Shown here: positions 1-64,000 of the stretch, piece by piece
How positions within the stretch are numbered: the first letter of the stretch is position 1
Layout of the letters: every line of letters begins with the position of its first letter
NCBI GenBank assembly: GCA_026418295.1
Contig: JAOABP010000002.1
Coordinates: forward strand, 26,244 to 90,243
DNA from: a candidate division WOR-3 bacterium
GTDB taxonomy: Bacteria > Hydrothermota > Tepidihabitantia > Tepidihabitantales > Tepidihabitantaceae
Direction of reading: 5' to 3'
Length of the DNA stretch: 64,000 bases
The notes under the pieces: model-generated
Database searches by the model: none
The model's input: only the letters and a program-made list of their open reading frames with translations
What the model was told of the DNA's origin: nothing
Program-made: the position numbers and the translations under genes

Positions 1-1
1 A

Positions 2-1309
<1,308 letters not shown>

Positions 1310-1319
1310 GCAGGGAGTA

Positions 1320-1347
1320 TTGACATAACATATAAATCGGGTAGAAT
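1320..1347 (+). promoter_or_regulatory. sigma-70-like promoter (TTGACA-16nt-TAGAAT) upstream of tmRNA
   Basis: TTGACA at 1320-1325 and TAGAAT at 1342-1347. tmRNA 5' end lies about 30 nt downstream, consistent with a processed precursor. Confidence 0.5.
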
Positions 1348-1379
1348 TTGAATTACCTGGTTTCTCTCAGGGCATAGTC

Positions 1380-1732
1380 GGGGGCGAATGGCTTCGACGG
1401 AGTGCCTGAGGGGCTCAGGGGCATAGCGAGGCTCCTCTGTTGCCTCGTTAATACCAACAGAGGAACTACAGCTGCCAACAGCAGCTACGCACTGGCTGCC
1501 TAAAGCGAGGTAGCCCCTGGACCGGCGAGTTTCACCCGGCGCCGGCTCCGGGTCTAACAGGGTGATCAAGACCGAATCTGTGTCTCAGGGGTTCGGTCGG
1601 ATTACTAACTGAGGCTGGTCTGTCCCCGCCTGTCAGTCGGCTAAGGGACAGATGAGATAAAAAGGACTGACTAACTATGTAGAACCTGAGCTCTGAACGC
1701 TTCGGACGCGGGTTCAATTCCCGCCGCCTCCA
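1380..1732 (+). ncRNA. ssrA: tmRNA (SsrA), tag peptide ending ...ANSSYALAA*
   Basis: 5' GGGGGCGAATGGCTTCGACGG and 3' GGACGCGGGTTCAATTCCCGCCGCCTCCA closely match the E. coli ssrA termini. Acceptor stem GGGGGCG/CGCCTCC pairs. In-frame tag reading frame …GCC AAC AGC AGC TAC GCA CTG GCT GCC TAA encodes ANSSYALAA. Confidence 0.93.
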
Positions 1733-1766
1733 TGGCACAAAGAAATGCAGGTTATATAACTTACTG

Positions 1767-3497
1767 ATGGACAGTCATTTATCCCATACTCCAGGCCAGC
1801 GCGGCTACAGCCGGAAACTCGCAGAAGAGTTTTGCGCATTATCCAGACGTATTCTCCGCGAGGCGAATTCAGGTGTTCCCCGGGACGAATTTACGAGAAT
1901 GGTATTGAGTGAGTTTATTGAATTTTCCGGTTGCGATGAGGTGGAAATGAGGGTAAATGAAGGTTCAAGGTATTATCGCGGGGTCTTGAAAACCGGACCG
2001 GATGGAAAATTCCGATTCAGTCTGAAAACAAATGACTGTCCGCAGGCGCAGGAGGCATTTTCAGGGGACGAGTCAGAAGACCAGAACGTCACTAGGATGC
2101 TTCAGAAACTGGCTAGGGGCGATTACGACTCGAAGCAGCCGGGATTCACTGCTAATGGAGCTTTTCTGATTGCCAATTGTGCCACTCCTGTGATGTTTGA
2201 GGGGCGCGCGATAACAGTTCGGAGTGTGTATCAGTCGCTGGCGATTTTGCCGTTTACTATTGCGGATAACAGTCACGGACTCATTATTCTTAAGAGCCGT
2301 CAGCCCGGTTTTTTCCGGGAGCTGGAGGTGGAATTTTATCAGGGTGTAGCTCAGAGTTTAGGGGTAGCATTTGCCGACCGACGCGCACAGGCGGCTTTAC
2401 GGGAGCGGGTAAAGGAACTTACCTGCTTATATGAGCTGGATCAGGTTTTGAGCCGGGAGGAAAAGGATATCGGTGAAATCATGAAGGCGGCGGCAGAAAA
2501 ACTGCCCCCTGCATGGCTGCATTCGGATATCGCCTCTGCCTGTATTGAACTGGATGGCATAAGGTATGAGACTTCCGGCTTTAAGAATGCTGTTCACCGG
2601 CAGTCGGCAGTAATCAGGGTACACGGGGTTCCCCGTGGCAAGGTTGAAGTTGTTTACCGCGAACCCCGGCCGGTGCTGGATGAAGGTCCTTTTCTGAAGG
2701 AGGAGCGAAATCTGATTGAAGCGGTAGCCCGGGAGATCGGGTTGTTTATTGAGCGATGGGAAGCCCGAGAAGAAAAAGCCCGGTTGGAACTGCAGCTGCG
2801 TCACGCTGACCGGCTGGCCACTATTGGCCAGCTGGCAGCAGGGATTGCCCATGAGTTGAACGAACCGTTAGCCAGTATTCTCGGCTTTTCCCAGCTGCTG
2901 CAGAAGATGCCGGGTATGCCCGAGCCGGCATTGAGAGATTTGGATCGAATTGTCAAGGCAGCACTTCATGCTCGGGGGGTTATCAACAAACTGATGTTTT
3001 TTGCCCGACCGCGACCGCCACAGCAGATGTCCATTTCAGTGAATCAGCTTATTACCGAGAGTATGTATTTTGTTCAGAGTCGCTGCGCAAAAGCCGGGGT
3101 GCAGGTTGTATATGATCTTGCGCCTGATTTGCCGGAAATTCAGGCAGATCCGACACAATTGCAGCAGGTAGTAATCAATCTGGCAGTTAATGCCGTTCAG
3201 GCAATGCCTGGGGGCGGGACGCTGACTCTGGCGACAAGAAAAAAAGACGGGTTTATTGCCCTTATTGTCCAGGATACGGGTGTTGGCATGAGTGAAGAGG
3301 TTAAGGCTCAGATTTTTTTGCCCTTTTTTACGACCAAGCCGGTTGGTGAAGGGACCGGGCTCGGGTTGTCGGTTGTCCACGGAATCGTTACCGCTCATGG
3401 CGGTCGAATCAATGTTGAGTCTGCTCCCGGGAAAGGCAGCCGGTTTGAGGTGCTTTTACCTTTGCTTACACCAAAAGAACTTCAGGAGAGGAGATGA
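1767..3497 (+). CDS. cytoplasmic sensor histidine kinase (GAF-like sensor domains + HisKA + HATPase_c)
   Basis: H-box HELNEPLASILGFSQLL. ATPase N/G boxes (NLAVNAVQAM, QDTGVGM, GTGLGLSVVHGIV). No obvious TM segments. 4-nt ATGA overlap with the downstream regulator. Confidence 0.88.
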   Translation: MDSHLSHTPGQRGYSRKLAEEFCALSRRILREANSGVPRDEFTRMVLSEFIEFSGCDEVEMRVNEGSRYYRGVLKTGPDGKFRFSLKTNDCPQAQEAFSGDESEDQNVTRMLQKLARGDYDSKQPGFTANGAFLIANCATPVMFEGRAITVRSVYQSLAILPFTIADNSHGLIILKSRQPGFFRELEVEFYQGVAQSLGVAFADRRAQAALRERVKELTCLYELDQVLSREEKDIGEIMKAAAEKLPPAWLHSDIASACIELDGIRYETSGFKNAVHRQSAVIRVHGVPRGKVEVVYREPRPVLDEGPFLKEERNLIEAVAREIGLFIERWEAREEKARLELQLRHADRLATIGQLAAGIAHELNEPLASILGFSQLLQKMPGMPEPALRDLDRIVKAALHARGVINKLMFFARPRPPQQMSISVNQLITESMYFVQSRCAKAGVQVVYDLAPDLPEIQADPTQLQQVVINLAVNAVQAMPGGGTLTLATRKKDGFIALIVQDTGVGMSEEVKAQIFLPFFTTKPVGEGTGLGLSVVHGIVTAHGGRINVESAPGKGSRFEVLLPLLTPKELQERR

Positions 3498-4837
3498 GAA
3501 GGGATTACGAGGCGGTAATTCTGGTTGTTGATGATAATGCCGAGACGCTCGAAGTGCTGGAGCGTAATCTCAATGCCGCTGGTTATCAGGTGTGGACCGC
3601 CCAGAATGTCACTGATGCCGTAAAACTGCTGCAAAACGAGCACTTTGATGTTGTAATCACTGATATGAAAATGCCAGGAGCGTCGGGATTGGATCTGATA
3701 AAATATGTGCGCGAAAATTTGAACGACACTGAGGTGATGGTAATTACCGGTTATGCAACAGTGGAAAGTGCAGTGCAGGCAGTAAAGATCGGTGCTGAAG
3801 AGTATTTACCAAAGCCATTTACAGATGAGGAACTGTTGAATGCGGTGAAAAGAGTTCTGGAAAAACTCCGGATGCGGCGTGCCGCCGATGCCAGTAAGAT
3901 TACAATTCAGAAGGTTTATCCAGGACTGCTGGGTGAATCACCAGCGATGAAAAAAGTATTCAATGCGATTGAACGGGCAGCGCAGGTATCAGCCACAGTG
4001 CTGATTACCGGAGAGAGCGGTACCGGTAAGGAGCTGGTGGCACGGGCAATCCACTATGCCAGCAAAAGGGCATCAGCACCTTTTGTGCCGGTTAACTGCG
4101 GTGGAATTCCTGAGAGTCTTCTGGAGAGTGAACTGTTCGGCTATGTTAAAGGGGCTTTTACCGGCGCCACTGAGACCCGGGCGGGATTTTTCCAGACTGC
4201 AGAAGGTGGGTCAATATTTCTTGATGAAATCAGTGAGACCAGTCCTTCGATGCAGGTGAAACTGCTGCGGGTTCTTCAGGATAAAGAGGTCAGAATGCTG
4301 GGGGATTCCCGCGTTTACAGAGTGGATGTGAGGGTAATGGCAGCTACTAACAAGGATTTACTGGCATTGGTTCAAAAGGGGGCATTCCGCGAGGATCTGT
4401 TCTTTCGTTTGAATGTGCTGAATATTTCTGTTCCGCCACTCCGGGAAAGAGGGGAAGACATCTTTCTGCTTGCACGCTACTTTCTGGAGAAATTTGCCCG
4501 GGAGATGGGGCGTTCAGTCCCTCATTTCACAGATCAGGCGCTTGACGCATTCCGCCGGTATGAGTGGCCCGGTAATGTCCGGGAGCTGGAGAATCTGATA
4601 CAGCGACTACTGGTGATGGTGGATGGCGATAAGATTGATATTACTGACCTGCCGTCGCATATGCGGTTTTCAGTTGCCGCCAAGATTGATCTGACCCGGA
4701 CCTTAAAGGAAGTAGAGAGTGAATATATCCTGCAGGTGCTCAAGAGCGTTGGTGGAAATTTAACCCGCGCCGCCTCGATTCTTGGGATCGATCGTAAAAC
4801 CCTGAGAAATAAATTAAAGGAAAGCAAACCCGAATAA
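3494..4837 (+). CDS. sigma-54-dependent response regulator (NtrC/AtoC family enhancer-binding protein)
   Basis: Receiver domain (VVDDN…DVVITDMKMPG). AAA+ sigma-54 interaction domain with Walker A GESGTGKE, GAFTGA motif (KGAFTGATE) and FREDLFFRLNV. C-terminal Fis-type HTH. Confidence 0.93.
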   Translation: MRRDYEAVILVVDDNAETLEVLERNLNAAGYQVWTAQNVTDAVKLLQNEHFDVVITDMKMPGASGLDLIKYVRENLNDTEVMVITGYATVESAVQAVKIGAEEYLPKPFTDEELLNAVKRVLEKLRMRRAADASKITIQKVYPGLLGESPAMKKVFNAIERAAQVSATVLITGESGTGKELVARAIHYASKRASAPFVPVNCGGIPESLLESELFGYVKGAFTGATETRAGFFQTAEGGSIFLDEISETSPSMQVKLLRVLQDKEVRMLGDSRVYRVDVRVMAATNKDLLALVQKGAFREDLFFRLNVLNISVPPLRERGEDIFLLARYFLEKFAREMGRSVPHFTDQALDAFRRYEWPGNVRELENLIQRLLVMVDGDKIDITDLPSHMRFSVAAKIDLTRTLKEVESEYILQVLKSVGGNLTRAASILGIDRKTLRNKLKESKPE

Positions 4838-4993
4838 AACTCAGTGGGGATAATTTACCCGCCGGGAATTTTTGCCCCAAGGCTAAATTAAATCACTGCC
4901 CGGTAAAGCCATTCTAAATAAAACATCATTTTGTATCAAGCTGATAAATAACAACTTGCATGATCGATAAATTTCAGAATTTTACAGGTATGC

Positions 4994-5010
4994 CTGGCAT
5001 ACTTCGTGCA
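4994..5010 (+). promoter_or_regulatory. sigma-54 (-24/-12) promoter, TGGCAT-N7-TGCA
   Basis: cTGGCATacttcgTGCAt: GG at 4996-4997 and GC at 5008-5009, with canonical spacing relative to consensus TGGCAC-N5-TTGCW. Sits about 65 nt upstream of RBS AAAGGAGGA and the ATG at 5076. Follows an AT-rich stretch downstream of the EBP gene. Confidence 0.6.
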
Positions 5011-5075
5011 TAATACAAAAGTGCAAGTATGAGCAAACCGATGGAGAAAGGAAAACTTTAAAAAGGAGGAGCAAT

Positions 5076-5423
5076 ATGGCAGTTTCCACAAAGATTGCCA
5101 AAAAGGCAGCAAAAAAAAGCCAGCTAACGGCGCCAAAGTTCAGGAGAGCCGCAGAGGAGATGCAGGGACTGTGTATTACCTGCAATCATGCGGCGGGATG
5201 TGTCTTTCGCAAGCGCAATAAAAAACCGGTTCTGTTCTGTGAGGAGTTTGATTCCAGTGTGCCGACAGTTGAGGAGCAAATTGTGGAAGAATCATATCCT
5301 ACGGTAGAAGAGATGCGCGAATGGGATGAATTCAAAGGGCTATGTGTGAACTGTGAAAATCGTAACGATTGTATGATTCGCAACCGGGATATCGGGGTCT
5401 GGCATTGTGAGGAGTACCGGTAA
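5076..5423 (+). CDS. small Cys-rich protein with duplicated C-x2-C-x4-C-x10-11-C-EE motif and Lys-rich N-terminus (possibly DUF1540-like)
   Basis: Strong SD (AAAGGAGGA) 8 nt upstream of the ATG. Two repeats: GLCITCNHAAGCVFRKRNKKPVLFCEEF and GLCVNCENRNDCMIRNRDIGVWHCEEY. Lies 9 nt upstream of the GDH gene, so probably co-transcribed. Confidence 0.6.
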   Translation: MAVSTKIAKKAAKKSQLTAPKFRRAAEEMQGLCITCNHAAGCVFRKRNKKPVLFCEEFDSSVPTVEEQIVEESYPTVEEMREWDEFKGLCVNCENRNDCMIRNRDIGVWHCEEYR

Positions 5424-5432
5424 GGAGGACTT

Positions 5433-6755
5433 ATGGCAATAAATACCAGAAGTTCAGTCCGGATAAAACCGACATATAAGCAGACTGCTCCGGAGAAGAA
5501 ACGTCGCAGTGTATATGAAGATGTTGTAAGTCAGTTCAATCGTGCGGCAGATATCATGAATCTTGATTCCGGAGTTCGGAAAATACTGGGTACAACTATG
5601 AACGAAGTGGTCGTCCATTTTCCCGTGAAGATGGATGACGGGCGGATTGAAGTTTTCACCGGGTACCGGGTTCAGCACAACAACGCCCTTGGTCCGTTCA
5701 AGGGCGGATTGAGATACCATCCGGCGGTGGATATCGATGAGGTGCGGGCGCTGGCAACCTGGATGACTTGGAAGTCAGCAATTGTCAACATTCCATTCGG
5801 TGGCGCAAAAGGGGGAATCCAGCTGGACCCGACAAATTATTCTGTTGCCGAACTGGAACGGATTACCCGGCGATTCACATATGCGCTAGGCAATACGATT
5901 GGGCCTGATTACGACATACCTGCACCAGATGTCAACACCAATCCTCAAATCATGGCGTGGATTCTTGATACCTATCAGTCGATGATGCCCGCTTTTGAGC
6001 GTCACCGCTGTCTGGGGGTAGTTACTGGTAAGCCGATTGAATCCGGTGGCAGTGTCGGCCGGGACAAAGCGACGGGTCAGGGTGTGGTTTATCTGATTCA
6101 TGAGTGGGCAAAGGATCACAACTTTGACCTCAGCAAGGCAACCTACATCGTTCAGGGGTTTGGCAATGTTGGGTCCTGGTCAGCCCGGTTGATGAAGCCT
6201 CTGGGGGCAAAGTTGATTGCGGTTGAGGATGTTACCGGTGCGATCGCCGATCCGGAGGGAATTGATCCGGAAGATTTAACCCGTTATGTGCTGGAAAACC
6301 GCGGGGTCAAGGGATATCCCAAGGCAAAGCCGATATCTCATATTGAGTTTCTCCGCACGCGGGCTGATATCTTCATTCCTGCAGCTTTGGAGAATCAGAT
6401 TACGGCGGAAACTGCACCACTGCTCAATGTTCGTCTAGTTGCGGAAGGTGCCAACGGACCGACTGATCCGGAGGGGGATGCTATTCTCAATCAGCGGGGT
6501 ATTGATGTGCTTCCCGATATCCTCTGTAACTCCGGTGGTGTGATTGTCAGTTACTTTGAGTGGTTGCAGAATAAGCGGAGCGAATTCTGGGATCTTCAGG
6601 AGGTTGACTGCAAGCTGTACAAGAAGATTGTGGGCGGTTATCAGCGGGTCAAGGAGGCGGTGAGCAAGTACCGCGTTAACTGGCGGACAGCAGCGTATAT
6701 CGTTGCTCTGGCACGACTGGAGAAGGTGTACAAGGAAAGGGGTATTTTCCCGTAA
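5433..6755 (+). CDS. gdh: glutamate dehydrogenase, short (about 420-440 aa) Glu/Leu/Phe/Val dehydrogenase-family type
   Basis: GPFKGGLRYHP, PFGGAKGG, GNVGSW Rossmann, VAEGANGP motifs. N-terminal roughly 25-aa basic extension. Confidence 0.9.
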   Translation: MAINTRSSVRIKPTYKQTAPEKKRRSVYEDVVSQFNRAADIMNLDSGVRKILGTTMNEVVVHFPVKMDDGRIEVFTGYRVQHNNALGPFKGGLRYHPAVDIDEVRALATWMTWKSAIVNIPFGGAKGGIQLDPTNYSVAELERITRRFTYALGNTIGPDYDIPAPDVNTNPQIMAWILDTYQSMMPAFERHRCLGVVTGKPIESGGSVGRDKATGQGVVYLIHEWAKDHNFDLSKATYIVQGFGNVGSWSARLMKPLGAKLIAVEDVTGAIADPEGIDPEDLTRYVLENRGVKGYPKAKPISHIEFLRTRADIFIPAALENQITAETAPLLNVRLVAEGANGPTDPEGDAILNQRGIDVLPDILCNSGGVIVSYFEWLQNKRSEFWDLQEVDCKLYKKIVGGYQRVKEAVSKYRVNWRTAAYIVALARLEKVYKERGIFP

Positions 6756-6782
6756 TATCCTTTTCCGGCATCAGTACAGGAA

Positions 6783-6817
6783 GCGGTGCGTCCGGAATCC
6801 GGACGCACCGCTTTTTG
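6783..6817 (+). terminator. rho-independent terminator (13-bp stem GCGGTGCGTCCGG/CCGGACGCACCGC + TTTTTG)
   Basis: Perfect inverted repeat at 6783-6795 / 6799-6811 followed by a T-tract, immediately after the GDH stop. Confidence 0.8.
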
Positions 6818-6843
6818 AGTTGCGGTTGACTTGCGGTTATAAT
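6815..6843 (+). promoter_or_regulatory. sigma-70-like promoter TTGAGT-17nt-TATAAT
   Basis: -35 at 6815-6820 and perfect -10 at 6838-6843, 17 nt before the GTG start of the M23 peptidase gene. Confidence 0.5.
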
Positions 6844-6859
6844 GGGATAGAAGGATTAA

Positions 6860-7399
6860 GTGCGGTGTTTGTGCCGGTTCGGACGTGCAGTTTTCCTTCT
6901 GATTCTGCTCAGCTGCGCCTCGCTTTACACGACTCAGCCCCGTTACCGCCGGTTCCGACAGACACCGCGTCTGAAACCGGCAGTTCCTTCCCAGCCAACA
7001 CCAGCCAGACATCCGATGGATGCCTACCGGGGCAGGCTTTCCTGGCCCGTGACCGGAACGGTAATTTCCGGATTCGGACTGCAGGTAGACCCGAAATACG
7101 GCACCAAGGTGAAAAATTCCGGGATTGACATCAGCTGTGCGAAGGGCAGTCCGGTCCGGGCGGTCTGGGAAGGTACGGTCTCCTATGCGGATGTGTTCAT
7201 GGGGCAGGGGCTGATGTTGATTCTGGAACATGGCGGCGGTTATTACTCAGTTTACAGCCGGCTGAGCGAGTTCCGGGTCCGGGCAGGCGAAAAGGTGAAG
7301 ACCGGAGCGGTGCTGGGTTTAAGCGGTGAGCTGCTGCATTTTGAATTGCGGATTGGCGGGAAGGCGGTTGACCCGCTGGAATGGCTGGAAAAGAGGTAA
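6860..7399 (+). CDS. M23 family metallopeptidase (peptidoglycan DD-endopeptidase-like) with N-terminal signal/lipoprotein-like segment
   Basis: GTG start. Hydrophobic N-terminus. M23 signature GIDISCAKGSPVRAV…GYYSVYSRL…GAVLGLSGE…LHFELR. Confidence 0.85.
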   Translation: MRCLCRFGRAVFLLILLSCASLYTTQPRYRRFRQTPRLKPAVPSQPTPARHPMDAYRGRLSWPVTGTVISGFGLQVDPKYGTKVKNSGIDISCAKGSPVRAVWEGTVSYADVFMGQGLMLILEHGGGYYSVYSRLSEFRVRAGEKVKTGAVLGLSGELLHFELRIGGKAVDPLEWLEKR

Positions 7400-7401
7400 A
7401 A

Positions 7402-8352
7402 ATGGGGGCGCAGTTTTCCGGTGAAAAAATCATTGATCTGAATTTTTCCCCGCCGGACTGCCTGATCAGCTATCTTGGTGCGGTGACCGCACTCCTGCGT
7501 GCCCGGGGAATCCGGTGTGACCTGACCGATGTTGCGGGCAGGAGCGGTTATGCGTTTATTATCAATATCCATCCGGAACTTTTGCCCACCGGACCGGTGG
7601 CATTTGACTGGGAGGTGCTGATTGAGGGCACACGCGCACTCGGGGTTGAAGTTGAGCTGGTAGCGGTGGCAAGGGGAGACAATGACGAAGCCAATTTTAC
7701 CGAGCTGTTTGAACGGGTGCGCGAGGAAATTGAGGCGGGACGTCCCTGTATTGTCTGGGGTGCGGGCGAAGGACCGCAGTTCGGTCTGGTCAACGGTTAC
7801 CGGCAGGACCGCTATGTTGTTACCGGTGCGAAAGGGAGGAGGGATGAGATCAGCTATGACCAGTTAAAGGCGGTCTGGCGGATTGCAGGTATATTCGCGG
7901 GGGAGCGTTTTGAGCCTGAATGCCGGACTGAGGAGCGGAAGGCGGTGGTGCGGGCGGTGCGACTGCTGCGGGGAACCGTTGCCTGCTTTGATGCGGAGTA
8001 CTTTTCCGGTGTCCGTGCCTTTTCTGCCTGGGGTGATGCGGTGGCGCGGGGCAGGACTGATTATGAGGGGCTGATTTACAATCTGCTCTGCTATTACGAG
8101 CTCCAGCTGCTGGCAGCCGGCTTCTGCGTTCGCTTGGCAAAAAAACATCCGCAGGCAGCACCTTATCTGAAGAATGCGGCGCGGTGCTTTCAGAACTCAT
8201 TTCACAACTTGGAGCAGGCGGGAAAGCTTGCCTCCAGTCCCGCGGAAGTCAGGCAGAATTCGGAACCGATCGCAAAACTGCTGCGGGCGTGCCGGGAGCA
8301 GAATGAGCAGGCGGCAGTCGAGCTGGAGCGGGCTTTCGGGCTGATGGAATAA
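7402..8352 (+). CDS. hypothetical protein, possibly BtrH-N/C39-like papain-fold domain protein
   Basis: ATG 2 nt after the M23 stop, so likely same operon. N-terminal PDCLISYLGAVTALL resembles the catalytic-Cys region of C39/BtrH-like domains. No confident family assignment. Confidence 0.45.
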   Translation: MGAQFSGEKIIDLNFSPPDCLISYLGAVTALLRARGIRCDLTDVAGRSGYAFIINIHPELLPTGPVAFDWEVLIEGTRALGVEVELVAVARGDNDEANFTELFERVREEIEAGRPCIVWGAGEGPQFGLVNGYRQDRYVVTGAKGRRDEISYDQLKAVWRIAGIFAGERFEPECRTEERKAVVRAVRLLRGTVACFDAEYFSGVRAFSAWGDAVARGRTDYEGLIYNLLCYYELQLLAAGFCVRLAKKHPQAAPYLKNAARCFQNSFHNLEQAGKLASSPAEVRQNSEPIAKLLRACREQNEQAAVELERAFGLME

Positions 8353-8380
8353 AAAAGGCGGGTCAAATGACCCGCCTTGT
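8351..8380. terminator. bidirectional rho-independent terminator (GGCGGGTCA-AAT-TGACCCGCC flanked by A-run/T-run)
   Basis: 9-bp perfect stem at 8357-8365 / 8369-8377, between convergent genes. Confidence 0.8.
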
Positions 8381-8395
8381 GATGTTTCTCCTCTT

Positions 8396-11300
8396 TTACC
8401 GGTTCAGCACCGTCTTGACCTTGACTGAGGTTTCCGGAGTTGTGAGCCGGATGAAGTAGATACCGCTGGCAACTCTGCTGCCGTTGTCATCAGTGCCATT
8501 CCAGCTGGCGGTATAGGTGCCCGCCTTCATTCTGCCGTTGACCAGAGTTCGCACAATTCTGCCGCTGGCATCAAATACCCTGAGCTCGGCGCTGCCGTCC
8601 TGAGGAATCTGGTAACGGATTACCGTTGTGCGTCTGAACAGACTGGGAGCAACCGCAAGAATTCTGCCATCCTTGAGCAGGGTTACGCCCAAATCTTCAG
8701 CTATGCCGGTGGGATTGTCGGATGAGAATTTGATCGCATGGCCCGGAACCCAGGGTGAGGCACCGCGGTGATAAGCACCGTCAAACAGCATCTGGATGTA
8801 TTTCGTCTTGGTGTGATCCTGAATTCCGACCGTTGCCGACCTGCCGGCGCGGTTGGCGGTCAGATACTGAATGACAAACTTGGAGTTGCCATCTTCAGCC
8901 GCATAAGTGGTATCATAGAGGATGATTTCAAATTTTTCCCACTCGGAGCTGCTGAAATAGTGGACCGAATCCCATTCAATGATGAACCGGTGGTTGGCGG
9001 CGTCGTGATAATACCAGACGCTGTCACCGTAAGGTGGATAGAGGTCGTCCCAGTTGGCAGCGATCAGCGGTGGCATGTCGGTGTTCGGCAGGGCGGTGTT
9101 GGAATAGTTGGTGGCGGTGGTATAACCCGGTGCAATCCAGCCGTTGGAGCAGATTGAAATCTGGTTATAGGACTGGCCGTAGAAGATGAAGGGACCGAAT
9201 GCGGGTGGCAGACTGATCTGCACGGTCTGGTCATCAGTGAGCGACAGTCTCGTGCCGATGCCGTAGATTTCCACCCATTCAAAGGTCGGATGTTCAGGAT
9301 AAAGGATGTCCACCTCATCGTAAGCCCAGTAGAGTGGCGGTTCGGAGTTGTCCGGAACCGGGTCAACCTGCCGGATTTCGCCGACGATGATTGTGAATAC
9401 GGCGGTGCTGGCATAGCCGTTGTCTGCCGAGATGTAAAGTGTGCAGGGGATCGGGGTTTCGGGCAGGATTGCGCTGGAGGCGTAGACGGTGAAGTGGTCG
9501 GTGCGGTTGGTGGCGTTTTCGCCTGCGGGGATATTGCCGTAGACCGCAGTAGAGTCGGTGACGCTCAAGCGGGAGTCACCCGAGCGCAGAACCGCCCGGA
9601 CATTGTAGGCGTTGCCCAGTCCGGAGTTGCTGAGCGTTATTTCCAGATCCGCGGTTTCGCTCGGGTCCAGTCGGCCGTTGGGCTGGGAGCCCATTGAATC
9701 CTTGACCACATGGTTGACAAAGACGATGCTCGGTGCGCCAACATACAGTGTGAACAGCGATATCCAGGTGGAGTCCAGCGCATCCTTGCAGACCAGTGAG
9801 CAGTTGATCGGATAGCGGTTGGGCAGACCCGAGGCAACGCTCATGCCGAATCCCTGAGCGTTGAATGCGGAGTCATTGCCGGCAATGTTACCGAAGGTCT
9901 TGACCGAATCGGTGACGGTGACACCAGCGGTTGAGGTGCGCAGTCGGGCGGTAACACTGTTAGCGGTCAGACTGCCGTAATTCTTGACCCACATCGGAAT
10001 CCGGAATGATTCGCCCGGGTTGATGATGCTGTCGCCATTACCACCCGGCGGTGCGTCGTTGATGTAGTGGCGGAGATAGGAGACATATCTGCCGGAGGAC
10101 ATTACAACGATGGAATCAAGATAGGGTATATTATTGGCACCGCTGACTGCGAGCTTGAGAAAGCCCGGAGTCAGACAGGAGACGAGCAGGGTTACCTGTC
10201 CGGAGGCGTTGGTCCAGCCGCGGACAAATGTTTCACCCGGTTTCTGGAGTACAACCATCGCCGATTCCACCGGAGCAAAGCCCGGGGTCTGGACGGTAAT
10301 CGTGACCGGAATGTTGTTGCCGATGTTGATGGCACCGGGTTTTGAGACCACCGGCACAAACGGCCGGGCGCGCCAGATCGGTGTTGCCGGCTCGCCGAAC
10401 AGGTTGCGCTCCATAATCTCCATCCGGTATTTCTGGGAATCAAGAATTACCGGCACCCAGTAGTTTCTGCCATAGGAGATCATTTCGCCCTGATAAATCT
10501 TGCGGGCGGTGCGGAATCCCAGAAAGCCGTAGCCGATCGCATAGTTCAGCTTCTCCGCAACATTCACCCAGCCGGACTCGTAGTTCATCATGACACCGAT
10601 GAAGCCGTTGGGTGCGTGGTTGAACATGTTTTCGGCGATGCAGTCGCCATTCGTTGACCCCAGATCCCACTGGCCCACATTACACGAGACCGCGGTGATG
10701 CAGTTGAGCCGGTTGGTATTGGTGAGGTTAATCATCATCTGGCTGGTAACGCTTCCGTTCAGGTCATAAAGGTCCGGTGCGCCGTGAGCAATCACCGAGT
10801 TGAAGGTGTAGCCGGAGTTCAGCGAGTCACAGTAACGCTGGGGTGTGGGCTGGATCTGACCGTTGCCGGAGTAATACATCTTCAGGTCAAACCAGGGCGG
10901 GGTGGGCGAGGCGTTGGCGATCGAGTCGTTGTAATTGTCCGAGAAGGTGACACCGTTGGGCAGAAGGATTTTATTCCACCAGCCGCCGGTTGTATCCGGT
11001 GCGGTCTCGTAGCGGATGATTTTGCTCCGGACATTGGCGATCTCACTGAACTGATTCAGGGTCATCATGCCGACATGGACATCGGCATAGCCGTCAACCG
11101 AGTCGGCAAGCTCGCCGAAGATGTTGTTGTTGTTGCGGTCCCAGGTGCCATCCAGATCGGAGAAATACATATCGGAGAAGAAGTCATAGCCATAGGCGCG
11201 GGCAACCCGGTAGTAGTTTGCCGGATAGTCAGGCCGGGCGATGAAGACGAAGATTGTGCCCCAGGTGGTGTCCGCATCCTTGATGAAGTTGCGCATCTTT

Positions 11301-12118
11301 TCCGCATTGTCCCTACCCGGATAGGTGGCGCAGATGGATTCCAGGATGACAATCTTTGAGCGCCAGCCGAGCCGGGTGCGCCAGTCCCGCAGCCAGACCA
11401 GCGAATCGGCAAACTGCTGGCTGGTCATGATCACATGCTCGTAATTGCCGGGCTCAAGGAACCGGGAACCGAAACTGCCGGTTCGCTTCGGCGGGGCAAA
11501 ACGGTCAACGTCCTCAGGATTGAGCACCAGGTGCTTGACCTGATCGCCGAACATCTTCAACTGCATTTCGGTGTATGCCGGGGTGTGGTGTCTGCCGGTT
11601 TCATAACTGAGCCGGACGGTGATTTCCGAGACGAGATACAGTCTGCCTTCAACCGGATTGTAGCGGACCGGATAGATGAGAAAACTGGCAATCCGGTAAC
11701 CGGACATACTGCCGACATGGGCGAAGCGGGCAGGATTTTCAGGCCAGACTTTGTTCTGGCTGTAGACCGCCGGGTCCGGAGGCACGAACGGTTTCGGCTC
11801 ATAGTTCTTCTTCCAGGGAATCGGATGCTGAGCGGGCAGGACCTTGTAAGTGCCGGGAAGTGCCTCTTCCTTGAAAGATACGATTTCCAGACCGGTGACT
11901 TCGGCGTCTGCCGGAATTGCCACCTGATAGGGCAGGCAGGGCAGGTCCGGTTCGCCCAGATTGCTGATATGGGCGGACATGCCGAAGTCCACGGTGGTAT
12001 AGCCGTCCTGACTGCCGAGCTGGAGCGCAGTTGCCGGATACTCAAAGCTCCGGGTGAAGCTGGCGCCCAGGGCAATGGTCAGGCAGGCAGAGAGCGTCAG
12101 AAATACAAGACGCTTCAC
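8396..12118 (-). CDS. secreted peptidase C25 (gingipain-like) family protein with T9SS C-terminal sorting domain
   Basis: GTG start (VKRLVFLTLSACL… signal peptide) 5 nt after SD AAAGGAGG. The longer ORF-track start at 12193 is probably not used. C25-like catalytic region (…VIAHGAPDLY…ITAVSCNVGQWD…). C-terminal LRVFDASGRIVRTLVNG…GTYTASWNGTDDNGSRVASGIYFIRL…KVKTVLNR matches the T9SS type-A CTD pattern. Confidence 0.8.
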   Translation of the reverse strand: MKRLVFLTLSACLTIALGASFTRSFEYPATALQLGSQDGYTTVDFGMSAHISNLGEPDLPCLPYQVAIPADAEVTGLEIVSFKEEALPGTYKVLPAQHPIPWKKNYEPKPFVPPDPAVYSQNKVWPENPARFAHVGSMSGYRIASFLIYPVRYNPVEGRLYLVSEITVRLSYETGRHHTPAYTEMQLKMFGDQVKHLVLNPEDVDRFAPPKRTGSFGSRFLEPGNYEHVIMTSQQFADSLVWLRDWRTRLGWRSKIVILESICATYPGRDNAEKMRNFIKDADTTWGTIFVFIARPDYPANYYRVARAYGYDFFSDMYFSDLDGTWDRNNNNIFGELADSVDGYADVHVGMMTLNQFSEIANVRSKIIRYETAPDTTGGWWNKILLPNGVTFSDNYNDSIANASPTPPWFDLKMYYSGNGQIQPTPQRYCDSLNSGYTFNSVIAHGAPDLYDLNGSVTSQMMINLTNTNRLNCITAVSCNVGQWDLGSTNGDCIAENMFNHAPNGFIGVMMNYESGWVNVAEKLNYAIGYGFLGFRTARKIYQGEMISYGRNYWVPVILDSQKYRMEIMERNLFGEPATPIWRARPFVPVVSKPGAINIGNNIPVTITVQTPGFAPVESAMVVLQKPGETFVRGWTNASGQVTLLVSCLTPGFLKLAVSGANNIPYLDSIVVMSSGRYVSYLRHYINDAPPGGNGDSIINPGESFRIPMWVKNYGSLTANSVTARLRTSTAGVTVTDSVKTFGNIAGNDSAFNAQGFGMSVASGLPNRYPINCSLVCKDALDSTWISLFTLYVGAPSIVFVNHVVKDSMGSQPNGRLDPSETADLEITLSNSGLGNAYNVRAVLRSGDSRLSVTDSTAVYGNIPAGENATNRTDHFTVYASSAILPETPIPCTLYISADNGYASTAVFTIIVGEIRQVDPVPDNSEPPLYWAYDEVDILYPEHPTFEWVEIYGIGTRLSLTDDQTVQISLPPAFGPFIFYGQSYNQISICSNGWIAPGYTTATNYSNTALPNTDMPPLIAANWDDLYPPYGDSVWYYHDAANHRFIIEWDSVHYFSSSEWEKFEIILYDTTYAAEDGNSKFVIQYLTANRAGRSATVGIQDHTKTKYIQMLFDGAYHRGASPWVPGHAIKFSSDNPTGIAEDLGVTLLKDGRILAVAPSLFRRTTVIRYQIPQDGSAELRVFDASGRIVRTLVNGRMKAGTYTASWNGTDDNGSRVASGIYFIRLTTPETSVKVKTVLNR

Positions 12119-12240
12119 TTGACCTCCTTTTTGCTCTGACAGCGTTTTGTTCTGTGTCATAAAGCAGGCCCGAGCCTGGTCAAACTGACACAATGTAAAA
12201 TTATCACCCGGCAGGCACCGATGTCAACAATTAATTTCAT

Positions 12241-13419
12241 TTGACTGGGCAACTTTTGCCGGCAGAATTATCATTTGTGCGGGAGTTAACACTGGAAAAG
12301 GTGCGCCGGCTGTTTCCAGTGACACGCCGGCGGGTCTATTTCAACCATGCGGGTACCGGTCCCCTGCCTTCAACCGCAGTGCGGGCAATGCACGGTTTCA
12401 TCCGCAAGGCGGTGCAGGAGGGGTGTGTTGCCTACAGTGAGGCGGAGGCGGTGGTGGAAAACACCCGCCTAATGACAGCCCGGCTTCTGGGGGTGAAGCC
12501 GGAAACGGTCGCCTTTGTCAAAAATACCACCAGCGGTATCATCATTGCCATCGGCTCCATTCCCTGGGAGGAGGGGGACAACCTGATCATGATGAAGGAT
12601 GCGTTTCCGGCAAACACCTATCCCTATCAGCTGCTTCTGCCCGGGGTGGAGAAGCGGTTTGTGACCGCACTGGAGCTGACCGAAGGTCCGGAGTGTGTGT
12701 TCCGGCTTGTGGATGAGCGGACCAGAGCGGTGGCGCTCGACTGGGTCCATTTTCTTTCCGGTGCCCGGTTTGACATCAATGCGATCGGTGCCTTCTGTCA
12801 GCAGCACAATATCTTTTTTATTCTGGATGCGATTCAGGGCCTGGGAGCGGTAAATCACAATTTCAGTTCCACCGGTGCCGACTTTGTTGTTGCCGGCGGA
12901 GGCAAATGGCTGCTGGCACCGCAGGGGATCGGAATCCTGTATGTCAATATGAAAAAACTGCCCCGGCTCAAGCCTTTTAATCTTGGCTGGCTTTCTGCCC
13001 ACTGGCAGGAGTTTAACGATATTTTTACCCCCAAACCCCTGAAGAAGACCGCCGCCCGTTTTGAGGAGGGAACAAAGAACTACATCGGCATCTACGGCCT
13101 GGGTGCGGCACTCAAGCTGCTGCTTGATTTCGGACTGGAAAGTGTTGAAGCCCGGGTTCGCCAGCTGACCGGACAGCTGCGGGAACTGCTGAAAGCGGCT
13201 GATTTTGAGATTATGACCCCGGAGGCGGATGAGAAGCGCGCCGGCATCATTACCTGCCGGAAGCCGGACCGGGATATGGCAGCGGTCGGGGCACAGCTGG
13301 AGACCGCAGGTTTTGTCTGTGCGGTCCGGGAGGGCTGGCTCCGGATTTCGCCCCATTTCTACAATACCGGGGAGGAGGTTGAAAGATTTGTCCACCAGCT
13401 TAAAATTGTTGCCCGCTGA
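12241..13419 (+). CDS. aminotransferase class V-fold PLP-dependent enzyme (cysteine desulfurase-like)
   Basis: FNHAGTGPLP, DAIQGLGA, LLAPQGIGILYV motifs. Start ambiguous: TTG at 12241 or GTG at 12277. Confidence 0.75.
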   Translation: MTGQLLPAELSFVRELTLEKVRRLFPVTRRRVYFNHAGTGPLPSTAVRAMHGFIRKAVQEGCVAYSEAEAVVENTRLMTARLLGVKPETVAFVKNTTSGIIIAIGSIPWEEGDNLIMMKDAFPANTYPYQLLLPGVEKRFVTALELTEGPECVFRLVDERTRAVALDWVHFLSGARFDINAIGAFCQQHNIFFILDAIQGLGAVNHNFSSTGADFVVAGGGKWLLAPQGIGILYVNMKKLPRLKPFNLGWLSAHWQEFNDIFTPKPLKKTAARFEEGTKNYIGIYGLGAALKLLLDFGLESVEARVRQLTGQLRELLKAADFEIMTPEADEKRAGIITCRKPDRDMAAVGAQLETAGFVCAVREGWLRISPHFYNTGEEVERFVHQLKIVAR

Positions 13420-13422
13420 TTT

Positions 13423-14079
13423 ATGGATTGGAGAAAAACGGTCGCCCTGATTCTTTCCGGACTGCTGCTCGCACCACCGGTGCAGGCAGCGGGTGATGGT
13501 GGTGCCGGCATTATTGATGAAGGGGGCGGAGAGTTCCGGATTGAGGTGCCGGTGACAATCCCTCAGGACACGGTCCGTCAGGGTCAGCCCAGGATACCGG
13601 CAGACCGGTCCGGACTGTTTGAGGAGTCCGGTGCCGGAATCGGCTATCTCGTGGTTCAGCCGGATGCGGTGCCGGATTCCATCTTCCTTGACGGCCGGCG
13701 GGTGCTGATTGACCGGCAGGACAAACTGCTTGCGGTCCAGCAGGGCAGACATTATCTGAGCCTGTTTGATGTCCGGGATGTTTATCTGGCGTTCCGGGAT
13801 GAGACACCGTCAGTTTTCTGGCAGCGGATTGCACCCGGGCTCCAGGTTGACCGGTATGCCCTGATGTCCAGTTATGAACGGGAGGCGGTCCGGACAGGCA
13901 CAAAATGGGTCAGTGTCCTGCCCGAGGACACAATTGCAGTCCGGCTTTCCCGCCAGGAGGTGGCGCAGACCTACCGGCGTCATGCCGGCACCGCAGCACT
14001 GACCTTTTTCAGTGTAACCGCAGTGATTGCAGCGGCGATGATCGGCAGTGTAATGTTCATTACCATGGACGGTGAATAG
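13423..14079 (+). CDS. hypothetical exported protein with signal peptide and C-terminal TM anchor
   Basis: N-terminal ALILSGLLLAPPVQAAG. C-terminal hydrophobic helix LTFFSVTAVIAAAMIGSVMFI. Confidence 0.5.
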   Translation: MDWRKTVALILSGLLLAPPVQAAGDGGAGIIDEGGGEFRIEVPVTIPQDTVRQGQPRIPADRSGLFEESGAGIGYLVVQPDAVPDSIFLDGRRVLIDRQDKLLAVQQGRHYLSLFDVRDVYLAFRDETPSVFWQRIAPGLQVDRYALMSSYEREAVRTGTKWVSVLPEDTIAVRLSRQEVAQTYRRHAGTAALTFFSVTAVIAAAMIGSVMFITMDGE

Positions 14080-14088
14080 AAAGGGGGC

Positions 14089-15759
14089 TTGATGCCTTCG
14101 GATATGGAGATTGCTCAGAGTATCAGACTTCTCCCCATCTGGGAGATCGCCAAGGGGCTGGGAATTACCGATATGGACCTGATTCTGCCCAACGGGAATT
14201 ACAAGGCGAAACTTTCGGTCCGGCTGCTGGAACAGCTCAAGGACAGGCCGACCGGCAGACTGATTCTGGTCACCGCCATCACTCCGACCAGGTTCGGCGA
14301 GGGCAAGACCACGGTATCCATCGGACTGTCGATGGCACTCAACCGGCTGGGCAAGAAGTCAATTGCGGTGCTGCGTCAGCCTTCGCTCGGACCGGTTTTC
14401 GGGATCAAGGGCGGGGCGGCAGGGGGCGGTTATGCTCAGGTGCTGCCGATGGAGGACATCAACCTGCATTTCACCGGTGATATCCATGCAGTCAGTTCGG
14501 CACACAACCTGCTTTCCGCAATGCTGGACAACTCGCTTCACTTCGGCAACCCGCTCGGGATTGATGAGCGGGAGATCTTCTTTCCCCGGACGATTGACAT
14601 GAATGACCGGGTGATGCGGTCAATGGTGGTCGGGCTGGGCGGCAGGGCGAACGGTCCGGCACGCGAGGACAGCTGTGTCATTACCGCAGCATCTGAGGTG
14701 ATGGCGATTCTGGGGCTGGCGACCGGCAGGGCTGATCTGAAACAGCGGCTTGCCCGGATGCTGGTGGCGCTCAGCTTTGACGACAAGCCGATTACCGCTC
14801 AGGACCTGGGTGCTACCGGTGCGATGGCGGCATTGCTCAAGGATGCGATCAAGCCCAATCTGGTCCAGACGACCGAGAATACGCCTGCCCTGATTCATAC
14901 CGGTCCGTTTGCCAATATCGCCCACGGCACCGCCAGCATCATCGCCACCAATGCATCGCTCCGGCTCTGTGACTGGACAGTGATTGAAGCCGGGTTCGGC
15001 TCGGACCTGGGTGCGGAGAAGTTTGTTGACCTGGTGGCACCGCTGGGCGGATTCAGAATCGACGGCTGTGTGCTGGTTGCCACTCTGCGTGCGCTCAAGC
15101 ATCAGGGCGGGGCGCCCGATGCCCGCAGAGGTATGCTGCGCCATCTCTGGCTCGGGCTGGAGAATCTGCACCGGCACATCGAGAACTGCCGGACCCTGGG
15201 TATGGAGCCGGTGGTGGCGCTCAACCGGTTTGAGGGTGATGCTGATGATGAGCTGAAACTGGTGCTCAAGGCGTGCGAGGAGCAGGGCACAAAGGCGGTT
15301 GTCTGTGCCCCGCACAGCGCGGGTGGCAAGGGGTGTGAGGAGCTGGCACAGGCGGTGCTGGAGCAGGCGGAACAGAAGCCCGGTGCCAACAAGCCGGTCT
15401 ATGACTGGAACAGCCGGGTTGAGGACAAGATTGAGGCAGTGGCAAGAAAAATCTATCATGCGGGACAGGTGGTCTATACCCCGCGCGCCGAGCGCGACCT
15501 GAAGCGGATTTACCAGCTCGGTTATGACAAACTGCCAATCTGCATCGCCAAGACTCCGCTCTCGCTCAGTGACGATCCGGATTGTCTTGGTGCCTGCAGC
15601 GGGTTCAAGATTACCATTTCCGCAATCCACATCCGCGCCGGTGCCGGGTATCTGGTGCCGGTGGCAGGGGAGATGGAGCTTCTGCCCGGACTGGGCAAGA
15701 AGCCCAATGCGCTCAAGATTGACATCATGGATGACGGCAGGATTGTCGGGCTCTCCTGA
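14089..15759 (+). CDS. fhs: formate--tetrahydrofolate ligase
   Basis: Hallmark PTRFGEGKTTVSIGL, plus NIAHG and GFKITISAIHIRAGAGYLVP regions. Length 556 aa. Confidence 0.95.
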   Translation: MMPSDMEIAQSIRLLPIWEIAKGLGITDMDLILPNGNYKAKLSVRLLEQLKDRPTGRLILVTAITPTRFGEGKTTVSIGLSMALNRLGKKSIAVLRQPSLGPVFGIKGGAAGGGYAQVLPMEDINLHFTGDIHAVSSAHNLLSAMLDNSLHFGNPLGIDEREIFFPRTIDMNDRVMRSMVVGLGGRANGPAREDSCVITAASEVMAILGLATGRADLKQRLARMLVALSFDDKPITAQDLGATGAMAALLKDAIKPNLVQTTENTPALIHTGPFANIAHGTASIIATNASLRLCDWTVIEAGFGSDLGAEKFVDLVAPLGGFRIDGCVLVATLRALKHQGGAPDARRGMLRHLWLGLENLHRHIENCRTLGMEPVVALNRFEGDADDELKLVLKACEEQGTKAVVCAPHSAGGKGCEELAQAVLEQAEQKPGANKPVYDWNSRVEDKIEAVARKIYHAGQVVYTPRAERDLKRIYQLGYDKLPICIAKTPLSLSDDPDCLGACSGFKITISAIHIRAGAGYLVPVAGEMELLPGLGKKPNALKIDIMDDGRIVGLS

Positions 15760-15762
15760 AGC

Positions 15763-16098
15763 CTAAGGACCGGCTTCCAGCGTTGTCCGCAGAGCGATCA
15801 GCTCCTTCTTGAGCCAGAGCAGAATTTCCCGCCCGTCTTTTGCCTGCGGGACCTCAACGCTCCGGCTGTTCATCGCCTGCAGTTTCTTCTTTGCTCCCTT
15901 GATTGTCATCTTCTCCCGGTGGAGCAGATGCTGAATCAGCTCCAGTTTCTTTAACTGCTCATCGGAGATGATCCTTCTGCCCGCAGAGTTGCGCTCAAAC
16001 TTGAACTCAAACTCCTTCTCCCAGTAGCGCAGGGTGTATGCCGGCACCCGCAGAATTCTGCAGGCTTCAGACAGGGAATAGAACTTTTTTTCCTTCAT
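15763..16098 (-). CDS. MerR family transcriptional regulator
   Basis: N-terminal HTH YSLSEACRILRVPAYTLRYWEKEF. Confidence 0.75.
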   Translation of the reverse strand: MKEKKFYSLSEACRILRVPAYTLRYWEKEFEFKFERNSAGRRIISDEQLKKLELIQHLLHREKMTIKGAKKKLQAMNSRSVEVPQAKDGREILLWLKKELIALRTTLEAGP

Positions 16099-17093
16099 CA
16101 GTAGAACTCCTTTTTTGTCGGCCTTTTCAGGAGCCGTTCAATGCTGTTTTCCGGCTTTTCGCCCTGATAAAGTATTTTATAAACTTCTTCAGTTATTGGC
16201 AAGTCAATCCGCAGTTTGCGGGCGAGCTCCAGACCGGCGGGGGCGGTCCAGTAGCCCTCAGCAACTCCGCCGAGCTGTTTGAGCGCCGTTTCGGGCGGGA
16301 TGCCCCTGCCGATCGCCATTCCCAGCCGGTGGTTTCTGGACCGCTCGGAAAAGGCGGTAACAATCAGGTCCCCCATGCCTGCCAGTCCGGCAAAGGTCAG
16401 CGGGTTGGCGTTGAGTGCCAGACCCAGCCGGGTGATCTCTGCCAGACCGCGGGTCAAAAGCGCCGATTTGGCATTAATCCCCAGACCGATGCCGTCCGCA
16501 ATGCCGGCAGCGATCGCAATCACATTCTTGAATGCAGCGGCGATCTCCACTCCGACCACATCGGTATGGGAATAGACCCGCAGGTTACGCACGGTAAATG
16601 TGTCCCGGACCAGCCGGGCTGCAGACTCATCCTCACTCACCGCCACGAGCGAGGTCGGGTCACCGTCTGCCACCTCATACGGAATTCCCGGACCGGCAAG
16701 CACCACCACCGGCGGTCCGGGCAGATGCTCCTTCAGCACCACTGAGAACCGTTTCTTCGTTTCCGGGTCAATGCCCTTGGTCACCGAGACAATCACCTGA
16801 CAGAATGAGGACAGCAGTGGTTTTACCCGCTCTGCTGCTGATGCCAGCACCGCGGAAGGGGTGGCGAAGACGGTGATATCGCTCCGGTCAAGCACAATGG
16901 CGGGATCGGAGCTGACGGTGATGGCCTCAGGAACCGGAACCGATTCAGGCAGGTCCGGATGATGCCGGGTTGCCAGCAGACGGGCAAGCGCCTGTCCGTC
17001 CGGCTCATAAAGGGCAACGGTCAGCCCCTTCTCGTAAAGTTTCAGCGCCAGTGCCAGCGCCCAGCGTCCTGCCCCGATGAATCCAGCCTTCAT
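16098..17093 (-). CDS. gpsA: NAD(P)H-dependent glycerol-3-phosphate dehydrogenase
   Basis: MKAGFIGAGRWALALA Rossmann motif, GpsA-length, upstream of plsY as in many bacteria. Confidence 0.9.
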   Translation of the reverse strand: MKAGFIGAGRWALALALKLYEKGLTVALYEPDGQALARLLATRHHPDLPESVPVPEAITVSSDPAIVLDRSDITVFATPSAVLASAAERVKPLLSSFCQVIVSVTKGIDPETKKRFSVVLKEHLPGPPVVVLAGPGIPYEVADGDPTSLVAVSEDESAARLVRDTFTVRNLRVYSHTDVVGVEIAAAFKNVIAIAAGIADGIGLGINAKSALLTRGLAEITRLGLALNANPLTFAGLAGMGDLIVTAFSERSRNHRLGMAIGRGIPPETALKQLGGVAEGYWTAPAGLELARKLRIDLPITEEVYKILYQGEKPENSIERLLKRPTKKEFY

Positions 17094-17095
17094 TT

Positions 17096-17701
17096 CTACC
17101 TCCGGAAGACCTTCAGCCAGAGCCCGAACTTCGGCTCAGTGCCCGCGGTCAGACGGCGGATGTTCGGAATGTGCCGGATGATAATGAGCATACCGGTTAA
17201 CAGTGTAAAGATCAGCAGAGCCCGGTCAAACCGGTAGAAAAGCAGGGTCAGGACCGGCAGACTGAGGGCAAAGGAGATTGAGGAGAGTGAGACAAAGCCG
17301 GAGACAAGCAGCACAAGCAGAAAGACCGCAATTGCGGGCAGAAAGGCGCGGGGACAAAGAACTGCGGTTACGCCGATGGTGGTGGCAACCCCCTTTCCGC
17401 CGTTGAACCCGAGCCAGGGGCAGAAGATGTGGCCAGCAATTGCGCCCAGCCCGACCAGCTCCGGCAGGAGACCGAACCGCTCTGCGAGCAGGACCGGCAC
17501 AATCCCCTTGGCAAGGTCCAGCACCAGCACCGGAACCGCCCAGCCCAGTCCCAGCACCCGCTGGACATTGGTGAAGCCGATGTTGCCCGAGCCGTGCTTG
17601 CGGATGTCAATCCCCTTCAGCCTGCCCGCCAGATAGCCGGCGGGAACCGAGCCGAAGGCAAAGCCGGCAAGAATGGAAATGACAAAAGAAAGGGAATGCA
17701 T
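17096..17701 (-). CDS. plsY: glycerol-3-phosphate acyltransferase PlsY
   Basis: GSVPAGYLAGRLKGIDIRKHGSGNIGFTNVQRVLG. Multi-TM, 201 aa. Confidence 0.93.
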   Translation of the reverse strand: MHSLSFVISILAGFAFGSVPAGYLAGRLKGIDIRKHGSGNIGFTNVQRVLGLGWAVPVLVLDLAKGIVPVLLAERFGLLPELVGLGAIAGHIFCPWLGFNGGKGVATTIGVTAVLCPRAFLPAIAVFLLVLLVSGFVSLSSISFALSLPVLTLLFYRFDRALLIFTLLTGMLIIIRHIPNIRRLTAGTEPKFGLWLKVFRR

Positions 17702-17736
17702 AGCGCTAAATCAAAATAGCGAACCGCGGGTGATTG

Positions 17737-20700
17737 TCAATCTGATGGCAGAAGTTCTGCCTCAACCTGCGGATAGAGCCGGTCAATCTGCCGTTGAATT
17801 TCAACTGTCTTTTTGATGGCGGTTACAATCCCGCAGTAGTGCCGGATTTCCTCGGTGGTCAGCTGTCTGCCGGTGCGGTCCTTGAGCCATTTGGCACACA
17901 CCTGATACCCGCCGATCTGATAGCTCCAGACCTCGGGTGGAACCGGTGCGAAAAATTTGCCGGCGTTGATGAACACCTGCCGGTCCTCATAGCGCACCTT
18001 TTCAATCAGGTTTGTTCCCCTGCCCTGGAACCGGACCGCGGGCGGGTCCAGTTCTGCCGATTTCAGCAGATGCAGGTCAGCGAGCCTTCTGCCCAGCTGT
18101 GCCAGCCGGCGGAAAAGCGGATAACTGCGGGTGAAGGGAATGCGGGGAAAGTCAAACTTGAGAAACTCCGCATATTTCTGCCGGTAGATATCTGAATACA
18201 GCACCGCATAGGTATAATAGAGAATGTCTTCAGGTGCGGGCGAGCGGTTATAGGCACTGCGGAGCCGGTCAAAAATTTCAGGTGCGATGTTCGGCTCCGG
18301 TCTGACCCCGCTCCTTCGCCGGACCGGGAAAAGCTCATCCCTGCCGGTGTCCGGATAGAGGTAAAGGGGGAATAATGATTCACATCCTTTATTGTCAGAG
18401 CGAATAACGCCGTCAGATATCATATGCTCTGTAATAAAAACATAATTGCAAGGATGTGTAGGAAGCATTTGCCTTCTTGTTATTAGCCCCAAATTCTCCT
18501 GCATCATATGCCGCATGACCTCCTCCCGCGGGCGCCAGACTACAGATTTGTGGTAATAAATATATCTCACATCAAATGGTCGATAGAGAATTTTTGTGAA
18601 GTACTTTTCCCAGTTTTCCACCCTCATCAATTCTTGGCGTGCCCTTGAAACCCGCCACATATAATTTTCTGTGAGCTCCAACCCCTTTTTTATAATCGCA
18701 TCCGAGAGGTCTTTATTGAGAAATGTCATTATTCTTGCCTTGAGAGGCTGGAGTTCAAAGTCAATTACAAAGTGGTCACGGGCAGTAACAATACCGGTCA
18801 CATTGACTGGGAAAATTGATGTTACTTGATAGAAACTCTCATACTCTATTTTACCCTTACCCCTCATTGGTACAAACAGGTAATAGGGTTTAACTGGTGC
18901 AACATCTCTCCAACTCGTTTTGTCAATGTCATTCTTCATGAGCCAACCGTACTTTCTATCTCTTGTTCCCCAGATTTCTGAATGGTGAACCCGGCAGGCG
19001 GTTGTGCCGTTACGGTATTTGACCATCAGGGCGATTGCCACTCCCTGCCGGATGTCAAACACATTTTCATCCTTTGAGCCGTCCGGACACCGCTCCTTCT
19101 TCAGGCTGTTGCCGTGCAGGTCCAGGATGTAGATTTCGTTGAAGGTCTTCATCAGCGACTGGCGCATGCCCCGGAAGGTCGGGTTGTCAAGGTAGCTGTG
19201 ATTGGTGATGAAGCCGACCACCCCTTCGCCTGCCTGGCTGATCTTCCACTGGGCAAAGCGGATGAACTTCACATAGTCATCCTGCAGCCAGACTTTTCTT
19301 TCTTTTAAAGGTTCGCCATCGACATGGTAGTAGCTCTGAACCCCGTCCCGGTCCTCCTTGAGGAAGTTGACCATTTCCGGCTTCATATTGGCGGAGATGC
19401 CGGAATAGGGCGGGTTGCCGATGATGACGAGAATCGGCGTTTCCCGCTTGACCCGGACCGCCAGCCGGGACTCGGTTGAGAGCGATGCCATTCCGGGCAG
19501 GCGGGTTTCGGGCAGGGTCTCCATCTCCAGCGTGTTGGTCAGATACAGTTTGACCCGCTCGTCCGGTTTTAACCGGTAGCCCAGCTCCTCAAGCAGAAAC
19601 GCCATCTTCAGGTGTCCCACCGCATAGGGCGCCATCATCAGTTCAAAGGCATAGAAGTTCTCCAGGATGTGCTCGCGGATGAAGTTTTCCTGTGCCCCTT
19701 CGCCATACCGTGCGGTAAACTCCTTGACCGCCAGTTTCGCCGCTTCGGCAAGGAAGGTCAGGGTGCCGGCAGCCGGGTCCAGGACTGTAACCGAGCTGTT
19801 TGCCAGTCCCTCCTGGCGGTTGAACCGGTCCTTGAGAATTTTGTTGACCGAGCGGACGATATAGGAGACCACCGGTTCGGGCGTATAATAGACACCGCGC
19901 CTTTCCCGGGTTTCCGGGTCGTAGACCGCAAGGAAGGTTTCATAGAAGTGGACCACCGGATCACTGCCCCTGCCTTCATGAAAATACTGGTGCAGGATGT
20001 TTTTGACATCGGTAACCGAGAGCACCTCTGCAATGTCGTCAATGATCCATTCCATCGGTTCCGGCAGGTCCTCGAGCGAGATATAGCGGAAGATGTCACG
20101 CAGGATGCCGATTGTGTGCGGGATATTGTCATAGGCAAGCCGGCGGTTGAATTCGCCGGTGGTGCGGGTGCGGGCGGCAAACAGTCCGTAGGTGATGGTC
20201 TGGGCATAAAGGTCGGCAAAGTCTTCCGGGGTGAGGGTGGTGATGAGATACTGCCGGAAGGCTTCGTAAAATCCGGCAAGGGTGCCGGTCTGATCAGCAA
20301 GCTCCTGCTGGAGCTGGCGGGCGATTACCTCATCGCGGAGAAAGCGGGTGCGGCGGGCAAGTTCGCGGGCAAGGGTTTCCGCATCCAGCACGCGGGGCAG
20401 AGAGAAGGCGAAAAACTGTTCGAGCAGGAGGTTGAGTTCTTCCGGCTGTTCCAGTGGTGGCACGAGTCTGAGCCTGTGGGCAGCAAACGGTCTGCCGAGG
20501 AGCGCCTTTTTTACCAGTTTACCTTGGCGGTAGAGCCGGAATTCAAGAAAGTTGGTCAGTATCAGATTGGGGAATGTATCCCGGTAGCGGGTAAACTGTT
20601 CGGACTCTTCAATCCGGTCCAGATTGTCAATTGTTGGCGATTTGGCTTCAATGTAACCGACGATGTGCTGTCTGCCATCCCAGATCCGGAAGTCGGGGTT

Positions 20701-20898
20701 GCCGGCGTCGGTTCCCCTGGGCTGAACGGTGATTTGGATTTTGCTTCTGCCCGATTGAACCGCCCATTCATTGAGCAGTCCGGCAAGAAGCGGATAATAA
20801 CTTTCCTCCCGGGCATCACCGCGGTGAATGAGGGCGCTGATCTCCTTGAGATAGTTCCGGTAGCGGGCAGGTTCCAGCACCTGTTTAGTATTGCCCAA
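17737..20898 (-). CDS. Type IIG/IIL restriction-modification enzyme, MmeI-like fused endonuclease-gamma-class N6-adenine methyltransferase-TRD
   Basis: N-terminal PD-(D/E)xK-like DGRQHIVGYIEAK. MTase motif I VLDPAAGTLTF and motif IV IIGNPPYSG. About 1053 aa single polypeptide. Start codon appears to be TTG (or GTG 6 codons later). Confidence 0.75.
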   Translation of the reverse strand: MGNTKQVLEPARYRNYLKEISALIHRGDAREESYYPLLAGLLNEWAVQSGRSKIQITVQPRGTDAGNPDFRIWDGRQHIVGYIEAKSPTIDNLDRIEESEQFTRYRDTFPNLILTNFLEFRLYRQGKLVKKALLGRPFAAHRLRLVPPLEQPEELNLLLEQFFAFSLPRVLDAETLARELARRTRFLRDEVIARQLQQELADQTGTLAGFYEAFRQYLITTLTPEDFADLYAQTITYGLFAARTRTTGEFNRRLAYDNIPHTIGILRDIFRYISLEDLPEPMEWIIDDIAEVLSVTDVKNILHQYFHEGRGSDPVVHFYETFLAVYDPETRERRGVYYTPEPVVSYIVRSVNKILKDRFNRQEGLANSSVTVLDPAAGTLTFLAEAAKLAVKEFTARYGEGAQENFIREHILENFYAFELMMAPYAVGHLKMAFLLEELGYRLKPDERVKLYLTNTLEMETLPETRLPGMASLSTESRLAVRVKRETPILVIIGNPPYSGISANMKPEMVNFLKEDRDGVQSYYHVDGEPLKERKVWLQDDYVKFIRFAQWKISQAGEGVVGFITNHSYLDNPTFRGMRQSLMKTFNEIYILDLHGNSLKKERCPDGSKDENVFDIRQGVAIALMVKYRNGTTACRVHHSEIWGTRDRKYGWLMKNDIDKTSWRDVAPVKPYYLFVPMRGKGKIEYESFYQVTSIFPVNVTGIVTARDHFVIDFELQPLKARIMTFLNKDLSDAIIKKGLELTENYMWRVSRARQELMRVENWEKYFTKILYRPFDVRYIYYHKSVVWRPREEVMRHMMQENLGLITRRQMLPTHPCNYVFITEHMISDGVIRSDNKGCESLFPLYLYPDTGRDELFPVRRRSGVRPEPNIAPEIFDRLRSAYNRSPAPEDILYYTYAVLYSDIYRQKYAEFLKFDFPRIPFTRSYPLFRRLAQLGRRLADLHLLKSAELDPPAVRFQGRGTNLIEKVRYEDRQVFINAGKFFAPVPPEVWSYQIGGYQVCAKWLKDRTGRQLTTEEIRHYCGIVTAIKKTVEIQRQIDRLYPQVEAELLPSD

Positions 20899-21254
20899 TA
20901 CGGACCGGATGTCAATTTAAGACAACATTTGTTTTTCTCTGACCATAATGCCCCTGTTAAGTTAGAGTCATTTTTTCCCGCCGATTTCACAGCCGGCAGT
21001 GGGGCGGAAATGGCGGTTGCGGTGGAAGTGACGGTTTTGCCGAGGGTTGGCGGGCGAATTGCGTTCGCGGGTGAGGTTTTTCGGGGCTGTACCCCGGGCA
21101 GTTCCCCTCACCGTGTCGGCAGGGAGGATGCCGGCTGGGGATGATGGCGGTGGATTTGCCGTTGTGGCGGTGCGGGTGACACCGGACCGGAGTGCAAGGT
21201 CAGGTTTGACAAGCCGGTCTGGCGTCAATATCCTTATCTGGACAGGCCCGGTCT

Positions 21255-22064
21255 ATGAATCAATTCCAATCTCCACTTGAACCTCAGCCGTTAAGGTTTG
21301 AACCGGATGAGAAACGGCTTGCCCGGCTTGCCCGGTTTCGCCGGATTGTGCTCTGGAGCACGCTGGGGGTGATGGTACTGGCACTGGTGCTGGTGCTTTT
21401 AATGCCGTCAAGGGTAATGGTGATGAGCGGGGAGGTGAAGGCACCACAGGGGTCAGAACCGGTTTCCCAGGCACCGGTCGCCCGTTCCGCCGGTGATAAT
21501 GAGCCGTCAGCGGTGATGCCGGCGCCGGCAGTCAGCCGGGAACCGGCAGGAGAGCCGGTAAGGGCAAATCCGCAGGCTGAGGCAGCGGGTCTGGTGCGGA
21601 CGGTTGATTCCTGTGGAAGCCTGGCACGGGAGCAGTGGATGCGGGCAGGGGTAATGATTACTGCGGTCACGGTCCGGCTGGAGAATGTGCCGGAGATTCT
21701 GAAGCGGATTGGAATTGCCCGGGCGATTGCGGACAGCGCGCAGGCACGGCTTGCGCAGGCTGAGGCAACGCTGGAGCGGTTGAAGGGTCTGCTGCGGGTT
21801 TCCGGGGGCGCAGGGACGCGGATTAATTCCGCCTATGCGGCTGCCCGGGAGTATGTGAGTCTGATAAGCGAGGAGGCGGGTGACCGGCAGGGCTGGCTTG
21901 ACAGTTATGAGCAGGCGATCCGGGCGCTGGGCGATGATGACTCTGCCCAGTTTGAGATCAAGATGAATGTGGCGGGTGCCTATCAGCGGAAGTCGGATGT
22001 CCGGCAGAAGCGGCTTATCCGGGCAGAGGCGGCGTTGCGCTCCGCGGCTGAGGGGCTGAAATGA
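21255..22064 (+). CDS. hypothetical membrane-anchored protein (single N-terminal TM, Ala/Arg-rich helical C-terminal part)
   Basis: IVLWSTLGVMVLALVLVLLMP TM segment. No recognisable domain. Confidence 0.45.
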   Translation: MNQFQSPLEPQPLRFEPDEKRLARLARFRRIVLWSTLGVMVLALVLVLLMPSRVMVMSGEVKAPQGSEPVSQAPVARSAGDNEPSAVMPAPAVSREPAGEPVRANPQAEAAGLVRTVDSCGSLAREQWMRAGVMITAVTVRLENVPEILKRIGIARAIADSAQARLAQAEATLERLKGLLRVSGGAGTRINSAYAAAREYVSLISEEAGDRQGWLDSYEQAIRALGDDDSAQFEIKMNVAGAYQRKSDVRQKRLIRAEAALRSAAEGLK

Positions 22065-22123
22065 TGCGGGCGTTGGAGTTTTCAGGATGTTTGACAATTT
22101 AATCAACGGAGGTATGATGTCCT

Positions 22124-23341
22124 ATGTTTGATTACCGTCTGGTGCCGATTGAACCGAATGACAGAAAGATTGTGCTGGTAATTCTGGACGGGCTGGGCGG
22201 TCTGCCACTGAAGGATAAGACTGAGCTCGAGACCGCCTGGGTGCCGAATCTGGATCAGCTGGCGGTGAAGTCGGCGCTGGGAAAGATGGTGCCGATTGCG
22301 CGCGGGGTGACTCCGGGTTCCGGTGCTGCCCATCTGGCGATCTTCGGTTATGACCCGGTGCAGTATCCGGTTGGCAGAGGGGTGCTGGAGGCGCTGGGGT
22401 GCGGTCTGAATCCCGGTCCGGGGGATCTGTGCGCCCGGGCAAATTTTGCCACCGTGGATGAGAATGGCGTGATTACCGACCGCCGGGCAAAGGAGAACGG
22501 GGAGCGGATGCGGGATCAGGAGTGTGCGGAGCTGTGTGAGCTATTGGAGGAGAAGATTCCCGAGATTGACGGGGTGAAGGTAACGATTGTGCCCGGGAAG
22601 GGGCACCGGTTTGTGGTGATGTTTTCCGGTCCGGGGCTGGCAGACGGTCTGAGCGATTCCGACCCGGGTAAGGAAGGGAAGACACCACTGCCGGTGCAGG
22701 CGCTGAAACCGGAGGCGGAGAGGTCGGCGCAGGTTGCCAACCGGTTTATTGAGCTGGCAGCCGGAGCGCTGAAAGGGCGTAAAAGGGCAAATTATGTGCT
22801 TTTGCGCGGGCTGGCACTGCCACCACGACTGCCCAATTTTCAGGAGCGCTATCAGCTGCGGGCGGCAGCAATCGCCGCCTATCCGATGTACCGGGGTCTG
22901 GCAAGACTGGTGGGGATGCGGGTTCTGCCGTGCGGAGAGACCTGGGAGTCGGAGATTGAGACGCTGGAGAAGAATTATGCCCATTACGATTTTTTCTATA
23001 TCCATTTCAAGGAGTTTGATCAGGCGGGTGAGGATGGAGATTTTGAGCGCAAGGTGGAACTGCTGGAGCAGTTTGATGAGCGGATTGTGCCCCGGCTGGT
23101 GAAGCTGAAGCCGGATGTGCTGTGCATCACCGGCGATCATTCCACTCCCGCAGTGCTCAAGGGACACTCCTGGCACACGGTGCCGTTGCTGATTCATTCA
23201 CCCTGGGTCCGGGTTCATTCCTTTGCTGAGGAGTTCGGAGAGCGGGCGTGTATCCGGGGAAGTCTCGGGCTGATCTTCGGTATTGAGATCATGCCGCTGC
23301 TTATGGCAAACGCCCAGCGGTTCGGGAAGTTCGGGGCTTAG
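22124..23341 (+). CDS. apgM: 2,3-bisphosphoglycerate-independent phosphoglycerate mutase, archaeal-type (ApgM family)
   Basis: IVLVILDGLGG, CITGDHSTPAVLKGHSWHTVPLLI. About 405 aa metalloenzyme-superfamily layout. Confidence 0.82.
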   Translation: MFDYRLVPIEPNDRKIVLVILDGLGGLPLKDKTELETAWVPNLDQLAVKSALGKMVPIARGVTPGSGAAHLAIFGYDPVQYPVGRGVLEALGCGLNPGPGDLCARANFATVDENGVITDRRAKENGERMRDQECAELCELLEEKIPEIDGVKVTIVPGKGHRFVVMFSGPGLADGLSDSDPGKEGKTPLPVQALKPEAERSAQVANRFIELAAGALKGRKRANYVLLRGLALPPRLPNFQERYQLRAAAIAAYPMYRGLARLVGMRVLPCGETWESEIETLEKNYAHYDFFYIHFKEFDQAGEDGDFERKVELLEQFDERIVPRLVKLKPDVLCITGDHSTPAVLKGHSWHTVPLLIHSPWVRVHSFAEEFGERACIRGSLGLIFGIEIMPLLMANAQRFGKFGA

Positions 23342-23343
23342 CG

Positions 23344-23910
23344 TTGAAACACTGGGCGATCATTTCGGTCTGGGACAAGAGCGGTCTGAAGGAACTGGCA
23401 GCGGCGCTGACTGAAGCAGGTCTGGGGATTCTGTCAACCGCGCGGACCGCAGCGGTGCTGCGGGATGCCGGTATTCCGGTTACCGAGATCGCCGAGTGGA
23501 CCGGTGCACCGGAGATCCTGGGAGGCAGGGTCAAGACGCTCCATCCGAAGGTGGCGGCGGGAATTCTCTGCCGGCGCACTGAACCCGGCATCGAGCCGGT
23601 GGATGTGGTGGTGTGCAATCTGTATCCGTTTGCTGAAGGTCTGCGTCAGGGGCTGAAGGTTGAGGAGATGGTGGAGCTGATTGACATTGGCGGGGTGACA
23701 CTCCTGCGTGCCGCAGCCAAGAACTGGGAGTTTGTGACTCCGGTGCCGGCACCGGAATATTATCCGCTGGTGATCGAGGAGCTGAGACAGAACCGGCAGG
23801 TGCGGCGCCAGGTGCGGCTGGAGCTGGCAGGTGCAGCGTTTGAGTTGACAAGTGAGTATGACCGGCTGATCGCCGGCTATCTTAAGCAATTGTTGACAGA
23901 CTGCCGGTAA
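23344..23910 (+). CDS. stand-alone IMP cyclohydrolase (MGS-like) domain protein, PurH N-terminal-domain homolog
   Basis: ALISVWDKSGL…LSTARTAAVLRDAGIPVTEIAEWTGAPEILGGRVKTLHPKV aligns with the PurH IMPCH domain. Only 188 aa; no AICAR transformylase domain follows. Confidence 0.75.
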   Translation: MKHWAIISVWDKSGLKELAAALTEAGLGILSTARTAAVLRDAGIPVTEIAEWTGAPEILGGRVKTLHPKVAAGILCRRTEPGIEPVDVVVCNLYPFAEGLRQGLKVEEMVELIDIGGVTLLRAAAKNWEFVTPVPAPEYYPLVIEELRQNRQVRRQVRLELAGAAFELTSEYDRLIAGYLKQLLTDCR

Positions 23911-23922
23911 ATTTAGTATAAT
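23893..23922 (+). promoter_or_regulatory. consensus sigma-70 promoter TTGACA-18nt-TATAAT for the ribosomal alpha operon
   Basis: TTGACA 23893-23898 (inside the 3' end of the upstream CDS) and TATAAT 23917-23922. RBS AGGAGGA precedes the rpsM GTG at 23983. Confidence 0.6.
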
Positions 23923-23982
23923 TACTGTTGTTTGCTGGATTTTCACTTTTTAGGAAAGTTTAACTGTTTTTCAGGAGGATAA

Positions 23983-24372
23983 GTGGCACGAATTGTTGGT
24001 GTTGATCTGCCGGATGGCAAGAAGGTGCTTTATGCCCTGCCCGCAATCTACGGGATCGGGCTGTCATCGGCAAAGAAGTTGTTAGCCGCCACCGGTATTG
24101 CCCCGGATAAGAAGGTCGGAGAACTTTCCGATGAGGAGCTGGCAAGGCTGCGGCAGGAGATTGAAAGCCGGTTCAAGGTTGAGGGTGAACTCCGGGCAGA
24201 GGTGGCAGCGAATATCAAGCGGCTGATGGAGATCAGCTGTTATCGCGGATTGCGGCACCGGGCGCGCCTGCCGGTGCGCGGTCAGCGGACGAGGACGAAT
24301 GCCCGGACCCGGAAGGGACCGCGCAAGACTTCAGGCGTGATCAAGGTAAAGTCAACTGCACCGAAGGAGTAA
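23983..24372 (+). CDS. rpsM: 30S ribosomal protein S13
   Basis: [36 protein letters not shown] start after AGGAGGA. Confidence 0.95.
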
Positions 24373-24375
24373 GAG

Positions 24376-24750
24376 GTGGCAAGGAAGTCTTCAAGGAAAC
24401 GGGCGTCACCGGTGTGTGTGGCGCATATCAATACCACATTTAATAATACAATTGTAACCATTGCCGAGCCGGACGGTTCGGTGATCTGCTGGTCGTCTGC
24501 CGGCAAGGTCGGGTTCAAGGGTGCGAAGAAGGGGACACCCTATGCTGCCGGTCAGGCGGCAGAGAGCGCCGGCAAGGAGGCAGTGGCACTCGGGGTGCGC
24601 AAGGTTGAGGTTCAGGTGTGCGGACCCGGACCGGGCAGGGAGGCGGCAATCCGCTCACTGCAGAACGCCGGGCTGGACATTGTATCCATCCGTGATGTCA
24701 CCCCGATTCCCCATAACGGATGCCGGCCGCCGAAGCAGCGCCGGGTGTGA
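24376..24750 (+). CDS. rpsK: 30S ribosomal protein S11
   Basis: [49 protein letters not shown]. Confidence 0.95.
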
Positions 24751-24797
24751 GGTTTAATTGACTGTCAGGTGGAAAGGATTATAATCACAAACAGGTT

Positions 24798-25412
24798 ATG
24801 GCAAGAGATATAGGACCTAAATGCAAGCGCTGTCGCCGGGCAAGGGAGAAGCTGTTCCTGCGCGGCAACAAGTGTATTTCCGACAGCTGTGTGCTGATGA
24901 AACGCGGTGAGGAGACTGAGAGTGCGGCACGACGCCGGATTTCTGCCTATGCGATTCAGCTGCGGGAGAAGCAGAAGCTGCGGATGATGTACGGAATTCT
25001 GGAGACTCAGTTCCGGAACTATTTTGAGCGGGCAGCAAAGAGCCCGAATACCGCCGCCGCACTGCTGACCCTGCTTGAGACCAGGCTGGATAATGTGGTT
25101 TTCCGGCTGGGGTTTGCCGATTCCCGGGCTCAGGCACGGCAGCTGGTGCGCCACGGTCACATTACCGTTGACGGCCGGCGGGTAGACATTCCTTCCTATC
25201 AGGTGCGACCCGGTCAGGTGATTGCCGTCGGCAGTGAAAAGGGAAGGAAGCTGGTGAGTGCGATTGTCGCCGCCAAGGAACCCGGAGTGGTTCCCTGGCT
25301 GAGCGCAAATCATCAGCAGCTGACCGGACAGGTTCTCAGACTGCCGAATCAGGAGGATTTGAAGGATGTTCCTTGTAATATGCAGTTAATCGTGGAGTTT
25401 TATTCAAAATGA
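24798..25412 (+). CDS. rpsD: 30S ribosomal protein S4 (zinc-ribbon type)
   Basis: MARDIGPKCKRCRR…LRGNKCISDSC N-terminal Cys4. S4 domain GHITVDGRRVDIPSYQV. Confidence 0.95.
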   Translation: MARDIGPKCKRCRRAREKLFLRGNKCISDSCVLMKRGEETESAARRRISAYAIQLREKQKLRMMYGILETQFRNYFERAAKSPNTAAALLTLLETRLDNVVFRLGFADSRAQARQLVRHGHITVDGRRVDIPSYQVRPGQVIAVGSEKGRKLVSAIVAAKEPGVVPWLSANHQQLTGQVLRLPNQEDLKDVPCNMQLIVEFYSK

Positions 25413-26452
25413 GACTGAAACCTTTTATCATGCCAGAGAAGTATGAACTGGAAGCTGCTACCGCTTCCGACAGTTACGGGAAATTTATCATTGCGCCGCT
25501 GGAACGGGGCTGGGGGACAACGATCGGAAATGCGCTGCGCCGGGCACTGCTTTCTTCAGTCCAGGGAGCAGCCGTTGTCGAGGTGCGGATTGACGGGGTG
25601 TCGCATGAGTTTACCACTATTGATGATGTGGTGGAGGATGTGCCGGAGATTATTCTGAATATCAAGAAGCTCCGGTTCCGGCTCTGGTCCGAAACTCCGA
25701 AGCTGTGCCATCTCTATGCAAAAGGGAAACGGGAATACTATGCCCGGGATATGACCGTGCCACCGGAGCTGGTGGTTGCCAATCCGGACCAGAAAATCCT
25801 GACGATTGCCGACAGCCGGAAGTCGCTGACGATTGAGATGGTGGTGGAGAATGGCCGGGGTTATGTCCGGGCGGAACGGTTGAAGCGGGGAAGGACCGCA
25901 CCCGAGGGCACGATCTTTCTTGACGCCTTCTTTTCGCCCGTGAAACGGGTGAATTACTGGGTGGAGAGTATGCGGGTCGGGGACCGGACCGATTTTGAAC
26001 GGGTGGTATGCGAGGTCTGGACCGATGCCACGGTGACTCCGGAGGAGGCGCTGATTCAGTCAGCAACAATTCTGAGGAATCACATGGCGGCGCTGATCCC
26101 GCAGGAGAAGGAGCCGGAGTTCATTCAGGAGGAGAAGGTTCTGAAAGACCAGGACCGGCTGGCAGAACTGCTGGCAATGGATATCGATGAGCTGGAGCTG
26201 TCCAACCGGGCGCTCAACTGTCTGAAGCGGGGCAGATCGAAGCGGACCGGCGAGCGGATTTCAATCCAGACCGTCGCTGATCTGGTACAGAAGAGTGAAC
26301 GGGAAATCATGGAAATCGAGAATTTCGGCCGGAAGTCACTTGAGGAGCTGAAGAAGGTTCTCGAGGATCTGGGGTTGACGCTGGGAATGGACATATCCGG
26401 GATCCCCGTCCGGACACCAACCGAGGAGAATGAAGAAAAAGAGCAGGAGTAA
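25409..26452 (+). CDS. rpoA: DNA-directed RNA polymerase subunit alpha
   Basis: N-terminal domain FIIAPLERGWGTTIGNALRRALLSS. C-terminal domain ELELSNRALNCLKRGR. 4-nt overlap with rpsD. Confidence 0.95.
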   Translation: MRLKPFIMPEKYELEAATASDSYGKFIIAPLERGWGTTIGNALRRALLSSVQGAAVVEVRIDGVSHEFTTIDDVVEDVPEIILNIKKLRFRLWSETPKLCHLYAKGKREYYARDMTVPPELVVANPDQKILTIADSRKSLTIEMVVENGRGYVRAERLKRGRTAPEGTIFLDAFFSPVKRVNYWVESMRVGDRTDFERVVCEVWTDATVTPEEALIQSATILRNHMAALIPQEKEPEFIQEEKVLKDQDRLAELLAMDIDELELSNRALNCLKRGRSKRTGERISIQTVADLVQKSEREIMEIENFGRKSLEELKKVLEDLGLTLGMDISGIPVRTPTEENEEKEQE

Positions 26453-26463
26453 AAGGAGCGGCT

Positions 26464-26928
26464 GTGCGACACGGTGATCGAGTGAAAAAACTGGGCAGAA
26501 AATATGAGCACCGGCGGGCGCTGATGCGGAATCTGATTGCCGCCCTGATCCGGTATGAGCGGATCCGGACTACTGTGGCGAAGGCGAAGGAGGCACGCCG
26601 CCACGCCGAACGGCTGGTCCGGTTTGCGATTTCCGGTACACTGGCAGACCGGCGACAGGTGGCAAGAATGGTTTCAGAACCGGCGCTGGTGCGCAAGCTG
26701 TTTAATGAGATTGCACCACGGCTGGCTGACCGCCAGGGCGGATATACGCGGATTCACCGGCTTGGATACCGTCCGGGCGATTCCGCCGAGATGGCGTATC
26801 TTGAGTTTGTTGTGCGTTCTGAAAAGCCGGCTGCGGAGGAGAAGGAAAAGAAACAGCCGAAGAAGCAGAGGGAGACAAAAGCAAAGGGAGTTTCGAAGAA
26901 ACCGGCAAAGAAGCAGGGGTCAGCATAA
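26464..26928 (+). CDS. rplQ: 50S ribosomal protein L17 with Lys-rich C-terminal extension
   Basis: MRHGDRVKKLGRKYEHRRALMRNLIAALIRYERIRTTVAKAKE. Confidence 0.93.
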   Translation: MRHGDRVKKLGRKYEHRRALMRNLIAALIRYERIRTTVAKAKEARRHAERLVRFAISGTLADRRQVARMVSEPALVRKLFNEIAPRLADRQGGYTRIHRLGYRPGDSAEMAYLEFVVRSEKPAAEEKEKKQPKKQRETKAKGVSKKPAKKQGSA

Positions 26929-26942
26929 GCCGGGCTGGGTGA

Positions 26943-27310
26943 TGCAGCGCAAACTGCTGAAGTCAAAAATTCAGGGGCTGAGGATTACCGGCAAGGAACT
27001 GTATTACGAAGGCAGTCTGCAGGTAGATGCAGCCCTGCTGGAAGCTGCCGGAATTGTTCCCGGTGAGATGGTTCAGGTTGTTAACATAAATAACGGGGAA
27101 CGGTTTGAAACCTATGTGATTCCGGCTGGCGCCGGTTCGGGTGTGTGCTGTCTCAAGGGAGCCGCTGCCCGGCTGGGTGAGGTTGGTGATCAGGTAATTG
27201 TGATGAGTATGGCTTATGTTGACGAGAGTGAACTCAGCCGGCACCGGATCGTCCGGGTAAAGGTTGACGAGAACAACCGGATCGTTAAAGAGGAAGCTGA
27301 TGGCAAATAA
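26943..27310 (+). CDS. panD: aspartate 1-decarboxylase
   Basis: MQRKLLKSKIQGLRITGKELYYEGSLQVDAALLEAAGIVPGEMVQVVNINNGERFETYVI… aligns with PanD, including the self-processing region around the conserved Gly-Ser in KGAAARLG. The ORF-track 251-aa version is an upstream out-of-frame extension into rplQ. Confidence 0.85.
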
Positions 27311-27782
27311 GGGGAATTGCGCTCCCCTGATTTGCTTGATTGACCAGTATTATCCCATTATAATTTTTCTTATAATTACTTTCCTTTTTCCGGTTCCGGC
27401 ATGCCGGCCTCCATCGGCAAAGGCGGAACTTGAAGTTCCCAAGGTGAAGCTGGAGGTGCTGAATGGTGCGGGAGTACACCGGCTGGGACGGGCAGTGGAA
27501 CGGGAGCTGCTCGCCCGGGGGTTTGATGTCTATCGGGTAGGTGATATTGACAGCAGTTATGAACAGACGATGGTGGTGGATCTCCGGGATCCACAAGGGA
27601 TGAACGCCCAAGCCATTGCTGCGGCGCTGGCGGTACGGAGAAAGCTTTTCTGGTTTTATCAACCGGAGGTGAAACATCCGCTCGTCCGGGTTGCGGTTGA
27701 CTCCGGCAGTTTTTATGAGGTGCGGTTGATTCTCGGCCGGGATTACCGGCAGTTTTTTCCTCAGGCAATGGTTTTATACTGA
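27300..27782 (+). CDS. LytR_C (LytR/CpsA/Psr C-terminal) domain protein with N-terminal TM
   Basis: LEVLNGAGVHRLGRAVERELLARGFDVYRVGDID…YEQTMV pattern. ATG overlaps the panD stop (ATGGCAAATAA). Confidence 0.65.
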   Translation: MANKGNCAPLICLIDQYYPIIIFLIITFLFPVPACRPPSAKAELEVPKVKLEVLNGAGVHRLGRAVERELLARGFDVYRVGDIDSSYEQTMVVDLRDPQGMNAQAIAAALAVRRKLFWFYQPEVKHPLVRVAVDSGSFYEVRLILGRDYRQFFPQAMVLY

Positions 27783-28141
27783 TGGCAGATTCAATGAAAT
27801 TTGCCGAGCGGCTGGCAAGGCTGATTGACCGGAAACTGGGGGAGGATATTCTGATTCTGGATCTCCGGGCGGCATCAGCGCTGGCAGATTTTTTTGTGAT
27901 CACGACCGCAAATTCTACTGTTCATGCCCAGGCGATCGCCCAGGCGCTGCTGGAAAAGAGCAAAAGCCGCGGTTTTGCCCCTCCGCATCATGTGGAAGGA
28001 ATGGATTCGGCACAGTGGATTCTGATTGATTATCTTGATGTGATTGTACATATATTTCTGGGGGAAGTGCGTGAATTTTACGGGCTGGAACGGCTATGGG
28101 GGGATGTGCCGCAGAAGAGGCTGGATAACCGGAAAAGATAG
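27782..28141 (+). CDS. rsfS: ribosome silencing factor RsfS (Iojap family)
   Basis: DFFVITTANSTVHAQAIAQAL…WILIDYLDVIVHIF…FYGLERLW. Confidence 0.9.
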   Translation: MADSMKFAERLARLIDRKLGEDILILDLRAASALADFFVITTANSTVHAQAIAQALLEKSKSRGFAPPHHVEGMDSAQWILIDYLDVIVHIFLGEVREFYGLERLWGDVPQKRLDNRKR

Positions 28142-28180
28142 GCCTGGAGATATGAGCTGGAGTTTCAAAGGAGGTGTGAT

Positions 28181-28639
28181 TTGAATCTAACATCATTGTT
28201 ACGGGCGGACCGGATTAATCTGGATCTGAAGAGTAAAAGGAAACCGGAGGTGCTGCGGGAGCTGGTGCTGATGATCCGCAGTGGTGACACCGCGGAACAG
28301 CTGCTGCAGACTTTGCAGAAGCGTGAAGAGCTGGGGTCAACCGGGATCGGCAAGGGGATTGCCATTCCCCACGGCAGGTCGCTTTTGCTGGATAAACTGG
28401 AGATTGCGGTTGGCAGGTCAACAAAGGGGGTGGAGTTTGATGCAATTGACAAAAAGCCGGTTCATCTCTTCTTTCTGGTAATGGCGCCACCGCAGGACCC
28501 CGGCAACCAGTATCTCATTACTCTGGGCAGGATTGCCCTCGTGTGTCAGGAGCTGACGAAACGCAGGCAGCTGTTTGATCCGCAGACTCCGGAGGAGTTC
28601 ATAGAACTGGTGCGCAGTCTTGAGGAGAAGGTGAAATGA
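28181..28639 (+). CDS. ptsN: PTS EIIA(Ntr)-type nitrogen regulatory protein
   Basis: PTS EIIA type-2 fold signature: GIGKGIAIPHGRS (phospho-His region), VHLFFLVMAPP. Confidence 0.8.
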   Translation: MNLTSLLRADRINLDLKSKRKPEVLRELVLMIRSGDTAEQLLQTLQKREELGSTGIGKGIAIPHGRSLLLDKLEIAVGRSTKGVEFDAIDKKPVHLFFLVMAPPQDPGNQYLITLGRIALVCQELTKRRQLFDPQTPEEFIELVRSLEEKVK

Positions 28640-28986
28640 ACCCCAAGATCGAGGCGCTGCGATCGCTCGAGGAGTTCGATCACATTCTGCGGGATATTGA
28701 AAGTGATAAGTATCCGGATGACAGTTTCAAGGGGTTGAAGGCATCAGAGCAGTTTATCAAGATTGCCGAAAAGGAGCGGGCAAAGCTCACCAGAAAGATT
28801 GACCCGAAGGTGCTGGCGCAGTATGAGCGGATCATGAAACGGTACGGTGGCCGGGTAGTAGTGCAGGTGATTAAGGAGTTCTGCGGGGGATGTTATATCC
28901 GGCTTCCCTCGGAGCTGGTGGTCAGGTGCCGGACAGAGCTGGTCACCTGTCCCAACTGCGGACGGTTTCTGTACTGGGTTAAGTAA
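28636..28986 (+). CDS. zinc-ribbon domain protein (COG1579-like, short form)
   Basis: C-terminal CGGCYIRLP…CPNCGRFLYWVK zinc ribbon preceded by a coiled-coil region. Confidence 0.6.
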   Translation: MNPKIEALRSLEEFDHILRDIESDKYPDDSFKGLKASEQFIKIAEKERAKLTRKIDPKVLAQYERIMKRYGGRVVVQVIKEFCGGCYIRLPSELVVRCRTELVTCPNCGRFLYWVK

Positions 28987-29005
28987 TAACTGCTATCACA
29001 GCTGA

Positions 29006-29782
29006 GTGGTACATTTTCTTCTGTTAGTCGGTATCAACGCATTTGATTTTCTCCTGCTCAGCGGAACTGCCAGCGGTATTGGTGCGGGCACCGGGGTAGC
29101 AGACTGGCAGCAGGCACTGATATACAATCCGGCACAGACGATGCCTTCTGAGAGGGCAGGACTGAGTATAGTCTATGCCTGTCCTTACGGAGTGCCGGGG
29201 TTGAACTGTGTGCGGGTGGGTGCCGGATTCGCTATCAACCGTATAAATCTGAATGTCGGGATGCAGTTTCTGGGAATTGATGGGTATGGAGAGTATGACC
29301 TGGGGGTGGGGCTCGGGCTGGCGATAACAGGAGAAGTGATCACCGGATTTGCGGTCCACGGACTGCTGGTGAGGATGCCGACTGCAGGATGGTTGTTTGT
29401 GCCCGCTTTTGACGGGGGGATTTCATGGTCAATATCCAAGTTCCGTCTGGGAACGGCAGTTCAGAATTTCAACCGGCCCAGGTTTGATAATGGCGATGAG
29501 GTGCAACCCCGGCTGCGCGCCGGGGTTGCCTGGGAGCCGGTGGAACCGCTGCTGCTGGCGGTAGATTTTGGAAAACAGGGTGAAAGCGAGCGGTTACTGG
29601 CGGGGATTGAAATCCGTATTTTTCCCGAATTAAAGGTGCGAGCCGGTATGGAAACCGCACCCTGGTGTATCCGTGCCGGGTTCGGGCTGAAAGTCAAGCG
29701 TTTTGGGGTGGATTACGGGTATCACTACCTGTCGGAGCTGGGGGGAACGCATATTATCGGTGTTAACTACACGTGGAATTAA
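29006..29782 (+). CDS. hypothetical protein, putative outer-membrane beta-barrel
   Basis: Alternating hydrophobic Gly/aromatic-rich strands. C-terminal …IIGVNYTWN. No recognisable family. Confidence 0.4.
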   Translation: MVHFLLLVGINAFDFLLLSGTASGIGAGTGVADWQQALIYNPAQTMPSERAGLSIVYACPYGVPGLNCVRVGAGFAINRINLNVGMQFLGIDGYGEYDLGVGLGLAITGEVITGFAVHGLLVRMPTAGWLFVPAFDGGISWSISKFRLGTAVQNFNRPRFDNGDEVQPRLRAGVAWEPVEPLLLAVDFGKQGESERLLAGIEIRIFPELKVRAGMETAPWCIRAGFGLKVKRFGVDYGYHYLSELGGTHIIGVNYTWN

Positions 29783-31332
29783 TTCTGCTCCTTGTGTGCT
29801 GGGGAATTGTTTCTCAGGAACTGATTCCGGACTGGCCTGTTACTCCAGATGATGATGAAATCTATGAGCTGGTTGAAGACAGTATCGCCGGTGTTGAAAA
29901 ACTGCCGGGCGCGGGGTTGCATAATTACCGTGCAGTCTGGCGTCTGAAGACGGAATCACCTGCGGAAGTACCGTTGTCACTGGGCAGTTTTCTGCGGCTG
30001 CAACTGCAGCGGGAAAATTGTGCCGGGGTTGTTGTCATGGAAAAGGATCCCGGTGAAGCCGGCTGGGCCGATTTCTGGGGTGCTGGCTTGACATTCAGAC
30101 ATAGCCGGTGGCGTTTTACTGCCGGTGATTATATTCTGCACTTTGGCCGGGGACTGATTCTGGCTGGACCCGGGGTTCGTTCCGGTTTCGCTCAGCTGGA
30201 GACGCTCCGTAATGATGTCCTTGCCCGGTCAGCCCAGGAGAATCGTAATTGGCGCGGGCTCAGAGTTGATTACCACACTGGAGGACGGGTTTTATTTACA
30301 TTTGCCGGCAGTTACAGCCGGCGCGATGCTCAACTGAATCCGGATGGCACGGTTGCTAAACTGTTGTTTTCCGGTTATCACCGGGATTCGGCGGCTGTTG
30401 CCGCAAAGGGGAGTATCGGTCAGTTGTTAACCGGGATAATTCTGCAGCTGAAATTGAGTGATGTCTGTCGGGCAGGAGTGGCGGTGAACAGCACCCGTTA
30501 TGACCGGATGCTGGTATCAGAGGATAGTTTTTATTCATTTTCCGGACAGAATCTGGCCGCAGGCAGTGTCTTTTGTGCGCTCGGCAGCTCCCGGCGCGGC
30601 GGCGAGATTGAGTTTGCCCGTTCCATTCCCGGCGGATTTGCCGGTGCCGTCCGGGTCAATCTCTCCGAGCAGGGCTGGAATGTGGTGCTTAACGGCCTTT
30701 TAACCGGTGAGCGGTTTTTCTCACCGGCAGGACGCAGCCCCGTACTGACAAACCGGAAGGCGAGAGGTCAGCTTACCGGCCGCCTGGGCTGGAAAAACAG
30801 AGGTCTGACTCTGCAGGTGGGCGGGAATACCTATTATGACTATCTGATGGATTCGATTCCTGCCCGGCTTGAGATTGCTGCGGGATACGAGTTCGGGAGA
30901 TTTGGATTTGATATTAAAACCGCGAGAAAGTTCCGTCAGGAACAGGAACGCTTCCGTGAGACCCGCATTGAGCTGAGGTTGGAGATGCGTCAACTTGGGG
31001 TGTCTGTATACGGTGGTGATGCATATCATGATAATTCAGTTTCCTCCGCCCGCGTCGCCGGTATCAACCTGAAATTGAAGCTGAACCCGGTGGATCTGCG
31101 ACTTGCCGGTGCAATTGGTTCAGTTCGTGGCACTGGAATTGCATTTGGAGTTCCTGATCCCGGTGTGACATACACAGAGGCAAGTTATAATTTTCGTTCC
31201 TCTGCAACGAGGCTTGCACTGGCGGCGGGAATAAAGCTGGGCAGAACGGTGAGGCTGGCAATCAAGTTGGGAATGACACATTACCGATGCTGGGATCAGG
31301 ATTGGGCAATGCAGCTGGAATTACTGAATTAG
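29773..31332 (+). CDS. hypothetical protein, putative outer-membrane beta-barrel/secreted
   Basis: Overlaps the previous CDS by 10 nt. Long Gly/Arg/aromatic-rich amphipathic pattern. No recognisable family. Confidence 0.4.
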   Translation: MELILLLVCWGIVSQELIPDWPVTPDDDEIYELVEDSIAGVEKLPGAGLHNYRAVWRLKTESPAEVPLSLGSFLRLQLQRENCAGVVVMEKDPGEAGWADFWGAGLTFRHSRWRFTAGDYILHFGRGLILAGPGVRSGFAQLETLRNDVLARSAQENRNWRGLRVDYHTGGRVLFTFAGSYSRRDAQLNPDGTVAKLLFSGYHRDSAAVAAKGSIGQLLTGIILQLKLSDVCRAGVAVNSTRYDRMLVSEDSFYSFSGQNLAAGSVFCALGSSRRGGEIEFARSIPGGFAGAVRVNLSEQGWNVVLNGLLTGERFFSPAGRSPVLTNRKARGQLTGRLGWKNRGLTLQVGGNTYYDYLMDSIPARLEIAAGYEFGRFGFDIKTARKFRQEQERFRETRIELRLEMRQLGVSVYGGDAYHDNSVSSARVAGINLKLKLNPVDLRLAGAIGSVRGTGIAFGVPDPGVTYTEASYNFRSSATRLALAAGIKLGRTVRLAIKLGMTHYRCWDQDWAMQLELLN

Positions 31333-31333
31333 G

Positions 31334-32170
31334 ATGCTGGATTATCATATTCATCCCGATTTTTCCCCTGATGCACAGGGCAGTATCGAGCAGTTCTGCA
31401 GGCGAGCGGTAGCGATCGGGATGCAGGAAATCTGTTTTACCACTCATTATGAGCCGGACCCTGTAAGGGCAGGGATCGAGCGGGTCATTGTTCAGGGTAA
31501 TCCGGTGGCGGTTGATTCTGACTGGCCCGAACGCTACCTGGAGGAGATTGAACGGTGTCGCCGGCGGTTTCCAGAGTTGACAATTGTCTCGGGCGTAGAG
31601 GTTGGCTATGAACTGGGACTGGAGGGGAAAATTGCCAATTTTCTCAGCCGCTACCGGTTTGATTTTGTCCTGGGGGCAGTACACTGTCTCGATCATGTTG
31701 CGATTACATCGCGGAAGGAACTTGATGATTTCCAGAGTCATTTGAAACCCCTGGGTGCCGGATATCTTGCCCGGCGCTATTTTGAATATGTCCGGGCAGC
31801 TGCCGGTTCCCGATTGTTTGACTGCCTGGCACATCTTGATATCTGGAGAAAATATATCAGTTCCGGGATCGGCGCTGAATTTGAACCTGCGATTCAACCG
31901 TGGATCACTCCGATGCTGGAAACGATTGTCCGGAGCGGTGTGGGGCTGGAAATTAACACCTCAGCATTGCGGCGGGGAGATCGTGAACCTTATCCGGCAG
32001 CGGCGATTGTGTTGCAAGCAGTAAAGCTGGGAGTCCGGGTATTTACCATTGGTTCGGACGCGCACCGTCCGCAGGAGCTGGGCGAGGGCATAGACTGCGC
32101 TTATCAGCTGCTGAAACGTTTCGGAATGAAGCCAGCACGGTTTCGTGACCGGCGGCCAATTTGTGGTTAG
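31334..32170 (+). CDS. histidinol-phosphatase family PHP-domain protein
   Basis: MLDYHIHPDFSPDA…CFTTHYE…AHLD…GSDAHRP metal-binding His/Asp pattern of the PHP (HisJ/HisK) family. Confidence 0.75.
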   Translation: MLDYHIHPDFSPDAQGSIEQFCRRAVAIGMQEICFTTHYEPDPVRAGIERVIVQGNPVAVDSDWPERYLEEIERCRRRFPELTIVSGVEVGYELGLEGKIANFLSRYRFDFVLGAVHCLDHVAITSRKELDDFQSHLKPLGAGYLARRYFEYVRAAAGSRLFDCLAHLDIWRKYISSGIGAEFEPAIQPWITPMLETIVRSGVGLEINTSALRRGDREPYPAAAIVLQAVKLGVRVFTIGSDAHRPQELGEGIDCAYQLLKRFGMKPARFRDRRPICG

Positions 32171-32240
32171 TTAATCGATTTTGATCTTGCTCGGTATGAC
32201 ATCCGGCTTGATTTGAAGGTGGTGCAGCCTAAAATTTAGT

Positions 32241-33320
32241 ATGCGCCGGGGTGTTGTTGATCTGCCGCTACATTCTGGCCACGCTCCGGGCTGGCTGTTT
32301 GAGCGCATGAAACGGCTGGTGCGCAGCGTGGCGGAGGTGATCGTATTTGAGTTCGGGACGCTTGAGCTTCTGCGTCGCCTTTCTGATCCGGTGTGGTTTC
32401 AGAGTCTGGGATGTGTAGCCGGTTTTGACTGGCATTCGAGTGGATTGACAACAACGGTGTGTGGCGCACTGAAGGAGGGGATCCGAGGAATGGAGCGGGA
32501 GCTGGGAATATTTGTCTGCGGCGGCAAGGGGCGGGCATCACGCCGGACCCCGGAGGAGATCGAGTTTTTTGCTGAGCAGTTCAGCCTCGATGGTGATAAA
32601 CTGATTCAGACCAGCCGACTGGTAGCCAAGGTTGACAGCAGTGCCCTGCAGGACGGGTTTCAGATTTACCATCATCTTTTTATCGGGACAATTAATGGAA
32701 ATTGGGCGGTGATCCAGCAGGGAATGAATGAGGTAACGGGCTGGGCACGACGCTACCACTGGTTTTCAGAAGGAATGGAAAGTTTTGTCGTCGAACCTCA
32801 TACCGGCATTGCCGGACCCGCCGGTGGCACGGTGCTAAATCTGACCGCACGCGAGGCAGAATCTGCCCGGGAAACAGCGACGTTTATTGCCCGGCAATTT
32901 CCCGCCAAGACGATTAAAGAATTCACGCAGATAAGACTGCCAGCCCAGCATCCAGTTTCGATCCAGGATATTTCGCCCAATTATCTTAAAAAGGTGCTGA
33001 TAAAAACTTACGAACAACCTCCGGCCGATTTTGCCTCACTCCTGCTGGTTCCGGGTGTGGGTCCGAAGACCGTCCGGGCGCTGGCACTGGTTGCCGATGT
33101 GATTTACGGTGCACCGCTTTCCTTCCGGGATCCGGTAACCTATACCTTTGCTCACGGTGGTAAGGATGGTTATCCCTATCCTGTGAACCGGAGTGAATAT
33201 GATCGGTCTCTTTCATTTCTGGAGAAGGGAATAAAGGAAGCACGAATCGGGCGCCGGGAAAAGCTGGAGGCACTGCAAAGGCTGGAGCGGTGGTCAAGGA
33301 TGCTGGTGAAGACGATATGA
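32241..33320 (+). CDS. hypothetical protein (DUF763-like)
   Basis: No catalytic motif recognised. Family assignment tentative, from recollection of the N-terminal VDLPLHSGHAPGWLFERM… pattern. Confidence 0.4.
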   Translation: MRRGVVDLPLHSGHAPGWLFERMKRLVRSVAEVIVFEFGTLELLRRLSDPVWFQSLGCVAGFDWHSSGLTTTVCGALKEGIRGMERELGIFVCGGKGRASRRTPEEIEFFAEQFSLDGDKLIQTSRLVAKVDSSALQDGFQIYHHLFIGTINGNWAVIQQGMNEVTGWARRYHWFSEGMESFVVEPHTGIAGPAGGTVLNLTAREAESARETATFIARQFPAKTIKEFTQIRLPAQHPVSIQDISPNYLKKVLIKTYEQPPADFASLLLVPGVGPKTVRALALVADVIYGAPLSFRDPVTYTFAHGGKDGYPYPVNRSEYDRSLSFLEKGIKEARIGRREKLEALQRLERWSRMLVKTI

Positions 33321-34261
33321 AGGGGGTTCGAAAGCTTTTTCCGGAGGAGTTCTGCCGCCGGTATGAACAGTTTATACCCGATTTCGATCTGTTTCTGGAG
33401 GCGATGCTTACACCATTACCCAAGGTTTTCCGTATCAACACACTTAAGGCGGAACCGGAGGAGGTGATGCCATTACTCGCAGAACTTGATCCTGAGCCCC
33501 TGTCTTACCTGCGGTTTGCATACACGGTCAAGAATGGCCGAGGTTTGGGGAGACAGCTGGCGCATTTTCTGGGTTTGATTTACATTCAGGAAGCGGCATC
33601 AATGATTCCACCGGTGGTTCTTGATCCTCAGCCCGGGGACAAGGTCCTGGATCTGGCAGCTGCTCCGGGATCAAAGACCACACAGATGGCGGCGTTGATG
33701 AGGAATCGGGGACTGATTATTGCCAATGATCTCTCTCTTGAACGGCTTCGGGGGCTGATTGGAAACGTTGACCGTATGGGCTGCCTTAATGTTGTGGTCT
33801 GTCGGGCGGACGGAATTGTACTCGGCCGGAAGCTTGCCGCCAGTTGCGACCGTGTACTGGTAGATGCACCATGTTCGTCTGAAGGAACAATCAGAAAGAC
33901 CGAGGAGGCTCTGCGACGCTGGTCGGTACGCGGGATTGCAAATTTCAGCCGGGTACAGAAAGGGTTGATTTGTGCTGGCTATCAGGCCTTGAGACCCGGC
34001 GGCCAGATGGTCTATTCGACCTGCACAATCGCACCGGAGGAAAATGAAGCGGTAGTTGCCTATCTGCTGAAGAGATTTCCCGAAGCCGAAATTCTGCCAG
34101 TAGAGCTGGATAATTTCGTCATGAGACCGGCATTGACAGAATGGGAGGGAGACACTTTTCCATCGGCAATAAGACGGTGTCGCCGGATTCTCCCTCAGGA
34201 TAATAATACCGAGGCGTTCTTCGTTGCGTTAATCAGAAAACCTGATGATGTCACCAGTTGA
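33317..34261 (+). CDS. RsmB/NOP2/Sun-family RNA (cytosine-C5) methyltransferase
   Basis: SAM motif LDLAAAPGSKT. Catalytic DAPCSSEGT and TCT(I) Cys motifs. ATGA overlap with the upstream gene. Confidence 0.85.
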   Translation: MKGVRKLFPEEFCRRYEQFIPDFDLFLEAMLTPLPKVFRINTLKAEPEEVMPLLAELDPEPLSYLRFAYTVKNGRGLGRQLAHFLGLIYIQEAASMIPPVVLDPQPGDKVLDLAAAPGSKTTQMAALMRNRGLIIANDLSLERLRGLIGNVDRMGCLNVVVCRADGIVLGRKLAASCDRVLVDAPCSSEGTIRKTEEALRRWSVRGIANFSRVQKGLICAGYQALRPGGQMVYSTCTIAPEENEAVVAYLLKRFPEAEILPVELDNFVMRPALTEWEGDTFPSAIRRCRRILPQDNNTEAFFVALIRKPDDVTS

Positions 34262-34658
34262 GTTTCTGCGCAACCGGTTCGGTCTTCCGGAAGAATGGCT
34301 CCAGGGGCTTGAAACCATTACGGAGCAGGCAACAGTTTTCATCGGGACACCGGAAGTAATCAGGTTTAACGCAGTGAAGCCGCTGCGGCGGGGTCTGCGT
34401 CTGTGCCGGATTTTCCCGCATTCCATCAAGCCAACAACATTTGCGATGCAGCTTCTCGGCCGGGAAGCGACTGCCAACCAGATCGAAGTTGACGAACAAC
34501 AGGCAAAACAGCTGATCAATGGCGGAACTGTAGAGATCGCTGCCGATGTGGAAAACGGTTTTGTGCTCATCAGCTGGCGCAGTTTTATCATCGGTGTCGG
34601 TATCTACAAGCGGCCGGTGCTGAAATCCTGTATCCCCAGATTCAGACCGGTGGACTGA
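34245..34658 (+). CDS. hypothetical protein; possibly the detached C-terminal domain of an RsmF-type methyltransferase
   Basis: Overlaps the methyltransferase CDS by 17 nt in another frame. No independent motif. Confidence 0.4.
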   Translation: MMSPVEFLRNRFGLPEEWLQGLETITEQATVFIGTPEVIRFNAVKPLRRGLRLCRIFPHSIKPTTFAMQLLGREATANQIEVDEQQAKQLINGGTVEIAADVENGFVLISWRSFIIGVGIYKRPVLKSCIPRFRPVD

Positions 34659-35229
34659 GCCAGTTGCCCTGGCGCAGAAGTTCATAAAGCATGACCGCAG
34701 CAGCAGTGGCAACATTGAGTGAGTTCTTAAAGCCGAACACCGGTATTTCTACTAATTCGTCGCAGAGCTGCAGCGCCGCCTGAGACACGCCAAGCGCTTC
34801 ATTGCCCAGGACGACTGCTACTGGAAAATAATAGGTTACTGCATAGTACGGTTTGGCACCGACAACGGTTTCCAGCCCGATGATCTGTACTTGCTTTAGT
34901 TTCAATTCGTGCAGTGCGTCCGTGATGGAATCATAGTGGCAGGTGGGAACGGTGTTAGTGGTCCCCAGTGCGGTTTGCGCCAGCTTCCGATGCGGCGGAT
35001 GGGCAGTGTAACCACAGGTAATTACCATCTGGGCGCGGGTGGCATCTGCAAGTCGGAAAATAGCTCCGACATTAAAGGCGCTGCGGAGATTATCAAGAAC
35101 AATGTAAACCGGGTGGCGGGGTAAACGCAGAAACTCTTCCTGAGGCAGATTGGAATCCCGGGAGCGAACTTCGTAGAATGTTTCGATTCCGTCGGGGGCA
35201 GGCAGATGTTTGGGGTGTTTATGTTTCAC
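34642..35229 (-). CDS. TrmH/SpoU-family RNA 2'-O-methyltransferase
   Basis: VLDNLRSAFNVGAIFRLADA…VVLGNEALGVS…NSLNVATAAAVMLYE. Confidence 0.85.
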   Translation of the reverse strand: MKHKHPKHLPAPDGIETFYEVRSRDSNLPQEEFLRLPRHPVYIVLDNLRSAFNVGAIFRLADATRAQMVITCGYTAHPPHRKLAQTALGTTNTVPTCHYDSITDALHELKLKQVQIIGLETVVGAKPYYAVTYYFPVAVVLGNEALGVSQAALQLCDELVEIPVFGFKNSLNVATAAAVMLYELLRQGNWLSPPV

Positions 35230-35848
35230 TGGCGGTTTCCTTCTTCATTTGTTCGTTAACAGCTCTGATGCGTTCGAAAGCTGTGCGCAGAGTTTTCCCT
35301 GAGGCAATAGCACCATGACCGCACCAGATGACTACGCGGGCGTATCGGAATGCCTTAGCGGTGGCACGGGCAAGTTCTCTTGAACCGGCAGGAAAGAAGG
35401 GAATTGCGGATACTGCGAGCGTGCGCTGCCGTTTTAAAACCGAAATCACTGCGTCAGGAGTATGTTCAAGAGAAAATCGGATTATCGTTCCGGGGTGGGA
35501 ATGGAGTATCCATTTTTCCTGAGGGCGATACCGAGCGATAATCCGCTGGGAGAGAATGTGAGCGCAGATTTCTTCAGTGGGCAGCGCATCTGCGGGTTTG
35601 ACGGTGAAACGGCAGCCAGTGTGGGCGGGATAGACAAGACAAAGATAGGGGAGAGGATTGTGGTAAATCTGTTTCATACGAGCACCAGAAATTTTGGTCA
35701 GTAACATTTGTCCCAGACGCAGCGAAAAATTGCCGGCATGAGATGGCGCCCATTTCAGGCGGTGAAGCAGACCGGCAACTTCTGATATCTGCCGGATAGC
35801 AGAAAGATTAATACTCCCATTAATCAGATGATTGACTAAATTCACCAA
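35219..35848 (-). CDS. class II aldolase/adducin-family protein
   Basis: WAPSHAGNFSLR, metal-binding His pattern HSHP…HGAIASG. Confidence 0.65.
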   Translation of the reverse strand: MVNLVNHLINGSINLSAIRQISEVAGLLHRLKWAPSHAGNFSLRLGQMLLTKISGARMKQIYHNPLPYLCLVYPAHTGCRFTVKPADALPTEEICAHILSQRIIARYRPQEKWILHSHPGTIIRFSLEHTPDAVISVLKRQRTLAVSAIPFFPAGSRELARATAKAFRYARVVIWCGHGAIASGKTLRTAFERIRAVNEQMKKETASET

Positions 35849-35938
35849 TTAATATGATGTTAAATTTTTAAGGCAGATGGTCAAGATTGAATGCCGGCAC
35901 GGCGTTGACTTGAAATGGTCAGACGTTAGTTTCTTGAT

Positions 35939-37009
35939 ATGCGCGTGCTGATAACTGCGGGGGAAAAATCAGGGTTTGTGCTCGCAGATCTGCTCAGCAA
36001 AAAAATCAGAGATATAAGCAGTGAGATTGAAATTTGCTATCTTGATCTTACTGATGTAGCCGGTGATGCCTTTGGATTCACTCCCAAGATACTGCCGAAA
36101 TTGCTTCAGGGGCGAAGGTTGCTTAAGCGTTTGCTCTCTTCTGCCCTTAATTGCCAGCCGGATCTGGCAGTGCTGATTTCCATGCCGACTGTTAATTTGC
36201 ATTTAGGGAAGAAATTGCGGGCAACAGGGCTAACGACAGTTTTTATCGCGCCACCGCAATGCTGGGCTTGGGGTGAATGGCGGGTGAGATTGCTGAAGCA
36301 GGCTGCAGATCAGGTAATATGTTTATTCAGTTTTGAAGAACATTTTTTCCGGCAGGCTGGTATACGAGCAGTTTATTTCGGTTATCCGTTCTACGACGCG
36401 TTGCAGTTGGAGATGAGCAGAAGGGAGGTGTATGAAATGCTGGGGATTCCGGAAGACGAAGAATATATCGTTTTACTGCCGGGAACAAGAAAGGATGAAA
36501 TAGATTTTCATCAACTGCTCTTTATCCGCGTATTTCAGCATTTACAAATGAGACATCCGAGGCTTCATGGTGTCATTGTTGGGGGTAAGGAAAGCGTATT
36601 GCCACCGGGTGTAGTGCAGGTCGGATTGCAACACCGTTATGATGTCTTTTCTTGGGCACGGGCAGCACTGACAGTATCGGGGACAGTCACAGCAGAACTG
36701 GCGATTCTGGGAATTCCGATGGTGGTGTCTTATCACCTGGAGCCGGTGAGCAGGTTTCTCGTCCGGATTTTCGTCCGAACCCCCTATTTTGCACTGCCCA
36801 ATATCATTGCAGGGGAGGCAGCTGTTCCGGAGTATCTTAACCCGGATCAGAAACAGTTGATCAGTCAGATTTCTAGACTGCTTGATGAATGCGATTATCG
36901 TCAGACAGTAATTGCAAAGCTGGGGGCAGTCAGAAGGAAACTTGAACCTGCAGGTGCTACCGAGCAGATCGCCCGGCTGATTGTCGGTCTGCTATCGGGG
37001 AAATCCTGA
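35939..37009 (+). CDS. lpxB: lipid-A-disaccharide synthase
   Basis: MRVLITAGEKSG N-terminus. LLPGTRKDEI (LLPGSR-like motif). ALPNIIAGEAAVPEYL near the C-terminus. Confidence 0.85.
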   Translation: MRVLITAGEKSGFVLADLLSKKIRDISSEIEICYLDLTDVAGDAFGFTPKILPKLLQGRRLLKRLLSSALNCQPDLAVLISMPTVNLHLGKKLRATGLTTVFIAPPQCWAWGEWRVRLLKQAADQVICLFSFEEHFFRQAGIRAVYFGYPFYDALQLEMSRREVYEMLGIPEDEEYIVLLPGTRKDEIDFHQLLFIRVFQHLQMRHPRLHGVIVGGKESVLPPGVVQVGLQHRYDVFSWARAALTVSGTVTAELAILGIPMVVSYHLEPVSRFLVRIFVRTPYFALPNIIAGEAAVPEYLNPDQKQLISQISRLLDECDYRQTVIAKLGAVRRKLEPAGATEQIARLIVGLLSGKS

Positions 37010-37045
37010 GGAGTTGTTTGACATTACTTTGGTTATCAGTAGTTA

Positions 37046-37924
37046 TTGTGTGTTATGCTCAAGCACATTGTTAAATCAATGCGTCCGAAGCAGTGGGTTA
37101 AGAACCTGCTGGTTTTTGCGGCGCTGATCTTTTCTGAAAATCTGCTTGCCTGGGATAAGTTGGTGCGGACCGCAGCTGCCTTTATATTCTTCTGTCTTGT
37201 ATCTGGTGCAGTCTATGTCATTAATGATGTTGTTGACCGGGAAAACGACCGTACTCATCCCAAGAAGCGACTCCGGCCAATCGCTGCCGGAGAATTGCCA
37301 GTTCTGCCCGCACTGGTGGCGGCGGTGCTGGCGGTTGGAGCCGGTATCGGGGGAGGTTTTTACCTGAATTGGCGGTTCGGGCTGGTGATTGCTATTTATT
37401 TTTTACTACAGCTGGGATACTCATTCGTACTCAAGAAAATTGTAGTGCTGGATGTGATGGTGGTGGCAGCCGGGTTTGCCTTGCGGGCAATTTCTGGTAC
37501 TTATGTGATTGCAGTTCAGATTTCTCCCTGGCTTTTTGTCTGTACTATTCTCCTTGCTCTTTTTCTGGCCCTTGCCAAGAGACGGCACGAACTGCTCTTT
37601 CTTGAAGGCGGAGGAATTTCCCACCGCAGTGTGCTGGGCAAGTATTCCGAGACGCTTTTGGATCAGATGATTGCCGTGGCAACTTCAGCCACGGTAATTA
37701 CCTACTGTCTTTATACCATTGCACCCGAAACCGTGCACAAATTCGGAACACACAATTTGATTCTGACAATGCCATTTGTGCTCTATGGAATTTACCGGTA
37801 CCTGTATCTGGTTTACCGGCGGGAAGAAGGAGGGGCACCGGAGAAGGTGCTTTTTACCGATCTGCCACTGATCATTGATGTGTTTTTGTGGATGATAAGT
37901 GTGGTGCTGATCCTTTATTTCTGA
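37046..37924 (+). CDS. UbiA-superfamily prenyltransferase, decaprenyl-phosphate phosphoribosyltransferase (DPPR synthase)-like
   Basis: MRPKQWVKNLLV…YVINDVVDRENDRTHPKKRLRPIAAG…LAKRRHEL aligns motif-for-motif with Rv3806c-type enzymes. Multi-TM. Confidence 0.8.
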   Translation: MCVMLKHIVKSMRPKQWVKNLLVFAALIFSENLLAWDKLVRTAAAFIFFCLVSGAVYVINDVVDRENDRTHPKKRLRPIAAGELPVLPALVAAVLAVGAGIGGGFYLNWRFGLVIAIYFLLQLGYSFVLKKIVVLDVMVVAAGFALRAISGTYVIAVQISPWLFVCTILLALFLALAKRRHELLFLEGGGISHRSVLGKYSETLLDQMIAVATSATVITYCLYTIAPETVHKFGTHNLILTMPFVLYGIYRYLYLVYRREEGGAPEKVLFTDLPLIIDVFLWMISVVLILYF

Positions 37925-40202
37925 ACCGGGGAAAAATAAATAAAATTGCAGACACTGCCAGCAGAGTCACGATGCTGATGAAGAGTCCGATGTTGAGCAG
38001 TTGCCGGTCGTAATAAAGGATAACTGTATGAGTTCCGGCAGGAAGAGCCAATGCGCGCAGGCAGTAATCTGCTCGGAGGATTTCTGCCGGACGACCGTCA
38101 ATGGTTGCGCGCCAGTCCGGATAGAATATTTCGGATATCATCAACAGAGTCGCCCGTTTGAGTTCCCCGTGGAGCATCATCTTTTCCGGCTGACGCTGAA
38201 CAATTGTGATTGAACCGGCGGGTAAACTGTCTGGTTCAGGCAGCGGTTCAGGAGTCTTTTCCAGTACAGCAATTCGCCGGTAATCAAAATCCGGTTCGCT
38301 GAGTCTGGTCAGAATTTCGCGGCGGTCTTTTACAACTACAAAGGTATCGGTCAGCCAGACACGGGGAAGGGCATCAGGATTCCGGACTAATCCGGTGGAA
38401 CGGTTGACCGAGTCTACCATTATCTGATACCGGACATTGAGCAGGTTGTTCTTACGCTGCTGGGGTATGTCAAAGGTTACATAGTCAATGAGTTTCAATG
38501 GTGTGTATCCTTCCAGCAGTTCCAGTTGCCAGAGCAGGCCTTCGTTGCGTTGCAGGACCATATACTGTCCCACCCGGGCGTTGATCCGGAAGGGGTAAGT
38601 GCGGGATTCCTGAACAAGCTGGTCGATGAATGGACGTCGGGGATAGAACTCTTCCGGTCCTACCGAGCTCTGATTAAACCTGTGTCCGAACTGGTAAAGG
38701 TCAAGAAAGCTCACCACGAGCAGAATGGCGGCAAAGCCACTGCTTTTTCCCCGGTTGCGGAGTGTCAGCCAGCTGAAGAAAAGCGCTGCTGTGACGAGAA
38801 GAACAAATAATAGTGACTGCTTGAGGGCGTTGCTGAAGATAGATGTTTCATTCAGTGCCGGAAATATCCGGTTAAAGGCGCCGGCTAATAGTGCAAGGTT
38901 GAAGACAATCGCGTACGCCAGCAGACCGAAACCCGGTATCAGCAGCCGTTTAACCGGCAGTTTTGAATTCAGAAGCACATCGATTCCCTGTCCGGCAAAG
39001 AAGGCAAAGGCGATGGTAAAGAGATTTATGAACCGTGCCGGTATTCGAAAGCGGTTGAAGCCGGGCAGGAGTTCGAAAGTCAACCGATAAAACGGGGTGT
39101 ATTTCCCGAGTGCCAACAGCAGGGCGACCAATGCCAGCAGGGCGAAGTGCCAGCGAAGCCGGTGTTTACTGAAGGCAATACCGATAATGCCCAGAAAGAA
39201 GGGGATAATTCCGAAATAAACAGCGGTTTCCCAGTAGCTGTAGGCAGCGGGATTGCCCCAGAATTCTACAGTATCAGTGCCGCTGCCGGTAATACTTCCG
39301 AAGAATTTGGGTATGAATATTGTGATCAAAAATGACGGCGACAGGGACAGTTCGGCTGATTCTGCATAGGTCATCAGCTCTCGCACTGTAAAGGAGGAAA
39401 ACCGGTATGAGGGAAGATAGGCGCAGGCGGCAAGGGCAAAGCCGGTGAGAATGCTCAGGAGGAACAGCGGCAGGTGAGTGGTGAGAATAAGCCGGCGTTC
39501 AGCACGCCAGCTGGAGATAATGTGAAGCAGAAATAAAAATCCCAGGGCGTATACCATATGTAATGTCATCTGGGGATGCCCGGCAAGATTGGCGATGCCG
39601 AGAAGCATTCCGCCCACCAGTGCATCTCGGATGTGCCGTGAGCTGAGCGTCCGGTAAAAGAACAGCAGAATCAGGGGAAACCAGGCAAAGGTGCTGATCA
39701 GAGTCAGATGGATGATATGCATAATCATGAAGCCGGAAAAGGCAAAGGTCATTCCGCTGATGAGACCGGCAAGTGGTGATGCCCGGAGTTCCCGCATCAG
39801 GAGATAAAATCCGACTCCTCCGAGCAGGATGTGTAAAATACATTTGAATTCCACGATCCAGAAGACCAGCCGCTGACTGCTGGTGGAAAGAAATGCCAGC
39901 AGCCAGTTCAGGGGGTAGAATACCTGGGTCTGAATATCGGCAAGAAACGGCATTCCGCCGAACATATACGGGTTCCAGACCGGGATTGTCAACTGGCGCA
40001 GCTGGTTGAAGAGGAAGTAGTGAAATGGGTAATACTGATAAAGAATATCCTCCCAGAAAAAACTTCTGCCATTAAGAGTGTTCCAGAAATAGACCAAGAC
40101 CGCAAGGCTGAGTACCAGATGGGGTAATAATTTCCGGATCAAACCGGCGTTTTTGACCGGAATTGGTGGTCGGACCGGAGGTCTGCGGCTCCGGCGTTTC
40201 AT
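37872..40202 (-). CDS. YfhO-family integral membrane protein (GT-C-like putative glycosyltransferase)
   Basis: N-terminal FFWEDILYQYYPF…PVWNPYMFGGMPF. More than 12 predicted TM helices plus a large C-terminal extracytoplasmic domain. Convergent 53-nt overlap with the UbiA gene. Confidence 0.65.
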   Translation of the reverse strand: MKRRSRRPPVRPPIPVKNAGLIRKLLPHLVLSLAVLVYFWNTLNGRSFFWEDILYQYYPFHYFLFNQLRQLTIPVWNPYMFGGMPFLADIQTQVFYPLNWLLAFLSTSSQRLVFWIVEFKCILHILLGGVGFYLLMRELRASPLAGLISGMTFAFSGFMIMHIIHLTLISTFAWFPLILLFFYRTLSSRHIRDALVGGMLLGIANLAGHPQMTLHMVYALGFLFLLHIISSWRAERRLILTTHLPLFLLSILTGFALAACAYLPSYRFSSFTVRELMTYAESAELSLSPSFLITIFIPKFFGSITGSGTDTVEFWGNPAAYSYWETAVYFGIIPFFLGIIGIAFSKHRLRWHFALLALVALLLALGKYTPFYRLTFELLPGFNRFRIPARFINLFTIAFAFFAGQGIDVLLNSKLPVKRLLIPGFGLLAYAIVFNLALLAGAFNRIFPALNETSIFSNALKQSLLFVLLVTAALFFSWLTLRNRGKSSGFAAILLVVSFLDLYQFGHRFNQSSVGPEEFYPRRPFIDQLVQESRTYPFRINARVGQYMVLQRNEGLLWQLELLEGYTPLKLIDYVTFDIPQQRKNNLLNVRYQIMVDSVNRSTGLVRNPDALPRVWLTDTFVVVKDRREILTRLSEPDFDYRRIAVLEKTPEPLPEPDSLPAGSITIVQRQPEKMMLHGELKRATLLMISEIFYPDWRATIDGRPAEILRADYCLRALALPAGTHTVILYYDRQLLNIGLFISIVTLLAVSAILFIFPRFRNKGSAPHLSSTKTHQ

Positions 40203-41308
40203 TGCTGGATAACCGGACGGGCAGGTGTATATTGCTGCAGCTGTCTTTTGCCCCGGGCGGCTTTCTCTCCAAATGGACCCTGGCGAATTACTGCCAGTTC
40301 CCGCCGGGCATCACGGATAATCGCCTCAGCTTCCGGGTTAGCTTCTTTACCTTTAAGAGACAGAAAGGCATGAGCACCAGCAATTCTGCCTTCTAAAATT
40401 GCGGTCGATGCTTCTTCAATTCCGCTGACATCACCGGCGACATAGACTCCGGGGACACTGGTCTGCAGGTTTTCATCATGCCAGGCAACCAAGCCTCCCA
40501 GTTCCGGAATATACACAAGATAACAGTCGATTTGAGATAACAATTCTATCAATGGGGAGAGTCCTACTGCCAGACAGATAGTATCGACCTTCAGTTTTCT
40601 CTCCGACCCTTTTATCGGACGGAATTTCCGGTTCACTCTGCAGATAACCGCACCGGTTACATATTCTTTCCCCAGTGCAGCTTTGATCGTGTGGGAGGTC
40701 AGGATTGGCACCCCGCAGCGGCGGAGTTTAGCAGCATGGACGTGGTAGCCGCCGATATAGGGGAGCGCTTCAACAACTGCGGCAACTTCCACATCCGCCT
40801 GAAGCAGCTGATAGGAAACAATCAGGCCGATATTACCCGAACCAATCATCAGTACCCTTTTGCCCGGTCTGATGCCATAAACATTCATCAGCGTCTGAAC
40901 CGCACCCGCACCGTAAACGCCCGGAAGATCATTGTTTTCAAACAGAACGTTATTTTCATAGGCACCGGTCGCAATAATCAGCCGGTCATAGGTAAGTTTG
41001 GTAAACTGCTGACTGCTGGCGAGGCCGAGGATGTTCGGCTGAAAATGGCCGATCACAGTGGTGTTGAGGACAATCTCGGCGCCGGTTTTGCGCAGTTCCT
41101 GTTCGAGAATGGCAGCGATATCAACTCCTCTGGTTCCACAGTAATGTGTTCGGGAACCGAAGAATTTGTGGGTTTGTTTGATCAGCTGGCCACCAAGCCG
41201 GGGGTTGTCGTCAATTACGGTTACCTGCGCGCCGAGCCGGGCAGCAACAATTCCTGCTGACAGCCCGGCCGGTCCGCCGCCCACAATTGCAATTTCCGTG
41301 TGTTTCAC
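40199..41308 (-). CDS. FAD/NAD(P)-binding pyridine nucleotide-disulfide-family oxidoreductase
   Basis: Two dinucleotide-binding motifs (IAIVGGGPAGLSAGIVAA and VLMIGSGNIGLIVSYQL). Likely GTG start after a GGAGG, just downstream of the 2Fe-2S gene stop. Confidence 0.7.
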   Translation of the reverse strand: MKHTEIAIVGGGPAGLSAGIVAARLGAQVTVIDDNPRLGGQLIKQTHKFFGSRTHYCGTRGVDIAAILEQELRKTGAEIVLNTTVIGHFQPNILGLASSQQFTKLTYDRLIIATGAYENNVLFENNDLPGVYGAGAVQTLMNVYGIRPGKRVLMIGSGNIGLIVSYQLLQADVEVAAVVEALPYIGGYHVHAAKLRRCGVPILTSHTIKAALGKEYVTGAVICRVNRKFRPIKGSERKLKVDTICLAVGLSPLIELLSQIDCYLVYIPELGGLVAWHDENLQTSVPGVYVAGDVSGIEEASTAILEGRIAGAHAFLSLKGKEANPEAEAIIRDARRELAVIRQGPFGEKAARGKRQLQQYTPARPVIQQ

Positions 41309-41318
41309 TCTGCCTCCT

Positions 41319-41651
41319 TTACAGTTTTCCCCGGCCGTGCTGACGCTCAACCCGGACCCCTTCCCGGAGCGGTTCCATACACACCATGGTATTCGGTACT
41401 CCATCCACCACCATCAGACAGGAGGAGCACTTGCCGACTGCGCAGAAAAATCCGCGGGCACGCTTATGCTTTTCGGTATAACGAAAAACCTTGACACCAT
41501 TGGCAACCAGTGCGGCTGCAATCGTTTCTCCAAGGTAGCCCTGCATCGGCTTGCCTTCAAAATAAAAAGTAACCTTCTTCCCCCGATTAAAGGTTAATAT
41601 CGGGTGATTGGTAATTCTGGTCTCTTTAGGTTCAGAGGTTTTCCTGGACAT
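41319..41651 (-). CDS. (2Fe-2S)-binding protein (sarcosine-oxidase-alpha N-terminal-like)
   Basis: KKVTFYFEGKPMQGYLGETIAAALVANGVKVF…GFFCAVGKCSSCLMVVDGVPNTMVC. Confidence 0.7.
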   Translation of the reverse strand: MSRKTSEPKETRITNHPILTFNRGKKVTFYFEGKPMQGYLGETIAAALVANGVKVFRYTEKHKRARGFFCAVGKCSSCLMVVDGVPNTMVCMEPLREGVRVERQHGRGKL

Positions 41652-42411
41652 AGTTGACCGCATTCTCAAATATGACAATTCCATCCGGTTTTGTCAAATT
41701 TTCCCGATGCCAGCGGGGATGGTGTTCCCGTCTGGTATAGCGTTCGGGATGGGGCATCAGGCCGAAGATTCTGCCAGTGGGATCACAGATGCCGGCAATA
41801 CCTTCGACTGATCCGTTGGGATTATCAGGATAGCCTGCCCGTTCGCCCCGGGCATTGACATAGCGGAGGACTATCTGTCCGCGGGCATTGAGCTGCCGGA
41901 GAGTCTCCGGCGTATCAACAATAAACTTGCCTTCGCTGTGGGCAACCGGCAGGTACACGATCTCAGGCAGGTTGCGGGTGAAAACGCAGGGTGTCGTTTC
42001 AGTTCTCAGATAAACCCAGCGATCTTCATAACGGGCGGAGTCATTGGTATCAAGGGTCACCCGCTGTGGTTCAAACGGCTTTTCCAGTGCCGGCAAGAGT
42101 CCGCTTTTAACCAGCACCTGGAAACCGTTGCAGATACCGAGGATCAGCTTGCCCTCGGCAAGAAACCGCTCGATTTCTTCTGACAGATTATGTTTGATTT
42201 CATTTGCCAGCACCCGGCCGGAGGCAATATAGTCGCCATAAGAAAATCCGCCGGGGATTACAAAAATCTGATAGTTACGGAGCAGGGCCGGTTTTTTCTT
42301 CAGCCGGTTAATGTGGACCGTTTCCGGACAGGCTCCGGCAAGTTCAAAGGCATAGGCGGTTTCTTCGTCGCAGTTGATGCCGGCGGCAAAGAGCACGCAC
42401 ACCCGGATCAT
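41632..42411 (-). CDS. purQ: phosphoribosylformylglycinamidine synthase subunit PurQ (glutamine amidotransferase)
   Basis: GINCDEET…PGGFSYGDY…GICNGFQVL…HGEG…GLMPHPER aligns with PurQ. Confidence 0.85.
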   Translation of the reverse strand: MIRVCVLFAAGINCDEETAYAFELAGACPETVHINRLKKKPALLRNYQIFVIPGGFSYGDYIASGRVLANEIKHNLSEEIERFLAEGKLILGICNGFQVLVKSGLLPALEKPFEPQRVTLDTNDSARYEDRWVYLRTETTPCVFTRNLPEIVYLPVAHSEGKFIVDTPETLRQLNARGQIVLRYVNARGERAGYPDNPNGSVEGIAGICDPTGRIFGLMPHPERYTRREHHPRWHRENLTKPDGIVIFENAVNYVQENL

Positions 42412-42512
42412 ATTTTTAAAGAATAACCGGTTCCAAGCGAGTGTCAATTGTGGAAAAACGTCCCTGTATCAGGGCGAGCTTGATTGCGCCCGGGTATCGG
42501 TTAAAACATTAA

Positions 42513-43106
42513 GTGGCAAGAAATCTGTTCTGGCTTTTGATATTTGCCGGGTGCGCCGCTGTAATTGAACCAGGTGATGGTCGTGCAGGTTCATATCTTC
42601 GGGGTGGCGTTAATGTCGAGCGATTTGTCGAGGGTTTTGGGCAGAGACGTCCCTCACGGCTGCTGGGACTTTTTACCAGCGAACCCGGAATCGAGATCGC
42701 CGGGTTGGGTGTGGTGGCTCAGGGCCGGGCTGAAATCGGCGATTTTCTGGCTTACGGGCAGGCAGTGCAATCCCGGCTGAAACTGCTTGAGCTGCAGACG
42801 GAAGCGGATTCAGTCTTCTGCCGGCTCGAGGAGAGAAACATCTGGCTTGAGCTGCTGGGCTGCAGTCCACTGCAGTATCAGGCGGTTTTTCTGCTGGAAG
42901 ATGGCAAGATTAACCGCGTGCGCATCCGGCTGGAACCGGCAAGCCGGGCTGAGCTCATCGGCAAGGGGCTGCAGTTTTTTAACTGGCTCAAACATCAGGA
43001 ACCCCAATTGCTTGTTCAGCTGATGCCGGACGGCAGGTTCCAGTTCACCCCTGAGAACGGCAGCAGGCTTCTGGAGCTGATTCGCAGCTGGCAGAGGCAG
43101 AATTGA
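42513..43106 (+). CDS. hypothetical lipoprotein, NTF2/SnoaL-like fold suspected
   Basis: Signal peptide with Cys ([10 protein letters not shown]). No motif-level assignment. Confidence 0.4.
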
Positions 43107-43147
43107 CATTAATCATTAAAAAGGTATTTTACAGAAAAGGAGGCAGA

Positions 43148-44005
43148 TTGGATAATAAAAAGGTTGGTGTGATTGGTGCCGGAACAATGGGGTCCGGCAT
43201 TGCCCAGGTTTTTGCTCAGAACGGTTACGAGGTGATTCTGGTGGATGTGGAACAGCGGCTGATTGATAATGGACTGGCAGCGATTAAAAAATTCCTGGAC
43301 AAACTGGTGGAAAAGGGAAAGATTGATTCCCAGAGCGCACAGGAGACCATAAGGCGCATTACTCCGAATCTGGATCTGGCGGCATGCTCGGACTGCGGAC
43401 TGGTGGTTGAAGCGGTTACCGAGAATGTGGCGGTGAAGAAAGATATCTTTGCCCGGCTGGATAAACTCTGCAGTCCGGATTCGATTCTAGCAACGAATAC
43501 TTCCACCATTTCGGTCACCCTGCTGGGGGCAGCAACCAGAAGACCGGAGAAAGTAGCAGGAATGCATTTTATGAACCCGGTGCCACTGATGCCGCTGGTG
43601 GAGGTGGTGCGGGGTCTTGCGACTGCAGATGCGGTTATTGAGGAAATTGTTGCCCGGTCCAAGGAACTGGGGAAGACACCGGTGGTGGTTAACGATTCGC
43701 CCGGTTTTGTCTCCAACCGGGTGCTGATGCCGATGATTAATGAGGCAATTTTCTGTCTGGAGACTGGGGTAGCGGACCGGGAGGCGATCGACACAGTGAT
43801 GAAACTGGGGATGAATCATCCGATGGGTCCGCTGGCGCTGGCAGATCTGATCGGTCTGGATGTGGTGCTGGCGATTCTGGAGGTGCTGTATCAGGACCTG
43901 GGGGACCCGAAATACCGTCCCTGTCCGCTGCTGCGCCGGATGGTGGCTGCCGGCTATCTGGGACGCAAGACCGGCAGAGGGTTTTATGATTATTCCCGGA
44001 AATAG
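43148..44005 (+). CDS. hbd: 3-hydroxybutyryl-CoA dehydrogenase
   Basis: [29 protein letters not shown]-terminal 3HCDH domain. Likely TTG start after AAAAGGAGG. Confidence 0.88.
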
Positions 44006-44025
44006 CCGTTCCTGTTAGGTAGACA

Positions 44026-45396
44026 GTGGCAACCGTTCCCGCAAGGAAAATCCTGACCGTTTCTCAGGTAAATGCACTCGTTGCCGGGATGCTTGATGAG
44101 TATTTTTCCGATCTCTGGATTACCGGCGAGGTCTCAAATCTGAACTATCATTCCAGCGGGCATATCTATTTTAAACTGAAGGATGAGGGGGCACAGATTG
44201 ATGCCGCCTGCTTCAGGAGTTCAGCTCAGAAGCTGAAATTCCGGCTTGAGGACGGGATGCAGGTTGTTGCCCATGGCCGGCTGGAAATTTATGTTCCATC
44301 AGGCAGATACCAGATTATTCTTGATACGATTGAACCCCGGGGTATTGGTGCGCTCCAGCAGGCGTTTGAACAGCTCAAGCGGAAACTGGAAAAGGAAGGG
44401 CTGTTTGACCCCGAACGCAAACGTCCTCTGCCCAAACTGCCGCGGGTGATCGGGATTATCACTTCCCCTTCCGGTGCGGCGATCCGGGATATGCTCAAGA
44501 CGCTGCGTCTGCACCGGGCGCACTGCCGCGTCCTTCTTTATCCGGTCCAGGTTCAAGGGGAGGGTGCTGCCGAACAGATTGCGCGCGCCCTTGCCGGGCT
44601 CAACCGGCGGGATGATGTGGAGGTAATAATTCTGGGCCGGGGTGGCGGTTCAATTGAGGACCTCTGGCCCTTTAATGAGGAAATTGTCGCCCGGGCGATC
44701 GCTGCCTCGCGAATTCCGGTGGTTACCGGTATTGGCCATGAAGTAGACTACACGATTGCGGACTTTGTTGCCGATTACCGGGCAGCAACTCCGACCGCCG
44801 CTGCTCAGAAAGTGGCACAGGGCTGGCAGGAGCTGGAGCAGCGGTTTGAACAGACAGAAAAGGAACTGGTAATGACTATTCAGGATCTGCTGTTTCATCT
44901 TGAGCAGCGGATTGACGAACTCAGCCGGCACCGGGCATTTGAGCAGGTGGTGCGCCGGGTCCGGGAGTTTCATCATCATGCCGAGATCCTGCAGGCGGAG
45001 ATGAGAGACGTCTTCCGCCGGCTGATCAGTGTTCGGAATGAAACCCTCAACCGGCTGAGGGAACGGCTCAGTCATCAGAATCCGGCAGTGAAAATCCGGC
45101 AGGGCATGATTCAGCTGAACGGACTGAAGACCGGATTGCAGCAGGCGATTACCGGCACCGTCACAGGTTTGAGCACCCGGCTGGCGCGTCTTGCCGGCGC
45201 ACTTGACGCTTTGAGTCCGCTTGCCATTCTCGCACGGGGCTATGCGTTGTGTTTCAGCGCGGATGGGACATTAATCAAGAAGATTAATCAGGTGGAACCT
45301 GGAGAAGAGATGCTGGTCCTGCTCAGTGACGGCAGGTTGAAGTGCGGGGTGCAGGAAAAAATCCCGGGAGGAGAAAATGGGAAACAAGAACAGTGA
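44026..45396 (+). CDS. xseA: exodeoxyribonuclease VII large subunit
   Basis: OB-fold N-terminus LTVSQVNALVAGML…WITGEVSNLNYHSSGHIYFKLKD, then catalytic and coiled-coil regions. Confidence 0.92.
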   Translation: MATVPARKILTVSQVNALVAGMLDEYFSDLWITGEVSNLNYHSSGHIYFKLKDEGAQIDAACFRSSAQKLKFRLEDGMQVVAHGRLEIYVPSGRYQIILDTIEPRGIGALQQAFEQLKRKLEKEGLFDPERKRPLPKLPRVIGIITSPSGAAIRDMLKTLRLHRAHCRVLLYPVQVQGEGAAEQIARALAGLNRRDDVEVIILGRGGGSIEDLWPFNEEIVARAIAASRIPVVTGIGHEVDYTIADFVADYRAATPTAAAQKVAQGWQELEQRFEQTEKELVMTIQDLLFHLEQRIDELSRHRAFEQVVRRVREFHHHAEILQAEMRDVFRRLISVRNETLNRLRERLSHQNPAVKIRQGMIQLNGLKTGLQQAITGTVTGLSTRLARLAGALDALSPLAILARGYALCFSADGTLIKKINQVEPGEEMLVLLSDGRLKCGVQEKIPGGENGKQEQ

Positions 45397-45625
45397 GGAA
45401 AAAATTGATTTTGAGCAGGCGCTTGCCGAGCTGGAGAAGATAGTCAAGCAACTGGAGAATGGCAGTCTGCCGCTTGAGCAGTCGCTGGCGCTGTTTGAAC
45501 GCGGGGTGAAGCTGGCGCGGCAGTGTCGGGAAAAACTGCAGGCGGCAGAGCTCAAGATTAATAAGCTGATTGAGGAACGGGAAGGGGAGCTGAACGAGGA
45601 GCCATTTTCCGAAGAACCGGATTAG
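45377..45625 (+). CDS. xseB: exodeoxyribonuclease VII small subunit
   Basis: FEQALAELEKIVKQLENGSLPLEQSLALFERGVKLARQCREKL. Confidence 0.92.
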   Translation: MGNKNSEEKIDFEQALAELEKIVKQLENGSLPLEQSLALFERGVKLARQCREKLQAAELKINKLIEEREGELNEEPFSEEPD

Positions 45626-45789
45626 AACTCGCTCATATCGTAGCCCAGAATCTTGGATTTCTTGAACTCGGCAACCTTGTTGCCCTTGTCATCATAGAGG
45701 ACATAATTCTCGCCCTCTTCCACAATCTTTTCGGCGATGATGTTCACACGAAAAACAGGATTGGAATCCAGATAGATGTGAAAGGTCAT
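45622..45789 (-). CDS. unannotated small ORF (55 aa) MTFHIYLDSNPVFRVNIIAEKIVEEGENYVLYDDKGNKVAEFKKSKILGYDMSEF
   Basis: Below the 60-aa cutoff of the supplied track; found by manual reverse-strand translation. ATG start; stop overlaps the xseB stop convergently by 4 nt. Confidence 0.35.
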   Translation of the reverse strand: MTFHIYLDSNPVFRVNIIAEKIVEEGENYVLYDDKGNKVAEFKKSKILGYDMSEF

Positions 45790-46309
45790 AAACCAGCCCC
45801 TTTCTTTTTTGTATGAGCATACCTTTTCACAGGCTGGCTGTCAACAACGTCCCCTTAGCCAAAATTCCTATTTACCGGTCCGGTTATTCCAAAGCATTCC
45901 GGATGGAGAGCGGTAATGGGGGAAAGCCGCGGGGAAACCTGATGGAGAGAGGAGCCATGTCATCGAACGGCAGTCCGGACTCAGTAATAAACTTGAGTGT
46001 GACTCCGGACTGCCAATGGTGATTTGTGGCGGGTCATATGACCCAGGTCGGTGAAAAAGCCAGCCTTTTAATTACTCCGGATGAACCCCCAATATGCCAG
46101 TTTGTGCATTGGTATTATATAATTGCAATAAATTCATATAGATAAATTTAATTGTTACAATATTTATATGTGCAGATTTGTACACATATTCCGTTCCTGA
46201 GTCAGTTCAGATTTTCCGTTTGCAGGAGATATTTGGCGATTGCAGGACAAGTTATTGTGTATTTGGTTCTGGCTGATGGGTGAACACTATTCCAGCCTTG
46301 AATTTTCGT

Positions 46310-46338
46310 TTGACAAAATGCATACCTGAGTGTATAAT
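46310..46338 (+). promoter_or_regulatory. near-perfect sigma-70 promoter TTGACA-17nt-TGtTATAAT (extended -10)
   Basis: TTGACA 46310-46315 and TATAAT 46333-46338. RBS AGGGAGGGAG, then ATG at 46387. Confidence 0.6.
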
Positions 46339-46386
46339 TATATATATAGGGAAGGAATTCCTGTTTAGGAAGGGAGGGAGCTAGTT

Positions 46387-47136
46387 ATGGAGGATATTAG
46401 AAAACTGATTCAAAATCTGCGGGATAAAAACCCGTGTGTACGTAGCGGCGCAGCGTGGGCGCTGGGCGCGACGAAGGACAGTTGTGCGGTTGAACCGCTG
46501 ATTGAGGCGCTCAAGGATGCTCACTGGGATGTGCGGCGCGGTGCAGCGATGGCGTTGGGGATGCTTAAGGATGCGCGGGCGGTCGATGCCCTGATTGCTG
46601 CTTTGAAGGATGAGGACTGGGATGTGCGCTGGAGTGCGGCATGGGCACTGGGTGCGATCAAGGATGCCCGTGCGGTTGAACCGCTGATTGAGGCGCTTAA
46701 GGATGAGCATGCCTGGGTACGCTGTTATGCAGCTGAGGCGCTGGGAAAGATCGGTGATGCGCGGGCGGTGGATGCGCTGATTAACGCACTGCAGGATGAA
46801 GATGCTGCAGTCCGGCGGAGTGCTGCGTGGGCACTTGGATCGCTTAAGGATATCCGGGCGGTAGAGTCACTGATTGGAGTCCTGCGGGATGAGGATCCGG
46901 ATGCCCGGGAGCGGGCGGCGTGGGCGCTGGTGAAACTCGGTTCACGGATTGTTGAGATGCTGATGACCGCAATGCGGCACAGTGATCCGACGGTGCGTCA
47001 GAGCGCTGCCTATGTACTGCGGGCGGTAAAGGACGCCAATTCCTTTGAATCGTTGATGAGTGCACTGCGGGATAACGATTCTGAACTCCGCGACCGGATC
47101 GCTGAGGCGCTGAATGCCATTGCCCAGATCAGGTAG
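46387..47136 (+). CDS. HEAT (PBS-lyase-type) repeat protein
   Basis: Seven or more tandem roughly 31-aa repeats of the form [33 protein letters not shown]. Confidence 0.85.
46423..46990 (+). repeat. in-frame tandem 93-bp DNA repeats (HEAT repeat units)
   Basis: Recurrent GATGCGCGGGCGGT(C/G)GATGC(C/G)CTGATT…AAGGATGAGGACTGGGATGTGCG blocks with 93-nt periodicity. Confidence 0.7.
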
Positions 47137-47211
47137 CAGTTTCCGGATTCGAGTGAAGATATTGCTAAGATAAGCTGAGTGAGCCGGAGGAAGGTCCGGG
47201 AGCGAACCGGG

Positions 47212-48036
47212 TCACTCTTTAAGTCCGGCACGTGCCTGAGACTGGATGATCTGTTTCTGGGCGATAAAGAAAAGGATAACGAGCGGAATGATGGAGAGTG
47301 TAGTCGCTGCCATCAACAGGGTATAGTTAGTGGACTGCTCACGGGAGAAGTATGCCAGTCCCACCTGCAGGGGACGGATGTGATCGGAGTTGGTAACGAT
47401 CAGGGGCCAGAAGAAGGAATTCCAGCTGGAGATGACATTGAAGACGATGATCGTGGCAATTGGCGCCCGACACAACGGGATGACAATCCGGAGGAGAGTT
47501 TGAAGGGTGGAAAGGCCGTCAATTCTGGCGGCGTCAAACAGGTCCTGTGGCAGCTGACGGATGTGCTGGCGCAGGAGAAAAATGGAGAAGATATTGACAA
47601 TCCAGGGCACGATCATTGCCGCATAGGTGTCAATCCAGCCGAGCCGGTAGAGGATCATATAAGAGGGGACAAGGTAGACCGGCAGCGGAATCATCATCAG
47701 GGCGAGCAGGAGCATAAACAGGACTTCCCGCCCCGGAAAACGGAGCCGGGCGAAGGCGTAGGCTGCCGGGATGCCGGTGAAGAGGATGCCCGCAACCGAC
47801 AGCAGGGTGATGAGCACAGTGTTGCCCAGATAGCGCCACAGTGGAATCTGGCGGAATACCTCGAGATAGTTACTGAACTGCCACTTTGCCGGTATCCAGG
47901 TAGGCGGAAAGAGCAACGCCTCAAGCGGGGTCTTGAGTGAGGTGACGACCATCCAGTAAAAGGGCAGGAGCATAGAGACACTGCCCATAATCAGCAGGAG
48001 ATGGACCGGCAGGTTGCGGACGGTTCTTTTAGCCAT
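47212..48036 (-). CDS. carbohydrate ABC transporter permease (MalG/UgpE-like)
   Basis: Six TM helices. EAA-loop region DAARIDGLSTLQTLLRIVIPL. Confidence 0.85.
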   Translation of the reverse strand: MAKRTVRNLPVHLLLIMGSVSMLLPFYWMVVTSLKTPLEALLFPPTWIPAKWQFSNYLEVFRQIPLWRYLGNTVLITLLSVAGILFTGIPAAYAFARLRFPGREVLFMLLLALMMIPLPVYLVPSYMILYRLGWIDTYAAMIVPWIVNIFSIFLLRQHIRQLPQDLFDAARIDGLSTLQTLLRIVIPLCRAPIATIIVFNVISSWNSFFWPLIVTNSDHIRPLQVGLAYFSREQSTNYTLLMAATTLSIIPLVILFFIAQKQIIQSQARAGLKE

Positions 48037-48982
48037 AATGCACCTTTTTCTCCAGAACCAGCCGCTGGAGGATGGTCAGGCAAAGGATAATGAGGAAGGC
48101 AATAAAGGCAATTGCAGCACCGTAACCGAGGCGCCAGAGTTCAAAGGCATTCTCATAGAAATAATACATCACCACTTTGGTAGTGCCCAGTGGTCCGCCC
48201 GGCGGTGGTCCGGTCATAATCCAGACTTGGGCGAAGGTCTCAAAGGCGGCAATTGAGCTCATAATCAGAACATAGTAGGTCGTCGGTGAGAGCAGAGGCC
48301 AGGTGATTTTCCAGAAGGTTTTAAACCGGGATGCGCCGTCAATCCTTGCCGCCTCATAATAGGTCTTAGGAATGTTCTGCAGACCGGCAAGGAAGAGGAC
48401 GATGTTGTAGCCGAGCGCCTTCCAGATGCCCATCAGGACAAGCGAGATCAGGGCAATTGACGGACCGCGCAGGGCATAAGGAAGATTGTTGCCGTGACTG
48501 CCCAGAATCAGCTGGAAGATACCCCGCGGGTCCTGAAGCCAGCGGATACCGGTGATGTCAGCGAGGGAAAGAAAGTAATTGAAGACGCCACGTTCCGGAT
48601 GAAGGAGCCATTTCCAGACAACAGATACAGCAACAATGGAGGTGACCACCGGCAAGTAATAGATGGTCCGGTAGACACTCAAGCCGCGGATGCGCTGATT
48701 GAGCAGCAGGGCGATAAAGAGGGAGAAAAATATTGTTACCGGGACTTCAAAAATGATATACCAGCCGGTGTTCAGGAGTGATTTGTAAAACATCGGGTCT
48801 TTGAGGACTTCAAGATAATTTCCCAGGCCGACAAAGGAACGGGGACCAGCCATACCCCAGTCATACAGACTCATCCGGACTGACAGCAGAATCGGAATTA
48901 TGCGAAAGGCGATGAGAATGAGGAGTGCCGGCAGGAGCAACAGAATGGCATTAATTGCTTCACGGACAGGTCGGGATGGCAT
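48029..48982 (-). CDS. carbohydrate ABC transporter permease (MalF/UgpA-like)
   Basis: EAARIDGASRFKTFWKITWPLL EAA motif. Multi-TM. 8-nt overlap with the downstream permease. Confidence 0.85.
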   Translation of the reverse strand: MPSRPVREAINAILLLLPALLILIAFRIIPILLSVRMSLYDWGMAGPRSFVGLGNYLEVLKDPMFYKSLLNTGWYIIFEVPVTIFFSLFIALLLNQRIRGLSVYRTIYYLPVVTSIVAVSVVWKWLLHPERGVFNYFLSLADITGIRWLQDPRGIFQLILGSHGNNLPYALRGPSIALISLVLMGIWKALGYNIVLFLAGLQNIPKTYYEAARIDGASRFKTFWKITWPLLSPTTYYVLIMSSIAAFETFAQVWIMTGPPPGGPLGTTKVVMYYFYENAFELWRLGYGAAIAFIAFLIILCLTILQRLVLEKKVHYG

Positions 48983-49090
48983 TTTTTACCTATTATAAAC
49001 AGTGCACCGGATGAGTCAAATCCACCTCAAAAGCCAGATTTGACTGCAAGCCAGCCGGGCATAATCTATATCTTATCCAGGAGGAACACG

Positions 49091-49666
49091 ATGAGCAGGA
49101 AACTGATACCCGTAATAATATTGAGTGTCATTTTACTAACCGGCTGTGGAGGACCGAAGTCAACTACCTCCAGTCAGCAGAGTGTATCTGTGACTGAAGA
49201 TAGCCCGGTGCTTGTAATCACCAGTCCTTATTTTGCTGATAGAGAGACGATTCCCAGGAAGTTTACCGGCGATGGCGAGGATGTATCGCCCGAACTGCGC
49301 TGGGATAATGTGCCTTCCGGAACCAGAAGTTTTGCATTAATCTGTTCTGACCCGGATGCGCCGCTGGGCACATTCATTCACTGGGTGATTTATGACCTGC
49401 CCGCAGATGTCCGGCACCTGCCTGAGGGAATGCCGAAAACGGGTGTGCTGGATAATGGCGCCCGGCAGGGGGTTAACGGGTTCAGACAACTGGGGTATAA
49501 CGGACCCAAACCGCCACCCGGCAGGCCGCACCGGTATATTTTCCGGCTTTACGCACTGGATACCATTTTCGGTGCCGAACCGGGAATATCTGCCGGCAGA
49601 CTTGCCGGAATGATGGAGAATCATATTCTTGCAACTGCCGAATTGACAGGAATTTATGGAAAGTAG
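49091..49666 (+). CDS. YbhB/YbcL-family phosphatidylethanolamine-binding protein (PEBP), lipoprotein
   Basis: Signal peptide IILSVILLTGCGG. DPDAP…HW, GYNGPKPPPGRPHRY, FRLYALD PEBP motifs. Confidence 0.85.
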   Translation: MSRKLIPVIILSVILLTGCGGPKSTTSSQQSVSVTEDSPVLVITSPYFADRETIPRKFTGDGEDVSPELRWDNVPSGTRSFALICSDPDAPLGTFIHWVIYDLPADVRHLPEGMPKTGVLDNGARQGVNGFRQLGYNGPKPPPGRPHRYIFRLYALDTIFGAEPGISAGRLAGMMENHILATAELTGIYGK

Positions 49667-50189
49667 TTATAAAGAAAAATATCCCCAGCTTGCCGAGCTG
49701 GACCGGGATTTTTTGATTTCAATCCTTGAGGATGCGGCAAAGAACTGGCTGGCGCATGACGGGTTGTGGTTTCAGGGAGTGGAGCGCAGGTTCGGCATGG
49801 AAACTGCGATTGAGATTGATGCCGAGGCGTGGCGGCAGTTTACCGTGATTGAGGCAAGGCGGATTATGGAGCGGCACGGTATTGCGCCGGGAAGCGGAAT
49901 TTCCGGACTTGCGCGGGCTCTGGGTTTCCGGCTCTATGCCTTTATCAACCGGCAGGAGATCACCGAGCAGACCCAGAACCGGCTGGTGTTTACGATGAAG
50001 GAGTGCCGGGTGCAGGCGGCGCGCAAGCGCAAGGGGCTTGATGACTTTCCCTGCAAAACTGTGGGTCTGGTTGAATATGAGTGGTTTGCCAGAACGGTTG
50101 ATGAGCGGATACAGACCCGTTGTCTTTTCTGCCCGCCGGACCGGCATCCGGATGATGCCTGGTGTTCCTGGGAGTTTGTGATTAAATGA
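49656..50189 (+). CDS. hypothetical protein (possibly ATC-hydrolase/DUF-type cytosolic protein)
   Basis: WLAHDGLWFQGVERRFGMETAIEID region. Family assignment is recollection only. Confidence 0.4.
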   Translation: MESSYKEKYPQLAELDRDFLISILEDAAKNWLAHDGLWFQGVERRFGMETAIEIDAEAWRQFTVIEARRIMERHGIAPGSGISGLARALGFRLYAFINRQEITEQTQNRLVFTMKECRVQAARKRKGLDDFPCKTVGLVEYEWFARTVDERIQTRCLFCPPDRHPDDAWCSWEFVIK

Positions 50190-50899
50190 GTCGAGCGTCA
50201 GAAACCGGTTCCTCCAGACGCTACACGATGCGGGATGTGCCGGCAGCGGAGCGTCCCCGGGAACGGCTGGTGCGCTATGGTGCGGACAAGCTTTCCGGTG
50301 AGGAGCTCCTTGCGGTCTTAATCAGCCGGGGAACATCCGGAGTGCCGGTGCGGGAGATTGCCCATGAGCTTTTGGTGCGTTTCGGCTCGGTGGCGCGGAT
50401 TGCAGAGGCAAGTATTGAGGAGCTGAAGCAGGTGCCGGGTATCGGTCTGGCAAAAGCCTGTCAGCTCAAGGCGGCGTTTGAGCTGGCCCGTCGCTACCTC
50501 GAAAGTCAGGTTCCGGAGCAGAGACAAGAGCTGACCTCACCGGAGGCGGTGGTAAAACTCCTTCTGCCGCGCCTGATTGAGAAGAAAAAGGAGTGTTTCT
50601 TTACCGTGCTGCTTGATGCCCGGAACCGGCACATAAGGACCGAACAGGTTTCAGTCGGCAGTCTGGACACCACCCTTGCCCATCCGCGCGAGGTTTTTGA
50701 TGCGGCGGTCCATGACCATGCACCGGCGGTAATTCTGGTGCACAATCACCCCTCCGGAGACCCGACACCGTCAGAGGAGGATATCAGACTGACGAGACGG
50801 CTGGTTGAGGCGGGCAAGCTCCTGGGAATCAGGGTACAGGATCACATCATAATTGCCGGCAGTTCCTATTACAGCTTCCGCAGTCACGGACTGCTGTAG
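50186..50899 (+). CDS. radC: RadC-family JAB/MPN domain protein
   Basis: HhH N-terminus (ELLAVLI…G, VPGIGLAKACQLKAAFEL). JAMM motif HNHPSGDPTPSEEDIRLT. Confidence 0.9.
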   Translation: MSRASETGSSRRYTMRDVPAAERPRERLVRYGADKLSGEELLAVLISRGTSGVPVREIAHELLVRFGSVARIAEASIEELKQVPGIGLAKACQLKAAFELARRYLESQVPEQRQELTSPEAVVKLLLPRLIEKKKECFFTVLLDARNRHIRTEQVSVGSLDTTLAHPREVFDAAVHDHAPAVILVHNHPSGDPTPSEEDIRLTRRLVEAGKLLGIRVQDHIIIAGSSYYSFRSHGLL

Positions 50900-50909
50900 G
50901 TCTCAGGCT

Positions 50910-51134
50910 TCAGACCTCTTCAGGTGGGGGCCAGACCGCCATGCAGGCAGGGTTGGCGCAGCGCAGGGTTTCTGCCCGGCAGGCTTTGAGACAGCGGGGG
51001 CAGGAGGCGCTGCTGACTCTGCCATCCGGTTCCAGATATGCCTCTTCCTCCCAGTTGTAATTGCACTTTTCACAGAAGTAGCCGGCAAGGGTTTCTTTAC
51101 GGTTGCAGGAGGGACAGCGACAGCGATTGCTCAT
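50910..51134 (-). CDS. small Cys-rich zinc-ribbon protein (74 aa, 11 Cys)
   Basis: CPSCNRK…CEKCNYNW…CPRCLKAC…CANPAC pattern of four CxxC pairs. Confidence 0.45.
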   Translation of the reverse strand: MSNRCRCPSCNRKETLAGYFCEKCNYNWEEEAYLEPDGRVSSASCPRCLKACRAETLRCANPACMAVWPPPEEV

Positions 51135-51215
51135 AGCTTAAATATAGTCAGCATGAATTCCGCTGTCAACTCCTGAACCGCTTGCCTTTTGCTACCGGCA
51201 GGTTAAACTGAAGAT

Positions 51216-52076
51216 GTGGTTGCGCTGATTACCGGGGTCAAGGGTTTGCTGGGTACTTATTTGTCTTTTTTTCTCAGGGCTGAAGGTGTCAGAGTTACCG
51301 GCTGGGATCTGCCGGAGCATGATATTACCCGGATTGAGGAGTGTATTAACGCCATCCACGAGGAAAATCCGGAGGTGATTTTCCATCTTGCCGCCTGGAC
51401 CGATGTTGACGGCTGTGAGGCGGAGCCGGCGCGGGCGCTGGCGGTAAATTTTCAGGGGACCTGGGCGGTGGCGCTCGGTGCGGCGGAAACTGGGTGTAAA
51501 CTTGTGTATTTGTCAACCGATTATGTTTTTGATGGCAGGAAGCGGAAACCCTACCGGGAGAGCGACAGGCCCAATCCGCTTTCGGTCTACGGCAGAAGCA
51601 AATACCTGGGTGAACAGGTGGTGATGAAGAACTGCCGGCGTTATTTTATTGTCCGGACGAGCCGGCTTTTCGGCCGACACGGCAGAAATTTTGTCAATAC
51701 GATTCTCAGCCGGGCAAAGGTGGATGGTGAGCTCCGGGTGGTCAATGATCAGACCGGTTCGCCGACTTATGCGAAAGATCTGTGTCTGCCACTGGTGCGG
51801 CTTGTTCGCTCCGAACATTACGGCATCTATCATCTGACCAATTCCGGTCAGTGTACCTGGTTTGAGTTTGCCCGGGAGATTGTCAGGCTTGCCGGCTTGA
51901 ACTGCAAGGTCATACCGATTACGACCGCCGAAAGCGGACGCCGGGCACCGAGGCCCGCATATTCGGTGCTGGACAATCATCATTACCGGCGCCGGTTCGG
52001 TTTGGAGTTGAGACCCTGGCAGGAGGCATTAAGGAGTTATCTTGATGAGATACAGGCAGCCGAAACTGGCGGTTGA
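51216..52076 (+). CDS. rfbD: dTDP-4-dehydrorhamnose reductase
   Basis: GTG start. LITGVKGLLG Rossmann motif; HLAAWTDVD; LVYLSTDYVFDG; RTSRLFG. All RmlD hallmarks. Confidence 0.85.
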   Translation: MVALITGVKGLLGTYLSFFLRAEGVRVTGWDLPEHDITRIEECINAIHEENPEVIFHLAAWTDVDGCEAEPARALAVNFQGTWAVALGAAETGCKLVYLSTDYVFDGRKRKPYRESDRPNPLSVYGRSKYLGEQVVMKNCRRYFIVRTSRLFGRHGRNFVNTILSRAKVDGELRVVNDQTGSPTYAKDLCLPLVRLVRSEHYGIYHLTNSGQCTWFEFAREIVRLAGLNCKVIPITTAESGRRAPRPAYSVLDNHHYRRRFGLELRPWQEALRSYLDEIQAAETGG

Positions 52077-52461
52077 CTGCATAATCCGGCTCCGGGACCG
52101 GGTGGTGCTGATTTACCGGCGGAATGAGCCGAAGGGCTGGGCACTGCCGGGCGGATTTGTGAACTACGGCGAGACGGTGGAGGAGGCGGTGGTGCGGGAG
52201 ATCCGGGAGGAAACCGGTCTGGAGCTGGATAATCTCCAGCAGTTTCATGTCTATTCGGATCCGAAGCGCGACCCACGGTGGCACTGTGTTTCGGTGGTTT
52301 TTACCGCCGAGGGCAGAGGAGAACCGCGTGCCGGGGATGATGCAGGCAGAATCATGCTGGTGGAGCTGGACCGACTGGATGAGGTTAATTTAGTTTTTGA
52401 TCACCGGCAGATTCTTGAGGACTACCGCGGGCAGTGCGGTGCTAATCCGGATAGGCGTTAA
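52045..52461 (+). CDS. NUDIX hydrolase
   Basis: Nudix box GWALPGGFVNYGETVEEAVVREIREETGL. Overlaps the rfbD 3' end by about 32 nt. Confidence 0.85.
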   Translation: MRYRQPKLAVDCIIRLRDRVVLIYRRNEPKGWALPGGFVNYGETVEEAVVREIREETGLELDNLQQFHVYSDPKRDPRWHCVSVVFTAEGRGEPRAGDDAGRIMLVELDRLDEVNLVFDHRQILEDYRGQCGANPDRR

Positions 52462-54256
52462 GCTGCTTTGCCCATTTGTTGAGCTGCTGGCGCCGGGTGT
52501 TATCATCTTCGGGCAAAACCAGCGGCCGGCCGCGGGCGTCAATTATCACTCCGGATAATCCGCCTTCCACTTCCGCTTCAACGGTCTTGCCCGAGCCGGC
52601 GCCGGCATCAAATCCCCGCTCCGGAGTGATCACCGCCTTTGCCTTTTCACCTACCGGGAGGGGCAGGCATTGAATGTCACCGAAGTTAACCTTTGCCTCA
52701 AATGTTTCTCCATTATTCTTGATTATCCTGACATGAACACAGGTTTTGCCTTCCTTGCCCTGGCCCGCCGGTGAGATGCTCGTGCCAAGGTGAATCAGAC
52801 AGTCCTTTTCAAAGACTTCCTGTGCTGCCTCCGGATGGACTTCAGTCAGCACCCCGAGATGAGGCATCATGAAGATGGAGTCTACGGTGAGCCGGGTGAC
52901 TCCTTCGGGTTGAAATGCGTCCAAAAGCATCATTGCCGCCTGTGCCCGGCGCGGGGCATGGGAGAGCGCACCGCCGGAACCGACGATCAGTGCCAGTTCC
53001 ATCATATTGACCAGTGTTTCTCCGGTGCGTGCCTGCGCAAAGGCGTCGGAGATGGTCCGCTCCTGCTGGACACCCTTGAGTCCGACTGCCATCGATTTGT
53101 GATGTTGAAGTGCAAGGCGCAGGGCTTCACGGGCAATTGCCTGCTCCAGCTTCAGGTCCTCCAAAGTTGAAGGTATAGTAGTAGGCCGGATCATCTTGTT
53201 GCGAATCCGGTTCCGGACTTCGCTTGTCGGGATGTCGAGCGGCAGCCAGCGGATGATGTTCTTTTCACCGGCTTCAGCCAGCACATTGGAGACGGAATAG
53301 GACATGCCGAGATTGGCGGAGACGGTGCGGTTGAAAATGCCCTGAAATACGCTGAATACATCGGTGGTGGCACCGCCGATGTCCACCCCCAGGACCGCAA
53401 TCCCCTGACTTTTGCCGATATTTTCAATCAGGAGTCCGACCGCACCGGGTGTGGGCATGATCGGGACATCGGTCCATTCCATCAGTTTCCGGTAGCCGGG
53501 TGCGTGTGCCATCACATGTTCCATGAACAGGTCATGGATCTTATGCCGTGCCGGTCCGAGATTTTCCCGCTCAAGCACGGGCCGGATGTTTTCAACAATT
53601 ACCAGACTGGTTTTATCCTTCAGTGTCTTCAGAACCAGTTCCCGGGCGTCCTTGTTGCCGGCATAGATGACCGGCAGGTTGTAGCCAATACCGAAACGGG
53701 GTTTGGGATCGGCCGCGGCGATCAGTTCAGCCAGTTCTACAACATGGGAAACGGTGCCGCCATCAACCCCGCCGGAGAGCAGAATCATGTCCGGCCGCAG
53801 GGTCCGGATCCGTTCGATCTTTTCGTGAGGAAGCCGGCCGTCGTTGGAGGCGATGACATCCATGACGATGGCGCCGGCACCCAGCGCTGCCCGGGCCGCA
53901 CTTTCTCCGGTCATCGTGAGTACGACCCCGGCAACCATCATCTGCAAGCCGCCACCGGCCGAGGAGGTGGAAATGTAGATGTCAGTTCCTTCTTTTTCAC
54001 TTGCCTTGGGTTTGTAGATGCCTTCGCCTTTGACCAGTTTAACCCCGGAAAGTTCTTCCACCTCCATCACCGAGTTAAGCACACCTTTGGTTACATCCTC
54101 AAACGGGGCTTCAACTGTCGTCGGTGCTTCACCCCGGACGATCAGCCGGTATTCACTGCCCCGTTTCTCAATCAGAATTGCCTTGGTGGTAGTGGAGCCA
54201 CAGTCGGTGGCAAGGATACGGGTAATCTTTTCTTTATCAAACTTTGGTTTGTCCAT
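52442..54256 (-). CDS. GlmL/MutL-family (glutamate-mutase-accessory-like, ASKHA-fold) protein, about 605 aa with C-terminal extension
   Basis: N-terminal ILATDCGSTTTKAIL and central VLGVDIGGATTDVFSV sugar-kinase/Hsp70-fold phosphate motifs, as in GlmL/MutL-like proteins. Convergent 20-nt overlap with the NUDIX gene. Confidence 0.55.
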   Translation of the reverse strand: MDKPKFDKEKITRILATDCGSTTTKAILIEKRGSEYRLIVRGEAPTTVEAPFEDVTKGVLNSVMEVEELSGVKLVKGEGIYKPKASEKEGTDIYISTSSAGGGLQMMVAGVVLTMTGESAARAALGAGAIVMDVIASNDGRLPHEKIERIRTLRPDMILLSGGVDGGTVSHVVELAELIAAADPKPRFGIGYNLPVIYAGNKDARELVLKTLKDKTSLVIVENIRPVLERENLGPARHKIHDLFMEHVMAHAPGYRKLMEWTDVPIMPTPGAVGLLIENIGKSQGIAVLGVDIGGATTDVFSVFQGIFNRTVSANLGMSYSVSNVLAEAGEKNIIRWLPLDIPTSEVRNRIRNKMIRPTTIPSTLEDLKLEQAIAREALRLALQHHKSMAVGLKGVQQERTISDAFAQARTGETLVNMMELALIVGSGGALSHAPRRAQAAMMLLDAFQPEGVTRLTVDSIFMMPHLGVLTEVHPEAAQEVFEKDCLIHLGTSISPAGQGKEGKTCVHVRIIKNNGETFEAKVNFGDIQCLPLPVGEKAKAVITPERGFDAGAGSGKTVEAEVEGGLSGVIIDARGRPLVLPEDDNTRRQQLNKWAKQLNAYPD

Positions 54257-54563
54257 TTTCACCCTCACTTTCGGTTTTAGGCCCTCGGCGCTCCTCTTCC
54301 AGCTGTTCAATCGTCTGAATCAGAATTTCAATGTTAGCGCGGTCCTCTAACAGGGCGGCAATCTCATCATACTGGTGGAAGGGAAAAAGCGCCATGATGA
54401 TTGGCTGGAAAAAAACCATCAGCTGGGAGCCGACAAAGGAGAGCGGTTTGGTTGATTCCAGCAGAACAATCGCTACCGGCGTAAGCCGGAGCTCGACCGT
54501 CTTGCGGGCGATTCGGGTCAGAATCTCGGTCTTGCGTTCGGGGGTAATATCAGAGGCAAACAT
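54237..54563 (-). CDS. hypothetical protein (108 aa)
   Basis: ORF tightly packed between gcvPB (1-nt gap) and the GlmL-like gene (20-nt overlap). No motif recognised. Confidence 0.4.
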   Translation of the reverse strand: MFASDITPERKTEILTRIARKTVELRLTPVAIVLLESTKPLSFVGSQLMVFFQPIIMALFPFHQYDEIAALLEDRANIEILIQTIEQLEEERRGPKTESEGENGQTKV

Positions 54564-56009
54564 CTATTCCTGATAGTTGACATCCAGCAATCTTGACGCC
54601 CGTGCTTCATCAAGCCGGCGCACCGGAGTAGAGTGGGGAGCATTATGGAGGATTTCCGGTTGCGTTCGGGCTTCCTCGGCGATCTGCTTCATTGCCTGGA
54701 CGAATTCATCGAGCGATTCCTTTGATTCAGTTTCAGTTGGTTCGATCATCAGCGCCTCCGGTACGATCAACGGAAAGTAGACAGTGGGTGCATGCAGGCC
54801 GAAGTCAAGCAGCCGTTTTGCCACATCCAGCGTCCGGACGCCGTGCTGTTTGAGGTTGTTGCCAGAAAAGACCACTTCATGCAGGGACCGCCGGGCGTAG
54901 GGAAGTTCGTAAATTCCTTCCAGTTCACGGCGGATGTAATTGGCGTTGAGCACCGCACATTCGGCGACCCGCTTCAAACCATCGGCACCGAGCATACGGA
55001 TGTAGGTGTAGGCGCGGACCAGAACCAAAAACTGGCCTAGGGAACCCAGAACTCTGCCGATGGAATCAGGACGGTCATATTCCAGCCTGTACCCATTTTC
55101 GCCTTTGACAATTACCGGGCGGGGCAGAAATGGCTCCAGGTGTTTTTTGACCGCAACCGGTCCGGCACCGGGTCCGCCACCACCGTGCGGTGTGGAGAAG
55201 GTCTTGTGAAGGTTGATGTGCATCAGATCAAAGCCCGCATCAGCCGGGCGATGAATTCCCAGGTAGGCATTGAGGTTGGCACCATCAAGGTAGACGAGTG
55301 CACCCTGCTCGTGCATGATTTCGCAGATCCGTTTGATCTCCGACTCAAACAGCCCGAGGGTGTTGGGATTGGTGACCATCAGGCAGGCAACGGAGTTGTT
55401 GCAGGTACGCATCAGCTCCTGCGGGTCAATCAGTCCCTGGTCAGTGGATTTGATCTGGACTGCCTGGAATCCGGAAAGCACTACTGAAGCGGGGTTAGTA
55501 CCGTGGGCCGAGTCGGGTACAAGCACGAGATTACGGTTCTCACCCTTCTTTTCAAAATACCTGCGCACCATCATGATGCCGGTAAGTTCACCGTGGGCAC
55601 CGGCAGCAGGCTGCAGGGTTACAGCATCAAATCCGGTAATCTCCTTCAGAAATTCTCCGAGTTCAAACATCAGCTGGAGTGCACCCTGGATCAGCGTTTC
55701 CGGTCCGTAGGGATGAAGGCTGGTAAAGCCGGGTAACCTGCAGGTCAGTTCATTGACCTTTGGATTGTATTTCATCGTGCAGGAGCCCAGCGGATAGAAA
55801 CCTTTATCTACATGGTGGTTCAGCGTGGAGAGCCGGGTGAAATGGCGGATGATGTCAATTTCCGACAATTCCGGGAGGCGATTATCAGCCCGGACCATAT
55901 TAGAACCGAAAACGGCAGCCGGGTCAACTGCAGGAACATCAAGTTCCGGCAGAGACCAGGCACGTCTGCCAGGGCAGGAAAGTTCAAAGAGTGATTTTTC
56001 CGGTTTCAT
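54564..56009 (-). CDS. gcvPB: glycine dehydrogenase (aminomethyl-transferring) subunit 2
   Basis: PLP-lysine region [22 protein letters not shown]. About 480 aa. Confidence 0.93.
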
Positions 56010-56203
56010 TTTTTCCTCATACTGGTGATCAGCCGGTCGATCGACCGGTCATAGGTTCTTTCTGCTTCCGGGGGAAAGAAGCAGCCGGGGATTTCTCCGT
56101 GCTGGCGGTGATAAGCCACACATTCACAGCAGCGTCCTTTCCGGGCGCACGGTTCATAGGTGCAGGTGCAGTTGTTGCGGTTTGCCTTCAGGTTACATTC
56201 CAT
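56006..56203 (-). CDS. Cys-rich micro-protein (65 aa) embedded between gcvPA and gcvPB
   Basis: [43 protein letters not shown]…; ATG start verified on minus strand (cat 56201-56203). Overlaps the gcvPA stop by 11 nt and the gcvPB start by 4 nt. The ORF-track 120-aa version is an upstream extension into gcvPA. Confidence 0.5.
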
Positions 56204-57548
56204 AGTTGCTCCTGAACTGTTTGATGAATGATAGATACTGATTAAGCTCCTGACGGGTGCGTCTTTCCGTGACCGCAACGAGCAGCCGGTTCTGCCACTG
56301 CGGGTTGAACTGTCCGAGATCAACGCCAGGCAGAATCCCCTGCTGGACCCCGGCGGCGATAATTTCACCTGCCGGGACTGGGGTTTCTACGACAAATTCC
56401 TTGAAGCAGGGGGCAGAGGTGGGCAGCTTAAAGCCCGGAATTTCTGCAATAGCAGTGGCAAGATATGTTGCCTTTGCCAGACACTGCCGGGCAACCTCTT
56501 TGATTCCTTCTTTGCCCATCCAGGCAAGATAAACGGTGGCAGCCAGTGCACACAGCGCCTGATTGGTGCAGATATTGGAGGTGGCACGTTCACGCCGGAT
56601 ATGCTGTTCCCGGGTCTGAAGCGCCAGCACATAGCCGGTCCTGCCTTCAACATCAACTGTACGGGCGGCAATCCTGCCAGGCATATGACGGATGTATTTC
56701 TTTTTGGCAGTCAGAATTCCGAGATAGGGTCCGCCCAGGGAAAGGGGAATGCCCAGTCCCTGACCTTCTGCAACCGCAATGTCGGCATCATAGGCGCCGG
56801 GTGGTTGAAGGATACCAAGAGATATGGGATCAACGGCAACGATAAGCAGTCCACCAGCTTCGTGAGTCAGCCGGCCAATTTCCTGAACTGGTTCCAGCGC
56901 ACCGAAGAAATTCGGATGCTGAATGATTACTGCCGCGGTATCGGTGTTGAGCAGTTTCTGCAGTCTATCGAGATCAGTGAGCAGGTTTTTGTCCGGAATG
57001 GCGACAATCGGGACATTCAAGCCATGGGCATAGGTGGCAATTACCTCACGATAGACCGGATTAACGGTCGCACTGACGAGCACCTGAGAGCGACCGGTAA
57101 TGTCCCGTGCCATGTGAACTGTCTCTGCCAAGGCGGAGGCGCAGTCATACATGGAGGCGTTGGCAACCTCCATTTCAAACAACCGGCAGACAAGGGACTG
57201 GAATTCATAGATTGACTGGAGTGTCCCCTGACTGACTTCAGCCTGATAAGGAGTATATGCGGTATAGAATTCCGACCGGGAGATGATCGTATCAATAAGT
57301 GCCGGCCGGTAGTGGTCATAGGCACCTGCCCCGGCAAAGCAGATCAGTTGGTCAGTGCCGGCGTTGAGGCGGGCGAGGCGACTGAGCTCGCTGATTACTT
57401 CGGGTTCGGAAAGAGGTCGGGGAAGGTTGAACCGGTGCCGGTATTTGAGTTCTTCCGGGATGGTATCAAAAAGTTCGTCAATGTTTTTTACGCCGATGCG
57501 GTCGAGCATCTGGCGAATATCTTCCGGAGTATGAGGCGCGTAATTCAA
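56193..57548 (-). CDS. gcvPA: glycine dehydrogenase (aminomethyl-transferring) subunit 1
   Basis: [34 protein letters not shown]. About 450 aa. Confidence 0.93.
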
Positions 57549-57952
57549 TGATGCTCCGATCTTTTTACCAGTTCGGCGTAGGCGGTATGGTCCAGCAGGC
57601 TGTTAATCTCTTCCGGGTGGGAGATTTTAATTCGGCAGAGCCAGCCCTGACCATAGGGGTCCCGGTTGACCATTGCCGGCGCCTCGCCTTCTGCCTTGTG
57701 GATTTGAGTATTTACTTCGATCACCTCTCCCGAGAGTGGGGCGTAGATATCCGATGTTGCCTTGACCGCCTCGATAAAACCGATCGGATCGTTCTGTTTG
57801 ACCGTTTTGCCAAGTGCGGTGATCTCCACATAGACAACATCGGAAAGTTCGTGCTGAGCGAAATCGGTGATTCCCACAGTGGCAATGTCGCCTTCAATTC
57901 TTGCCCACTCGTGGGTTTTTGTATATTTCAGATCCTCAGGAATTTGTGCCAT
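57545..57952 (-). CDS. gcvH: glycine cleavage system H protein
   Basis: YTKTHEWARIEGDIATVGITDFAQHELSDVVYVE…EAVKATSDIYAPLSGEV (lipoyl-Lys). Confidence 0.93.
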   Translation of the reverse strand: MAQIPEDLKYTKTHEWARIEGDIATVGITDFAQHELSDVVYVEITALGKTVKQNDPIGFIEAVKATSDIYAPLSGEVIEVNTQIHKAEGEAPAMVNRDPYGQGWLCRIKISHPEEINSLLDHTAYAELVKRSEHH

Positions 57953-57963
57953 TTATATCCTCC

Positions 57964-59061
57964 TTATTTCTTCCTTGAGCCGGACTTGTAAAATGGTGGG
58001 GGGACTACAACCGCTCTTGCACGGTGGTTGCGGATTTCTATCGTCAACTCGGTCCCGGATGATGAAAACCGGCGCTGGACATAGGCAAGGGCGATTCCCT
58101 TGTTCAGCGAAGGGGACATCGTGCCTGAGGTCGTGATGCCAATCTGATTGTCATCGGCAAAGACCGGCAGGCGGGGACGGGGAATTGCCTTTTCCAGCAT
58201 CTCCAGGCAGACGAGACGGCGTGCCGGTTTTTCCTGTGCTACCTGCTTTAATACTTCAGACCCAATAAATCCGCCCGGTTTATCCAGCTTAACGACGAAG
58301 CCGAGTCCGGCTTCGAGCGGGTTGGTGGTCTGGTCAATGTCATTGCCGTAGAGGCAGTATTTCATTTCCAGCCGCAGGGTGTCACGGGCACCAAGCCCGA
58401 TCGGTTCAATTTCAAACTCCCTGCCGGCTTCCATCAGCGCATCCCAGACCGCAAGAGCGCTTTGCGCGGGAATATAGAGTTCAAATCCATCTTCTCCGGT
58501 ATAGCCGGTCCTGGAGATGAGGCAGTCAATACCAGCAATTTTGCCCTCGGTTGCCCAGTAGAACCCTACAGGTGCAAGATCAATTGAGCAGATTTTCTGC
58601 AGGCAGGGCTCGGCTTTGGGGCCCTGAATCGCCAGCTGTGCTACTGCATCGGTAATGTTTTCAATCCGGACATCGCCGTTGCGGTGCTCAAGCAGCCATT
58701 GGGTATCCTTTTCATTATTGGCGCCGTTGACTACGAGTAGATAGTGATCTGGCAGGCGGTAAACTACCAGGTCATCGACAATTCCACCGTCAGGATAACA
58801 CATGACTGAATACTGTGCCTGATATACCGCCAATGTTGATGCATCGTTAGTGGTCATATGATTGATAAACCGGAGTGCATCGTTTCCCGAAATGCGGATT
58901 CTGCCCATATGAGAAACATCAAATACTCCTACTTTCGTGCGCACGTGGTGATGTTCGGGGATTATGCCCTTAAATTGAACTGGTAGATGATAGCCCGCAA
59001 ACTCGATGATTTTGCCGCCGGCACTCAGATGACGCGGATAGAATGGAGTCTGTTTTATCAT
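57964..59061 (-). CDS. gcvT: glycine cleavage system aminomethyltransferase T
   Basis: KQTPFYPRHLSAGGKIIEFAGYHLPVQF; 365 aa. Confidence 0.93.
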   Translation of the reverse strand: MIKQTPFYPRHLSAGGKIIEFAGYHLPVQFKGIIPEHHHVRTKVGVFDVSHMGRIRISGNDALRFINHMTTNDASTLAVYQAQYSVMCYPDGGIVDDLVVYRLPDHYLLVVNGANNEKDTQWLLEHRNGDVRIENITDAVAQLAIQGPKAEPCLQKICSIDLAPVGFYWATEGKIAGIDCLISRTGYTGEDGFELYIPAQSALAVWDALMEAGREFEIEPIGLGARDTLRLEMKYCLYGNDIDQTTNPLEAGLGFVVKLDKPGGFIGSEVLKQVAQEKPARRLVCLEMLEKAIPRPRLPVFADDNQIGITTSGTMSPSLNKGIALAYVQRRFSSSGTELTIEIRNHRARAVVVPPPFYKSGSRKK

Positions 59062-59145
59062 GGACAGATATCTTAATTATAATGGTCAGAAAAGTCAAGA
59101 AAATGCAATTTGACACCAGCCGCAGAAACAATAAGATAAAAGAAC

Positions 59146-60378
59146 TTGATGCTGCTTTTGATAATCCAGCTCCTCGTGAGTCAGGTTGGGAGAGGAGAAA
59201 TTCGGGCAGTATATTTTGCCGCCGACAGTCTGGGAAGAAGACTTGTGGACTTTCTTGACGGTGCGACTGCTTCAGTTGACTACTGCTTTTACAACTCCTC
59301 CCGTAGTGATGTCGTTGAGGCGCTGATTCGGGCGCACGACCGCGGGGTCCGGGTACGGGTGATTACCGACAACAGCCGGATGGACGATGAATGGGTGGCA
59401 CGGTTGCGGAATGCCGATATTCCGGTCTGGTCAGATGCCGGATTTCCGGGGGAAACTTATTATATGCACAACAAGTTTGCTGTCCGCGATCTGGCTGATG
59501 ATGACAGCCTGAATGATCTGCTGTGGACCGGTTCCTATAATCCCAATCAGGATGAACTTAATGCCGATTTTGCAATTGAAATTGCTCATTCCGGCATTGC
59601 CCGGGCATATCTTGATGAATTCAATCAGATGTGGGGTTCATCAGGCGGTCTGCCAGTCCGGGACAGCGCCCGGTTTCACAGCCGGAAGCAGGATGTTTTG
59701 ACCGTCCACCGTTTTCTCATTGAAGATTGTCCGGTATATGTCTATTTTGCACCTCAGGACCGGGTGGTTGATTCCATCACCGCCTGGCTCCGACAGGCGC
59801 GCCAGGAGATCTTTTTTGTCATCTTTTCCTTTACCTATCAGCCACTGGGGACGGTGATGATTGAACGCCGGCAGAATGGGATTACGGTCCTAGGCGTCAT
59901 TGACAAATCCGGGGCAAATGACCCTGCTTCTCAGTATCCGGTGCTCAAGAGCAGCGGTATCCCGGTACTGATTGATTCCGTACCGTTCGGCAGTAAGGTG
60001 CTGCATGAAAAGATCGTTGTCCTTGATCGCTCAAAGGTGATTGCCGGTTCTGCAAACTGGTCCAACAATGCCAATTTCAACAATGACGAGAATGTGCTTT
60101 TCATTTTCAGCTCAAATGTCGCCAAGCGGTTCTATCCCGAGCTCGTAGCCCGGTATCGGGAAAGTGGAGGGTCACTGCCTCCGGGGATCAGGGAAGGAGA
60201 TAAAGAAAGACCGGTGATTCGGTTCCGGCGGGCAAGGAGCAGATTCCGTTCTGCCCTTGGAGACGTTATTTATGATTCTGCAGGCAGAAGAATTGCGCCG
60301 GGGGGGATCATGACTTCCGGTTTGTATTTTCAGCTGGCACCGGATAGTGGTAGTTTCCGGCTTGTCTTTCTACATTAG
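59146..60378 (+). CDS. phospholipase D-family protein with two HKD motifs
   Basis: YYMHNKFAVRD (HxK 1) and LHEKIVVLDRSKVIAGSANWSNNA (HxK…N 2). Start codon uncertain: the ATG at 59146 gives no signal peptide; a GTG near 59179 is an alternative. Confidence 0.7.
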   Translation: MMLLLIIQLLVSQVGRGEIRAVYFAADSLGRRLVDFLDGATASVDYCFYNSSRSDVVEALIRAHDRGVRVRVITDNSRMDDEWVARLRNADIPVWSDAGFPGETYYMHNKFAVRDLADDDSLNDLLWTGSYNPNQDELNADFAIEIAHSGIARAYLDEFNQMWGSSGGLPVRDSARFHSRKQDVLTVHRFLIEDCPVYVYFAPQDRVVDSITAWLRQARQEIFFVIFSFTYQPLGTVMIERRQNGITVLGVIDKSGANDPASQYPVLKSSGIPVLIDSVPFGSKVLHEKIVVLDRSKVIAGSANWSNNANFNNDENVLFIFSSNVAKRFYPELVARYRESGGSLPPGIREGDKERPVIRFRRARSRFRSALGDVIYDSAGRRIAPGGIMTSGLYFQLAPDSGSFRLVFLH

Positions 60379-60480
60379 AGTTTGTTAATATTCCGAACAA
60401 TTTTTCTGCTAAAACTGCCCCGGCAGGACATAGAAAAACATGGTAAACACTGGAACCGAAATGAATGGAGCAAATTAAAT

Positions 60481-60508
60481 TTGACTTCTCTGCACCCGGA
60501 TATATAAT
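60481..60508 (+). promoter_or_regulatory. sigma-70-like promoter TTGACT-16nt-TATAAT
   Basis: TTGACT 60481-60486; TATAAT 60503-60508; RBS AAGGAG; GTG at 60577. Confidence 0.5.
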
Positions 60509-60576
60509 TAACATCAATCTAAATTACGATGGCTCGGTCAAAGTCACCAAGTTTTATAACCAAAAAGGAGTTCAAG

Positions 60577-62841
60577 GTGAGAAATGTCCGTTATTTGATC
60601 ATTACTGTCGTACTGCTTTCGGCGTTAATTTTTTTCGCCCCGGCAGTACAGGCACGGCAGATGATTGTCCGGGTTGATGTGCCGGACTATCCCACGCTTT
60701 ATCAGCATATTCCCTTTAAGGGAAGTTCAATTGAAATTGCCGGTGCACAGCCCGGCAAGTCTTATGACCTGCTGGTGGACGAAAGTGATCTGCCGCTGGT
60801 GCTCAATTCCGGACTTAAGGCTGAGATTGTAGTGCCGGACTTGGAGGCACAGAAGCAGGAAGCGGCGGCGTTTGGATTTTACTGTTCTTACGATTCGCTC
60901 TTATCGATTATGCGCAACTGGGCAGCAAGCTATCCTTCAATCTGTCGGCTGGAGTCAATCGGTCAGACCTATCAGGGACGCTGGATTTACGGAGTCAAAA
61001 TTTCGGATAATGTGAATCTGGATGAGGAGGAGCCCGAGGTGCTGCTGGAGGCGATGCATCATTCCCGGGAATGGGCGACACCTCAGGCGGCAAGGTATTT
61101 TGCCGATACGATACTGCGCAACTACACAACCAACCCAGCTTTTCAGAATTTTGTTGACAATCACGAACTCTGGGTTTTCCCGATTATAAATGTTGACGGT
61201 TATGTCTATGACTATCCCAGTCAGCGCAGCTGGCGCAAGAACCGTCAGCCCTACGGTTCGGCTATCGGTTGCGACCCGAATCGCGATTATAATGGTGCCT
61301 GCAACGGTTCCAGAATGGCAGACTGGGGGGCGCTCGTTCCGGGGTCACGATCTTCTCACCTACCTTCGGATGAAACATTCATGGGCGGATATGGTGCCTG
61401 GGGTTATGAGGTGAATGCCTTGTGTAACTTCTTTAAACAGCGGACATTCTTGGCAGATATTTCTCTGCATTCATATTCTGAACTGGTGCTCTGGCCCTAT
61501 GGAAATGGCGAGACACCACCTGACAACAATACATTTGTCAGTCTTGGTCAGAGGATGGCACAGCAGATGCAGAAGCTCTCCGGAGGAACTTATACCCCCG
61601 AGCCTTCAAGTGAGCTTTACCCGACTGCCGGCGGCTCAATCGATTGGATGTATGGCTGGGCACGGCATATCGGTGGCTTTCCCTGTCTTTCCTATGTTTT
61701 TGAGATTGGTACGACTTTTTATCAGAATGTAAGTCAGCTGGATGCAATTCAGCGCGAAGTGTTCAAGGGCATCTGGTATCTCTTTAACCGTGCGGATTCA
61801 ATTGGTGAGGTGCTGGAAGGTGTGGTACCTAGGCCGATTCTGGCAGTGATGGATTCAAGTCTTACCGGCACATTTACTGTGCACTGGTCTCCGATCCGGC
61901 CTGAGCATAATCATCCGGAGAAGTGGGAGCTGGAGGAGCTGAGCGGTTTGAGTGTGGTAACCGAGGATTTTGAGTCCGGTTCTGCCCGCTGGGTTCTGCA
62001 AGGTGCTTCACTGTCATCCACACAGAAGCATGCCGGTAGTTACAGTGTGTCACTCGGGACGGGAAACAACATTTCCAACTATGCGATGACCGCTGATCCT
62101 TATCCGGTTCAACCCGGTGACAGTCTGATTTACTGGATCTGGTATAATACCGAAGCAAACTATGATGTTGTGGTGACCGAAGTGTCGCTGGAAGGCAAGG
62201 AGTGGATTCAGCTGCATAACCGTTACGACGGCAATTCCGGGGGGTGGCTACGTAAGGCTTATTCACTTGATCCATGGGCAGGAAAATCGGTCTACATCCG
62301 ATTTCGGTATATGACGGATGATAATACATTGGGCAGCGGGGTGTATGTTGATGATGTTTATCCGGTGCCGTCATTTGCCAGTCGCCGGCTGGTTGCCAGT
62401 AATATTACCGACACGATGTATGAGGTTACGGTTGCTGAACCCGGTCAATACTGGTATCGGGTACGGGGTTATAATTCCACTTGGGGCTGGGGTGATTATG
62501 GACCGCTGGAGGATATCATTGTTACCGGAAGCGGAGTTGCCGAGCAGCCAAAGGTAAAGCGATATCGGACCGATCTGAGTCTCCTCGGTCCCAATCCTGC
62601 TTCCGGTGCCGGCATCCGGATTCAATACTCACTTGCTCACAGCGGTAATGCTGAGCTGGCAGTTTTCGATGCTACGGGCAGGGCGGTGCGCAGGCTGATA
62701 TCGGGCGTGGTGCCCGCAGGGGAGTATCAGATTAACTGGGATGGAGCTGATAGTCAGGGGAAGAGACTACCAGCCGGCGTCTATTTCTGCCGTCTGATTG
62801 CTGACGAGACAAGAACCGGACGGATTGTTCTCAACCGCTGA
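60577..62841 (+). CDS. secreted M14 zinc carboxypeptidase with T9SS C-terminal sorting domain
   Basis: GTG start after AAGGAG. Signal peptide YLIITVVLLSALIFFAPAVQA. M14 zinc-binding HSREWAT and downstream His. C-terminal AELAVFDATGRAVRRLISG…YQINWDGADSQGKRLPAGVYFCRL…GRIVLNR T9SS CTD. Confidence 0.82.
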   Translation: MRNVRYLIITVVLLSALIFFAPAVQARQMIVRVDVPDYPTLYQHIPFKGSSIEIAGAQPGKSYDLLVDESDLPLVLNSGLKAEIVVPDLEAQKQEAAAFGFYCSYDSLLSIMRNWAASYPSICRLESIGQTYQGRWIYGVKISDNVNLDEEEPEVLLEAMHHSREWATPQAARYFADTILRNYTTNPAFQNFVDNHELWVFPIINVDGYVYDYPSQRSWRKNRQPYGSAIGCDPNRDYNGACNGSRMADWGALVPGSRSSHLPSDETFMGGYGAWGYEVNALCNFFKQRTFLADISLHSYSELVLWPYGNGETPPDNNTFVSLGQRMAQQMQKLSGGTYTPEPSSELYPTAGGSIDWMYGWARHIGGFPCLSYVFEIGTTFYQNVSQLDAIQREVFKGIWYLFNRADSIGEVLEGVVPRPILAVMDSSLTGTFTVHWSPIRPEHNHPEKWELEELSGLSVVTEDFESGSARWVLQGASLSSTQKHAGSYSVSLGTGNNISNYAMTADPYPVQPGDSLIYWIWYNTEANYDVVVTEVSLEGKEWIQLHNRYDGNSGGWLRKAYSLDPWAGKSVYIRFRYMTDDNTLGSGVYVDDVYPVPSFASRRLVASNITDTMYEVTVAEPGQYWYRVRGYNSTWGWGDYGPLEDIIVTGSGVAEQPKVKRYRTDLSLLGPNPASGAGIRIQYSLAHSGNAELAVFDATGRAVRRLISGVVPAGEYQINWDGADSQGKRLPAGVYFCRLIADETRTGRIVLNR

Positions 62842-62859
62842 CAGGCTTGCAGCAGAAGA

Positions 62860-63612
62860 TTAGGGGTGCTGATTTTGGTCAGCACCCCTTTTTGAAGTTA
62901 CCAAGCTTTTTGAGGGGAGATATTGGAATTTGAGATTATGAATTCCCCAGAAGAGATTGGTTTTGATCCGGTGGTCCTGCCGACTGAGCCGGTTGAGGAA
63001 ACGGCGAACCAAAAGTCGGTGGCTTTTTTGCTGGTAGGGGCATTGGTTACGGACCGGTCTGATGCCGGCGCTTTTCAGGCGGGAGCGAATCATCTCTTCA
63101 GTGAAGTAATAGAGGGGGCGAATGATGGTCAGGGCACCGTTAAAAAGCGGTTGGACCGGAATGATGGTGCTGGCAGAGGCGGTAAAAAGCAGATTCAAGA
63201 GAAAGGTCTCATTCACATCCTCCAGATGGTGTCCGAGTGCAACCTTTGTGCAACCAAGTTTTGCTGCAGTCTGAAACAGCGCTTTGCGCCGTTCCCGGGC
63301 ACAGAAGAAGCAGGACTCCGAGTGTGTCTGCCGGAGTTTCTGGGGCACATCAATTTGTTTAATTATGCAGCTAAGTCCAAGTCTAGTGCAGATTTTTTCG
63401 ATTCTTTCAGTTTTCCACTCCGGAAAGCCGGGGTGGATGTGAACCGGTAGGAGTTGCCAGTTCAACTGCTGGCGGCGATTGTAATTTACAAGTGTCAGCA
63501 GCAGACACAGGCTGTCTGCCCCTCCAGAAACTCCAATGACCACCCGTTCATTTTCTTTGAGCAGCTGATTGGGGGGCAGAGCCCGGCGCAGGAGCCGTTC
63601 TGCTGGTTTCAA
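62860..63612 (-). CDS. PP-loop ATPase, TtcA-like tRNA 2-thiocytidine synthetase family
   Basis: PP-loop VVIGVSGGADSLCLL; CFFCARERRKAL (TtcA-type CxxC); second Cys pair later. Start apparently TTG, overlapping the upstream stop (TTGA). Confidence 0.7.
   Translation of the reverse strand: MKPAERLLRRALPPNQLLKENERVVIGVSGGADSLCLLLTLVNYNRRQQLNWQLLPVHIHPGFPEWKTERIEKICTRLGLSCIIKQIDVPQKLRQTHSESCFFCARERRKALFQTAAKLGCTKVALGHHLEDVNETFLLNLLFTASASTIIPVQPLFNGALTIIRPLYYFTEEMIRSRLKSAGIRPVRNQCPYQQKSHRLLVRRFLNRLSRQDHRIKTNLFWGIHNLKFQYLPSKSLVTSKRGADQNQHP
62863..62896. terminator. rho-independent terminator GGGGTGCTGA-TTTTGG-TCAGCACCCC + TTTTT
   Basis: 10-bp perfect stem at 62863-62872 / 62879-62888 with a T-run. 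Lies downstream of the M14 gene and within the last codons of the convergent TtcA-like ORF. Confidence 0.7.
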
Positions 63613-64000
63613 CTTTGGGTGTCGGAATTTTTGCGCCTTGGGAGAACTATTTCCGGAAACTGGCGGAGCTGTTCCCAGAAAAGTTCCTCAATTTGCTTTA
63701 GCCGTTCCGGCGTGCGGGCTTCAAACCTGAGCACGAGAATCGGTTGAGTATTGGAGGCACGCACCAGACCCCAGCCGTCGTCAAAAACTACCCGAGCACC
63801 ATCAATGTCAATTACCTGATAGTTCTTTCGGAAATGATCCTGTAATTTTTTGACTATGTGAAATTTGAGCTGGTCGGCATCCGGGCTCGTAATCCGGACC
63901 CGGATTTCCGGAGTGGCACAGTAGTAAGGGATTTCTGCGGTCAGCTGGGAAAGGGATTTGCCTGTGGTATCAAGGATCTGAAGGAGACGGAGGGAGGCGA
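63609..64000 (-). CDS. phosphoglucosamine mutase/phosphomannomutase-family protein, C-terminal 129 aa only (N-terminus beyond window end)
   Basis: Manual reverse translation: …GARVVFDDGWGLVRASNTQPILVLRFEARTPERLKQIEELF…, the characteristic alpha-D-phosphohexomutase C-terminal domain. Confidence 0.8.
   Translation of the reverse strand, partial: ASLRLLQILDTTGKSLSQLTAEIPYYCATPEIRVRITSPDADQLKFHIVKKLQDHFRKNYQVIDIDGARVVFDDGWGLVRASNTQPILVLRFEARTPERLKQIEELFWEQLRQFPEIVLPRRKNSDTQS

What the first reader, a model, noticed from the sequence alone, without database searches (positions are those of the whole stretch)
18370..18990. AT-rich block inside the RM gene coincides with the predicted target-recognition domain
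Within an otherwise about 60% GC gene, roughly 600 nt (aa 636-843 of the minus-strand protein) is conspicuously AT-rich (runs such as ataaaaacataattgcaaggatgtgtagg). It is flanked by GC-rich conserved MTase and C-terminal segments. In MmeI-family enzymes this position is the TRD, which is known to be swapped between homologs. The compositional discontinuity is what a recent TRD exchange from a low-GC donor would leave.
Basis: partly seen in the sequence, partly recalled or inferred. Interest (0 to 1): 0.55.

Follow-up and report, generated by a model that had tools for sequence, protein, structure and literature searches.

The report
Swapped DNA-reading head in restriction enzyme
The AT-rich stretch encodes the part of a single-chain restriction-modification enzyme that reads the DNA target, and it has been replaced as a cassette relative to the same gene in a related genome; this is a clear but ordinary case of how such enzymes change specificity.

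Summary
Window 18370-18990 has GC 0.409, the lowest 621-nt stretch in the 64 kb. GC3 falls from about 0.70 to 0.44 inside the 1053-aa minus-strand ORF (17737-20898).

The protein is a DrdV-like Type IIL/IIG nuclease-methyltransferase with a Type ISP-type specificity domain. It is not an MmeI-family member by sequence.

The block (aa 650-842) is the sequence-reading half of the TRD. It carries recognition loops IV-VI and the "jaw", and every DrdV TRD base contact maps inside it.

A syntenic ortholog (L001) is 87-93% identical in DNA on both sides. It shows no DNA similarity across 18373-18949, apart from a 56-nt hinge. Sub-modules on either side of the hinge have different nearest relatives and reassort across the family. 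So a cassette exchange is well supported.

"Recent, from a low-GC donor" is only partly supported:
- The best whole-block relative is 55-61% identical.
- The ortholog's alternative block is also AT-rich.
- The dip is family-wide (74 of 76 genes, mean -0.052). This gene is an extreme case at -0.155.

Verdict: a new member of a known kind, of modest interest.

The parts
17737..20898 (-). Complete ORF (1053 aa plus stop) of a single-chain Type IIL/IIG restriction-modification enzyme, DrdV-like
   Evidence: Searches give the ORF. PADLOC REase_MTase_IIG scores 874 bits, E 5e-263. phmmer to DrdV 7lo5 is colinear, query 16-786 to DrdV 9-759 and query 885-946 to DrdV 841-899, E 3.5e-48. The family profile gives E 7.8e-67.
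19963..20898 (-). N-terminal PD-(D/E)xK nuclease and helical connector (aa 1-312)
   Evidence: Residues E31, D69, E84 and K86 align with the DrdV catalytic residues E25, D64, E79 and K81. They are invariant in the 22-sequence alignment.
18952..19962 (-). Gamma-class N6-adenine methyltransferase domain (aa 313-649), with motif I DPAAGTLTF (374-382) and motif IV NPPY (495-498)
   Evidence: Pfam N6_Mtase and Eco57I. The motifs are invariant columns. DrdV MTase residues 295-635 align here.
19288..19329 (-). MTase 'Loop II' patch (aa 524-537). It is AT-rich (GC 0.40, GC3 0.36), differs from the ortholog (about half of the 14 residues plus a one-residue indel, aa identity 0.50) and aligns with the DrdV base contacts Q485, K486 and K488.
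   Evidence: Its class (no 'NP' before xW) co-occurs with the TRD Loop IV motif 'NVT' in 33 of 34 family members (Fisher p = 3e-14). The class spans 10 backbone clusters.
19008..19217 (-). Tract nearly identical to the ortholog (3 mismatches in 210 nt, against 11.6% backbone divergence), host-like in GC3, abutting the cassette on its 5' side
   Evidence: binomial P about 6e-9 for at most 1 mismatch in 180 nt; the minimum observed is 2. Synonymous sites are not conserved here across the family.
18535..18949 (-). Cassette part 1 (aa 650-788): the MTase-TRD linker, Loop IV and the three-helix 'jaw'. GC is 0.39-0.40 and there is no DNA similarity to the ortholog.
   Evidence: blastn gap. DrdV N673 and LlaGI N1228 map to A706, and DrdV R721 maps to about E754. 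Helices 716-727, 733-739 and 750-758 have pLDDT 79-89. The best relatives of aa 701-785 reach 74-76% (P0009, L002, P0007, P0003).
18479..18534 (-). Conserved hinge inside the cassette (aa 789-806, RPREEVMRHMMQENLGLI). It is 91% identical in DNA to the ortholog and has host-like GC3 (0.78).
   Evidence: DrdV Y764 (Loop V region) maps to its 5' edge.
18373..18478 (-). Cassette part 2 (aa 807-842): the Loop VI module, the most AT-rich piece (GC 0.36, GC3 0.26).
   Evidence: DrdV D803 and K807 and LlaBIII N1360 map to V831-C839 and R833. The motif SDGVIRSDNKG.ES is shared with P0103, P0017, P0021, P0014 and L004 at 77-80%, a different set of relatives from part 1.
17740..18372 (-). Conserved C-terminal part of the TRD (aa 843-1053): core helices and the 'guide', which do not read sequence. 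GC is host-like (0.53-0.60).
   Evidence: Pfam Type_ISP_C covers 694-1033. DNA identity to the ortholog is 90%. The subdomain roles come from PMC4872093.

Best explanation
The gene encodes a DrdV-like single-chain restriction-modification enzyme. It has a nuclease, a connector, an adenine methyltransferase and a Type ISP-type specificity domain that clamp the DNA target.

The AT-rich block encodes the part of the specificity domain that touches the bases: loops IV, V and VI plus the jaw. In this lineage that reading head, together with a small base-reading loop of the methyltransferase, differs wholesale from the one in the orthologous gene of a related genome. The rest of the gene and its housekeeping neighbours are about 87-93% identical in DNA.

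The head was therefore replaced by recombination at conserved joints. These joints are the end of the methyltransferase, a short hinge in the middle of the block, and the LFPLYLYP motif. The two halves of the head behave as separately exchangeable modules across the family. The two orthologs almost certainly recognise different sequences.

The low GC has two sources. One is a family-wide tendency of this head to be AT-richer than its own gene. The other is an excess that fits modules drawn from the family's largely mid- or low-GC pool and not yet adapted to this GC-rich host.

Shown: the anatomy, the mosaic, the module reassortment and the composition. Inferred: the change of specificity, the recombination mechanism, and the origin and age of the modules.
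For: Identity of the enzyme:
- PADLOC IIG, 874 bits.
- Pfam Type_ISP_C, E 5e-85.
- Colinear match to DrdV, and MTase-TRD match to LlaBIII and LlaGI.

The block is the reading head:
- DrdV TRD contacts N673, R721, Y764, D803 and K807 map to query residues 706, about 754, 790/791, about 831 and about 839.
- LlaGI N1228 and LlaBIII N1360 map to residues 706 and 833.

Replacement:
- L001 has the same gene order: the RM gene, plsY, gpsA, merR and fhs.
- blastn gives 86.7% over 21616-18950, nothing over 18949-18373 except the 56-nt hinge at 91%, 90% over 18372-17099, and 92.6% over 17093-12934.
- In the block, third-position identity at conserved residues is 0.25-0.40, which equals the family background. 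In the flanks it is about 0.8.

Modules:
- P0003 shares aa 701-785 at 74% but aa 808-842 at only 17%.
- P0007 has the window's first module and the ortholog's second.
- Across 246 sequences, backbone identity correlates with the C-terminal part (rho 0.85) but hardly with the Loop VI module (rho 0.10).

Composition follows the mosaic. GC3 is 0.36 in Loop II, 0.79 in the tract, 0.41 in m0, 0.45 in mA, 0.78 in the hinge, 0.26 in mB and 0.71 in C1. The dip of -0.155 is 2.9 sd beyond the family mean of -0.052.

The identical protein is seen on four independent contigs.
Against: - No donor was found. The best whole-block relative is 55-61% identical and the best sub-module relatives are 74-80%.
- The ortholog's alternative head is also AT-rich, with GC 0.43 and mB GC3 0.21. 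It is therefore unclear which lineage changed.
- The head is AT-richer than its gene in 74 of 76 genes from many phyla, and the Loop VI module even in AT-rich hosts. Part of the signal is thus intrinsic and does not indicate transfer.
- Among GC-rich family members alone, this gene's module dips are only about 1-2.3 sd from the mean.
- Recognition sequences are unknown, so a change of specificity is an inference.
Confidence: 0.8

Rival explanations
1. There was one recent import of the whole TRD block directly from a low-GC organism's homolog, and the AT-richness is simply the donor's composition.
For: The block's GC (0.409) and GC3 (0.435) match the family-wide mean for this block (0.39-0.40), while the backbone is host-like at 0.565. 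The nearest block relatives with DNA sit in contigs of 0.32-0.43 GC: L002, L003, L004, L083 and L163. The breakpoints are sharp.
Against: The two halves of the block have different nearest relatives, and a host-like hinge that is 91% identical to the ortholog separates them. This is not one contiguous foreign piece. No relative of the whole block exceeds 61%. About 79% of sampled family genes are below 0.48 GC anyway, so low-GC neighbours are the base rate. The ortholog's other allele is equally AT-rich. The dip also exists in AT-rich hosts.
Confidence: 0.25
2. No import from outside. The two heads are old alleles kept in a recombining GC-rich population, with the defence specificity held as a balanced polymorphism. 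The AT-richness is wholly intrinsic to this hypervariable region, for example because modules that only move as whole units escape GC-biased gene conversion or codon selection.
For: The dip is family-wide, in 74 of 76 genes. The Loop VI module is lower in GC3 in 113 of 125 genes across all host GC classes. Both alleles at this locus are AT-rich. A 210-nt tract next to the block is nearly identical between the two lineages, which shows that they still exchange DNA at this locus.
Against: The dip here is about three times the family mean. Module classes are shared with distant backbones from other phyla at 74-80% identity, so modules do cross lineages. A variable segment just outside the block (aa 850-900) has normal GC of 0.588, so variability alone does not give AT-richness.
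Confidence: 0.2
3. The block diverged in place by rapid point mutation under diversifying selection, with no cassette replacement.
For: The region is the most variable part of the family and is plausibly under selection for new specificities.
Against: Synonymous positions in the block are saturated to the family background, while the flanks are about 80-96% identical at such positions. The edges are abrupt. Sub-modules are closer to distant homologs (74-80%) than to the ortholog (30-32%).
Confidence: 0.03
4. The block is a metagenome assembly chimera that joins reads of a low-GC homolog into a GC-rich gene.
For: The window comes from a metagenome assembly, and the family is common in metagenomes.
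Against: The identical 1053-aa protein occurs on four contigs of 0.2-1 Mb. An independent dataset (L001, seen in two samples) shows the same AT-rich architecture with another head. The reading frame and all scaffold motifs are intact. No sampled homolog could supply the block.
Confidence: 0.02

Closest known systems
DrdV (Type IIL restriction-modification enzyme; PDB 7LO5/7LVV; bioRxiv 10.1101/2021.01.06.425610)
   Same: It has the same length class (1029 against 1053 aa) and the same colinear order of PD-ExK nuclease, helical connector, gamma N6A methyltransferase and C-terminal TRD. The nuclease and NPPY catalytic residues are aligned. The TRD base contacts fall in the region equivalent to the AT-rich block.
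   Different: It is a distant relative, found only by HMM. Residues aligned to the DrdV contacts differ (for example N673 against A706), so the target is not CATGNAC. The recognition sequence and cleavage offset here are unknown.
[quoted passage not shown]
   Same: The MTase-TRD unit is homologous (PF18135, E 5e-85). The TRD can be read as core, jaw and guide with loops IV-VI. As in that family, the jaw and loops are the least conserved parts and the guide is the most conserved.
   Different: There is no RecA-like ATPase motor or coupler. The protein is about 500 aa shorter and the alignment covers only LlaBIII 843-1519. It is therefore not a translocating Type ISP enzyme.
MmeI family (Type IIL; PMC2731913, PMC2731914, PMC4833311)
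   Same: The overall logic matches: a single chain with nuclease, MTase and TRD, one-strand modification, and specificity altered by changes in the TRD.
   Different: Sequence membership is not met. MmeI_Mtase scores 17.2 bits, below the cut-off of 27, there are no MmeI_N, hel, TRD or C hits, and no MmeI chain appears among the PDB matches.
Allelic TRD replacement and 'domain movement' in Type I hsdS and Type III mod genes (for example Helicobacter pylori; PMC3983042)
   Same: Discrete TRD homology groups are flanked by conserved sequence and exchanged by homologous recombination, giving combinatorial specificities. Here, two modules separated by a conserved hinge reassort.
   Different: The modules here lie inside one TRD of a single-chain enzyme that reads a contiguous asymmetric site, not two TRDs of a bipartite S subunit. 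A methyltransferase loop co-varies with one module.

Membership tests
DrdV-like Type IIL/IIG single-chain RM enzymes | Colinear nuclease, connector, gamma N6A MTase and TRD in one chain of about 1000-1050 aa | tested here: met
   phmmer to 7lo5_A aligns query 16-786 to 9-759 and query 885-946 to 841-899, E 3.5e-48. The profile gives E 7.8e-67. PADLOC REase_MTase_IIG scores 874 bits.
DrdV-like Type IIL/IIG single-chain RM enzymes | PD-(D/E)xK nuclease catalytic residues and the MTase motifs I and IV | tested here: met
   E31, D69, E84 and K86 align to DrdV E25, D64, E79 and K81. DPAAGTLTF and NPPY are invariant.
DrdV-like Type IIL/IIG single-chain RM enzymes | Methylates one strand of an asymmetric site and cuts at a fixed distance downstream | not testable with these tools
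   This needs a methylome or biochemistry.
Type ISP (LlaGI/LlaBIII) | Type ISP C-terminal specificity domain | tested here: met
   PF18135, residues 694-1033, profile positions 1-338 of 342, E 5e-85.
Type ISP (LlaGI/LlaBIII) | RecA-like SF2 ATPase motor and coupler between the nuclease and the MTase | tested here: not met
   There is no helicase or ATPase Pfam hit. The alignment to LlaBIII covers only residues 843-1519 of 1578.
MmeI family | Matches to the MmeI domain models (MmeI_N, MmeI_hel, MmeI_Mtase, MmeI_TRD, MmeI_C) | tested here: not met
   Only MmeI_Mtase hits, at 17.2 bits against a cut-off of 27. No MmeI chain appears in the PDB searches.
TRD cassette exchange (allelic replacement of recognition domains) | Orthologous conserved flanks with a non-homologous central segment and sharp edges | tested here: met
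   Synteny is shown. The blastn gap is 18373-18949, between flanks of 87% and 90% identity.
TRD cassette exchange (allelic replacement of recognition domains) | Discrete homology groups of the variable segment shared across unrelated backbones | tested here: met
   The classes span 10 and 6 backbone clusters.
TRD cassette exchange (allelic replacement of recognition domains) | A different recognition sequence for different cassettes | not testable with these tools
   Inferred from the mapping of base-contact residues.
Recent horizontal import from a low-GC donor | A near-identical segment in a donor lineage of lower GC | tested here: not met
   The best whole-block relative is 55-61% identical in four searches.
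Recent horizontal import from a low-GC donor | A compositional anomaly specific to this gene, not to the domain family | tested here: inconclusive
   The dip is family-wide (74 of 76 genes, mean -0.052). This gene is at -0.155, z = -2.9. Against GC-rich members alone it lies only 1-2.3 sd from the mean.

The most novel reading that the evidence does not exclude
The DrdV-like family, with thousands of members in more than 15 phyla, may use a combinatorial recognition code built from separately exchangeable modules. One module would be MTase Loop II together with TRD Loop IV and the jaw, and the other would be TRD Loop VI. Each would read part of the target, so specificity could be predicted or engineered by module swapping. 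The universally AT-rich third positions of the Loop VI module, even in AT-rich hosts, would then mark sequence that moves only as whole units and so escapes the forces that keep GC up in the recombining backbone. The window carries a module combination seen in no other sampled member.
Probability: 0.3. Interest if true: 0.55.

Novelty: new member of a known kind. Interest (0 to 1): 0.3.

Why it matters
This locus is a clean natural experiment. Two orthologous enzymes in the same chromosomal place differ essentially only in the base-reading head and one methyltransferase loop.

Expressing both enzymes, and chimeras split at the hinge, would show which module reads which target positions in an uncharacterised but very widespread Type IIL family. 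That would help motif prediction from sequence and the engineering of new specificities.

For genome scanning, the case shows that an AT-rich dip inside such a gene marks the recognition head. It is not, by itself, proof of a recent foreign import.

Tried and rejected
- A block-only search of the 5.8-billion-protein index returned only short, TRD-only proteins at 52% identity or less over most of the block (one 154-aa fragment reached 61% over 56% of it). It did not return the identical full-length protein, so it was useless for finding a donor.
- A block-only metagenome scan and the exhaustive representative search found no close relative. The donor question stays open.
- NCBIfam has no model for the protein.
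- The AlphaFold model from the 22-sequence alignment was poor, with pLDDT 53 and pTM 0.38. No fold search was run, and only the confidently predicted jaw helices were used.
- A promoter and terminator scan found nothing inside the block, so an internal promoter is not the reason for the AT-richness.
- No sizeable ORF on either strand overlaps the block.
- Elevated synonymous conservation at the cassette flanks across the family, as would mark a recombination anchor, was tested and not found.
- MmeI membership and Type ISP membership were both rejected.
- The idea that low-GC neighbours of the block point to a low-GC donor was set aside, because about 79% of the family sample is low-GC anyway.
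Full report
**Observation.** The stretch 18370-18990 has GC 0.409. The window mean is 0.540, and 621-nt windows have an sd of 0.039. It is the lowest such window in the whole 64 kb. It lies inside a 1053-codon ORF on the minus strand, 17737-20898. In codons 651-850, GC is 0.39-0.45 and GC3 is 0.36-0.56. Elsewhere in the gene, GC3 is 0.60-0.90. In the block 39% of codons end in G or C, against 70% in the rest of the gene (Fisher p = 2e-14). With the gene's own codon usage, the block's amino acids would give GC 0.513. So about one third of the dip is amino-acid composition and two thirds is codon choice.

**What the gene is.**
- Pfam finds N6_Mtase (313-499), Eco57I (491-595) and the Type ISP C-terminal specificity domain (694-1033, E 5e-85). 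The MmeI methyltransferase model scores only 17.2 bits, below its cut-off of 27, and no other MmeI model hits.
- PADLOC calls it a Type IIG restriction enzyme-methyltransferase, at 874 bits. NCBIfam has no model.
- Among solved structures, the full length is colinear with DrdV (7LO5, 1029 aa). The MTase-TRD part matches the Type ISP enzymes LlaBIII and LlaGI.
- The DrdV nuclease residues E25, D64, E79 and K81 align with E31, D69, E84 and K86. Motifs DPAAGTLTF and NPPY are present and invariant in relatives.
- There is no ATPase motor.
- The enzyme is therefore a DrdV-like Type IIL/IIG enzyme with a Type ISP-type TRD. It is not an MmeI-family member by sequence.
- The gene sits among housekeeping genes: plsY, gpsA, a MerR regulator and fhs on one side, and a phosphoglycerate mutase on the other.

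**What the block encodes.**
- In DrdV the TRD spans residues 636-1029, and its base contacts are N673, R721, Y764, D803 and K807. Sequence and profile alignments place these at query A706, about E754, between P790 and R791, about V831 and about C839.
- LlaGI N1228 (Loop IV) aligns with A706, and LlaBIII N1360 (Loop VI) aligns with R833.
- In the Type ISP description the TRD has three parts. The core carries loops IV-VI. The jaw is a poorly conserved three-helix bundle. The guide is well conserved and does not read sequence.
- The jaw aligns with query residues about 718-762. The otherwise poor AlphaFold model confidently predicts three helices there.
- The block (aa 650-842) is thus the sequence-reading half of the TRD. 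Residues 843-1053 are scaffold, and they are conserved and host-like in GC.

**Evidence for replacement.**
- The closest homolog after the identical protein is P0002, at 79% identity.
- Its contig L001 has the same gene order as the window.
- DNA identity is 86.7% from 21616 to 18950. There is no detectable similarity from 18949 to 18373, except a 56-nt island (18479-18534) at 91%. Identity is 90% from 18372 to 17099 and 92.6% through the neighbouring genes.
- Protein identity is about 91% and 88% in the flanks and about 39% in the block.
- At residues that are conserved, third-position identity is 0.25-0.40 in the block, which equals the family background. In the flanks it is about 0.8. This rules out in-place divergence.
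- The identical protein occurs on four large contigs, and L001 comes from an independent dataset. A chimeric assembly is therefore unlikely.

**Fine structure.** Composition follows the mosaic closely.

| Segment | GC3 |
|---|---|
| Conserved tract before the block | 0.79 |
| aa 650-700 | 0.41 |
| aa 701-785 | 0.45 |
| Hinge island (aa 789-806) | 0.78 |
| Loop VI module (aa 808-842) | 0.26 |
| Next segment (aa 843-880) | 0.71 |

- The two modules have different nearest relatives. Residues 701-785 are 74-76% identical to P0009, L002, P0007 and P0003. Residues 808-842 are 77-80% identical to L004, P0103, P0017 and P0021.
- P0003 shares the first module at 74% but the second at only 17%. P0007 combines the window's first module with the ortholog's second.
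- Across 246 family sequences, pairwise identity of the backbone tracks the C-terminal part (rho 0.85) but hardly the Loop VI module (rho 0.10). The two modules are nearly uncorrelated with each other (rho 0.12).
- The window's combination of classes occurs in no other sampled sequence.

**A second, small patch.**
- Residues 524-537 (19288-19329) align with the DrdV methyltransferase base contacts Q485, K486 and K488.
- The patch differs from the ortholog at about half of its 14 residues (aa identity 0.50) and has a one-residue indel. It is AT-rich, with GC3 0.36.
- Its class co-occurs with the Loop IV motif NVT in 33 of 34 family members (Fisher p = 3e-14). The class is spread over 10 backbone clusters.
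- Between this patch and the cassette lies a 210-nt tract (19008-19217) with only 3 mismatches to the ortholog, against 11.6% in the backbone. The family shows no synonymous conservation there. This looks like a recent allelic conversion that stopped at the heterologous head, but that reading is an inference.

**Is the AT-richness a mark of a recent low-GC donor?** Only in part.
- Searches with the block alone found nothing closer than 55-61% identity. These covered the protein index, metagenome contigs and the exhaustive representative library.
- The ortholog's different head is also AT-rich, at 0.43 against 0.555, with Loop VI module GC3 of 0.21.
- In 76 complete family genes chosen by conserved motifs from more than 15 phyla, the block is lower in GC than the rest of its own gene in 74. 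The mean difference is -0.052, the GC3 difference is -0.082, and the slope is about 1.
- The Loop VI module is lower in GC3 in 113 of 125 genes, including 33 of 36 AT-rich ones. Transfer from a mixed pool cannot explain that result.
- The window's dip of -0.155 is 2.9 sd beyond the family mean, and only one of the 76 genes is as extreme. Among GC-rich members alone, its module dips are 1-2.3 sd from the mean.
- Its block GC equals the family-wide mean for this block, which fits modules taken from the family pool. By the regression, the donor backbone would have been at about 0.46 GC or below.
- A variable segment just outside the block has normal GC of 0.588, so variability alone is not the cause.

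**Comparison with what is known.** Replacement of recognition domains between conserved flanks is well documented for Type I S subunits and Type III mod genes (PMC3983042). Changes of specificity through the TRD are documented for the MmeI family (PMC2731913, PMC2731914). The variable loops and jaw against a conserved guide are described for Type ISP enzymes (PMC4872093). This locus is a clear new example in the DrdV-like family, not a new kind of system.

**Verdict.** However, the family label was wrong, the exchange involves at least two modules plus a methyltransferase loop, and neither recency nor a low-GC donor is shown. Novelty: a new member of a known kind. Interest: 0.3.

Noticed in passing
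L164 2440-6281; L165 2342-6323 (relatives, not the window): Many family members are split into an N-terminal nuclease-MTase gene (about 620-640 aa) and a separate TRD-only gene (about 410-470 aa). Residue 1 of the TRD-only protein maps to query aa about 583-637 (median 629), roughly 15 codons upstream of the cassette edge. In L164 a nucleotidyltransferase/HEPN pair sits between the two halves, and in L165 an unknown 250-aa gene does.
   Followed up: partly
window 19288-19329: A 14-codon AT-rich patch lies in the methyltransferase base-reading loop, outside the reported block. It differs from the ortholog and co-varies across the family with the TRD Loop IV class, in 33 of 34 members.
   Followed up: yes
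window 19008-19217: A 210-nt tract has only 3 mismatches to the ortholog, although the backbone is 11.6% divergent. It lies directly 5' of the cassette. It may be a recent allelic conversion stopped by heterology.
   Followed up: partly
family-wide (loci L002-L161), equivalent of window 18373-18478: The Loop VI module has lower GC3 than its own gene's backbone in every host GC class, including AT-rich hosts, in 113 of 125 genes. This is unexplained.
   Followed up: partly
L082-L161: The enzyme family occurs at 52-66% identity in MAGs of more than 15 phyla, including Planctomycetota, Nitrospirota, Chloroflexota, Thermodesulfobacteriota, Bacteroidota and Patescibacteria. This indicates wide horizontal spread of a very conserved backbone.
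   Followed up: no
window 20887-20915: A promoter-like site (TTGACA, 17 nt, AATACT) overlaps the mechanical TTG start at 20898. Relatives align only from about residue 14, so the true start codon is probably a few codons downstream.
   Followed up: no
window 1380-1735: A tmRNA gene with tag peptide ANSSYALAA.
   Followed up: no
window 45625-46700: This is another low-GC stretch (about 0.42) with no ORF of 80 aa or more between 45625 and 46387. It is followed by three tandem copies of a 93-nt unit (46405-46700, 60-70% alike) inside ORF 46387-47136.
   Followed up: no
window 4392-5665 and 35425-36600: These are further low-GC stretches (minima 0.42 and 0.44) in the window. ORFs 35222-35848 and 35930-37006 have the lowest GC3 of the window, at 0.46-0.48.
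   Followed up: no

What the first reader, a model, noticed from the sequence alone, without database searches (positions are those of the whole stretch)
35939..41684. Lipid-linked sugar module: lpxB, DPPR-synthase-like UbiA prenyltransferase and a convergent YfhO/GT-C membrane protein, then a 2Fe-2S + FAD oxidoreductase pair
The UbiA protein matches decaprenyl-phosphate phosphoribosyltransferase (Rv3806c-type) motif-for-motif. In mycobacteria that enzyme makes the polyprenyl-phospho-pentose donor used by GT-C arabinosyltransferases. Here it converges on a YfhO-family GT-C-like protein, with 53 bp of shared 3' sequence. Upstream of that gene lie a pyridine-nucleotide-disulfide-type FAD oxidoreductase and a small 2Fe-2S protein. 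Together they suggest a polyprenyl-phosphate-pentose (DPA-like) glycosylation route in a Gram-negative candidate lineage. If the oxidoreductase substitutes for DprE1/E2-type epimerisation, this would be a non-canonical pathway.
Basis: partly seen in the sequence, partly recalled or inferred. Interest (0 to 1): 0.55.

Follow-up and report, generated by a model that had tools for sequence, protein, structure and literature searches.

The report
Lipid-linked pentose synthase beside GT-C transferase
A candidate-phylum (WOR-3) bacterium encodes an enzyme that very probably loads ribose phosphate onto a membrane lipid carrier, next to a membrane glycosyltransferase that could use that lipid-sugar to decorate the cell surface; this kind of system was already described in 2024, and the proposed unusual epimerase step is not supported.

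Summary

In sister WOR-3 genomes the same slot holds an AftB-like arabinofuranosyltransferase homologue, or nothing. In other phyla, GT-C, SMR-flippase and SDR-epimerase genes recur near this UbiA. A lipid-linked pentofuranose glycosylation route is therefore plausible. However, it is the published three-component system (Kelly 2024), not a new pathway. The YfhO link rests on adjacency alone, and other YfhO homologues sit with their own GT2.

lpxB is an unconserved neighbour. The flavoprotein/2Fe-2S pair is SoxA-N/HcnAB-like and unrelated to DprE1/DprE2. Together with purQ it stays next to UbiA throughout this WOR-3 clade, which is unexplained. No phosphatase, flippase or epimerase candidate lies in the 64-kb window.

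Unexpectedly, in other phyla a DUF362 protein directly follows this UbiA in about 37% of loci.

The parts
35939..37009 (+). lpxB homologue (lipid-A-disaccharide synthase), 356 aa. It lies 45 bp upstream of the UbiA ATG. It is a neighbour, not a conserved member of the module.
   Evidence: Pfam LpxB 180.6 bits. TIGR00215 gives 157 bits, below the cut-off of 190. E. coli LpxB 5w8n matches at E 4e-30. It is upstream of UbiA only in the window and L006, out of 16 clade loci.
37055..37924 (+). Polyprenyl-phosphate 5-phosphoribosyltransferase (PPPRS/DPPRS, UbiA superfamily), 289 aa from ATG 37055. An alternative TTG start lies at 37046.
   Evidence: NF008977 gives 284 bits against a cut-off of 234; the next non-DPPRS prenyltransferase model gives 44.7 bits. 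8j8j (Rv3806c) matches at E 2e-37, with query residues 6-286 aligned to chain residues 15-295 and 34% identity. All PRPP-contact residues are kept and are invariant in 25 homologues. The AF2 model's best PDB match is 8j8j at TM 0.82, against 0.57-0.72 for other UbiA folds.
37872..37924 (.). 53-bp overlap of the convergent 3' ends of the UbiA and YfhO genes.
   Evidence: Coordinates and stop codons were checked. The equivalent overlaps in L005, L006 and L085 are about 4-36 bp.
37872..40202 (-). YfhO-family GT-C-fold membrane glycosyltransferase, 776 aa. It has a polytopic N-terminal domain, a beta-rich periplasmic domain and a C-terminal TM helix. Asp52 (motif FWED) is invariant.
40199..41308 (-). 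NAD(P)H/FAD two-Rossmann flavoprotein of the SoxA-alpha N-terminal / HcnB / PH1363 type, 369 aa. Its stop overlaps the YfhO start (ATGA).
   Evidence: Pyr_redox_2 119.5 bits. TIGR01372 soxA gives 146 bits over profile positions 165-497. PDB matches: 2gag_A E 7.5e-21, 1y56_A (PH1363) E 5.9e-17, and no DprE1. An SD sequence precedes GTG 41308. GGGPAG and GSGNIG motifs are visible in the translation.
41319..41651 (-). Small 2Fe-2S protein (Fer2_4), 110 aa, with four Cys spaced C-x4-C-x2-C-x12-C.
   Evidence: Fer2_4 100.4 bits. soxA N-terminal region 44 bits. The Cys pattern is read from the translation. The start was checked.
41632..42447 (-). purQ (FGAM synthase glutaminase subunit), first gene of the minus-strand string. 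It is conserved with the 2Fe-2S/flavoprotein pair throughout the clade. The start is uncertain: gene calls on identical public contigs give 42447 or 42411.
   Evidence: GATase_5 278 bits. TIGR01737 gives 220 bits against a cut-off of 177.8. purQ, Fer2_4 and the flavoprotein are present in every clade locus that reaches that far.

Best explanation
The window protein at 37055-37924 is a membrane polyprenyl-phosphate 5-phosphoribosyltransferase. It transfers ribose-5-phosphate from PRPP to a polyprenyl phosphate on the cytoplasmic face of the membrane. That assignment is well supported by sequence and structure; the activity itself is inferred.

The remaining steps are inferred. The 5-phosphate would be removed and the lipid-linked ribofuranose flipped outward. 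The enzymes for those two steps were not found in the window. The lipid-linked ribofuranose, or an epimer of it, would then serve as donor for a periplasmic GT-C glycosyltransferase that decorates an envelope glycan or protein.

In this genome the best candidate transferase is the convergent YfhO-family GT-C enzyme. It occupies the exact slot that an AftB-like arabinofuranosyltransferase homologue occupies in sister genomes. The arrangement would then be a member of the three-component extracytoplasmic pentofuranose glycosylation systems.

lpxB and purQ are unrelated housekeeping neighbours. The flavoprotein/2Fe-2S pair is an NAD(P)H-linked electron-transfer module. It is co-transcribed with YfhO, but its partner is unknown.
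For: UbiA as PPPRS:
- It exceeds the curated cut-offs of two DPPRS NCBIfam models (284 vs 234 and 238 vs 207 bits). Models for heme O synthase, UbiA, MenA/MqnP and GGGP synthase score 45 bits or less.
- It aligns end to end with Rv3806c.
- It has all 11 residues that contact PRPP and Mg2+ in 8j8j. The structure paper says the phosphoribose-binding sites are not conserved in the wider UbiA superfamily (PMC10994848; mapping).
- The structure model is closest to 8j8j.
- Its 34% identity to Rv3806c matches that of the experimentally proven Gram-negative PPPRS enzymes (31-34%, PMC11127046).

YfhO as GT-C.

Coupling of UbiA to a GT-C enzyme:
- In 6 sister loci the slot between UbiA and the flavoprotein holds a roughly 720-aa protein. 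Its profile hits AftB (9dlf_C) at E 3.7e-20. It keeps the DD motif aligned to the catalytic D61-D62. In 3 loci plus the window, the slot holds YfhO.
- The N-terminal modules of the two families align by hhalign, with DD placed on ED52 (probability 73%).
- In other phyla, recognised GT-C genes (PMT_2, GT87, AftB-like, STT3-like) lie within 6 kb of the UbiA in 8 of 52 loci that have at least 4 kb on both flanks. ArnE/F-like SMR genes appear in 13 loci, SDR epimerases in 7, and PAP2 in 1.
- The window's YfhO has no GT2 partner anywhere in the 64 kb. This differs from L087 and L025.
Against: - UbiA and YfhO are convergent, so they are not co-transcribed. YfhO is instead in a transcription unit with purQ, the 2Fe-2S gene and the flavoprotein gene.
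- The pair is conserved only in the sub-lineage with UbiA identity of at least 80%. That amounts to very few independent events.
- Five clade loci have no GT-C gene in the slot, so UbiA does not need an adjacent GT-C.
- Characterised YfhO enzymes use C55-P-GlcNAc made by a GT2 (PMC8035078). Distant homologues sit with their own GT2 (L087). In L025 a complete Arn-like operon with GT2, a deacetylase-family protein and an SMR-type protein lies next to a UbiA.
- No phosphatase, flippase or epimerase candidate lies in the window.
- Neighbouring genes are a housekeeping mixture, so adjacency in this compact genome is weak evidence.
Confidence: 0.45

Rival explanations
1. The genes are neighbours by descent only. 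UbiA makes polyprenyl-P-ribose for enzymes encoded elsewhere, or for a pathway that in other phyla involves DUF362. YfhO uses a polyprenyl-P-hexose/HexNAc donor from a GT2 encoded elsewhere. The convergent pairing is a remnant of local synteny in a compact genome.
For: - The genes are convergent, and YfhO is in an operon with purQ, the 2Fe-2S gene and the flavoprotein gene.
- YfhO homologues at 45%, 42% and 38% identity have no UbiA nearby.
- Homologues in L087 and L025 have their own GT2.
- Five clade loci lack any GT-C gene in the slot.
- The HCDH/xseA/xseB flank is also conserved in the YfhO-bearing sub-lineage, so general synteny is high there.
- Characterised YfhO systems use GT2-made donors (PMC8035078).
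Against: - Two unrelated GT-C families occupy the same slot beside UbiA, and one of them is homologous to a lipid-linked arabinofuranose transferase.
- GT-C genes near this UbiA in other phyla exceed a rough chance expectation.
- No GT2 lies within 64 kb.
Confidence: 0.35
2. One reading: the flavoprotein and 2Fe-2S protein act on the lipid-linked ribose. They would oxidise or epimerise it in place of DprE1/DprE2, giving a polyprenyl-P-arabinose-like donor for the GT-C enzyme.
For: - The purQ, 2Fe-2S and flavoprotein genes converge on UbiA in every clade locus that reaches that far. This holds in 12 of 14 loci with at least 1.2 kb downstream; the other two contigs end inside the AftB-like gene. 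It holds whether or not a GT-C gene lies between, and although the outer flanks differ.
- Both GT-C types are translationally coupled to the flavoprotein gene.
- The AftB-like occupant suggests an arabinofuranose-type donor, yet no DprE1/E2 was seen.
- In other phyla the place directly after UbiA is taken by DUF362, a relative of the LarA epimerases (PMC11770544). DUF362 and the flavoprotein never co-occur in these loci.
Against: - The flavoprotein is a Pyr_redox_2 protein with FAD and NAD(P)H motifs. Its closest matches are the SoxA-alpha N-terminal region, PH1363 and thioredoxin reductases. It shows no similarity to DprE1 (FAD_binding_4/ALO) or to an SDR.
- In the characterised relatives, this module carries electrons for a separate DAO-type dehydrogenase and does not bind the substrate (my own knowledge of sarcosine oxidase, HcnABC and Pyrococcus PDH1).
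- It is never near the UbiA outside this clade (0 of 110 loci).
- The clade is one lineage, so the association counts as one event.
- L094 keeps purQ, the 2Fe-2S gene, the flavoprotein gene and YfhO with no UbiA in the 10.6 kb held.
Confidence: 0.08
3. The UbiA protein is an ordinary aromatic or lipid prenyltransferase (ubiquinone, menaquinone, heme O or archaeal-type lipid).
For: It has Pfam UbiA family membership. JGI's automatic name for many homologues is '4-hydroxybenzoate polyprenyltransferase'.
Against: - Models for those enzymes score 17-45 bits against cut-offs of 205-392, whereas the DPPRS models pass their cut-offs.
- The PRPP-specific residues are conserved.
- The structure model is nearer to 8j8j (TM 0.82, 32% identity) than to AfUbiA, ApUbiA or DGGGPS (TM 0.57-0.72, 12-18% identity).
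Confidence: 0.02

Closest known systems
Three-component extracytoplasmic pentofuranose glycosylation systems: PPPRS + flippase + GT-C. The prototype is Citrobacter youngae O1/O2 ORF15/ORF14/ORF12; Kelly et al. 2024, PMC11127046.
   Same: An Rv3806c-type UbiA enzyme with the same catalytic motifs lies in a Gram-negative-type organism, next to a GT-C-fold enzyme with a beta-rich periplasmic domain. Identity to Rv3806c is about the same as for ORF15.
   Different: - There is no fused HAD phosphoribose-phosphatase domain: the protein is 289 aa and consists of the UbiA domain only.
- No MATE, SMR or GtrA flippase and no epimerase lies in 64 kb.
- The GT-C enzyme is of the YfhO family, not GT136. 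YfhO is not mentioned in that paper or in its held supplement.
- The genes are convergent and not in a glycan-synthesis locus.
Mycobacterial decaprenyl-phospho-arabinose pathway: Rv3806c, Rv3807c, DprE1/DprE2, Rv3789, and the Emb/Aft GT-C enzymes.
   Same: The first enzyme is homologous, with conserved PRPP and Mg2+ contacts. Sister WOR-3 genomes pair it with an AftB homologue that keeps the catalytic DD motif.
   Different: - No PAP2 phosphatase, DprE1, DprE2 or GtrA/SMR flippase lies in the window.
- The lipid is presumably undecaprenyl rather than decaprenyl phosphate (inference).
- AftB itself is absent from this window.
CsbB-GtcA-YfhO glycosylation of teichoic acids in Firmicutes (PMC8035078).
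   Same: The GT-C enzyme is of the same family (Pfam YfhO). The logic is also the same: a lipid-linked monosaccharide donor is used outside the cytoplasmic membrane.
   Different: - No GT2 donor synthase or GtrA flippase is nearby.
- The organism is a WOR-3 bacterium with an lpxB gene and no known teichoic acid.
- Identity to distant, GT2-paired YfhO homologues is only about 26-34%.
N-terminal module of heterotetrameric sarcosine oxidase alpha / HcnA-HcnB / Pyrococcus PDH1 alpha (PH1363).
   Same: A Fer2_4 2Fe-2S unit followed by a Pyr_redox_2 FAD/NAD(P) unit, here as two genes.
   Different: There is no DAO-type catalytic subunit (SoxB, HcnC or PDH beta) and no GCV_T-like domain next to it. 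Instead it is flanked by purQ and a GT-C gene.

Membership tests
DPPRS/PPPRS (Rv3806c-type phosphoribosyltransferases of the UbiA superfamily) | Scores above the curated cut-off of a DPPRS family model and far above other UbiA-family models | tested here: met
   NF008977 gives 284.4 bits (cut-off 234). NF008978 gives 237.6 bits (cut-off 207). The best other prenyltransferase model gives 44.7 bits.
DPPRS/PPPRS (Rv3806c-type phosphoribosyltransferases of the UbiA superfamily) | Residues that bind PRPP and Mg2+ in Rv3806c: R22, K28, Y70, N73, D77, K87, R90, Q135, Y138, K143, Y157 | tested here: met
   Ten are identical. Y157 is Phe, a substitution the paper notes in some mycobacteria. In the 25-sequence alignment, twelve of the mapped positions are invariant and Q119 is nearly invariant.
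DPPRS/PPPRS (Rv3806c-type phosphoribosyltransferases of the UbiA superfamily) | Nine-helix UbiA membrane fold closest to Rv3806c | tested here: met
   The AF2 model has pLDDT 75.8. Its top Foldseek hits are 8j8j and 8j8k at TM 0.81-0.82; other UbiA folds give 0.57-0.72.
DPPRS/PPPRS (Rv3806c-type phosphoribosyltransferases of the UbiA superfamily) | Transfers ribose-5-phosphate from PRPP to a polyprenyl phosphate | not testable with these tools
   This needs a membrane assay with PRPP and farnesyl-P or undecaprenyl-P, as in PMC11127046.
YfhO family / GT-C(A)-fold glycosyltransferases | Pfam PF09586 above the gathering score | tested here: met
   The score is 38.8 bits against 28.5, but it covers only residues 684-743. 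All 120 listed homologues carry PF09586. NCBI names the identical protein 'YfhO family protein'.
YfhO family / GT-C(A)-fold glycosyltransferases | GT-C fold: polytopic membrane domain plus extracytoplasmic domain | tested here: met
YfhO family / GT-C(A)-fold glycosyltransferases | Conserved catalytic Asp at the start of the first extracytoplasmic segment | tested here: inconclusive
   D52 (FWED) is invariant in 56 homologues. hhalign places it on the AftB-type DD motif. Its position in the model relative to the donor site was not measured.
YfhO family / GT-C(A)-fold glycosyltransferases | Adjacent GT2 polyprenyl-phosphate sugar synthase (CsbB/GtrB type), as in characterised YfhO systems | tested here: not met
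   No Glycos_transf_2 gene appears in the annotated 64-kb window. One is present beside distant homologues in L087 and L025.
Three-component pentofuranose glycosylation system (PMC11127046) | PPPRS together with a GT-C transferase | tested here: met
   Both are present, convergent, with 53 bp of overlap. That the two are functionally coupled is an inference.
Three-component pentofuranose glycosylation system (PMC11127046) | Phosphoribose 5-phosphatase (fused HAD PRP domain or a separate enzyme) | tested here: not met
   UbiA is 289 aa with no extra domain. No HAD or PAP2 gene lies in the window. The rest of the genome was not searchable.
Three-component pentofuranose glycosylation system (PMC11127046) | Flippase for the lipid-linked pentose (MATE, SMR/ArnEF-like or GtrA) | tested here: not met
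   None lies in the window. SMR/ArnEF-like genes do flank the UbiA in 13 loci of other phyla.
Mycobacterial DPA pathway | DprE1 (FAD_binding_4/ALO oxidase) and DprE2 (short-chain reductase) for 2'-epimerisation | tested here: not met
   The flavoprotein is Pyr_redox_2/SoxA-N-like, and no DprE1 appears among its PDB hits. No FAD_binding_4, ALO or adh_short gene lies in the window. The only SDR is an RmlD/epimerase-type gene at 51216-52076.
SoxA-alpha-N / HcnAB / PDH1-alpha type electron-transfer module | Fer2_4 2Fe-2S unit with four Cys, plus a Pyr_redox_2 unit with FAD and NAD(P) dinucleotide motifs | tested here: met
   Fer2_4 100 bits and Pyr_redox_2 119.5 bits. soxA subfamily hits appear on both proteins. 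PDB matches 2gag_A, 1vrq_A and 1y56_A. The motifs are read from the translations.
SoxA-alpha-N / HcnAB / PDH1-alpha type electron-transfer module | Partner DAO-type dehydrogenase subunit (SoxB, HcnC or PDH beta) encoded alongside | tested here: not met
   No DAO-family gene is adjacent in the window or in the clade loci whose gene tables were read.
LpxB (lipid-A-disaccharide synthase) | Family model above cut-off | tested here: inconclusive
   Pfam LpxB gives 180.6 bits, well above its cut-off of 22.6. The equivalog model TIGR00215 gives 157 bits, below its cut-off of 190. E. coli LpxB structures match at E 4e-30 over residues 72-303.

The most novel reading that the evidence does not exclude
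In this WOR-3 clade, the SoxA-N-like flavoprotein and its 2Fe-2S partner would be a new kind of enzyme acting on lipid-linked ribofuranose, by oxidation or epimerisation. Both stay beside the phosphoribosyltransferase gene whether or not a GT-C gene lies between, and both are translationally coupled to that GT-C gene when it is present. They would take the place that a DUF362 (LarA-clan) protein holds directly after the same UbiA in about 37% of loci from other phyla. Both would then be unrecognised accessory enzymes of polyprenyl-phosphate pentose pathways, analogous in role to DprE1/DprE2 or the ORF13 epimerase.
Probability: 0.08. Interest if true: 0.75.

Novelty: new member of a known kind. 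Interest (0 to 1): 0.35.

Why it matters
If the coupling is real, it extends the recently defined lipid-linked pentofuranose glycosylation systems to an uncultured phylum. It would also add the YfhO family to the GT-C enzymes that may use polyprenyl-phosphate pentoses. That gives a testable handle on the envelope chemistry of WOR-3 bacteria.

The wider survey matters more than the window itself. This Rv3806c-like enzyme is highly conserved (about 50-57% identity) across many bacterial phyla. In those phyla it is most often followed by an uncharacterised DUF362 protein, not by any of the known pathway enzymes. That points to an unassigned step in a widespread pathway.

The specific claim that attracted attention, an oxidoreductase standing in for DprE1/DprE2, has no direct support.

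Tried and rejected
- Sequence searches of the YfhO protein and of its 56-sequence profile against PDB found nothing. Fold comparison was needed instead.
- The promoter/terminator scan of 35.7-42.7 kb gave 8 promoter-like sites against 7.3 expected, and terminator-like hits lay mostly inside genes. It was uninformative for operon structure.
- The homologue search with the flavoprotein returned only proteins of at least 61% identity, probably all WOR-3. Its context in other phyla could therefore not be examined.
- DUF362 had no PDB sequence relative and only a weak NCBIfam hit, Npun_F2552 family at about 40 bits.
- 'YfhO' does not occur in Kelly et al. or its held supplement. A search for WOR-3 papers on LPS or the cell envelope found none.
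- The 728-aa gene that replaces lpxB upstream of UbiA in L005 and L085 was considered as a third GT-C. It was rejected because it has no TM segments beyond a signal-like N-terminus and looks like a secreted glycoside hydrolase.
- lpxB as part of the module was considered and rejected because it is not conserved.
- One call failed on wrong coordinates.
- The rest of the genome could not be searched for DprE1/DprE2, phosphatase, flippase or GT2. Only 10 kb either side of a gene can be fetched.

Full report
**What is in the sequence**

The region contains six ORFs. On the plus strand, lpxB (35939-37009) is followed 45 bp later by a UbiA-family gene (ATG 37055, or TTG 37046, to 37924). On the minus strand there is a tight string:
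- purQ (41632-42447);
- a Fer2_4 2Fe-2S gene (41319-41651);
- a Pyr_redox_2 flavoprotein gene (40199-41308);
- a 776-codon YfhO-family gene (37872-40202).

purQ and the 2Fe-2S gene overlap by 20 bp. The flavoprotein gene has a strong Shine-Dalgarno sequence before GTG 41308, and its stop overlaps the YfhO start (ATGA). The minus-strand genes therefore look like one transcription unit. The 3' ends of UbiA and YfhO overlap by 53 bp.

The window is identical to public contigs of a 'candidate division WOR-3 bacterium' from JGI hot-spring metagenomes. NCBI already names the two central proteins 'decaprenyl-phosphate phosphoribosyltransferase' and 'YfhO family protein'.

**The UbiA protein**

Several lines of evidence place it in the Rv3806c clade.
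- It passes the curated cut-offs of two NCBIfam DPPR-synthase models (284 vs 234 bits and 238 vs 207 bits). Models for heme O synthase, 4-hydroxybenzoate prenyltransferase, MqnP, chlorophyll synthase and GGGP synthase score 17-45 bits against cut-offs above 200.
- It aligns with Rv3806c (PDB 8j8j) at E 2e-37, query residues 6-286 to chain residues 15-295, with 34% identity.
- The structure paper lists the residues that hold PRPP and Mg2+: R22, K28, Y70, N73, D77, K87, R90, Q135, Y138, K143 and Y157. It states that the phosphoribose sites are not conserved in the wider UbiA superfamily (PMC10994848). In the window protein ten of these are identical. The eleventh is Phe, which the paper notes in some mycobacteria.
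- In 25 homologues, twelve of the mapped positions are invariant and Q119 is nearly invariant.
- An AlphaFold model (pLDDT 76) is closest to 8j8j (TM 0.82). It is more distant from Archaeoglobus and Aeropyrum UbiA and from DGGGP synthase (TM 0.57-0.72).
- The experimentally proven Gram-negative enzymes are 31-34% identical to Rv3806c or to each other (PMC11127046). The window protein is as close as they are.

I take the phosphoribosyltransferase assignment as well supported. The activity itself is inferred.

**The YfhO protein**

**Is the pair conserved?**

I collected 164 loci that carry a homologue of the UbiA, from one genome per species, from metagenomes and from look-ups. I searched their flanks with the window proteins and with representatives of neighbouring families.

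Sixteen loci belong to the window's own clade (UbiA at least 62% identical). In all of those that extend far enough, purQ, the 2Fe-2S gene and the flavoprotein gene converge on UbiA. That is 12 of 14 loci with at least 1.2 kb downstream; the other two contigs end inside the AftB-like gene. The gene between the flavoprotein and UbiA varies:
- YfhO in the window, L005, L006 and L085 (UbiA 80-84% identical);
- an unrelated protein of about 720 aa in L004, L007, L008, L010, L011 and L095 (UbiA 68-72%);
- nothing in L009, L090/L091, L096, L098 and L099 (UbiA 63-67%).

The strict UbiA-YfhO pair is therefore confined to one sub-lineage.

lpxB precedes UbiA only in the window and L006. Elsewhere the upstream gene is a MarR regulator, a secreted glycosidase-like protein or a transposase.

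**The alternative occupant**

The ~720-aa protein has about ten N-terminal TM segments and C-terminal TPR repeats. A profile of it hits mycobacterial arabinosyltransferase AftB (9dlf_C) at E 3.7e-20, and a single sequence hits at E 7.6e-7. The stretch [32 protein letters not shown] aligns to ADDGLIVLRTVRNLLAGNGPVFNAGERVEANT. The aligned DD corresponds to D61-D62 of AftB. D62 is the catalytic residue, and it attacks C1 of decaprenyl-phospho-arabinofuranose (PMC12041299). NCBIfam's terminal beta-(1->2)-arabinofuranosyltransferase model also matches weakly. hhalign aligns the N-terminal modules of this family and the YfhO family, placing DD on ED52 (probability 73%).

So in this clade the gene that converges on the phosphoribosyltransferase gene is either a homologue of a lipid-linked pentofuranose transferase or a YfhO GT-C enzyme. 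This is the best evidence that the YfhO enzyme may use the UbiA product. It remains positional evidence from a few evolutionary events.

**Other phyla**

Homologues of 47-58% identity occur in Acidobacteriota/Aminicenantes, Elusimicrobiota, Chloroflexota, Planctomycetota (including Brocadia), Myxococcota, Bacteroidota, Ignavibacteria, Omnitrophota and others. None has the flavoprotein pair nearby (0 of 110 loci with at least 1.2 kb downstream).

Recognised GT-C genes (PMT_2, GT87, AftB-like, STT3/DUF2079-like) lie within 6 kb in 8 of 52 loci that have at least 4 kb on both flanks. I assumed a chance rate of 1.6-5% per locus. That is my own rough estimate of GT-C gene density. Under it, the binomial p lies between 2e-6 and 4e-3.

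Other expected pathway components also occur:
- ArnE/ArnF-like SMR proteins in 13 loci;
- HpnA-like SDR epimerases in 7 loci;
- a PAP2 phosphatase plus PMT_2 in L064.

These associations fit the published three-component systems. There a PPPRS, a flippase and a GT-C enzyme add pentofuranoses outside the cytoplasm. A phosphatase is required and epimerases are optional (PMC11127046).

**Counter-evidence for YfhO as the user of the UbiA product**

- Characterised YfhO enzymes use C55-P-GlcNAc made by the GT2 CsbB (PMC8035078).
- A 34%-identical homologue (L087) is preceded by a GT2 gene that overlaps its start.
- In L025, YfhO ends an Arn-like operon (SMR-like, GT2, deacetylase-family, YfhO) that itself converges on a UbiA.
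- Homologues at 45%, 42% and 38% identity have no UbiA nearby.

In the window, by contrast, no GT2 exists within 64 kb.

**The oxidoreductase pair**

The flavoprotein has FAD (GGGPAG) and NAD(P)H (GSGNIG) dinucleotide motifs. Its matches are as follows:
- Pyr_redox_2, 119.5 bits;
- the 165-497 region of the sarcosine oxidase alpha model, 146 bits;
- PDB 2gag_A and 1vrq_A (SoxA), 1y56_A (PH1363, the alpha subunit of Pyrococcus proline dehydrogenase), NfnA and thioredoxin reductases.

The small protein is Fer2_4 with four Cys and matches the SoxA N-terminus. The pair is HcnAB/SoxA-like and has nothing in common with DprE1 (a VAO-type flavoenzyme) or DprE2 (an SDR).

In the known relatives this module passes electrons for a separate DAO-type dehydrogenase (my own knowledge). 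No such gene is adjacent here.

What remains unexplained is that purQ, the 2Fe-2S gene and the flavoprotein gene stay convergent on UbiA across the clade although the outer flanks differ. A 38% YfhO homologue (L094) also lies convergent to the same triad, with no UbiA in the 10.6 kb held. Because the clade is one lineage, this is weak evidence. I give the epimerase idea about 8%.

**Missing parts**

Pfam annotations of identical public contigs cover the whole window. They show a housekeeping mixture: ribosomal proteins, rpoA, the glycine cleavage system, xseAB, gpsA/plsY, glutamate dehydrogenases and others. The following are all absent:
- HAD or PAP2 phosphatase;
- GtrA, SMR or MATE flippase;
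- GT2;
- FAD_binding_4/ALO;
- adh_short;
- DUF362.

The pathway, if it exists, is not encoded as a compact locus here. The remainder of the genome could not be examined.

**An observation outside the window**

The commonest neighbour of this UbiA in other phyla is a DUF362 protein of about 360 aa. It lies co-directionally 13-90 bp downstream in 41 of 110 loci with at least 1.2 kb downstream. It was detected in 52 of all 164 loci. It has many invariant His, Asp and Glu residues.

DUF362 shares a Pfam clan with the N-terminal domain of the LarA nickel-pincer racemases/epimerases (PMC11770544). It occurs together with GT-C or SMR genes in the same loci (L014, L068, L056/L057, L125, L127, L134). 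UbiA sequences with and without DUF362 are intermixed in identity clusters. It is therefore a candidate unassigned step, either phosphatase or epimerase, of polyprenyl-phosphate pentose pathways. It is absent from the window's clade loci.

**Verdict**

The UbiA enzyme is an Rv3806c-type phosphoribosyltransferase, and a GT-C enzyme is its neighbour. A lipid-linked pentofuranose glycosylation route is the most likely reading (about 0.45, against about 0.35 for coincidental neighbours). It is a new member of a kind published in 2024. lpxB is not part of it, and the oxidoreductase-as-DprE1/E2 idea has no direct support.

Noticed in passing
L014:10880-11956 (+), L068:5325-6401 (+), L029:4663-5748 (+), L057:5039-6175 (+) and about 48 further loci: A DUF362 protein of about 360 aa follows the Rv3806c-like UbiA gene co-directionally, 13-90 bp downstream, in 41 of 110 non-WOR-3-clade loci from many phyla. 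DUF362 is in the same Pfam clan as the LarA epimerase N-terminal domain. It never co-occurs with the flavoprotein pair of the window's clade. It may be an unassigned step of polyprenyl-phosphate pentose pathways.
   Followed up: partly
L004:5448-7619 (-), L008:1162-3444 (-), L010:10863-13283 (-), L011:10873-13104 (-); remote relatives L014:13321-14922 (-), L068:6515-8626 (-): Sister WOR-3 genomes carry an AftB-like GT-C protein in the slot held by YfhO in the window. Its profile hits 9dlf_C at E 3.7e-20, the catalytic DD motif is conserved, and it is fused to C-terminal TPR repeats. Remote relatives lie near UbiA-DUF362 in Aminicenantes and Ignavibacteria.
   Followed up: yes
window 40199-42447 (-); L004, L005, L006, L008-L011, L085, L090, L091, L094, L099: purQ, a Fer2_4 2Fe-2S gene and a SoxA-N-like flavoprotein gene form a conserved overlapping trio throughout this WOR-3 clade. 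The trio has no DAO-type partner, and purS/purL are not nearby. Why a purine-synthesis glutaminase is locked to this redox pair is unexplained.
   Followed up: partly
L025:10748-14183 (-): In a 'Candidatus Zipacnadia' contig, an Arn-like operon converges on a UbiA/PPPRS gene. The operon runs SMR-like flippase, GT2, DUF2334/polysaccharide-deacetylase-family protein, then a YfhO GT-C that is cut by the contig end.
   Followed up: partly
L064:4924-6165 (-) and 6919-8592 (+): A PAP2_3 phosphatase with a TPR tail and a PMT_2 GT-C enzyme lie 1.8 and 3.8 kb downstream of the UbiA. This resembles the mycobacterial Rv3806c-Rv3807c pairing outside Actinobacteria.
   Followed up: no
L085:10268-12454 (-), L005:7756-9936 (+): In two YfhO-bearing relatives, the gene directly upstream of UbiA, where the window has lpxB, is a 728-aa secreted protein with no TM segments. 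It looks like a glycoside hydrolase (an NEPN-type motif) and has no Pfam match on record.
   Followed up: partly
window 17737-20898 (-): A 1053-aa protein has a weak N6_Mtase hit and a Type_ISP_C domain. It is a single-polypeptide Type ISP restriction-modification enzyme candidate, sitting between plsY and housekeeping genes.
   Followed up: no
window 8396-12193 (-); also L004:10035-13679 (+): Very large (about 1250 aa) gingipain-like Peptidase_C25 proteins with a FlgD_ig domain. One lies in the window. A similar one sits beside purQ in L004.
   Followed up: no
window 1380-1732 (+): A tmRNA gene with tag peptide ANSSYALAA.
   Followed up: no
window 1-64000: GC skew (G-C)/(G+C) is positive in 29 of 32 2-kb bins, up to +0.24, although genes lie on both strands. 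Cumulative skew rises steadily, as on a replication leading strand. GC content dips to 48% over the lpxB/UbiA genes.
   Followed up: no
window 1-1309 (+) and 5433-6755 (+): Two glutamate dehydrogenase (ELFV_dehydrog) paralogues flank a sensor kinase and sigma-54 response-regulator pair (1767-4837).
   Followed up: no

Follow-up and report, generated by a model that had tools for sequence, protein, structure and literature searches.

The 597-bp non-coding gap at 45790–46386 is best explained as a lineage-specific, mostly unconstrained spacer that carries the start signals of two divergent genes, a reading to which we assign a probability of about 0.7. The earlier note on this DNA had described an island of about 590 bp as the longest non-coding gap in the window (the whole stretch of 64,000 nucleotides that was analyzed), and this was borne out, as the runner-up measures 336 bp. 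Sliding GC analysis placed the lowest-GC 200-bp stretch of the 64 kb (GC 0.33) within the gap. However, the AT-richness ascribed to the entire island is a property of its right half (46091–46386, GC 0.345), whereas the left half (45790–46090, GC 0.51) lies near the window mean of 0.54. The HEAT-repeat gene named as one neighbor does lie on the right, but the left neighbor is a 55-aa ORF and not xseB. The note's observation of the sequence was confirmed in part, and its interpretation as a whole was likewise partly supported.

The left neighbor (45622–45789, minus strand) is an orphan gene whose stop overlaps that of xseB by 4 nt. It was called on every related contig, always in the interval between a permease gene and xseB, and its product shows 76–100% amino acid identity among relatives; searches of Pfam and NCBIfam returned no match. 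Its predicted promoter and 5′ UTR occupy 45790–45844 on the minus strand, with a −35 box TTGACA (45844–45839), a −10 box TATGCT (45821–45816), and the ribosome-binding site (RBS) AAAGGGG. The two hexamers are spaced by 17 nt and scored 10/12 in a promoter scan, and the same site was recovered in the relatives L006 and L009. Transcription is predicted to start near 45809, and this promoter, together with the RBS, would drive the 55-aa gene.

At the other end, a HEAT/PBS-lyase-like repeat protein of 249 aa is encoded at 46387–47136 on the plus strand (HEAT_2 match, E = 1e-92). It is preceded at 46310–46338 by a putative sigma-70-type promoter on the same strand, TTGACA-17-TATAAT, which matches the consensus at 12/12 positions; the 64 kb contain only two sites of this kind, versus 0.01 expected. 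The earlier note had read an extended −10 element here (TGtTATAAT). Both hexamers hold in full, but GTG precedes the −10 box, and hence there is no TGn extension. Scans of L006 and L009 also gave 12/12 for this promoter, both hexamers are identical in the alignment of L033, L034, and L035, and the promoter region contains TTTGACAAAATG and TGTATAAT, each invariant among haplotypes. The predicted transcription start lies near 46345, and the RBS AGGAAGGGAGGGAG with its spacer to the ATG at 46387 occupies 46367–46386 (plus strand), including an invariant run at 46367–46380. The consensus promoter and the strong RBS would drive the HEAT gene, presumably at a high level.

A conservation footprint was obtained by aligning five distinct haplotypes from this lineage, which probably belongs to phylum WOR-3; the haplotypes are recombination mosaics. 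Invariant runs of at least 7 nt were confined to both promoters, both RBS/UTR regions, and an AT-rich block at 46127–46189, with CAGTTCA at 46203–46209 as the sole exception. At the promoter and UTR of the 55-aa gene, these runs span 45790–45809, 45813–45825, and 45836–45844. The sigma-70 hexamers fall within invariant runs, and the sites were found again in L006 and L009 and, by PWM, in all haplotypes.

Origin of the spacer and the HEAT-repeat gene

In four outgroup lineages (L020, L021, L026, and L028), the permease stop is separated from the 55-aa gene by 52–59 bp, which indicates that the spacer and the HEAT gene are derived insertions at this site. The TTGACA of the 55-aa gene follows immediately after the permease stop in the outgroups. 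The spacer was absent in L020, L021, and L025–L028. In L011, the gap consists of an unrelated 220 bp, and in L013 and L016 it measures 405 and 436 bp, respectively; none of these three has the HEAT gene. The HEAT gene was found in the window clade, by tblastn in L001–L010 and L022 and as a called 249-aa gene in L029–L035, and was absent at this locus in L011–L018, L020, L021, and L023–L028. In an NJ tree, the window clade is sister to L013 and L016 and is nested among short-gap lineages. We infer that, in the ancestor, the stop of a sugar-type ABC permease would have been followed within 3–5 nt by the −35 box of the 55-aa gene, and that this junction between the permease and the 55-aa gene subsequently gained a spacer of ~350 bp as well as the HEAT gene.

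The earlier note had proposed that the island may mark the boundary of a horizontally acquired cassette. In this reading, the HEAT gene would have come from another organism together with its own promoter, and the AT-rich stretch would be the cassette edge; we regard it as a real but doubtful possibility. Only the window clade has the HEAT gene at this locus, and seven other related lineages lack it; the promoter, UTR, and coding sequence of the gene sit between the ancestral AT-rich block and the permease stop, and the consensus promoter is unusually strong for the genome. Absence of the spacer and the gene from the outgroup site upholds one part of the proposal, but signs of foreign origin were not found in composition, in mobility genes, or in a donor. 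The GC3 of the HEAT gene is 0.61, and that of its neighbors ranges from 0.52 to 0.72; the gene tables contain no integrase or transposase, and there is no tRNA and no flanking direct repeat. Genomes without the HEAT gene share half of the AT-rich stretch, and, by parsimony, a loss in the ancestor of L013 and L016 equals a gain in the window clade. The protein search for a donor was uninformative, since the best outside homologues among the matches listed are only 33–56% identical and mostly longer (most 300–430 aa), and repeat number may partly inflate their bit scores. Exact-sequence look-ups of the HEAT protein in clusters returned nothing. A 22/27 match between 47137–47211 and L013 was treated as chance because it barely exceeded the threshold and depends on CCGGG motifs, which are seemingly common in the genome.

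The conserved AT-rich block

The block at 46127–46189 is also under constraint and is, most probably, a further promoter of the extended −10 type (TGtTACAAT) on the plus strand. Its candidate elements are a −35 box TTCATA (46133–46138), a TG at 46153–46154, and a −10 box TACAAT (46156–46161), which together scored 9/12 with the TG in the promoter scan, and a PWM match was found at the conserved position in all haplotypes. The invariant runs within the block are AATTGTT (46150–46156) and TATTTATATGTGC (46161–46173). Transcription would start near 46168 on the plus strand, inside a small inverted repeat, ATATGTGCA/TACACATAT, at 46166–46189. The inverted repeat ATGTGCA-N6-TACACAT that the earlier note had placed near 46170 is present at 46168–46187, with one mismatch. 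The left arm is the sole invariant part of the repeat at 46166–46189, and the 6-nt distance from the −10 box to ATGTGCA is kept in all sequences except L006-L031-L036, where 3 nt are inserted. This repeat, which overlaps the predicted start, could form a 5′ stem-loop or serve as an operator.

The −10 box varies among haplotypes, reading TACAAT, TATAAT, or, in L009, TGTAAT, in which the key A at position 2 is missing. The −35 box is poor (TTCATA, ATCATA, or ATCAAA), whereas the verified-looking promoters of the lineage all carry TTGACA. A promoter-like site on the minus strand, at about 46121, shows equal conservation of position, and it is therefore uncertain on which strand any activity of the AT-rich block would lie.

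The block proved homologous between the window and L013 (46/65 identical, 0/500 shuffles) and between L013 and L016 (0/500 shuffles), in comparisons where fourfold sites are near saturation, with an identity of 0.40–0.54. Because L013 and L016 retain the block and lack the HEAT gene, a role as a HEAT gene promoter is not the whole story. In these two genomes, the block lies 30–90 nt from the permease stop, and a plus-strand transcript would be antisense to the permease 3′ end. We consider it unlikely that the block is kept, independently of the HEAT gene, as promoter and 5′ end of a small or antisense RNA that has escaped annotation, or as the site of a regulator acting across the lineage.

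Hairpin and palindromes in the variable spacer

Between the promoter of the 55-aa gene and the AT-rich block lies a fast-evolving spacer (45845–46126; GC about 0.5) without coding signal, Rfam match, or covariation. Its identity to L006 and L009 is 0.53–0.87 in 30-column windows, and most of it is unalignable with L013, L016, and L011. Its indels are not multiples of 3, and the gap as a whole shows indels of 1, 2, 4, 7, 20, and 22 nt. The most variable segment is 46190–46300, with a 20-bp tandem duplication (46211–46227 / 46231–46247) and indels of ~20 nt among haplotypes; in the haplotype alignment, the invariant fraction is 0.44–0.52 at its left edge and 0.04–0.32 within about 46224–46296. 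Intergenic identity outside the conserved blocks is mostly 0.55–0.8, and that of fourfold sites in the right-hand genes is 0.63–0.78. These values suggest that the remaining gap, including the motifs considered below, drifts about neutrally. A hidden coding gene was rejected: neither a 69-aa plus-strand ORF nor an 81-aa ORF of L009 has a Pfam match, and relatives do not retain the ORFs, whose frame is disrupted by indels. The ATG at 45958 reads GTA or ATA in relatives.

The spacer contains a strong, strain-specific hairpin at 45969–46014. The earlier note had reported two TCCGGACT cores about 27 nt apart, one of them within a perfect palindrome. Both copies (starting at 45974 and 46004) and the palindrome AGTCCGGACT (45972–45981) are present, but the spacing is 30 nt from start to start, and the copies are the arms of a single 15-nt inverted repeat (45969–45983 / 46000–46014; 14/15 matching) with an inner CTCAG/TTGAG stem. 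No shuffle out of 300 attained such a repeat, of which there are two in the 64 kb; the repeat is not due to chance.

It is quite unlikely that the gap encodes a small non-coding RNA, whether centered on this hairpin (45955–46030) or extending ~140 nt from the AT-block promoter (about 46168) to a hairpin and U-rich tract right before the HEAT promoter (about 46308). Besides the rarity of the inverted repeat, several observations agree with such an RNA. The 76-nt hairpin reaches a folding z of −6.3 here and of −3.5 in L009, two outer-stem pairs are altered on both sides, and the AT-rich block is conserved without the HEAT gene. Moreover, substitutions in 46166–46189 preserve G-U pairing on the plus strand only, and all three folds of 46168–46310 contain a hairpin that ends in CCAGCC and is followed by UUGAAUUUU. 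However, hairpin pairing across haplotypes (79.3%) is close to that in shuffles (78.2%), the TCCGGACT arms have no compensatory pair, and helix 2 has 0 compensatory pairs and 4 broken ones; the outer stem has 2 compensatory pairs. The arms are broken without compensation in L006 and L033, and neither L006 (z +0.5) nor L033/L035 retains the hairpin. The RNAalifold covariation term was about zero on the two strands (+1.0 and −0.4 kcal/mol), and over 311 nt the folding z was −1.8 on each strand; with 3–5 haplotypes, these covariation tests have little detection power. The folds of 46168–46310 have z of −1.1 to −1.4 and differ between haplotypes, and 46224–46296, with its 20-nt indels, is the least conserved part of the gap. 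As the hairpin is far above chance here and in L009 and has two compensatory outer pairs, it may have a weak or recent structural role.

Rfam returned no relevant match at E ≤ 10 over 45500–46600 (best matches E = 6.7, 15–17 bits), and its only above-gathering match in the window is a tmRNA at 1380–1735 (Rfam 15). At E ≤ 1, searches of L013, L016, L011, L033, and L034 gave none in the homologous spacers and one match outside the spacer. ARAGORN found no tRNA. The earlier reader had recognized no tRNA, SRP, RNase P, or common riboswitch by eye, and its suggestion of a structured RNA was not supported. Nor is there a canonical terminator: no intrinsic terminator site was detected in 45300–46700 on either strand. 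A terminator for the xseAB or permease operon was rejected because the U-tracts are absent (the plus-strand sequences after the flagged hairpins are AAUGGUGA and AGGUCGGU) and the hairpins are unconserved. A terminator before the HEAT promoter was likewise rejected, as its GGCTG/CAGCC stem gains uncompensated mismatches in L006, L033, and L034. MFE folds showed long-range pairing of 45826–45839 with 46058–46071, but in L006 and L009 these segments lack complementarity.

The perfect 14-bp palindrome at 46031–46044 was confirmed as GGGTCATATGACCC in this haplotype only; its counterparts in relatives are AGGTCGCATGAACC, AGGTCGTATGATCC, and AGGTCGTATAACCC, and it is degenerate in every other haplotype. 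It is unremarkable, as the window has 7 perfect palindromes of at least 14 bp where chance predicts about 3.5. The expectation that the palindromes would be conserved in relatives failed, as the 14-bp palindrome, the TCCGGACT hairpin, and TCCGGA all decay without compensation. Judged from the aligned haplotypes, the flagged palindromes are strain-specific and not conserved signals.

A multi-operator region, in which the palindromes serve one or more dimeric DNA-binding proteins controlling the divergent genes, was also among the earlier proposals; it was not established, and we consider it very unlikely. In two 10-bp palindromes, symmetric double substitutions leave the dyad perfect (AGTCCGGACT to ATTCCGGAAT, and AGGAATTCCT to AGAAATTTCT, the latter at roughly positions +8 to +17 of the HEAT promoter), but both are broken in 2–3 of the 6–7 haplotypes spanning them. 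TCCGGA is locally enriched, with 4 sites in 196 bp of the gap (Poisson P about 2e-4) against 89 per 64 kb overall, but L033/L035 carry mutations in both TCCGGA sites. Of the repeat at 46166–46189, only the left arm, which overlaps the predicted start, is invariant. The gene tables show no adjacent transcription-factor gene. In the 64 kb, the flagged motifs have no further copies beyond chance, and the other matches lie in coding sequence or in a terminator; the GGGTCATATGACCC palindrome shares 16/17 nt with a terminator-like hairpin at 8357–8376. A dyad that is both conserved and recurrent at other promoters was not found in the window. As regulon motifs, TATATGTRCA, TGTRCA-N4-TGYRNA, and GGTCATATGACC were at chance level, and their extra matches fall within either a terminator or RsfS-like coding sequence.

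For a repeat element (REP or MITE), neither the 64-kb window nor the fetched loci contain another copy, and a replication origin was dismissed because the gap has no DnaA box with at most one mismatch and the cumulative skew is monotonic across the window. The palindrome, the hairpin, and the TCCGGA cluster are best read as remnants of insertion and duplication.

Significance and comparison with known systems

The gap, in our reading a lineage-specific spacer between two sets of start signals, has little significance outside its lineage. It does illustrate how a comparison of a few metagenomic haplotypes separates regulatory signals, here promoters and ribosome-binding sites, from striking palindromes, and that a single intergenic junction in an uncultivated phylum can grow from ~55 bp to 1.4 kb and gain a gene. 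The promoters point to canonical TTGACA/TATAAT use in the lineage, which aids start-site annotation in WOR-3 genomes.

The arrangement resembles divergent sigma-70-type promoter regions: behind both outward-facing predicted promoters, with their 17-nt spacers, come a short UTR and an RBS, and these conserved islands stand in drifting intergenic DNA that is AT-rich near the promoters. Unlike overlapping or adjacent divergent promoters, however, the two lie about 490 bp apart, with a recent insertion between them and a third, AT-rich block in mid-gap. That block resembles extended −10 (TGn) promoters with a 5′ stem-loop in its TGtTACAAT/TGtTATAAT, its weak −35 box, and the 9-bp inverted repeat at the predicted +1, a likeness by sequence pattern alone in which one haplotype has TGTAAT as −10 box and the strand is uncertain. 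The GC-rich inverted repeats, perfect or nearly so and lying in non-coding DNA, recall intrinsic terminators and REP-like palindromes, but they have no U-tract on either strand, no other copies in the 64 kb and the fetched flanks, and no conservation in relatives. The junction also differs from flexible genome islets in having no mobility genes, tRNA target, clear target-site duplication, or compositional deviation, yet it shares with these islets a content that varies by lineage, here 52–59 bp, 220 bp, 405–436 bp, or 1.4 kb, the last including an additional gene.

The gap and its two predicted end promoters

The longest non-coding stretch of the window (the runner-up measures 336 bp with ORFs of at least 80 amino acids masked) is most likely a divergent promoter region inside a lineage-specific insertion. 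An earlier note, made from the sequence alone, had placed xseB at its left boundary; a minus-strand 55-amino-acid orphan ORF (45622-45789) intervenes, its stop overlapping that of xseB by 4 nt, and the gap proper occupies 597 bp (45790-46386) up to the plus-strand HEAT-repeat gene (46387-47136). The AT-richness ascribed to the whole gap holds for 46091-46386 (GC 0.345), which includes the 200-bp segment with the lowest GC in all 64 kb, but not for 45790-46090 (GC 0.51 vs 0.54 overall). As two other short gaps of the window have a GC of 0.35-0.37, this site is not alone in having an AT-rich gap.

Five clearly distinct haplotypes of the locus were compared (the window and the related loci L006, L009, L033/L035 and L034, with L038 as an incomplete sixth), and runs of at least 7 nt identical across all five were scored as invariant. 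The constrained parts of the gap are two predicted end promoters with ribosome-binding sites and one AT-rich block of uncertain role. At the left end, invariant runs cover the UTR of the small ORF with its ribosome-binding site and -10 box (45790-45809 and 45813-45825) and its -35 box (GGCTGTCAA, 45836-45844). At the right end, they cover the -35 box (TTTGACAAAATG, 46309-46320), the -10 box (TGTATAAT, 46331-46338) and the ribosome-binding site (AGGAAGGGAGGGAG, 46367-46380) of the HEAT gene. Two runs lie in the AT block (AATTGTT, 46150-46156; TATTTATATGTGC, 46161-46173), and one, assigned to none of these elements, is at 46203-46209 (CAGTTCA). Outside conserved blocks, intergenic identity was mostly 0.55-0.8, which is about neutral.

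The HEAT promoter reads TTGACA-17-TATAAT at 46310-46338 as previously described, but its -10 box is not of the TGn extended type, because GTG precedes it. Perfect TTGACA-N16-18-TATAAT sites number two in 64 kb against 0.01 expected, the HEAT promoter being one; the sole other is at 23893-23922 on the plus strand, with an N18 spacer. Neither a hidden conserved ORF nor DnaA boxes were found in the gap, nor was there a GC-skew switch that would point to a replication origin. The gap region showed no terminator-like site, neither the window nor the fetched loci contain a second spacer copy, and motif searches gave chance-level counts, or matches in coding sequence or a terminator.

History of the junction

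Exact-protein matches put the window on several metagenomic contigs, and the 55-amino-acid protein has only four other clusters among 5.8 billion database proteins, one annotated as candidate division WOR-3. Related loci (28 from the cluster contigs and a scan of two collections, 10 more fetched afterwards) were laid out by tblastn of xseB, the small ORF, the HEAT gene and the ABC-type permease gene. In L020, L021 and L025-L028, the permease stop lies 52-59 bp from the small-ORF ATG on the same strand, and TTGACA begins 3-5 nt past that stop. The junction holds 220 bp of unrelated sequence in L011, and 405 bp (L012-L015) or 436 bp (L016-L018, L023, L024) without the HEAT gene. Only the window clade carries that gene, its junction being made up of the 597-bp gap, 750 bp of gene and another 75 bp. 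A neighbor-joining tree of permease, small ORF and XseB placed the window clade as sister to L013 and L016, with L011 outside and the short-gap lineages further out. Layouts and tree together therefore indicate that the spacer and HEAT gene are derived. Two histories are equally parsimonious: a later gain of the HEAT gene in the window clade, or its arrival with the spacer followed by deletion in the ancestor of L013 and L016.

The proposal that the gap bounds an acquired HEAT cassette is borne out as to lineage-specific presence, but not as to foreign origin. The HEAT gene has a GC3 of 0.61, like its neighbors, and is flanked by neither a mobility gene nor a tRNA. Its product belongs to the HEAT_2/HEAT_PBS repeat proteins (E = 1e-92) and stays below every NCBIfam cut-off. 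The matches listed in the protein search were mostly longer HEAT-repeat proteins of diverse bacteria and archaea (33-56% identity), and no donor was among them.

Using 4-fold-site identity to L006 and L009 as a neutral yardstick across 43148-49666, we found values of 0.83-0.94 left of the spacer (hbd, xseA, xseB, small ORF) and only 0.63-0.78 right of it (HEAT gene, both permeases, PEBP gene); the spacer therefore separates a less diverged left side from a more diverged right side. Haplotypes L033 and L034 are each a mosaic of others. Step and mosaics suggest homologous-recombination breakpoints in or beside the spacer. The window and L009 carry a 20-bp tandem duplication at 46211-46247 (ATTTTCCGTTTGCAGGA / ATTTGGCGATTGCAGGA), the unit being single-copy in L006, L033 and L034.

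Palindromes, hairpin and RNA folding

All motifs listed in the earlier note, which had raised a multi-operator region, are present: the perfect 14-bp palindrome GGGTCATATGACCC (46031-46044), AGTCCGGACT (45972-45981) with a further TCCGGACT copy at 46004, and ATGTGCA-N6-TACACAT (46168-46187). The 14-bp palindrome alone is unremarkable, because the window contains 7 perfect palindromes of at least 14 bp vs ~3.5 expected. A 15-nt inverted repeat (45969-45983 / 46000-46014; 14/15 matching, 16-nt loop) has the two TCCGGACT copies as its arms; such strength was reached in 0/300 dinucleotide shuffles of the gap and only twice in the whole window. The other such repeat (at least 14/15, short loop) is at 6780-6815, ~25 nt downstream of an ORF ending at 6755. 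Although TCCGGA is a common motif here (89 times per 64 kb), its four copies in a 196-bp stretch of the gap are an excess (P ~2e-4). CCGG itself occurs 1030 times in 64 kb, ~3x the mononucleotide expectation, and is present in many perfect palindromes.

Conservation of these palindromes did not hold up: the repeat near 46170 keeps an invariant left arm among haplotypes, and nothing else does. In place of the 14-bp palindrome, other haplotypes have AGGTCGCATGAACC, AGGTCGTATGATCC or AGGTCGTATAACCC, and L033 and L035 carry mutations in both TCCGGA cores. Symmetric double substitutions leave two 10-bp palindromes perfect in some haplotypes, and others break them: AGTCCGGACT to ATTCCGGAAT at 45972-45981, and AGGAATTCCT to AGAAATTTCT at 46353-46362, roughly +8 to +17 relative to the HEAT promoter. 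The 76-nt hairpin around the inverted repeat (45955-46030) gave a folding z of -6.3 in the window, -3.5 in L009 and +0.5 in L006; it is real in this strain and not maintained in relatives. Palindromes and hairpin alike are real features of the window haplotype that drift in relatives.

Two further hairpins were observed. The element at 8353-8379 (AAAAAGGCGGGTCAAATGACCCGCCTT), between convergent ORFs, resembles a bidirectional terminator and has 16/17 nt of its stem in common with the 14-bp palindrome region (46028-46044). L006, L009, L033, L034, L013 (within 3596-4000) and L016 (within 3565-4000) have in common a GC-rich hairpin (CCCGGG..CCCGGG) with CATRCCCC after it; the window haplotype, reading CCGGATGAACCCCC at 46074-46100, has lost this hairpin.

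The suggested structured ncRNA found no support. In the window, Rfam matched nothing but the tmRNA (1380-1735), with a best hit around the gap of E = 6.7; across five related loci, the sole match at E <= 1 falls outside the spacer, and ARAGORN found no tRNA. The left half of the gap (311 nt) folds at z = -1.8 on each strand, and RNAalifold covariation terms over 45845-46100 were +1.0 and -0.4 kcal/mol on the two strands. Across haplotypes, 79.3% of hairpin cells are paired vs 78.2% in shuffles; the TCCGGACT helix has 0 compensatory and 4 broken pairs, and the outer helix has 2 pairs changed on both sides, not above shuffles (160/500). The tmRNA gene itself, on the plus strand, scores 181 bits and encodes the tag peptide ANSSYALAA (ARAGORN).

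The AT block

Within the AT block (46127-46189), 46127-46184 aligns to L013 with 46/65 positions identical, and L013 and L016 have a common 144-nt module (103 identical); either score was reached by 0/500 shuffles, composition-preserving in the former case. This homology persists despite 4-fold sites near saturation between these lineages (0.40-0.54), and the block is therefore constrained. It is also present in genomes without the HEAT gene.

Its plus strand reads TTCATA-17-TGtTACAAT; the extended -10 is TGtTATAAT in most haplotypes, TGtTAGAAT in L013 and TGtTGTAAT in L009. A 6-nt spacer separates the -10 box from ATGTGCA in all sequences but L006, L031 and L036, which have a 3-nt insertion. 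A PWM scan found two sites in every haplotype, this plus-strand one and another on the minus strand near 46121. The L006 changes in the inverted repeat at 46166-46189 preserve G-U pairing for the plus strand alone. Folding a putative transcript over 46168-46310 gave unremarkable structures (z -1.1 to -1.4) that vary from haplotype to haplotype. Judged from these sequence comparisons, the block may be a second promoter or a regulatory site, ambiguous in strand and target. The region as a whole is of an ordinary kind, in a poorly studied phylum, and its residual novelty is the AT block.
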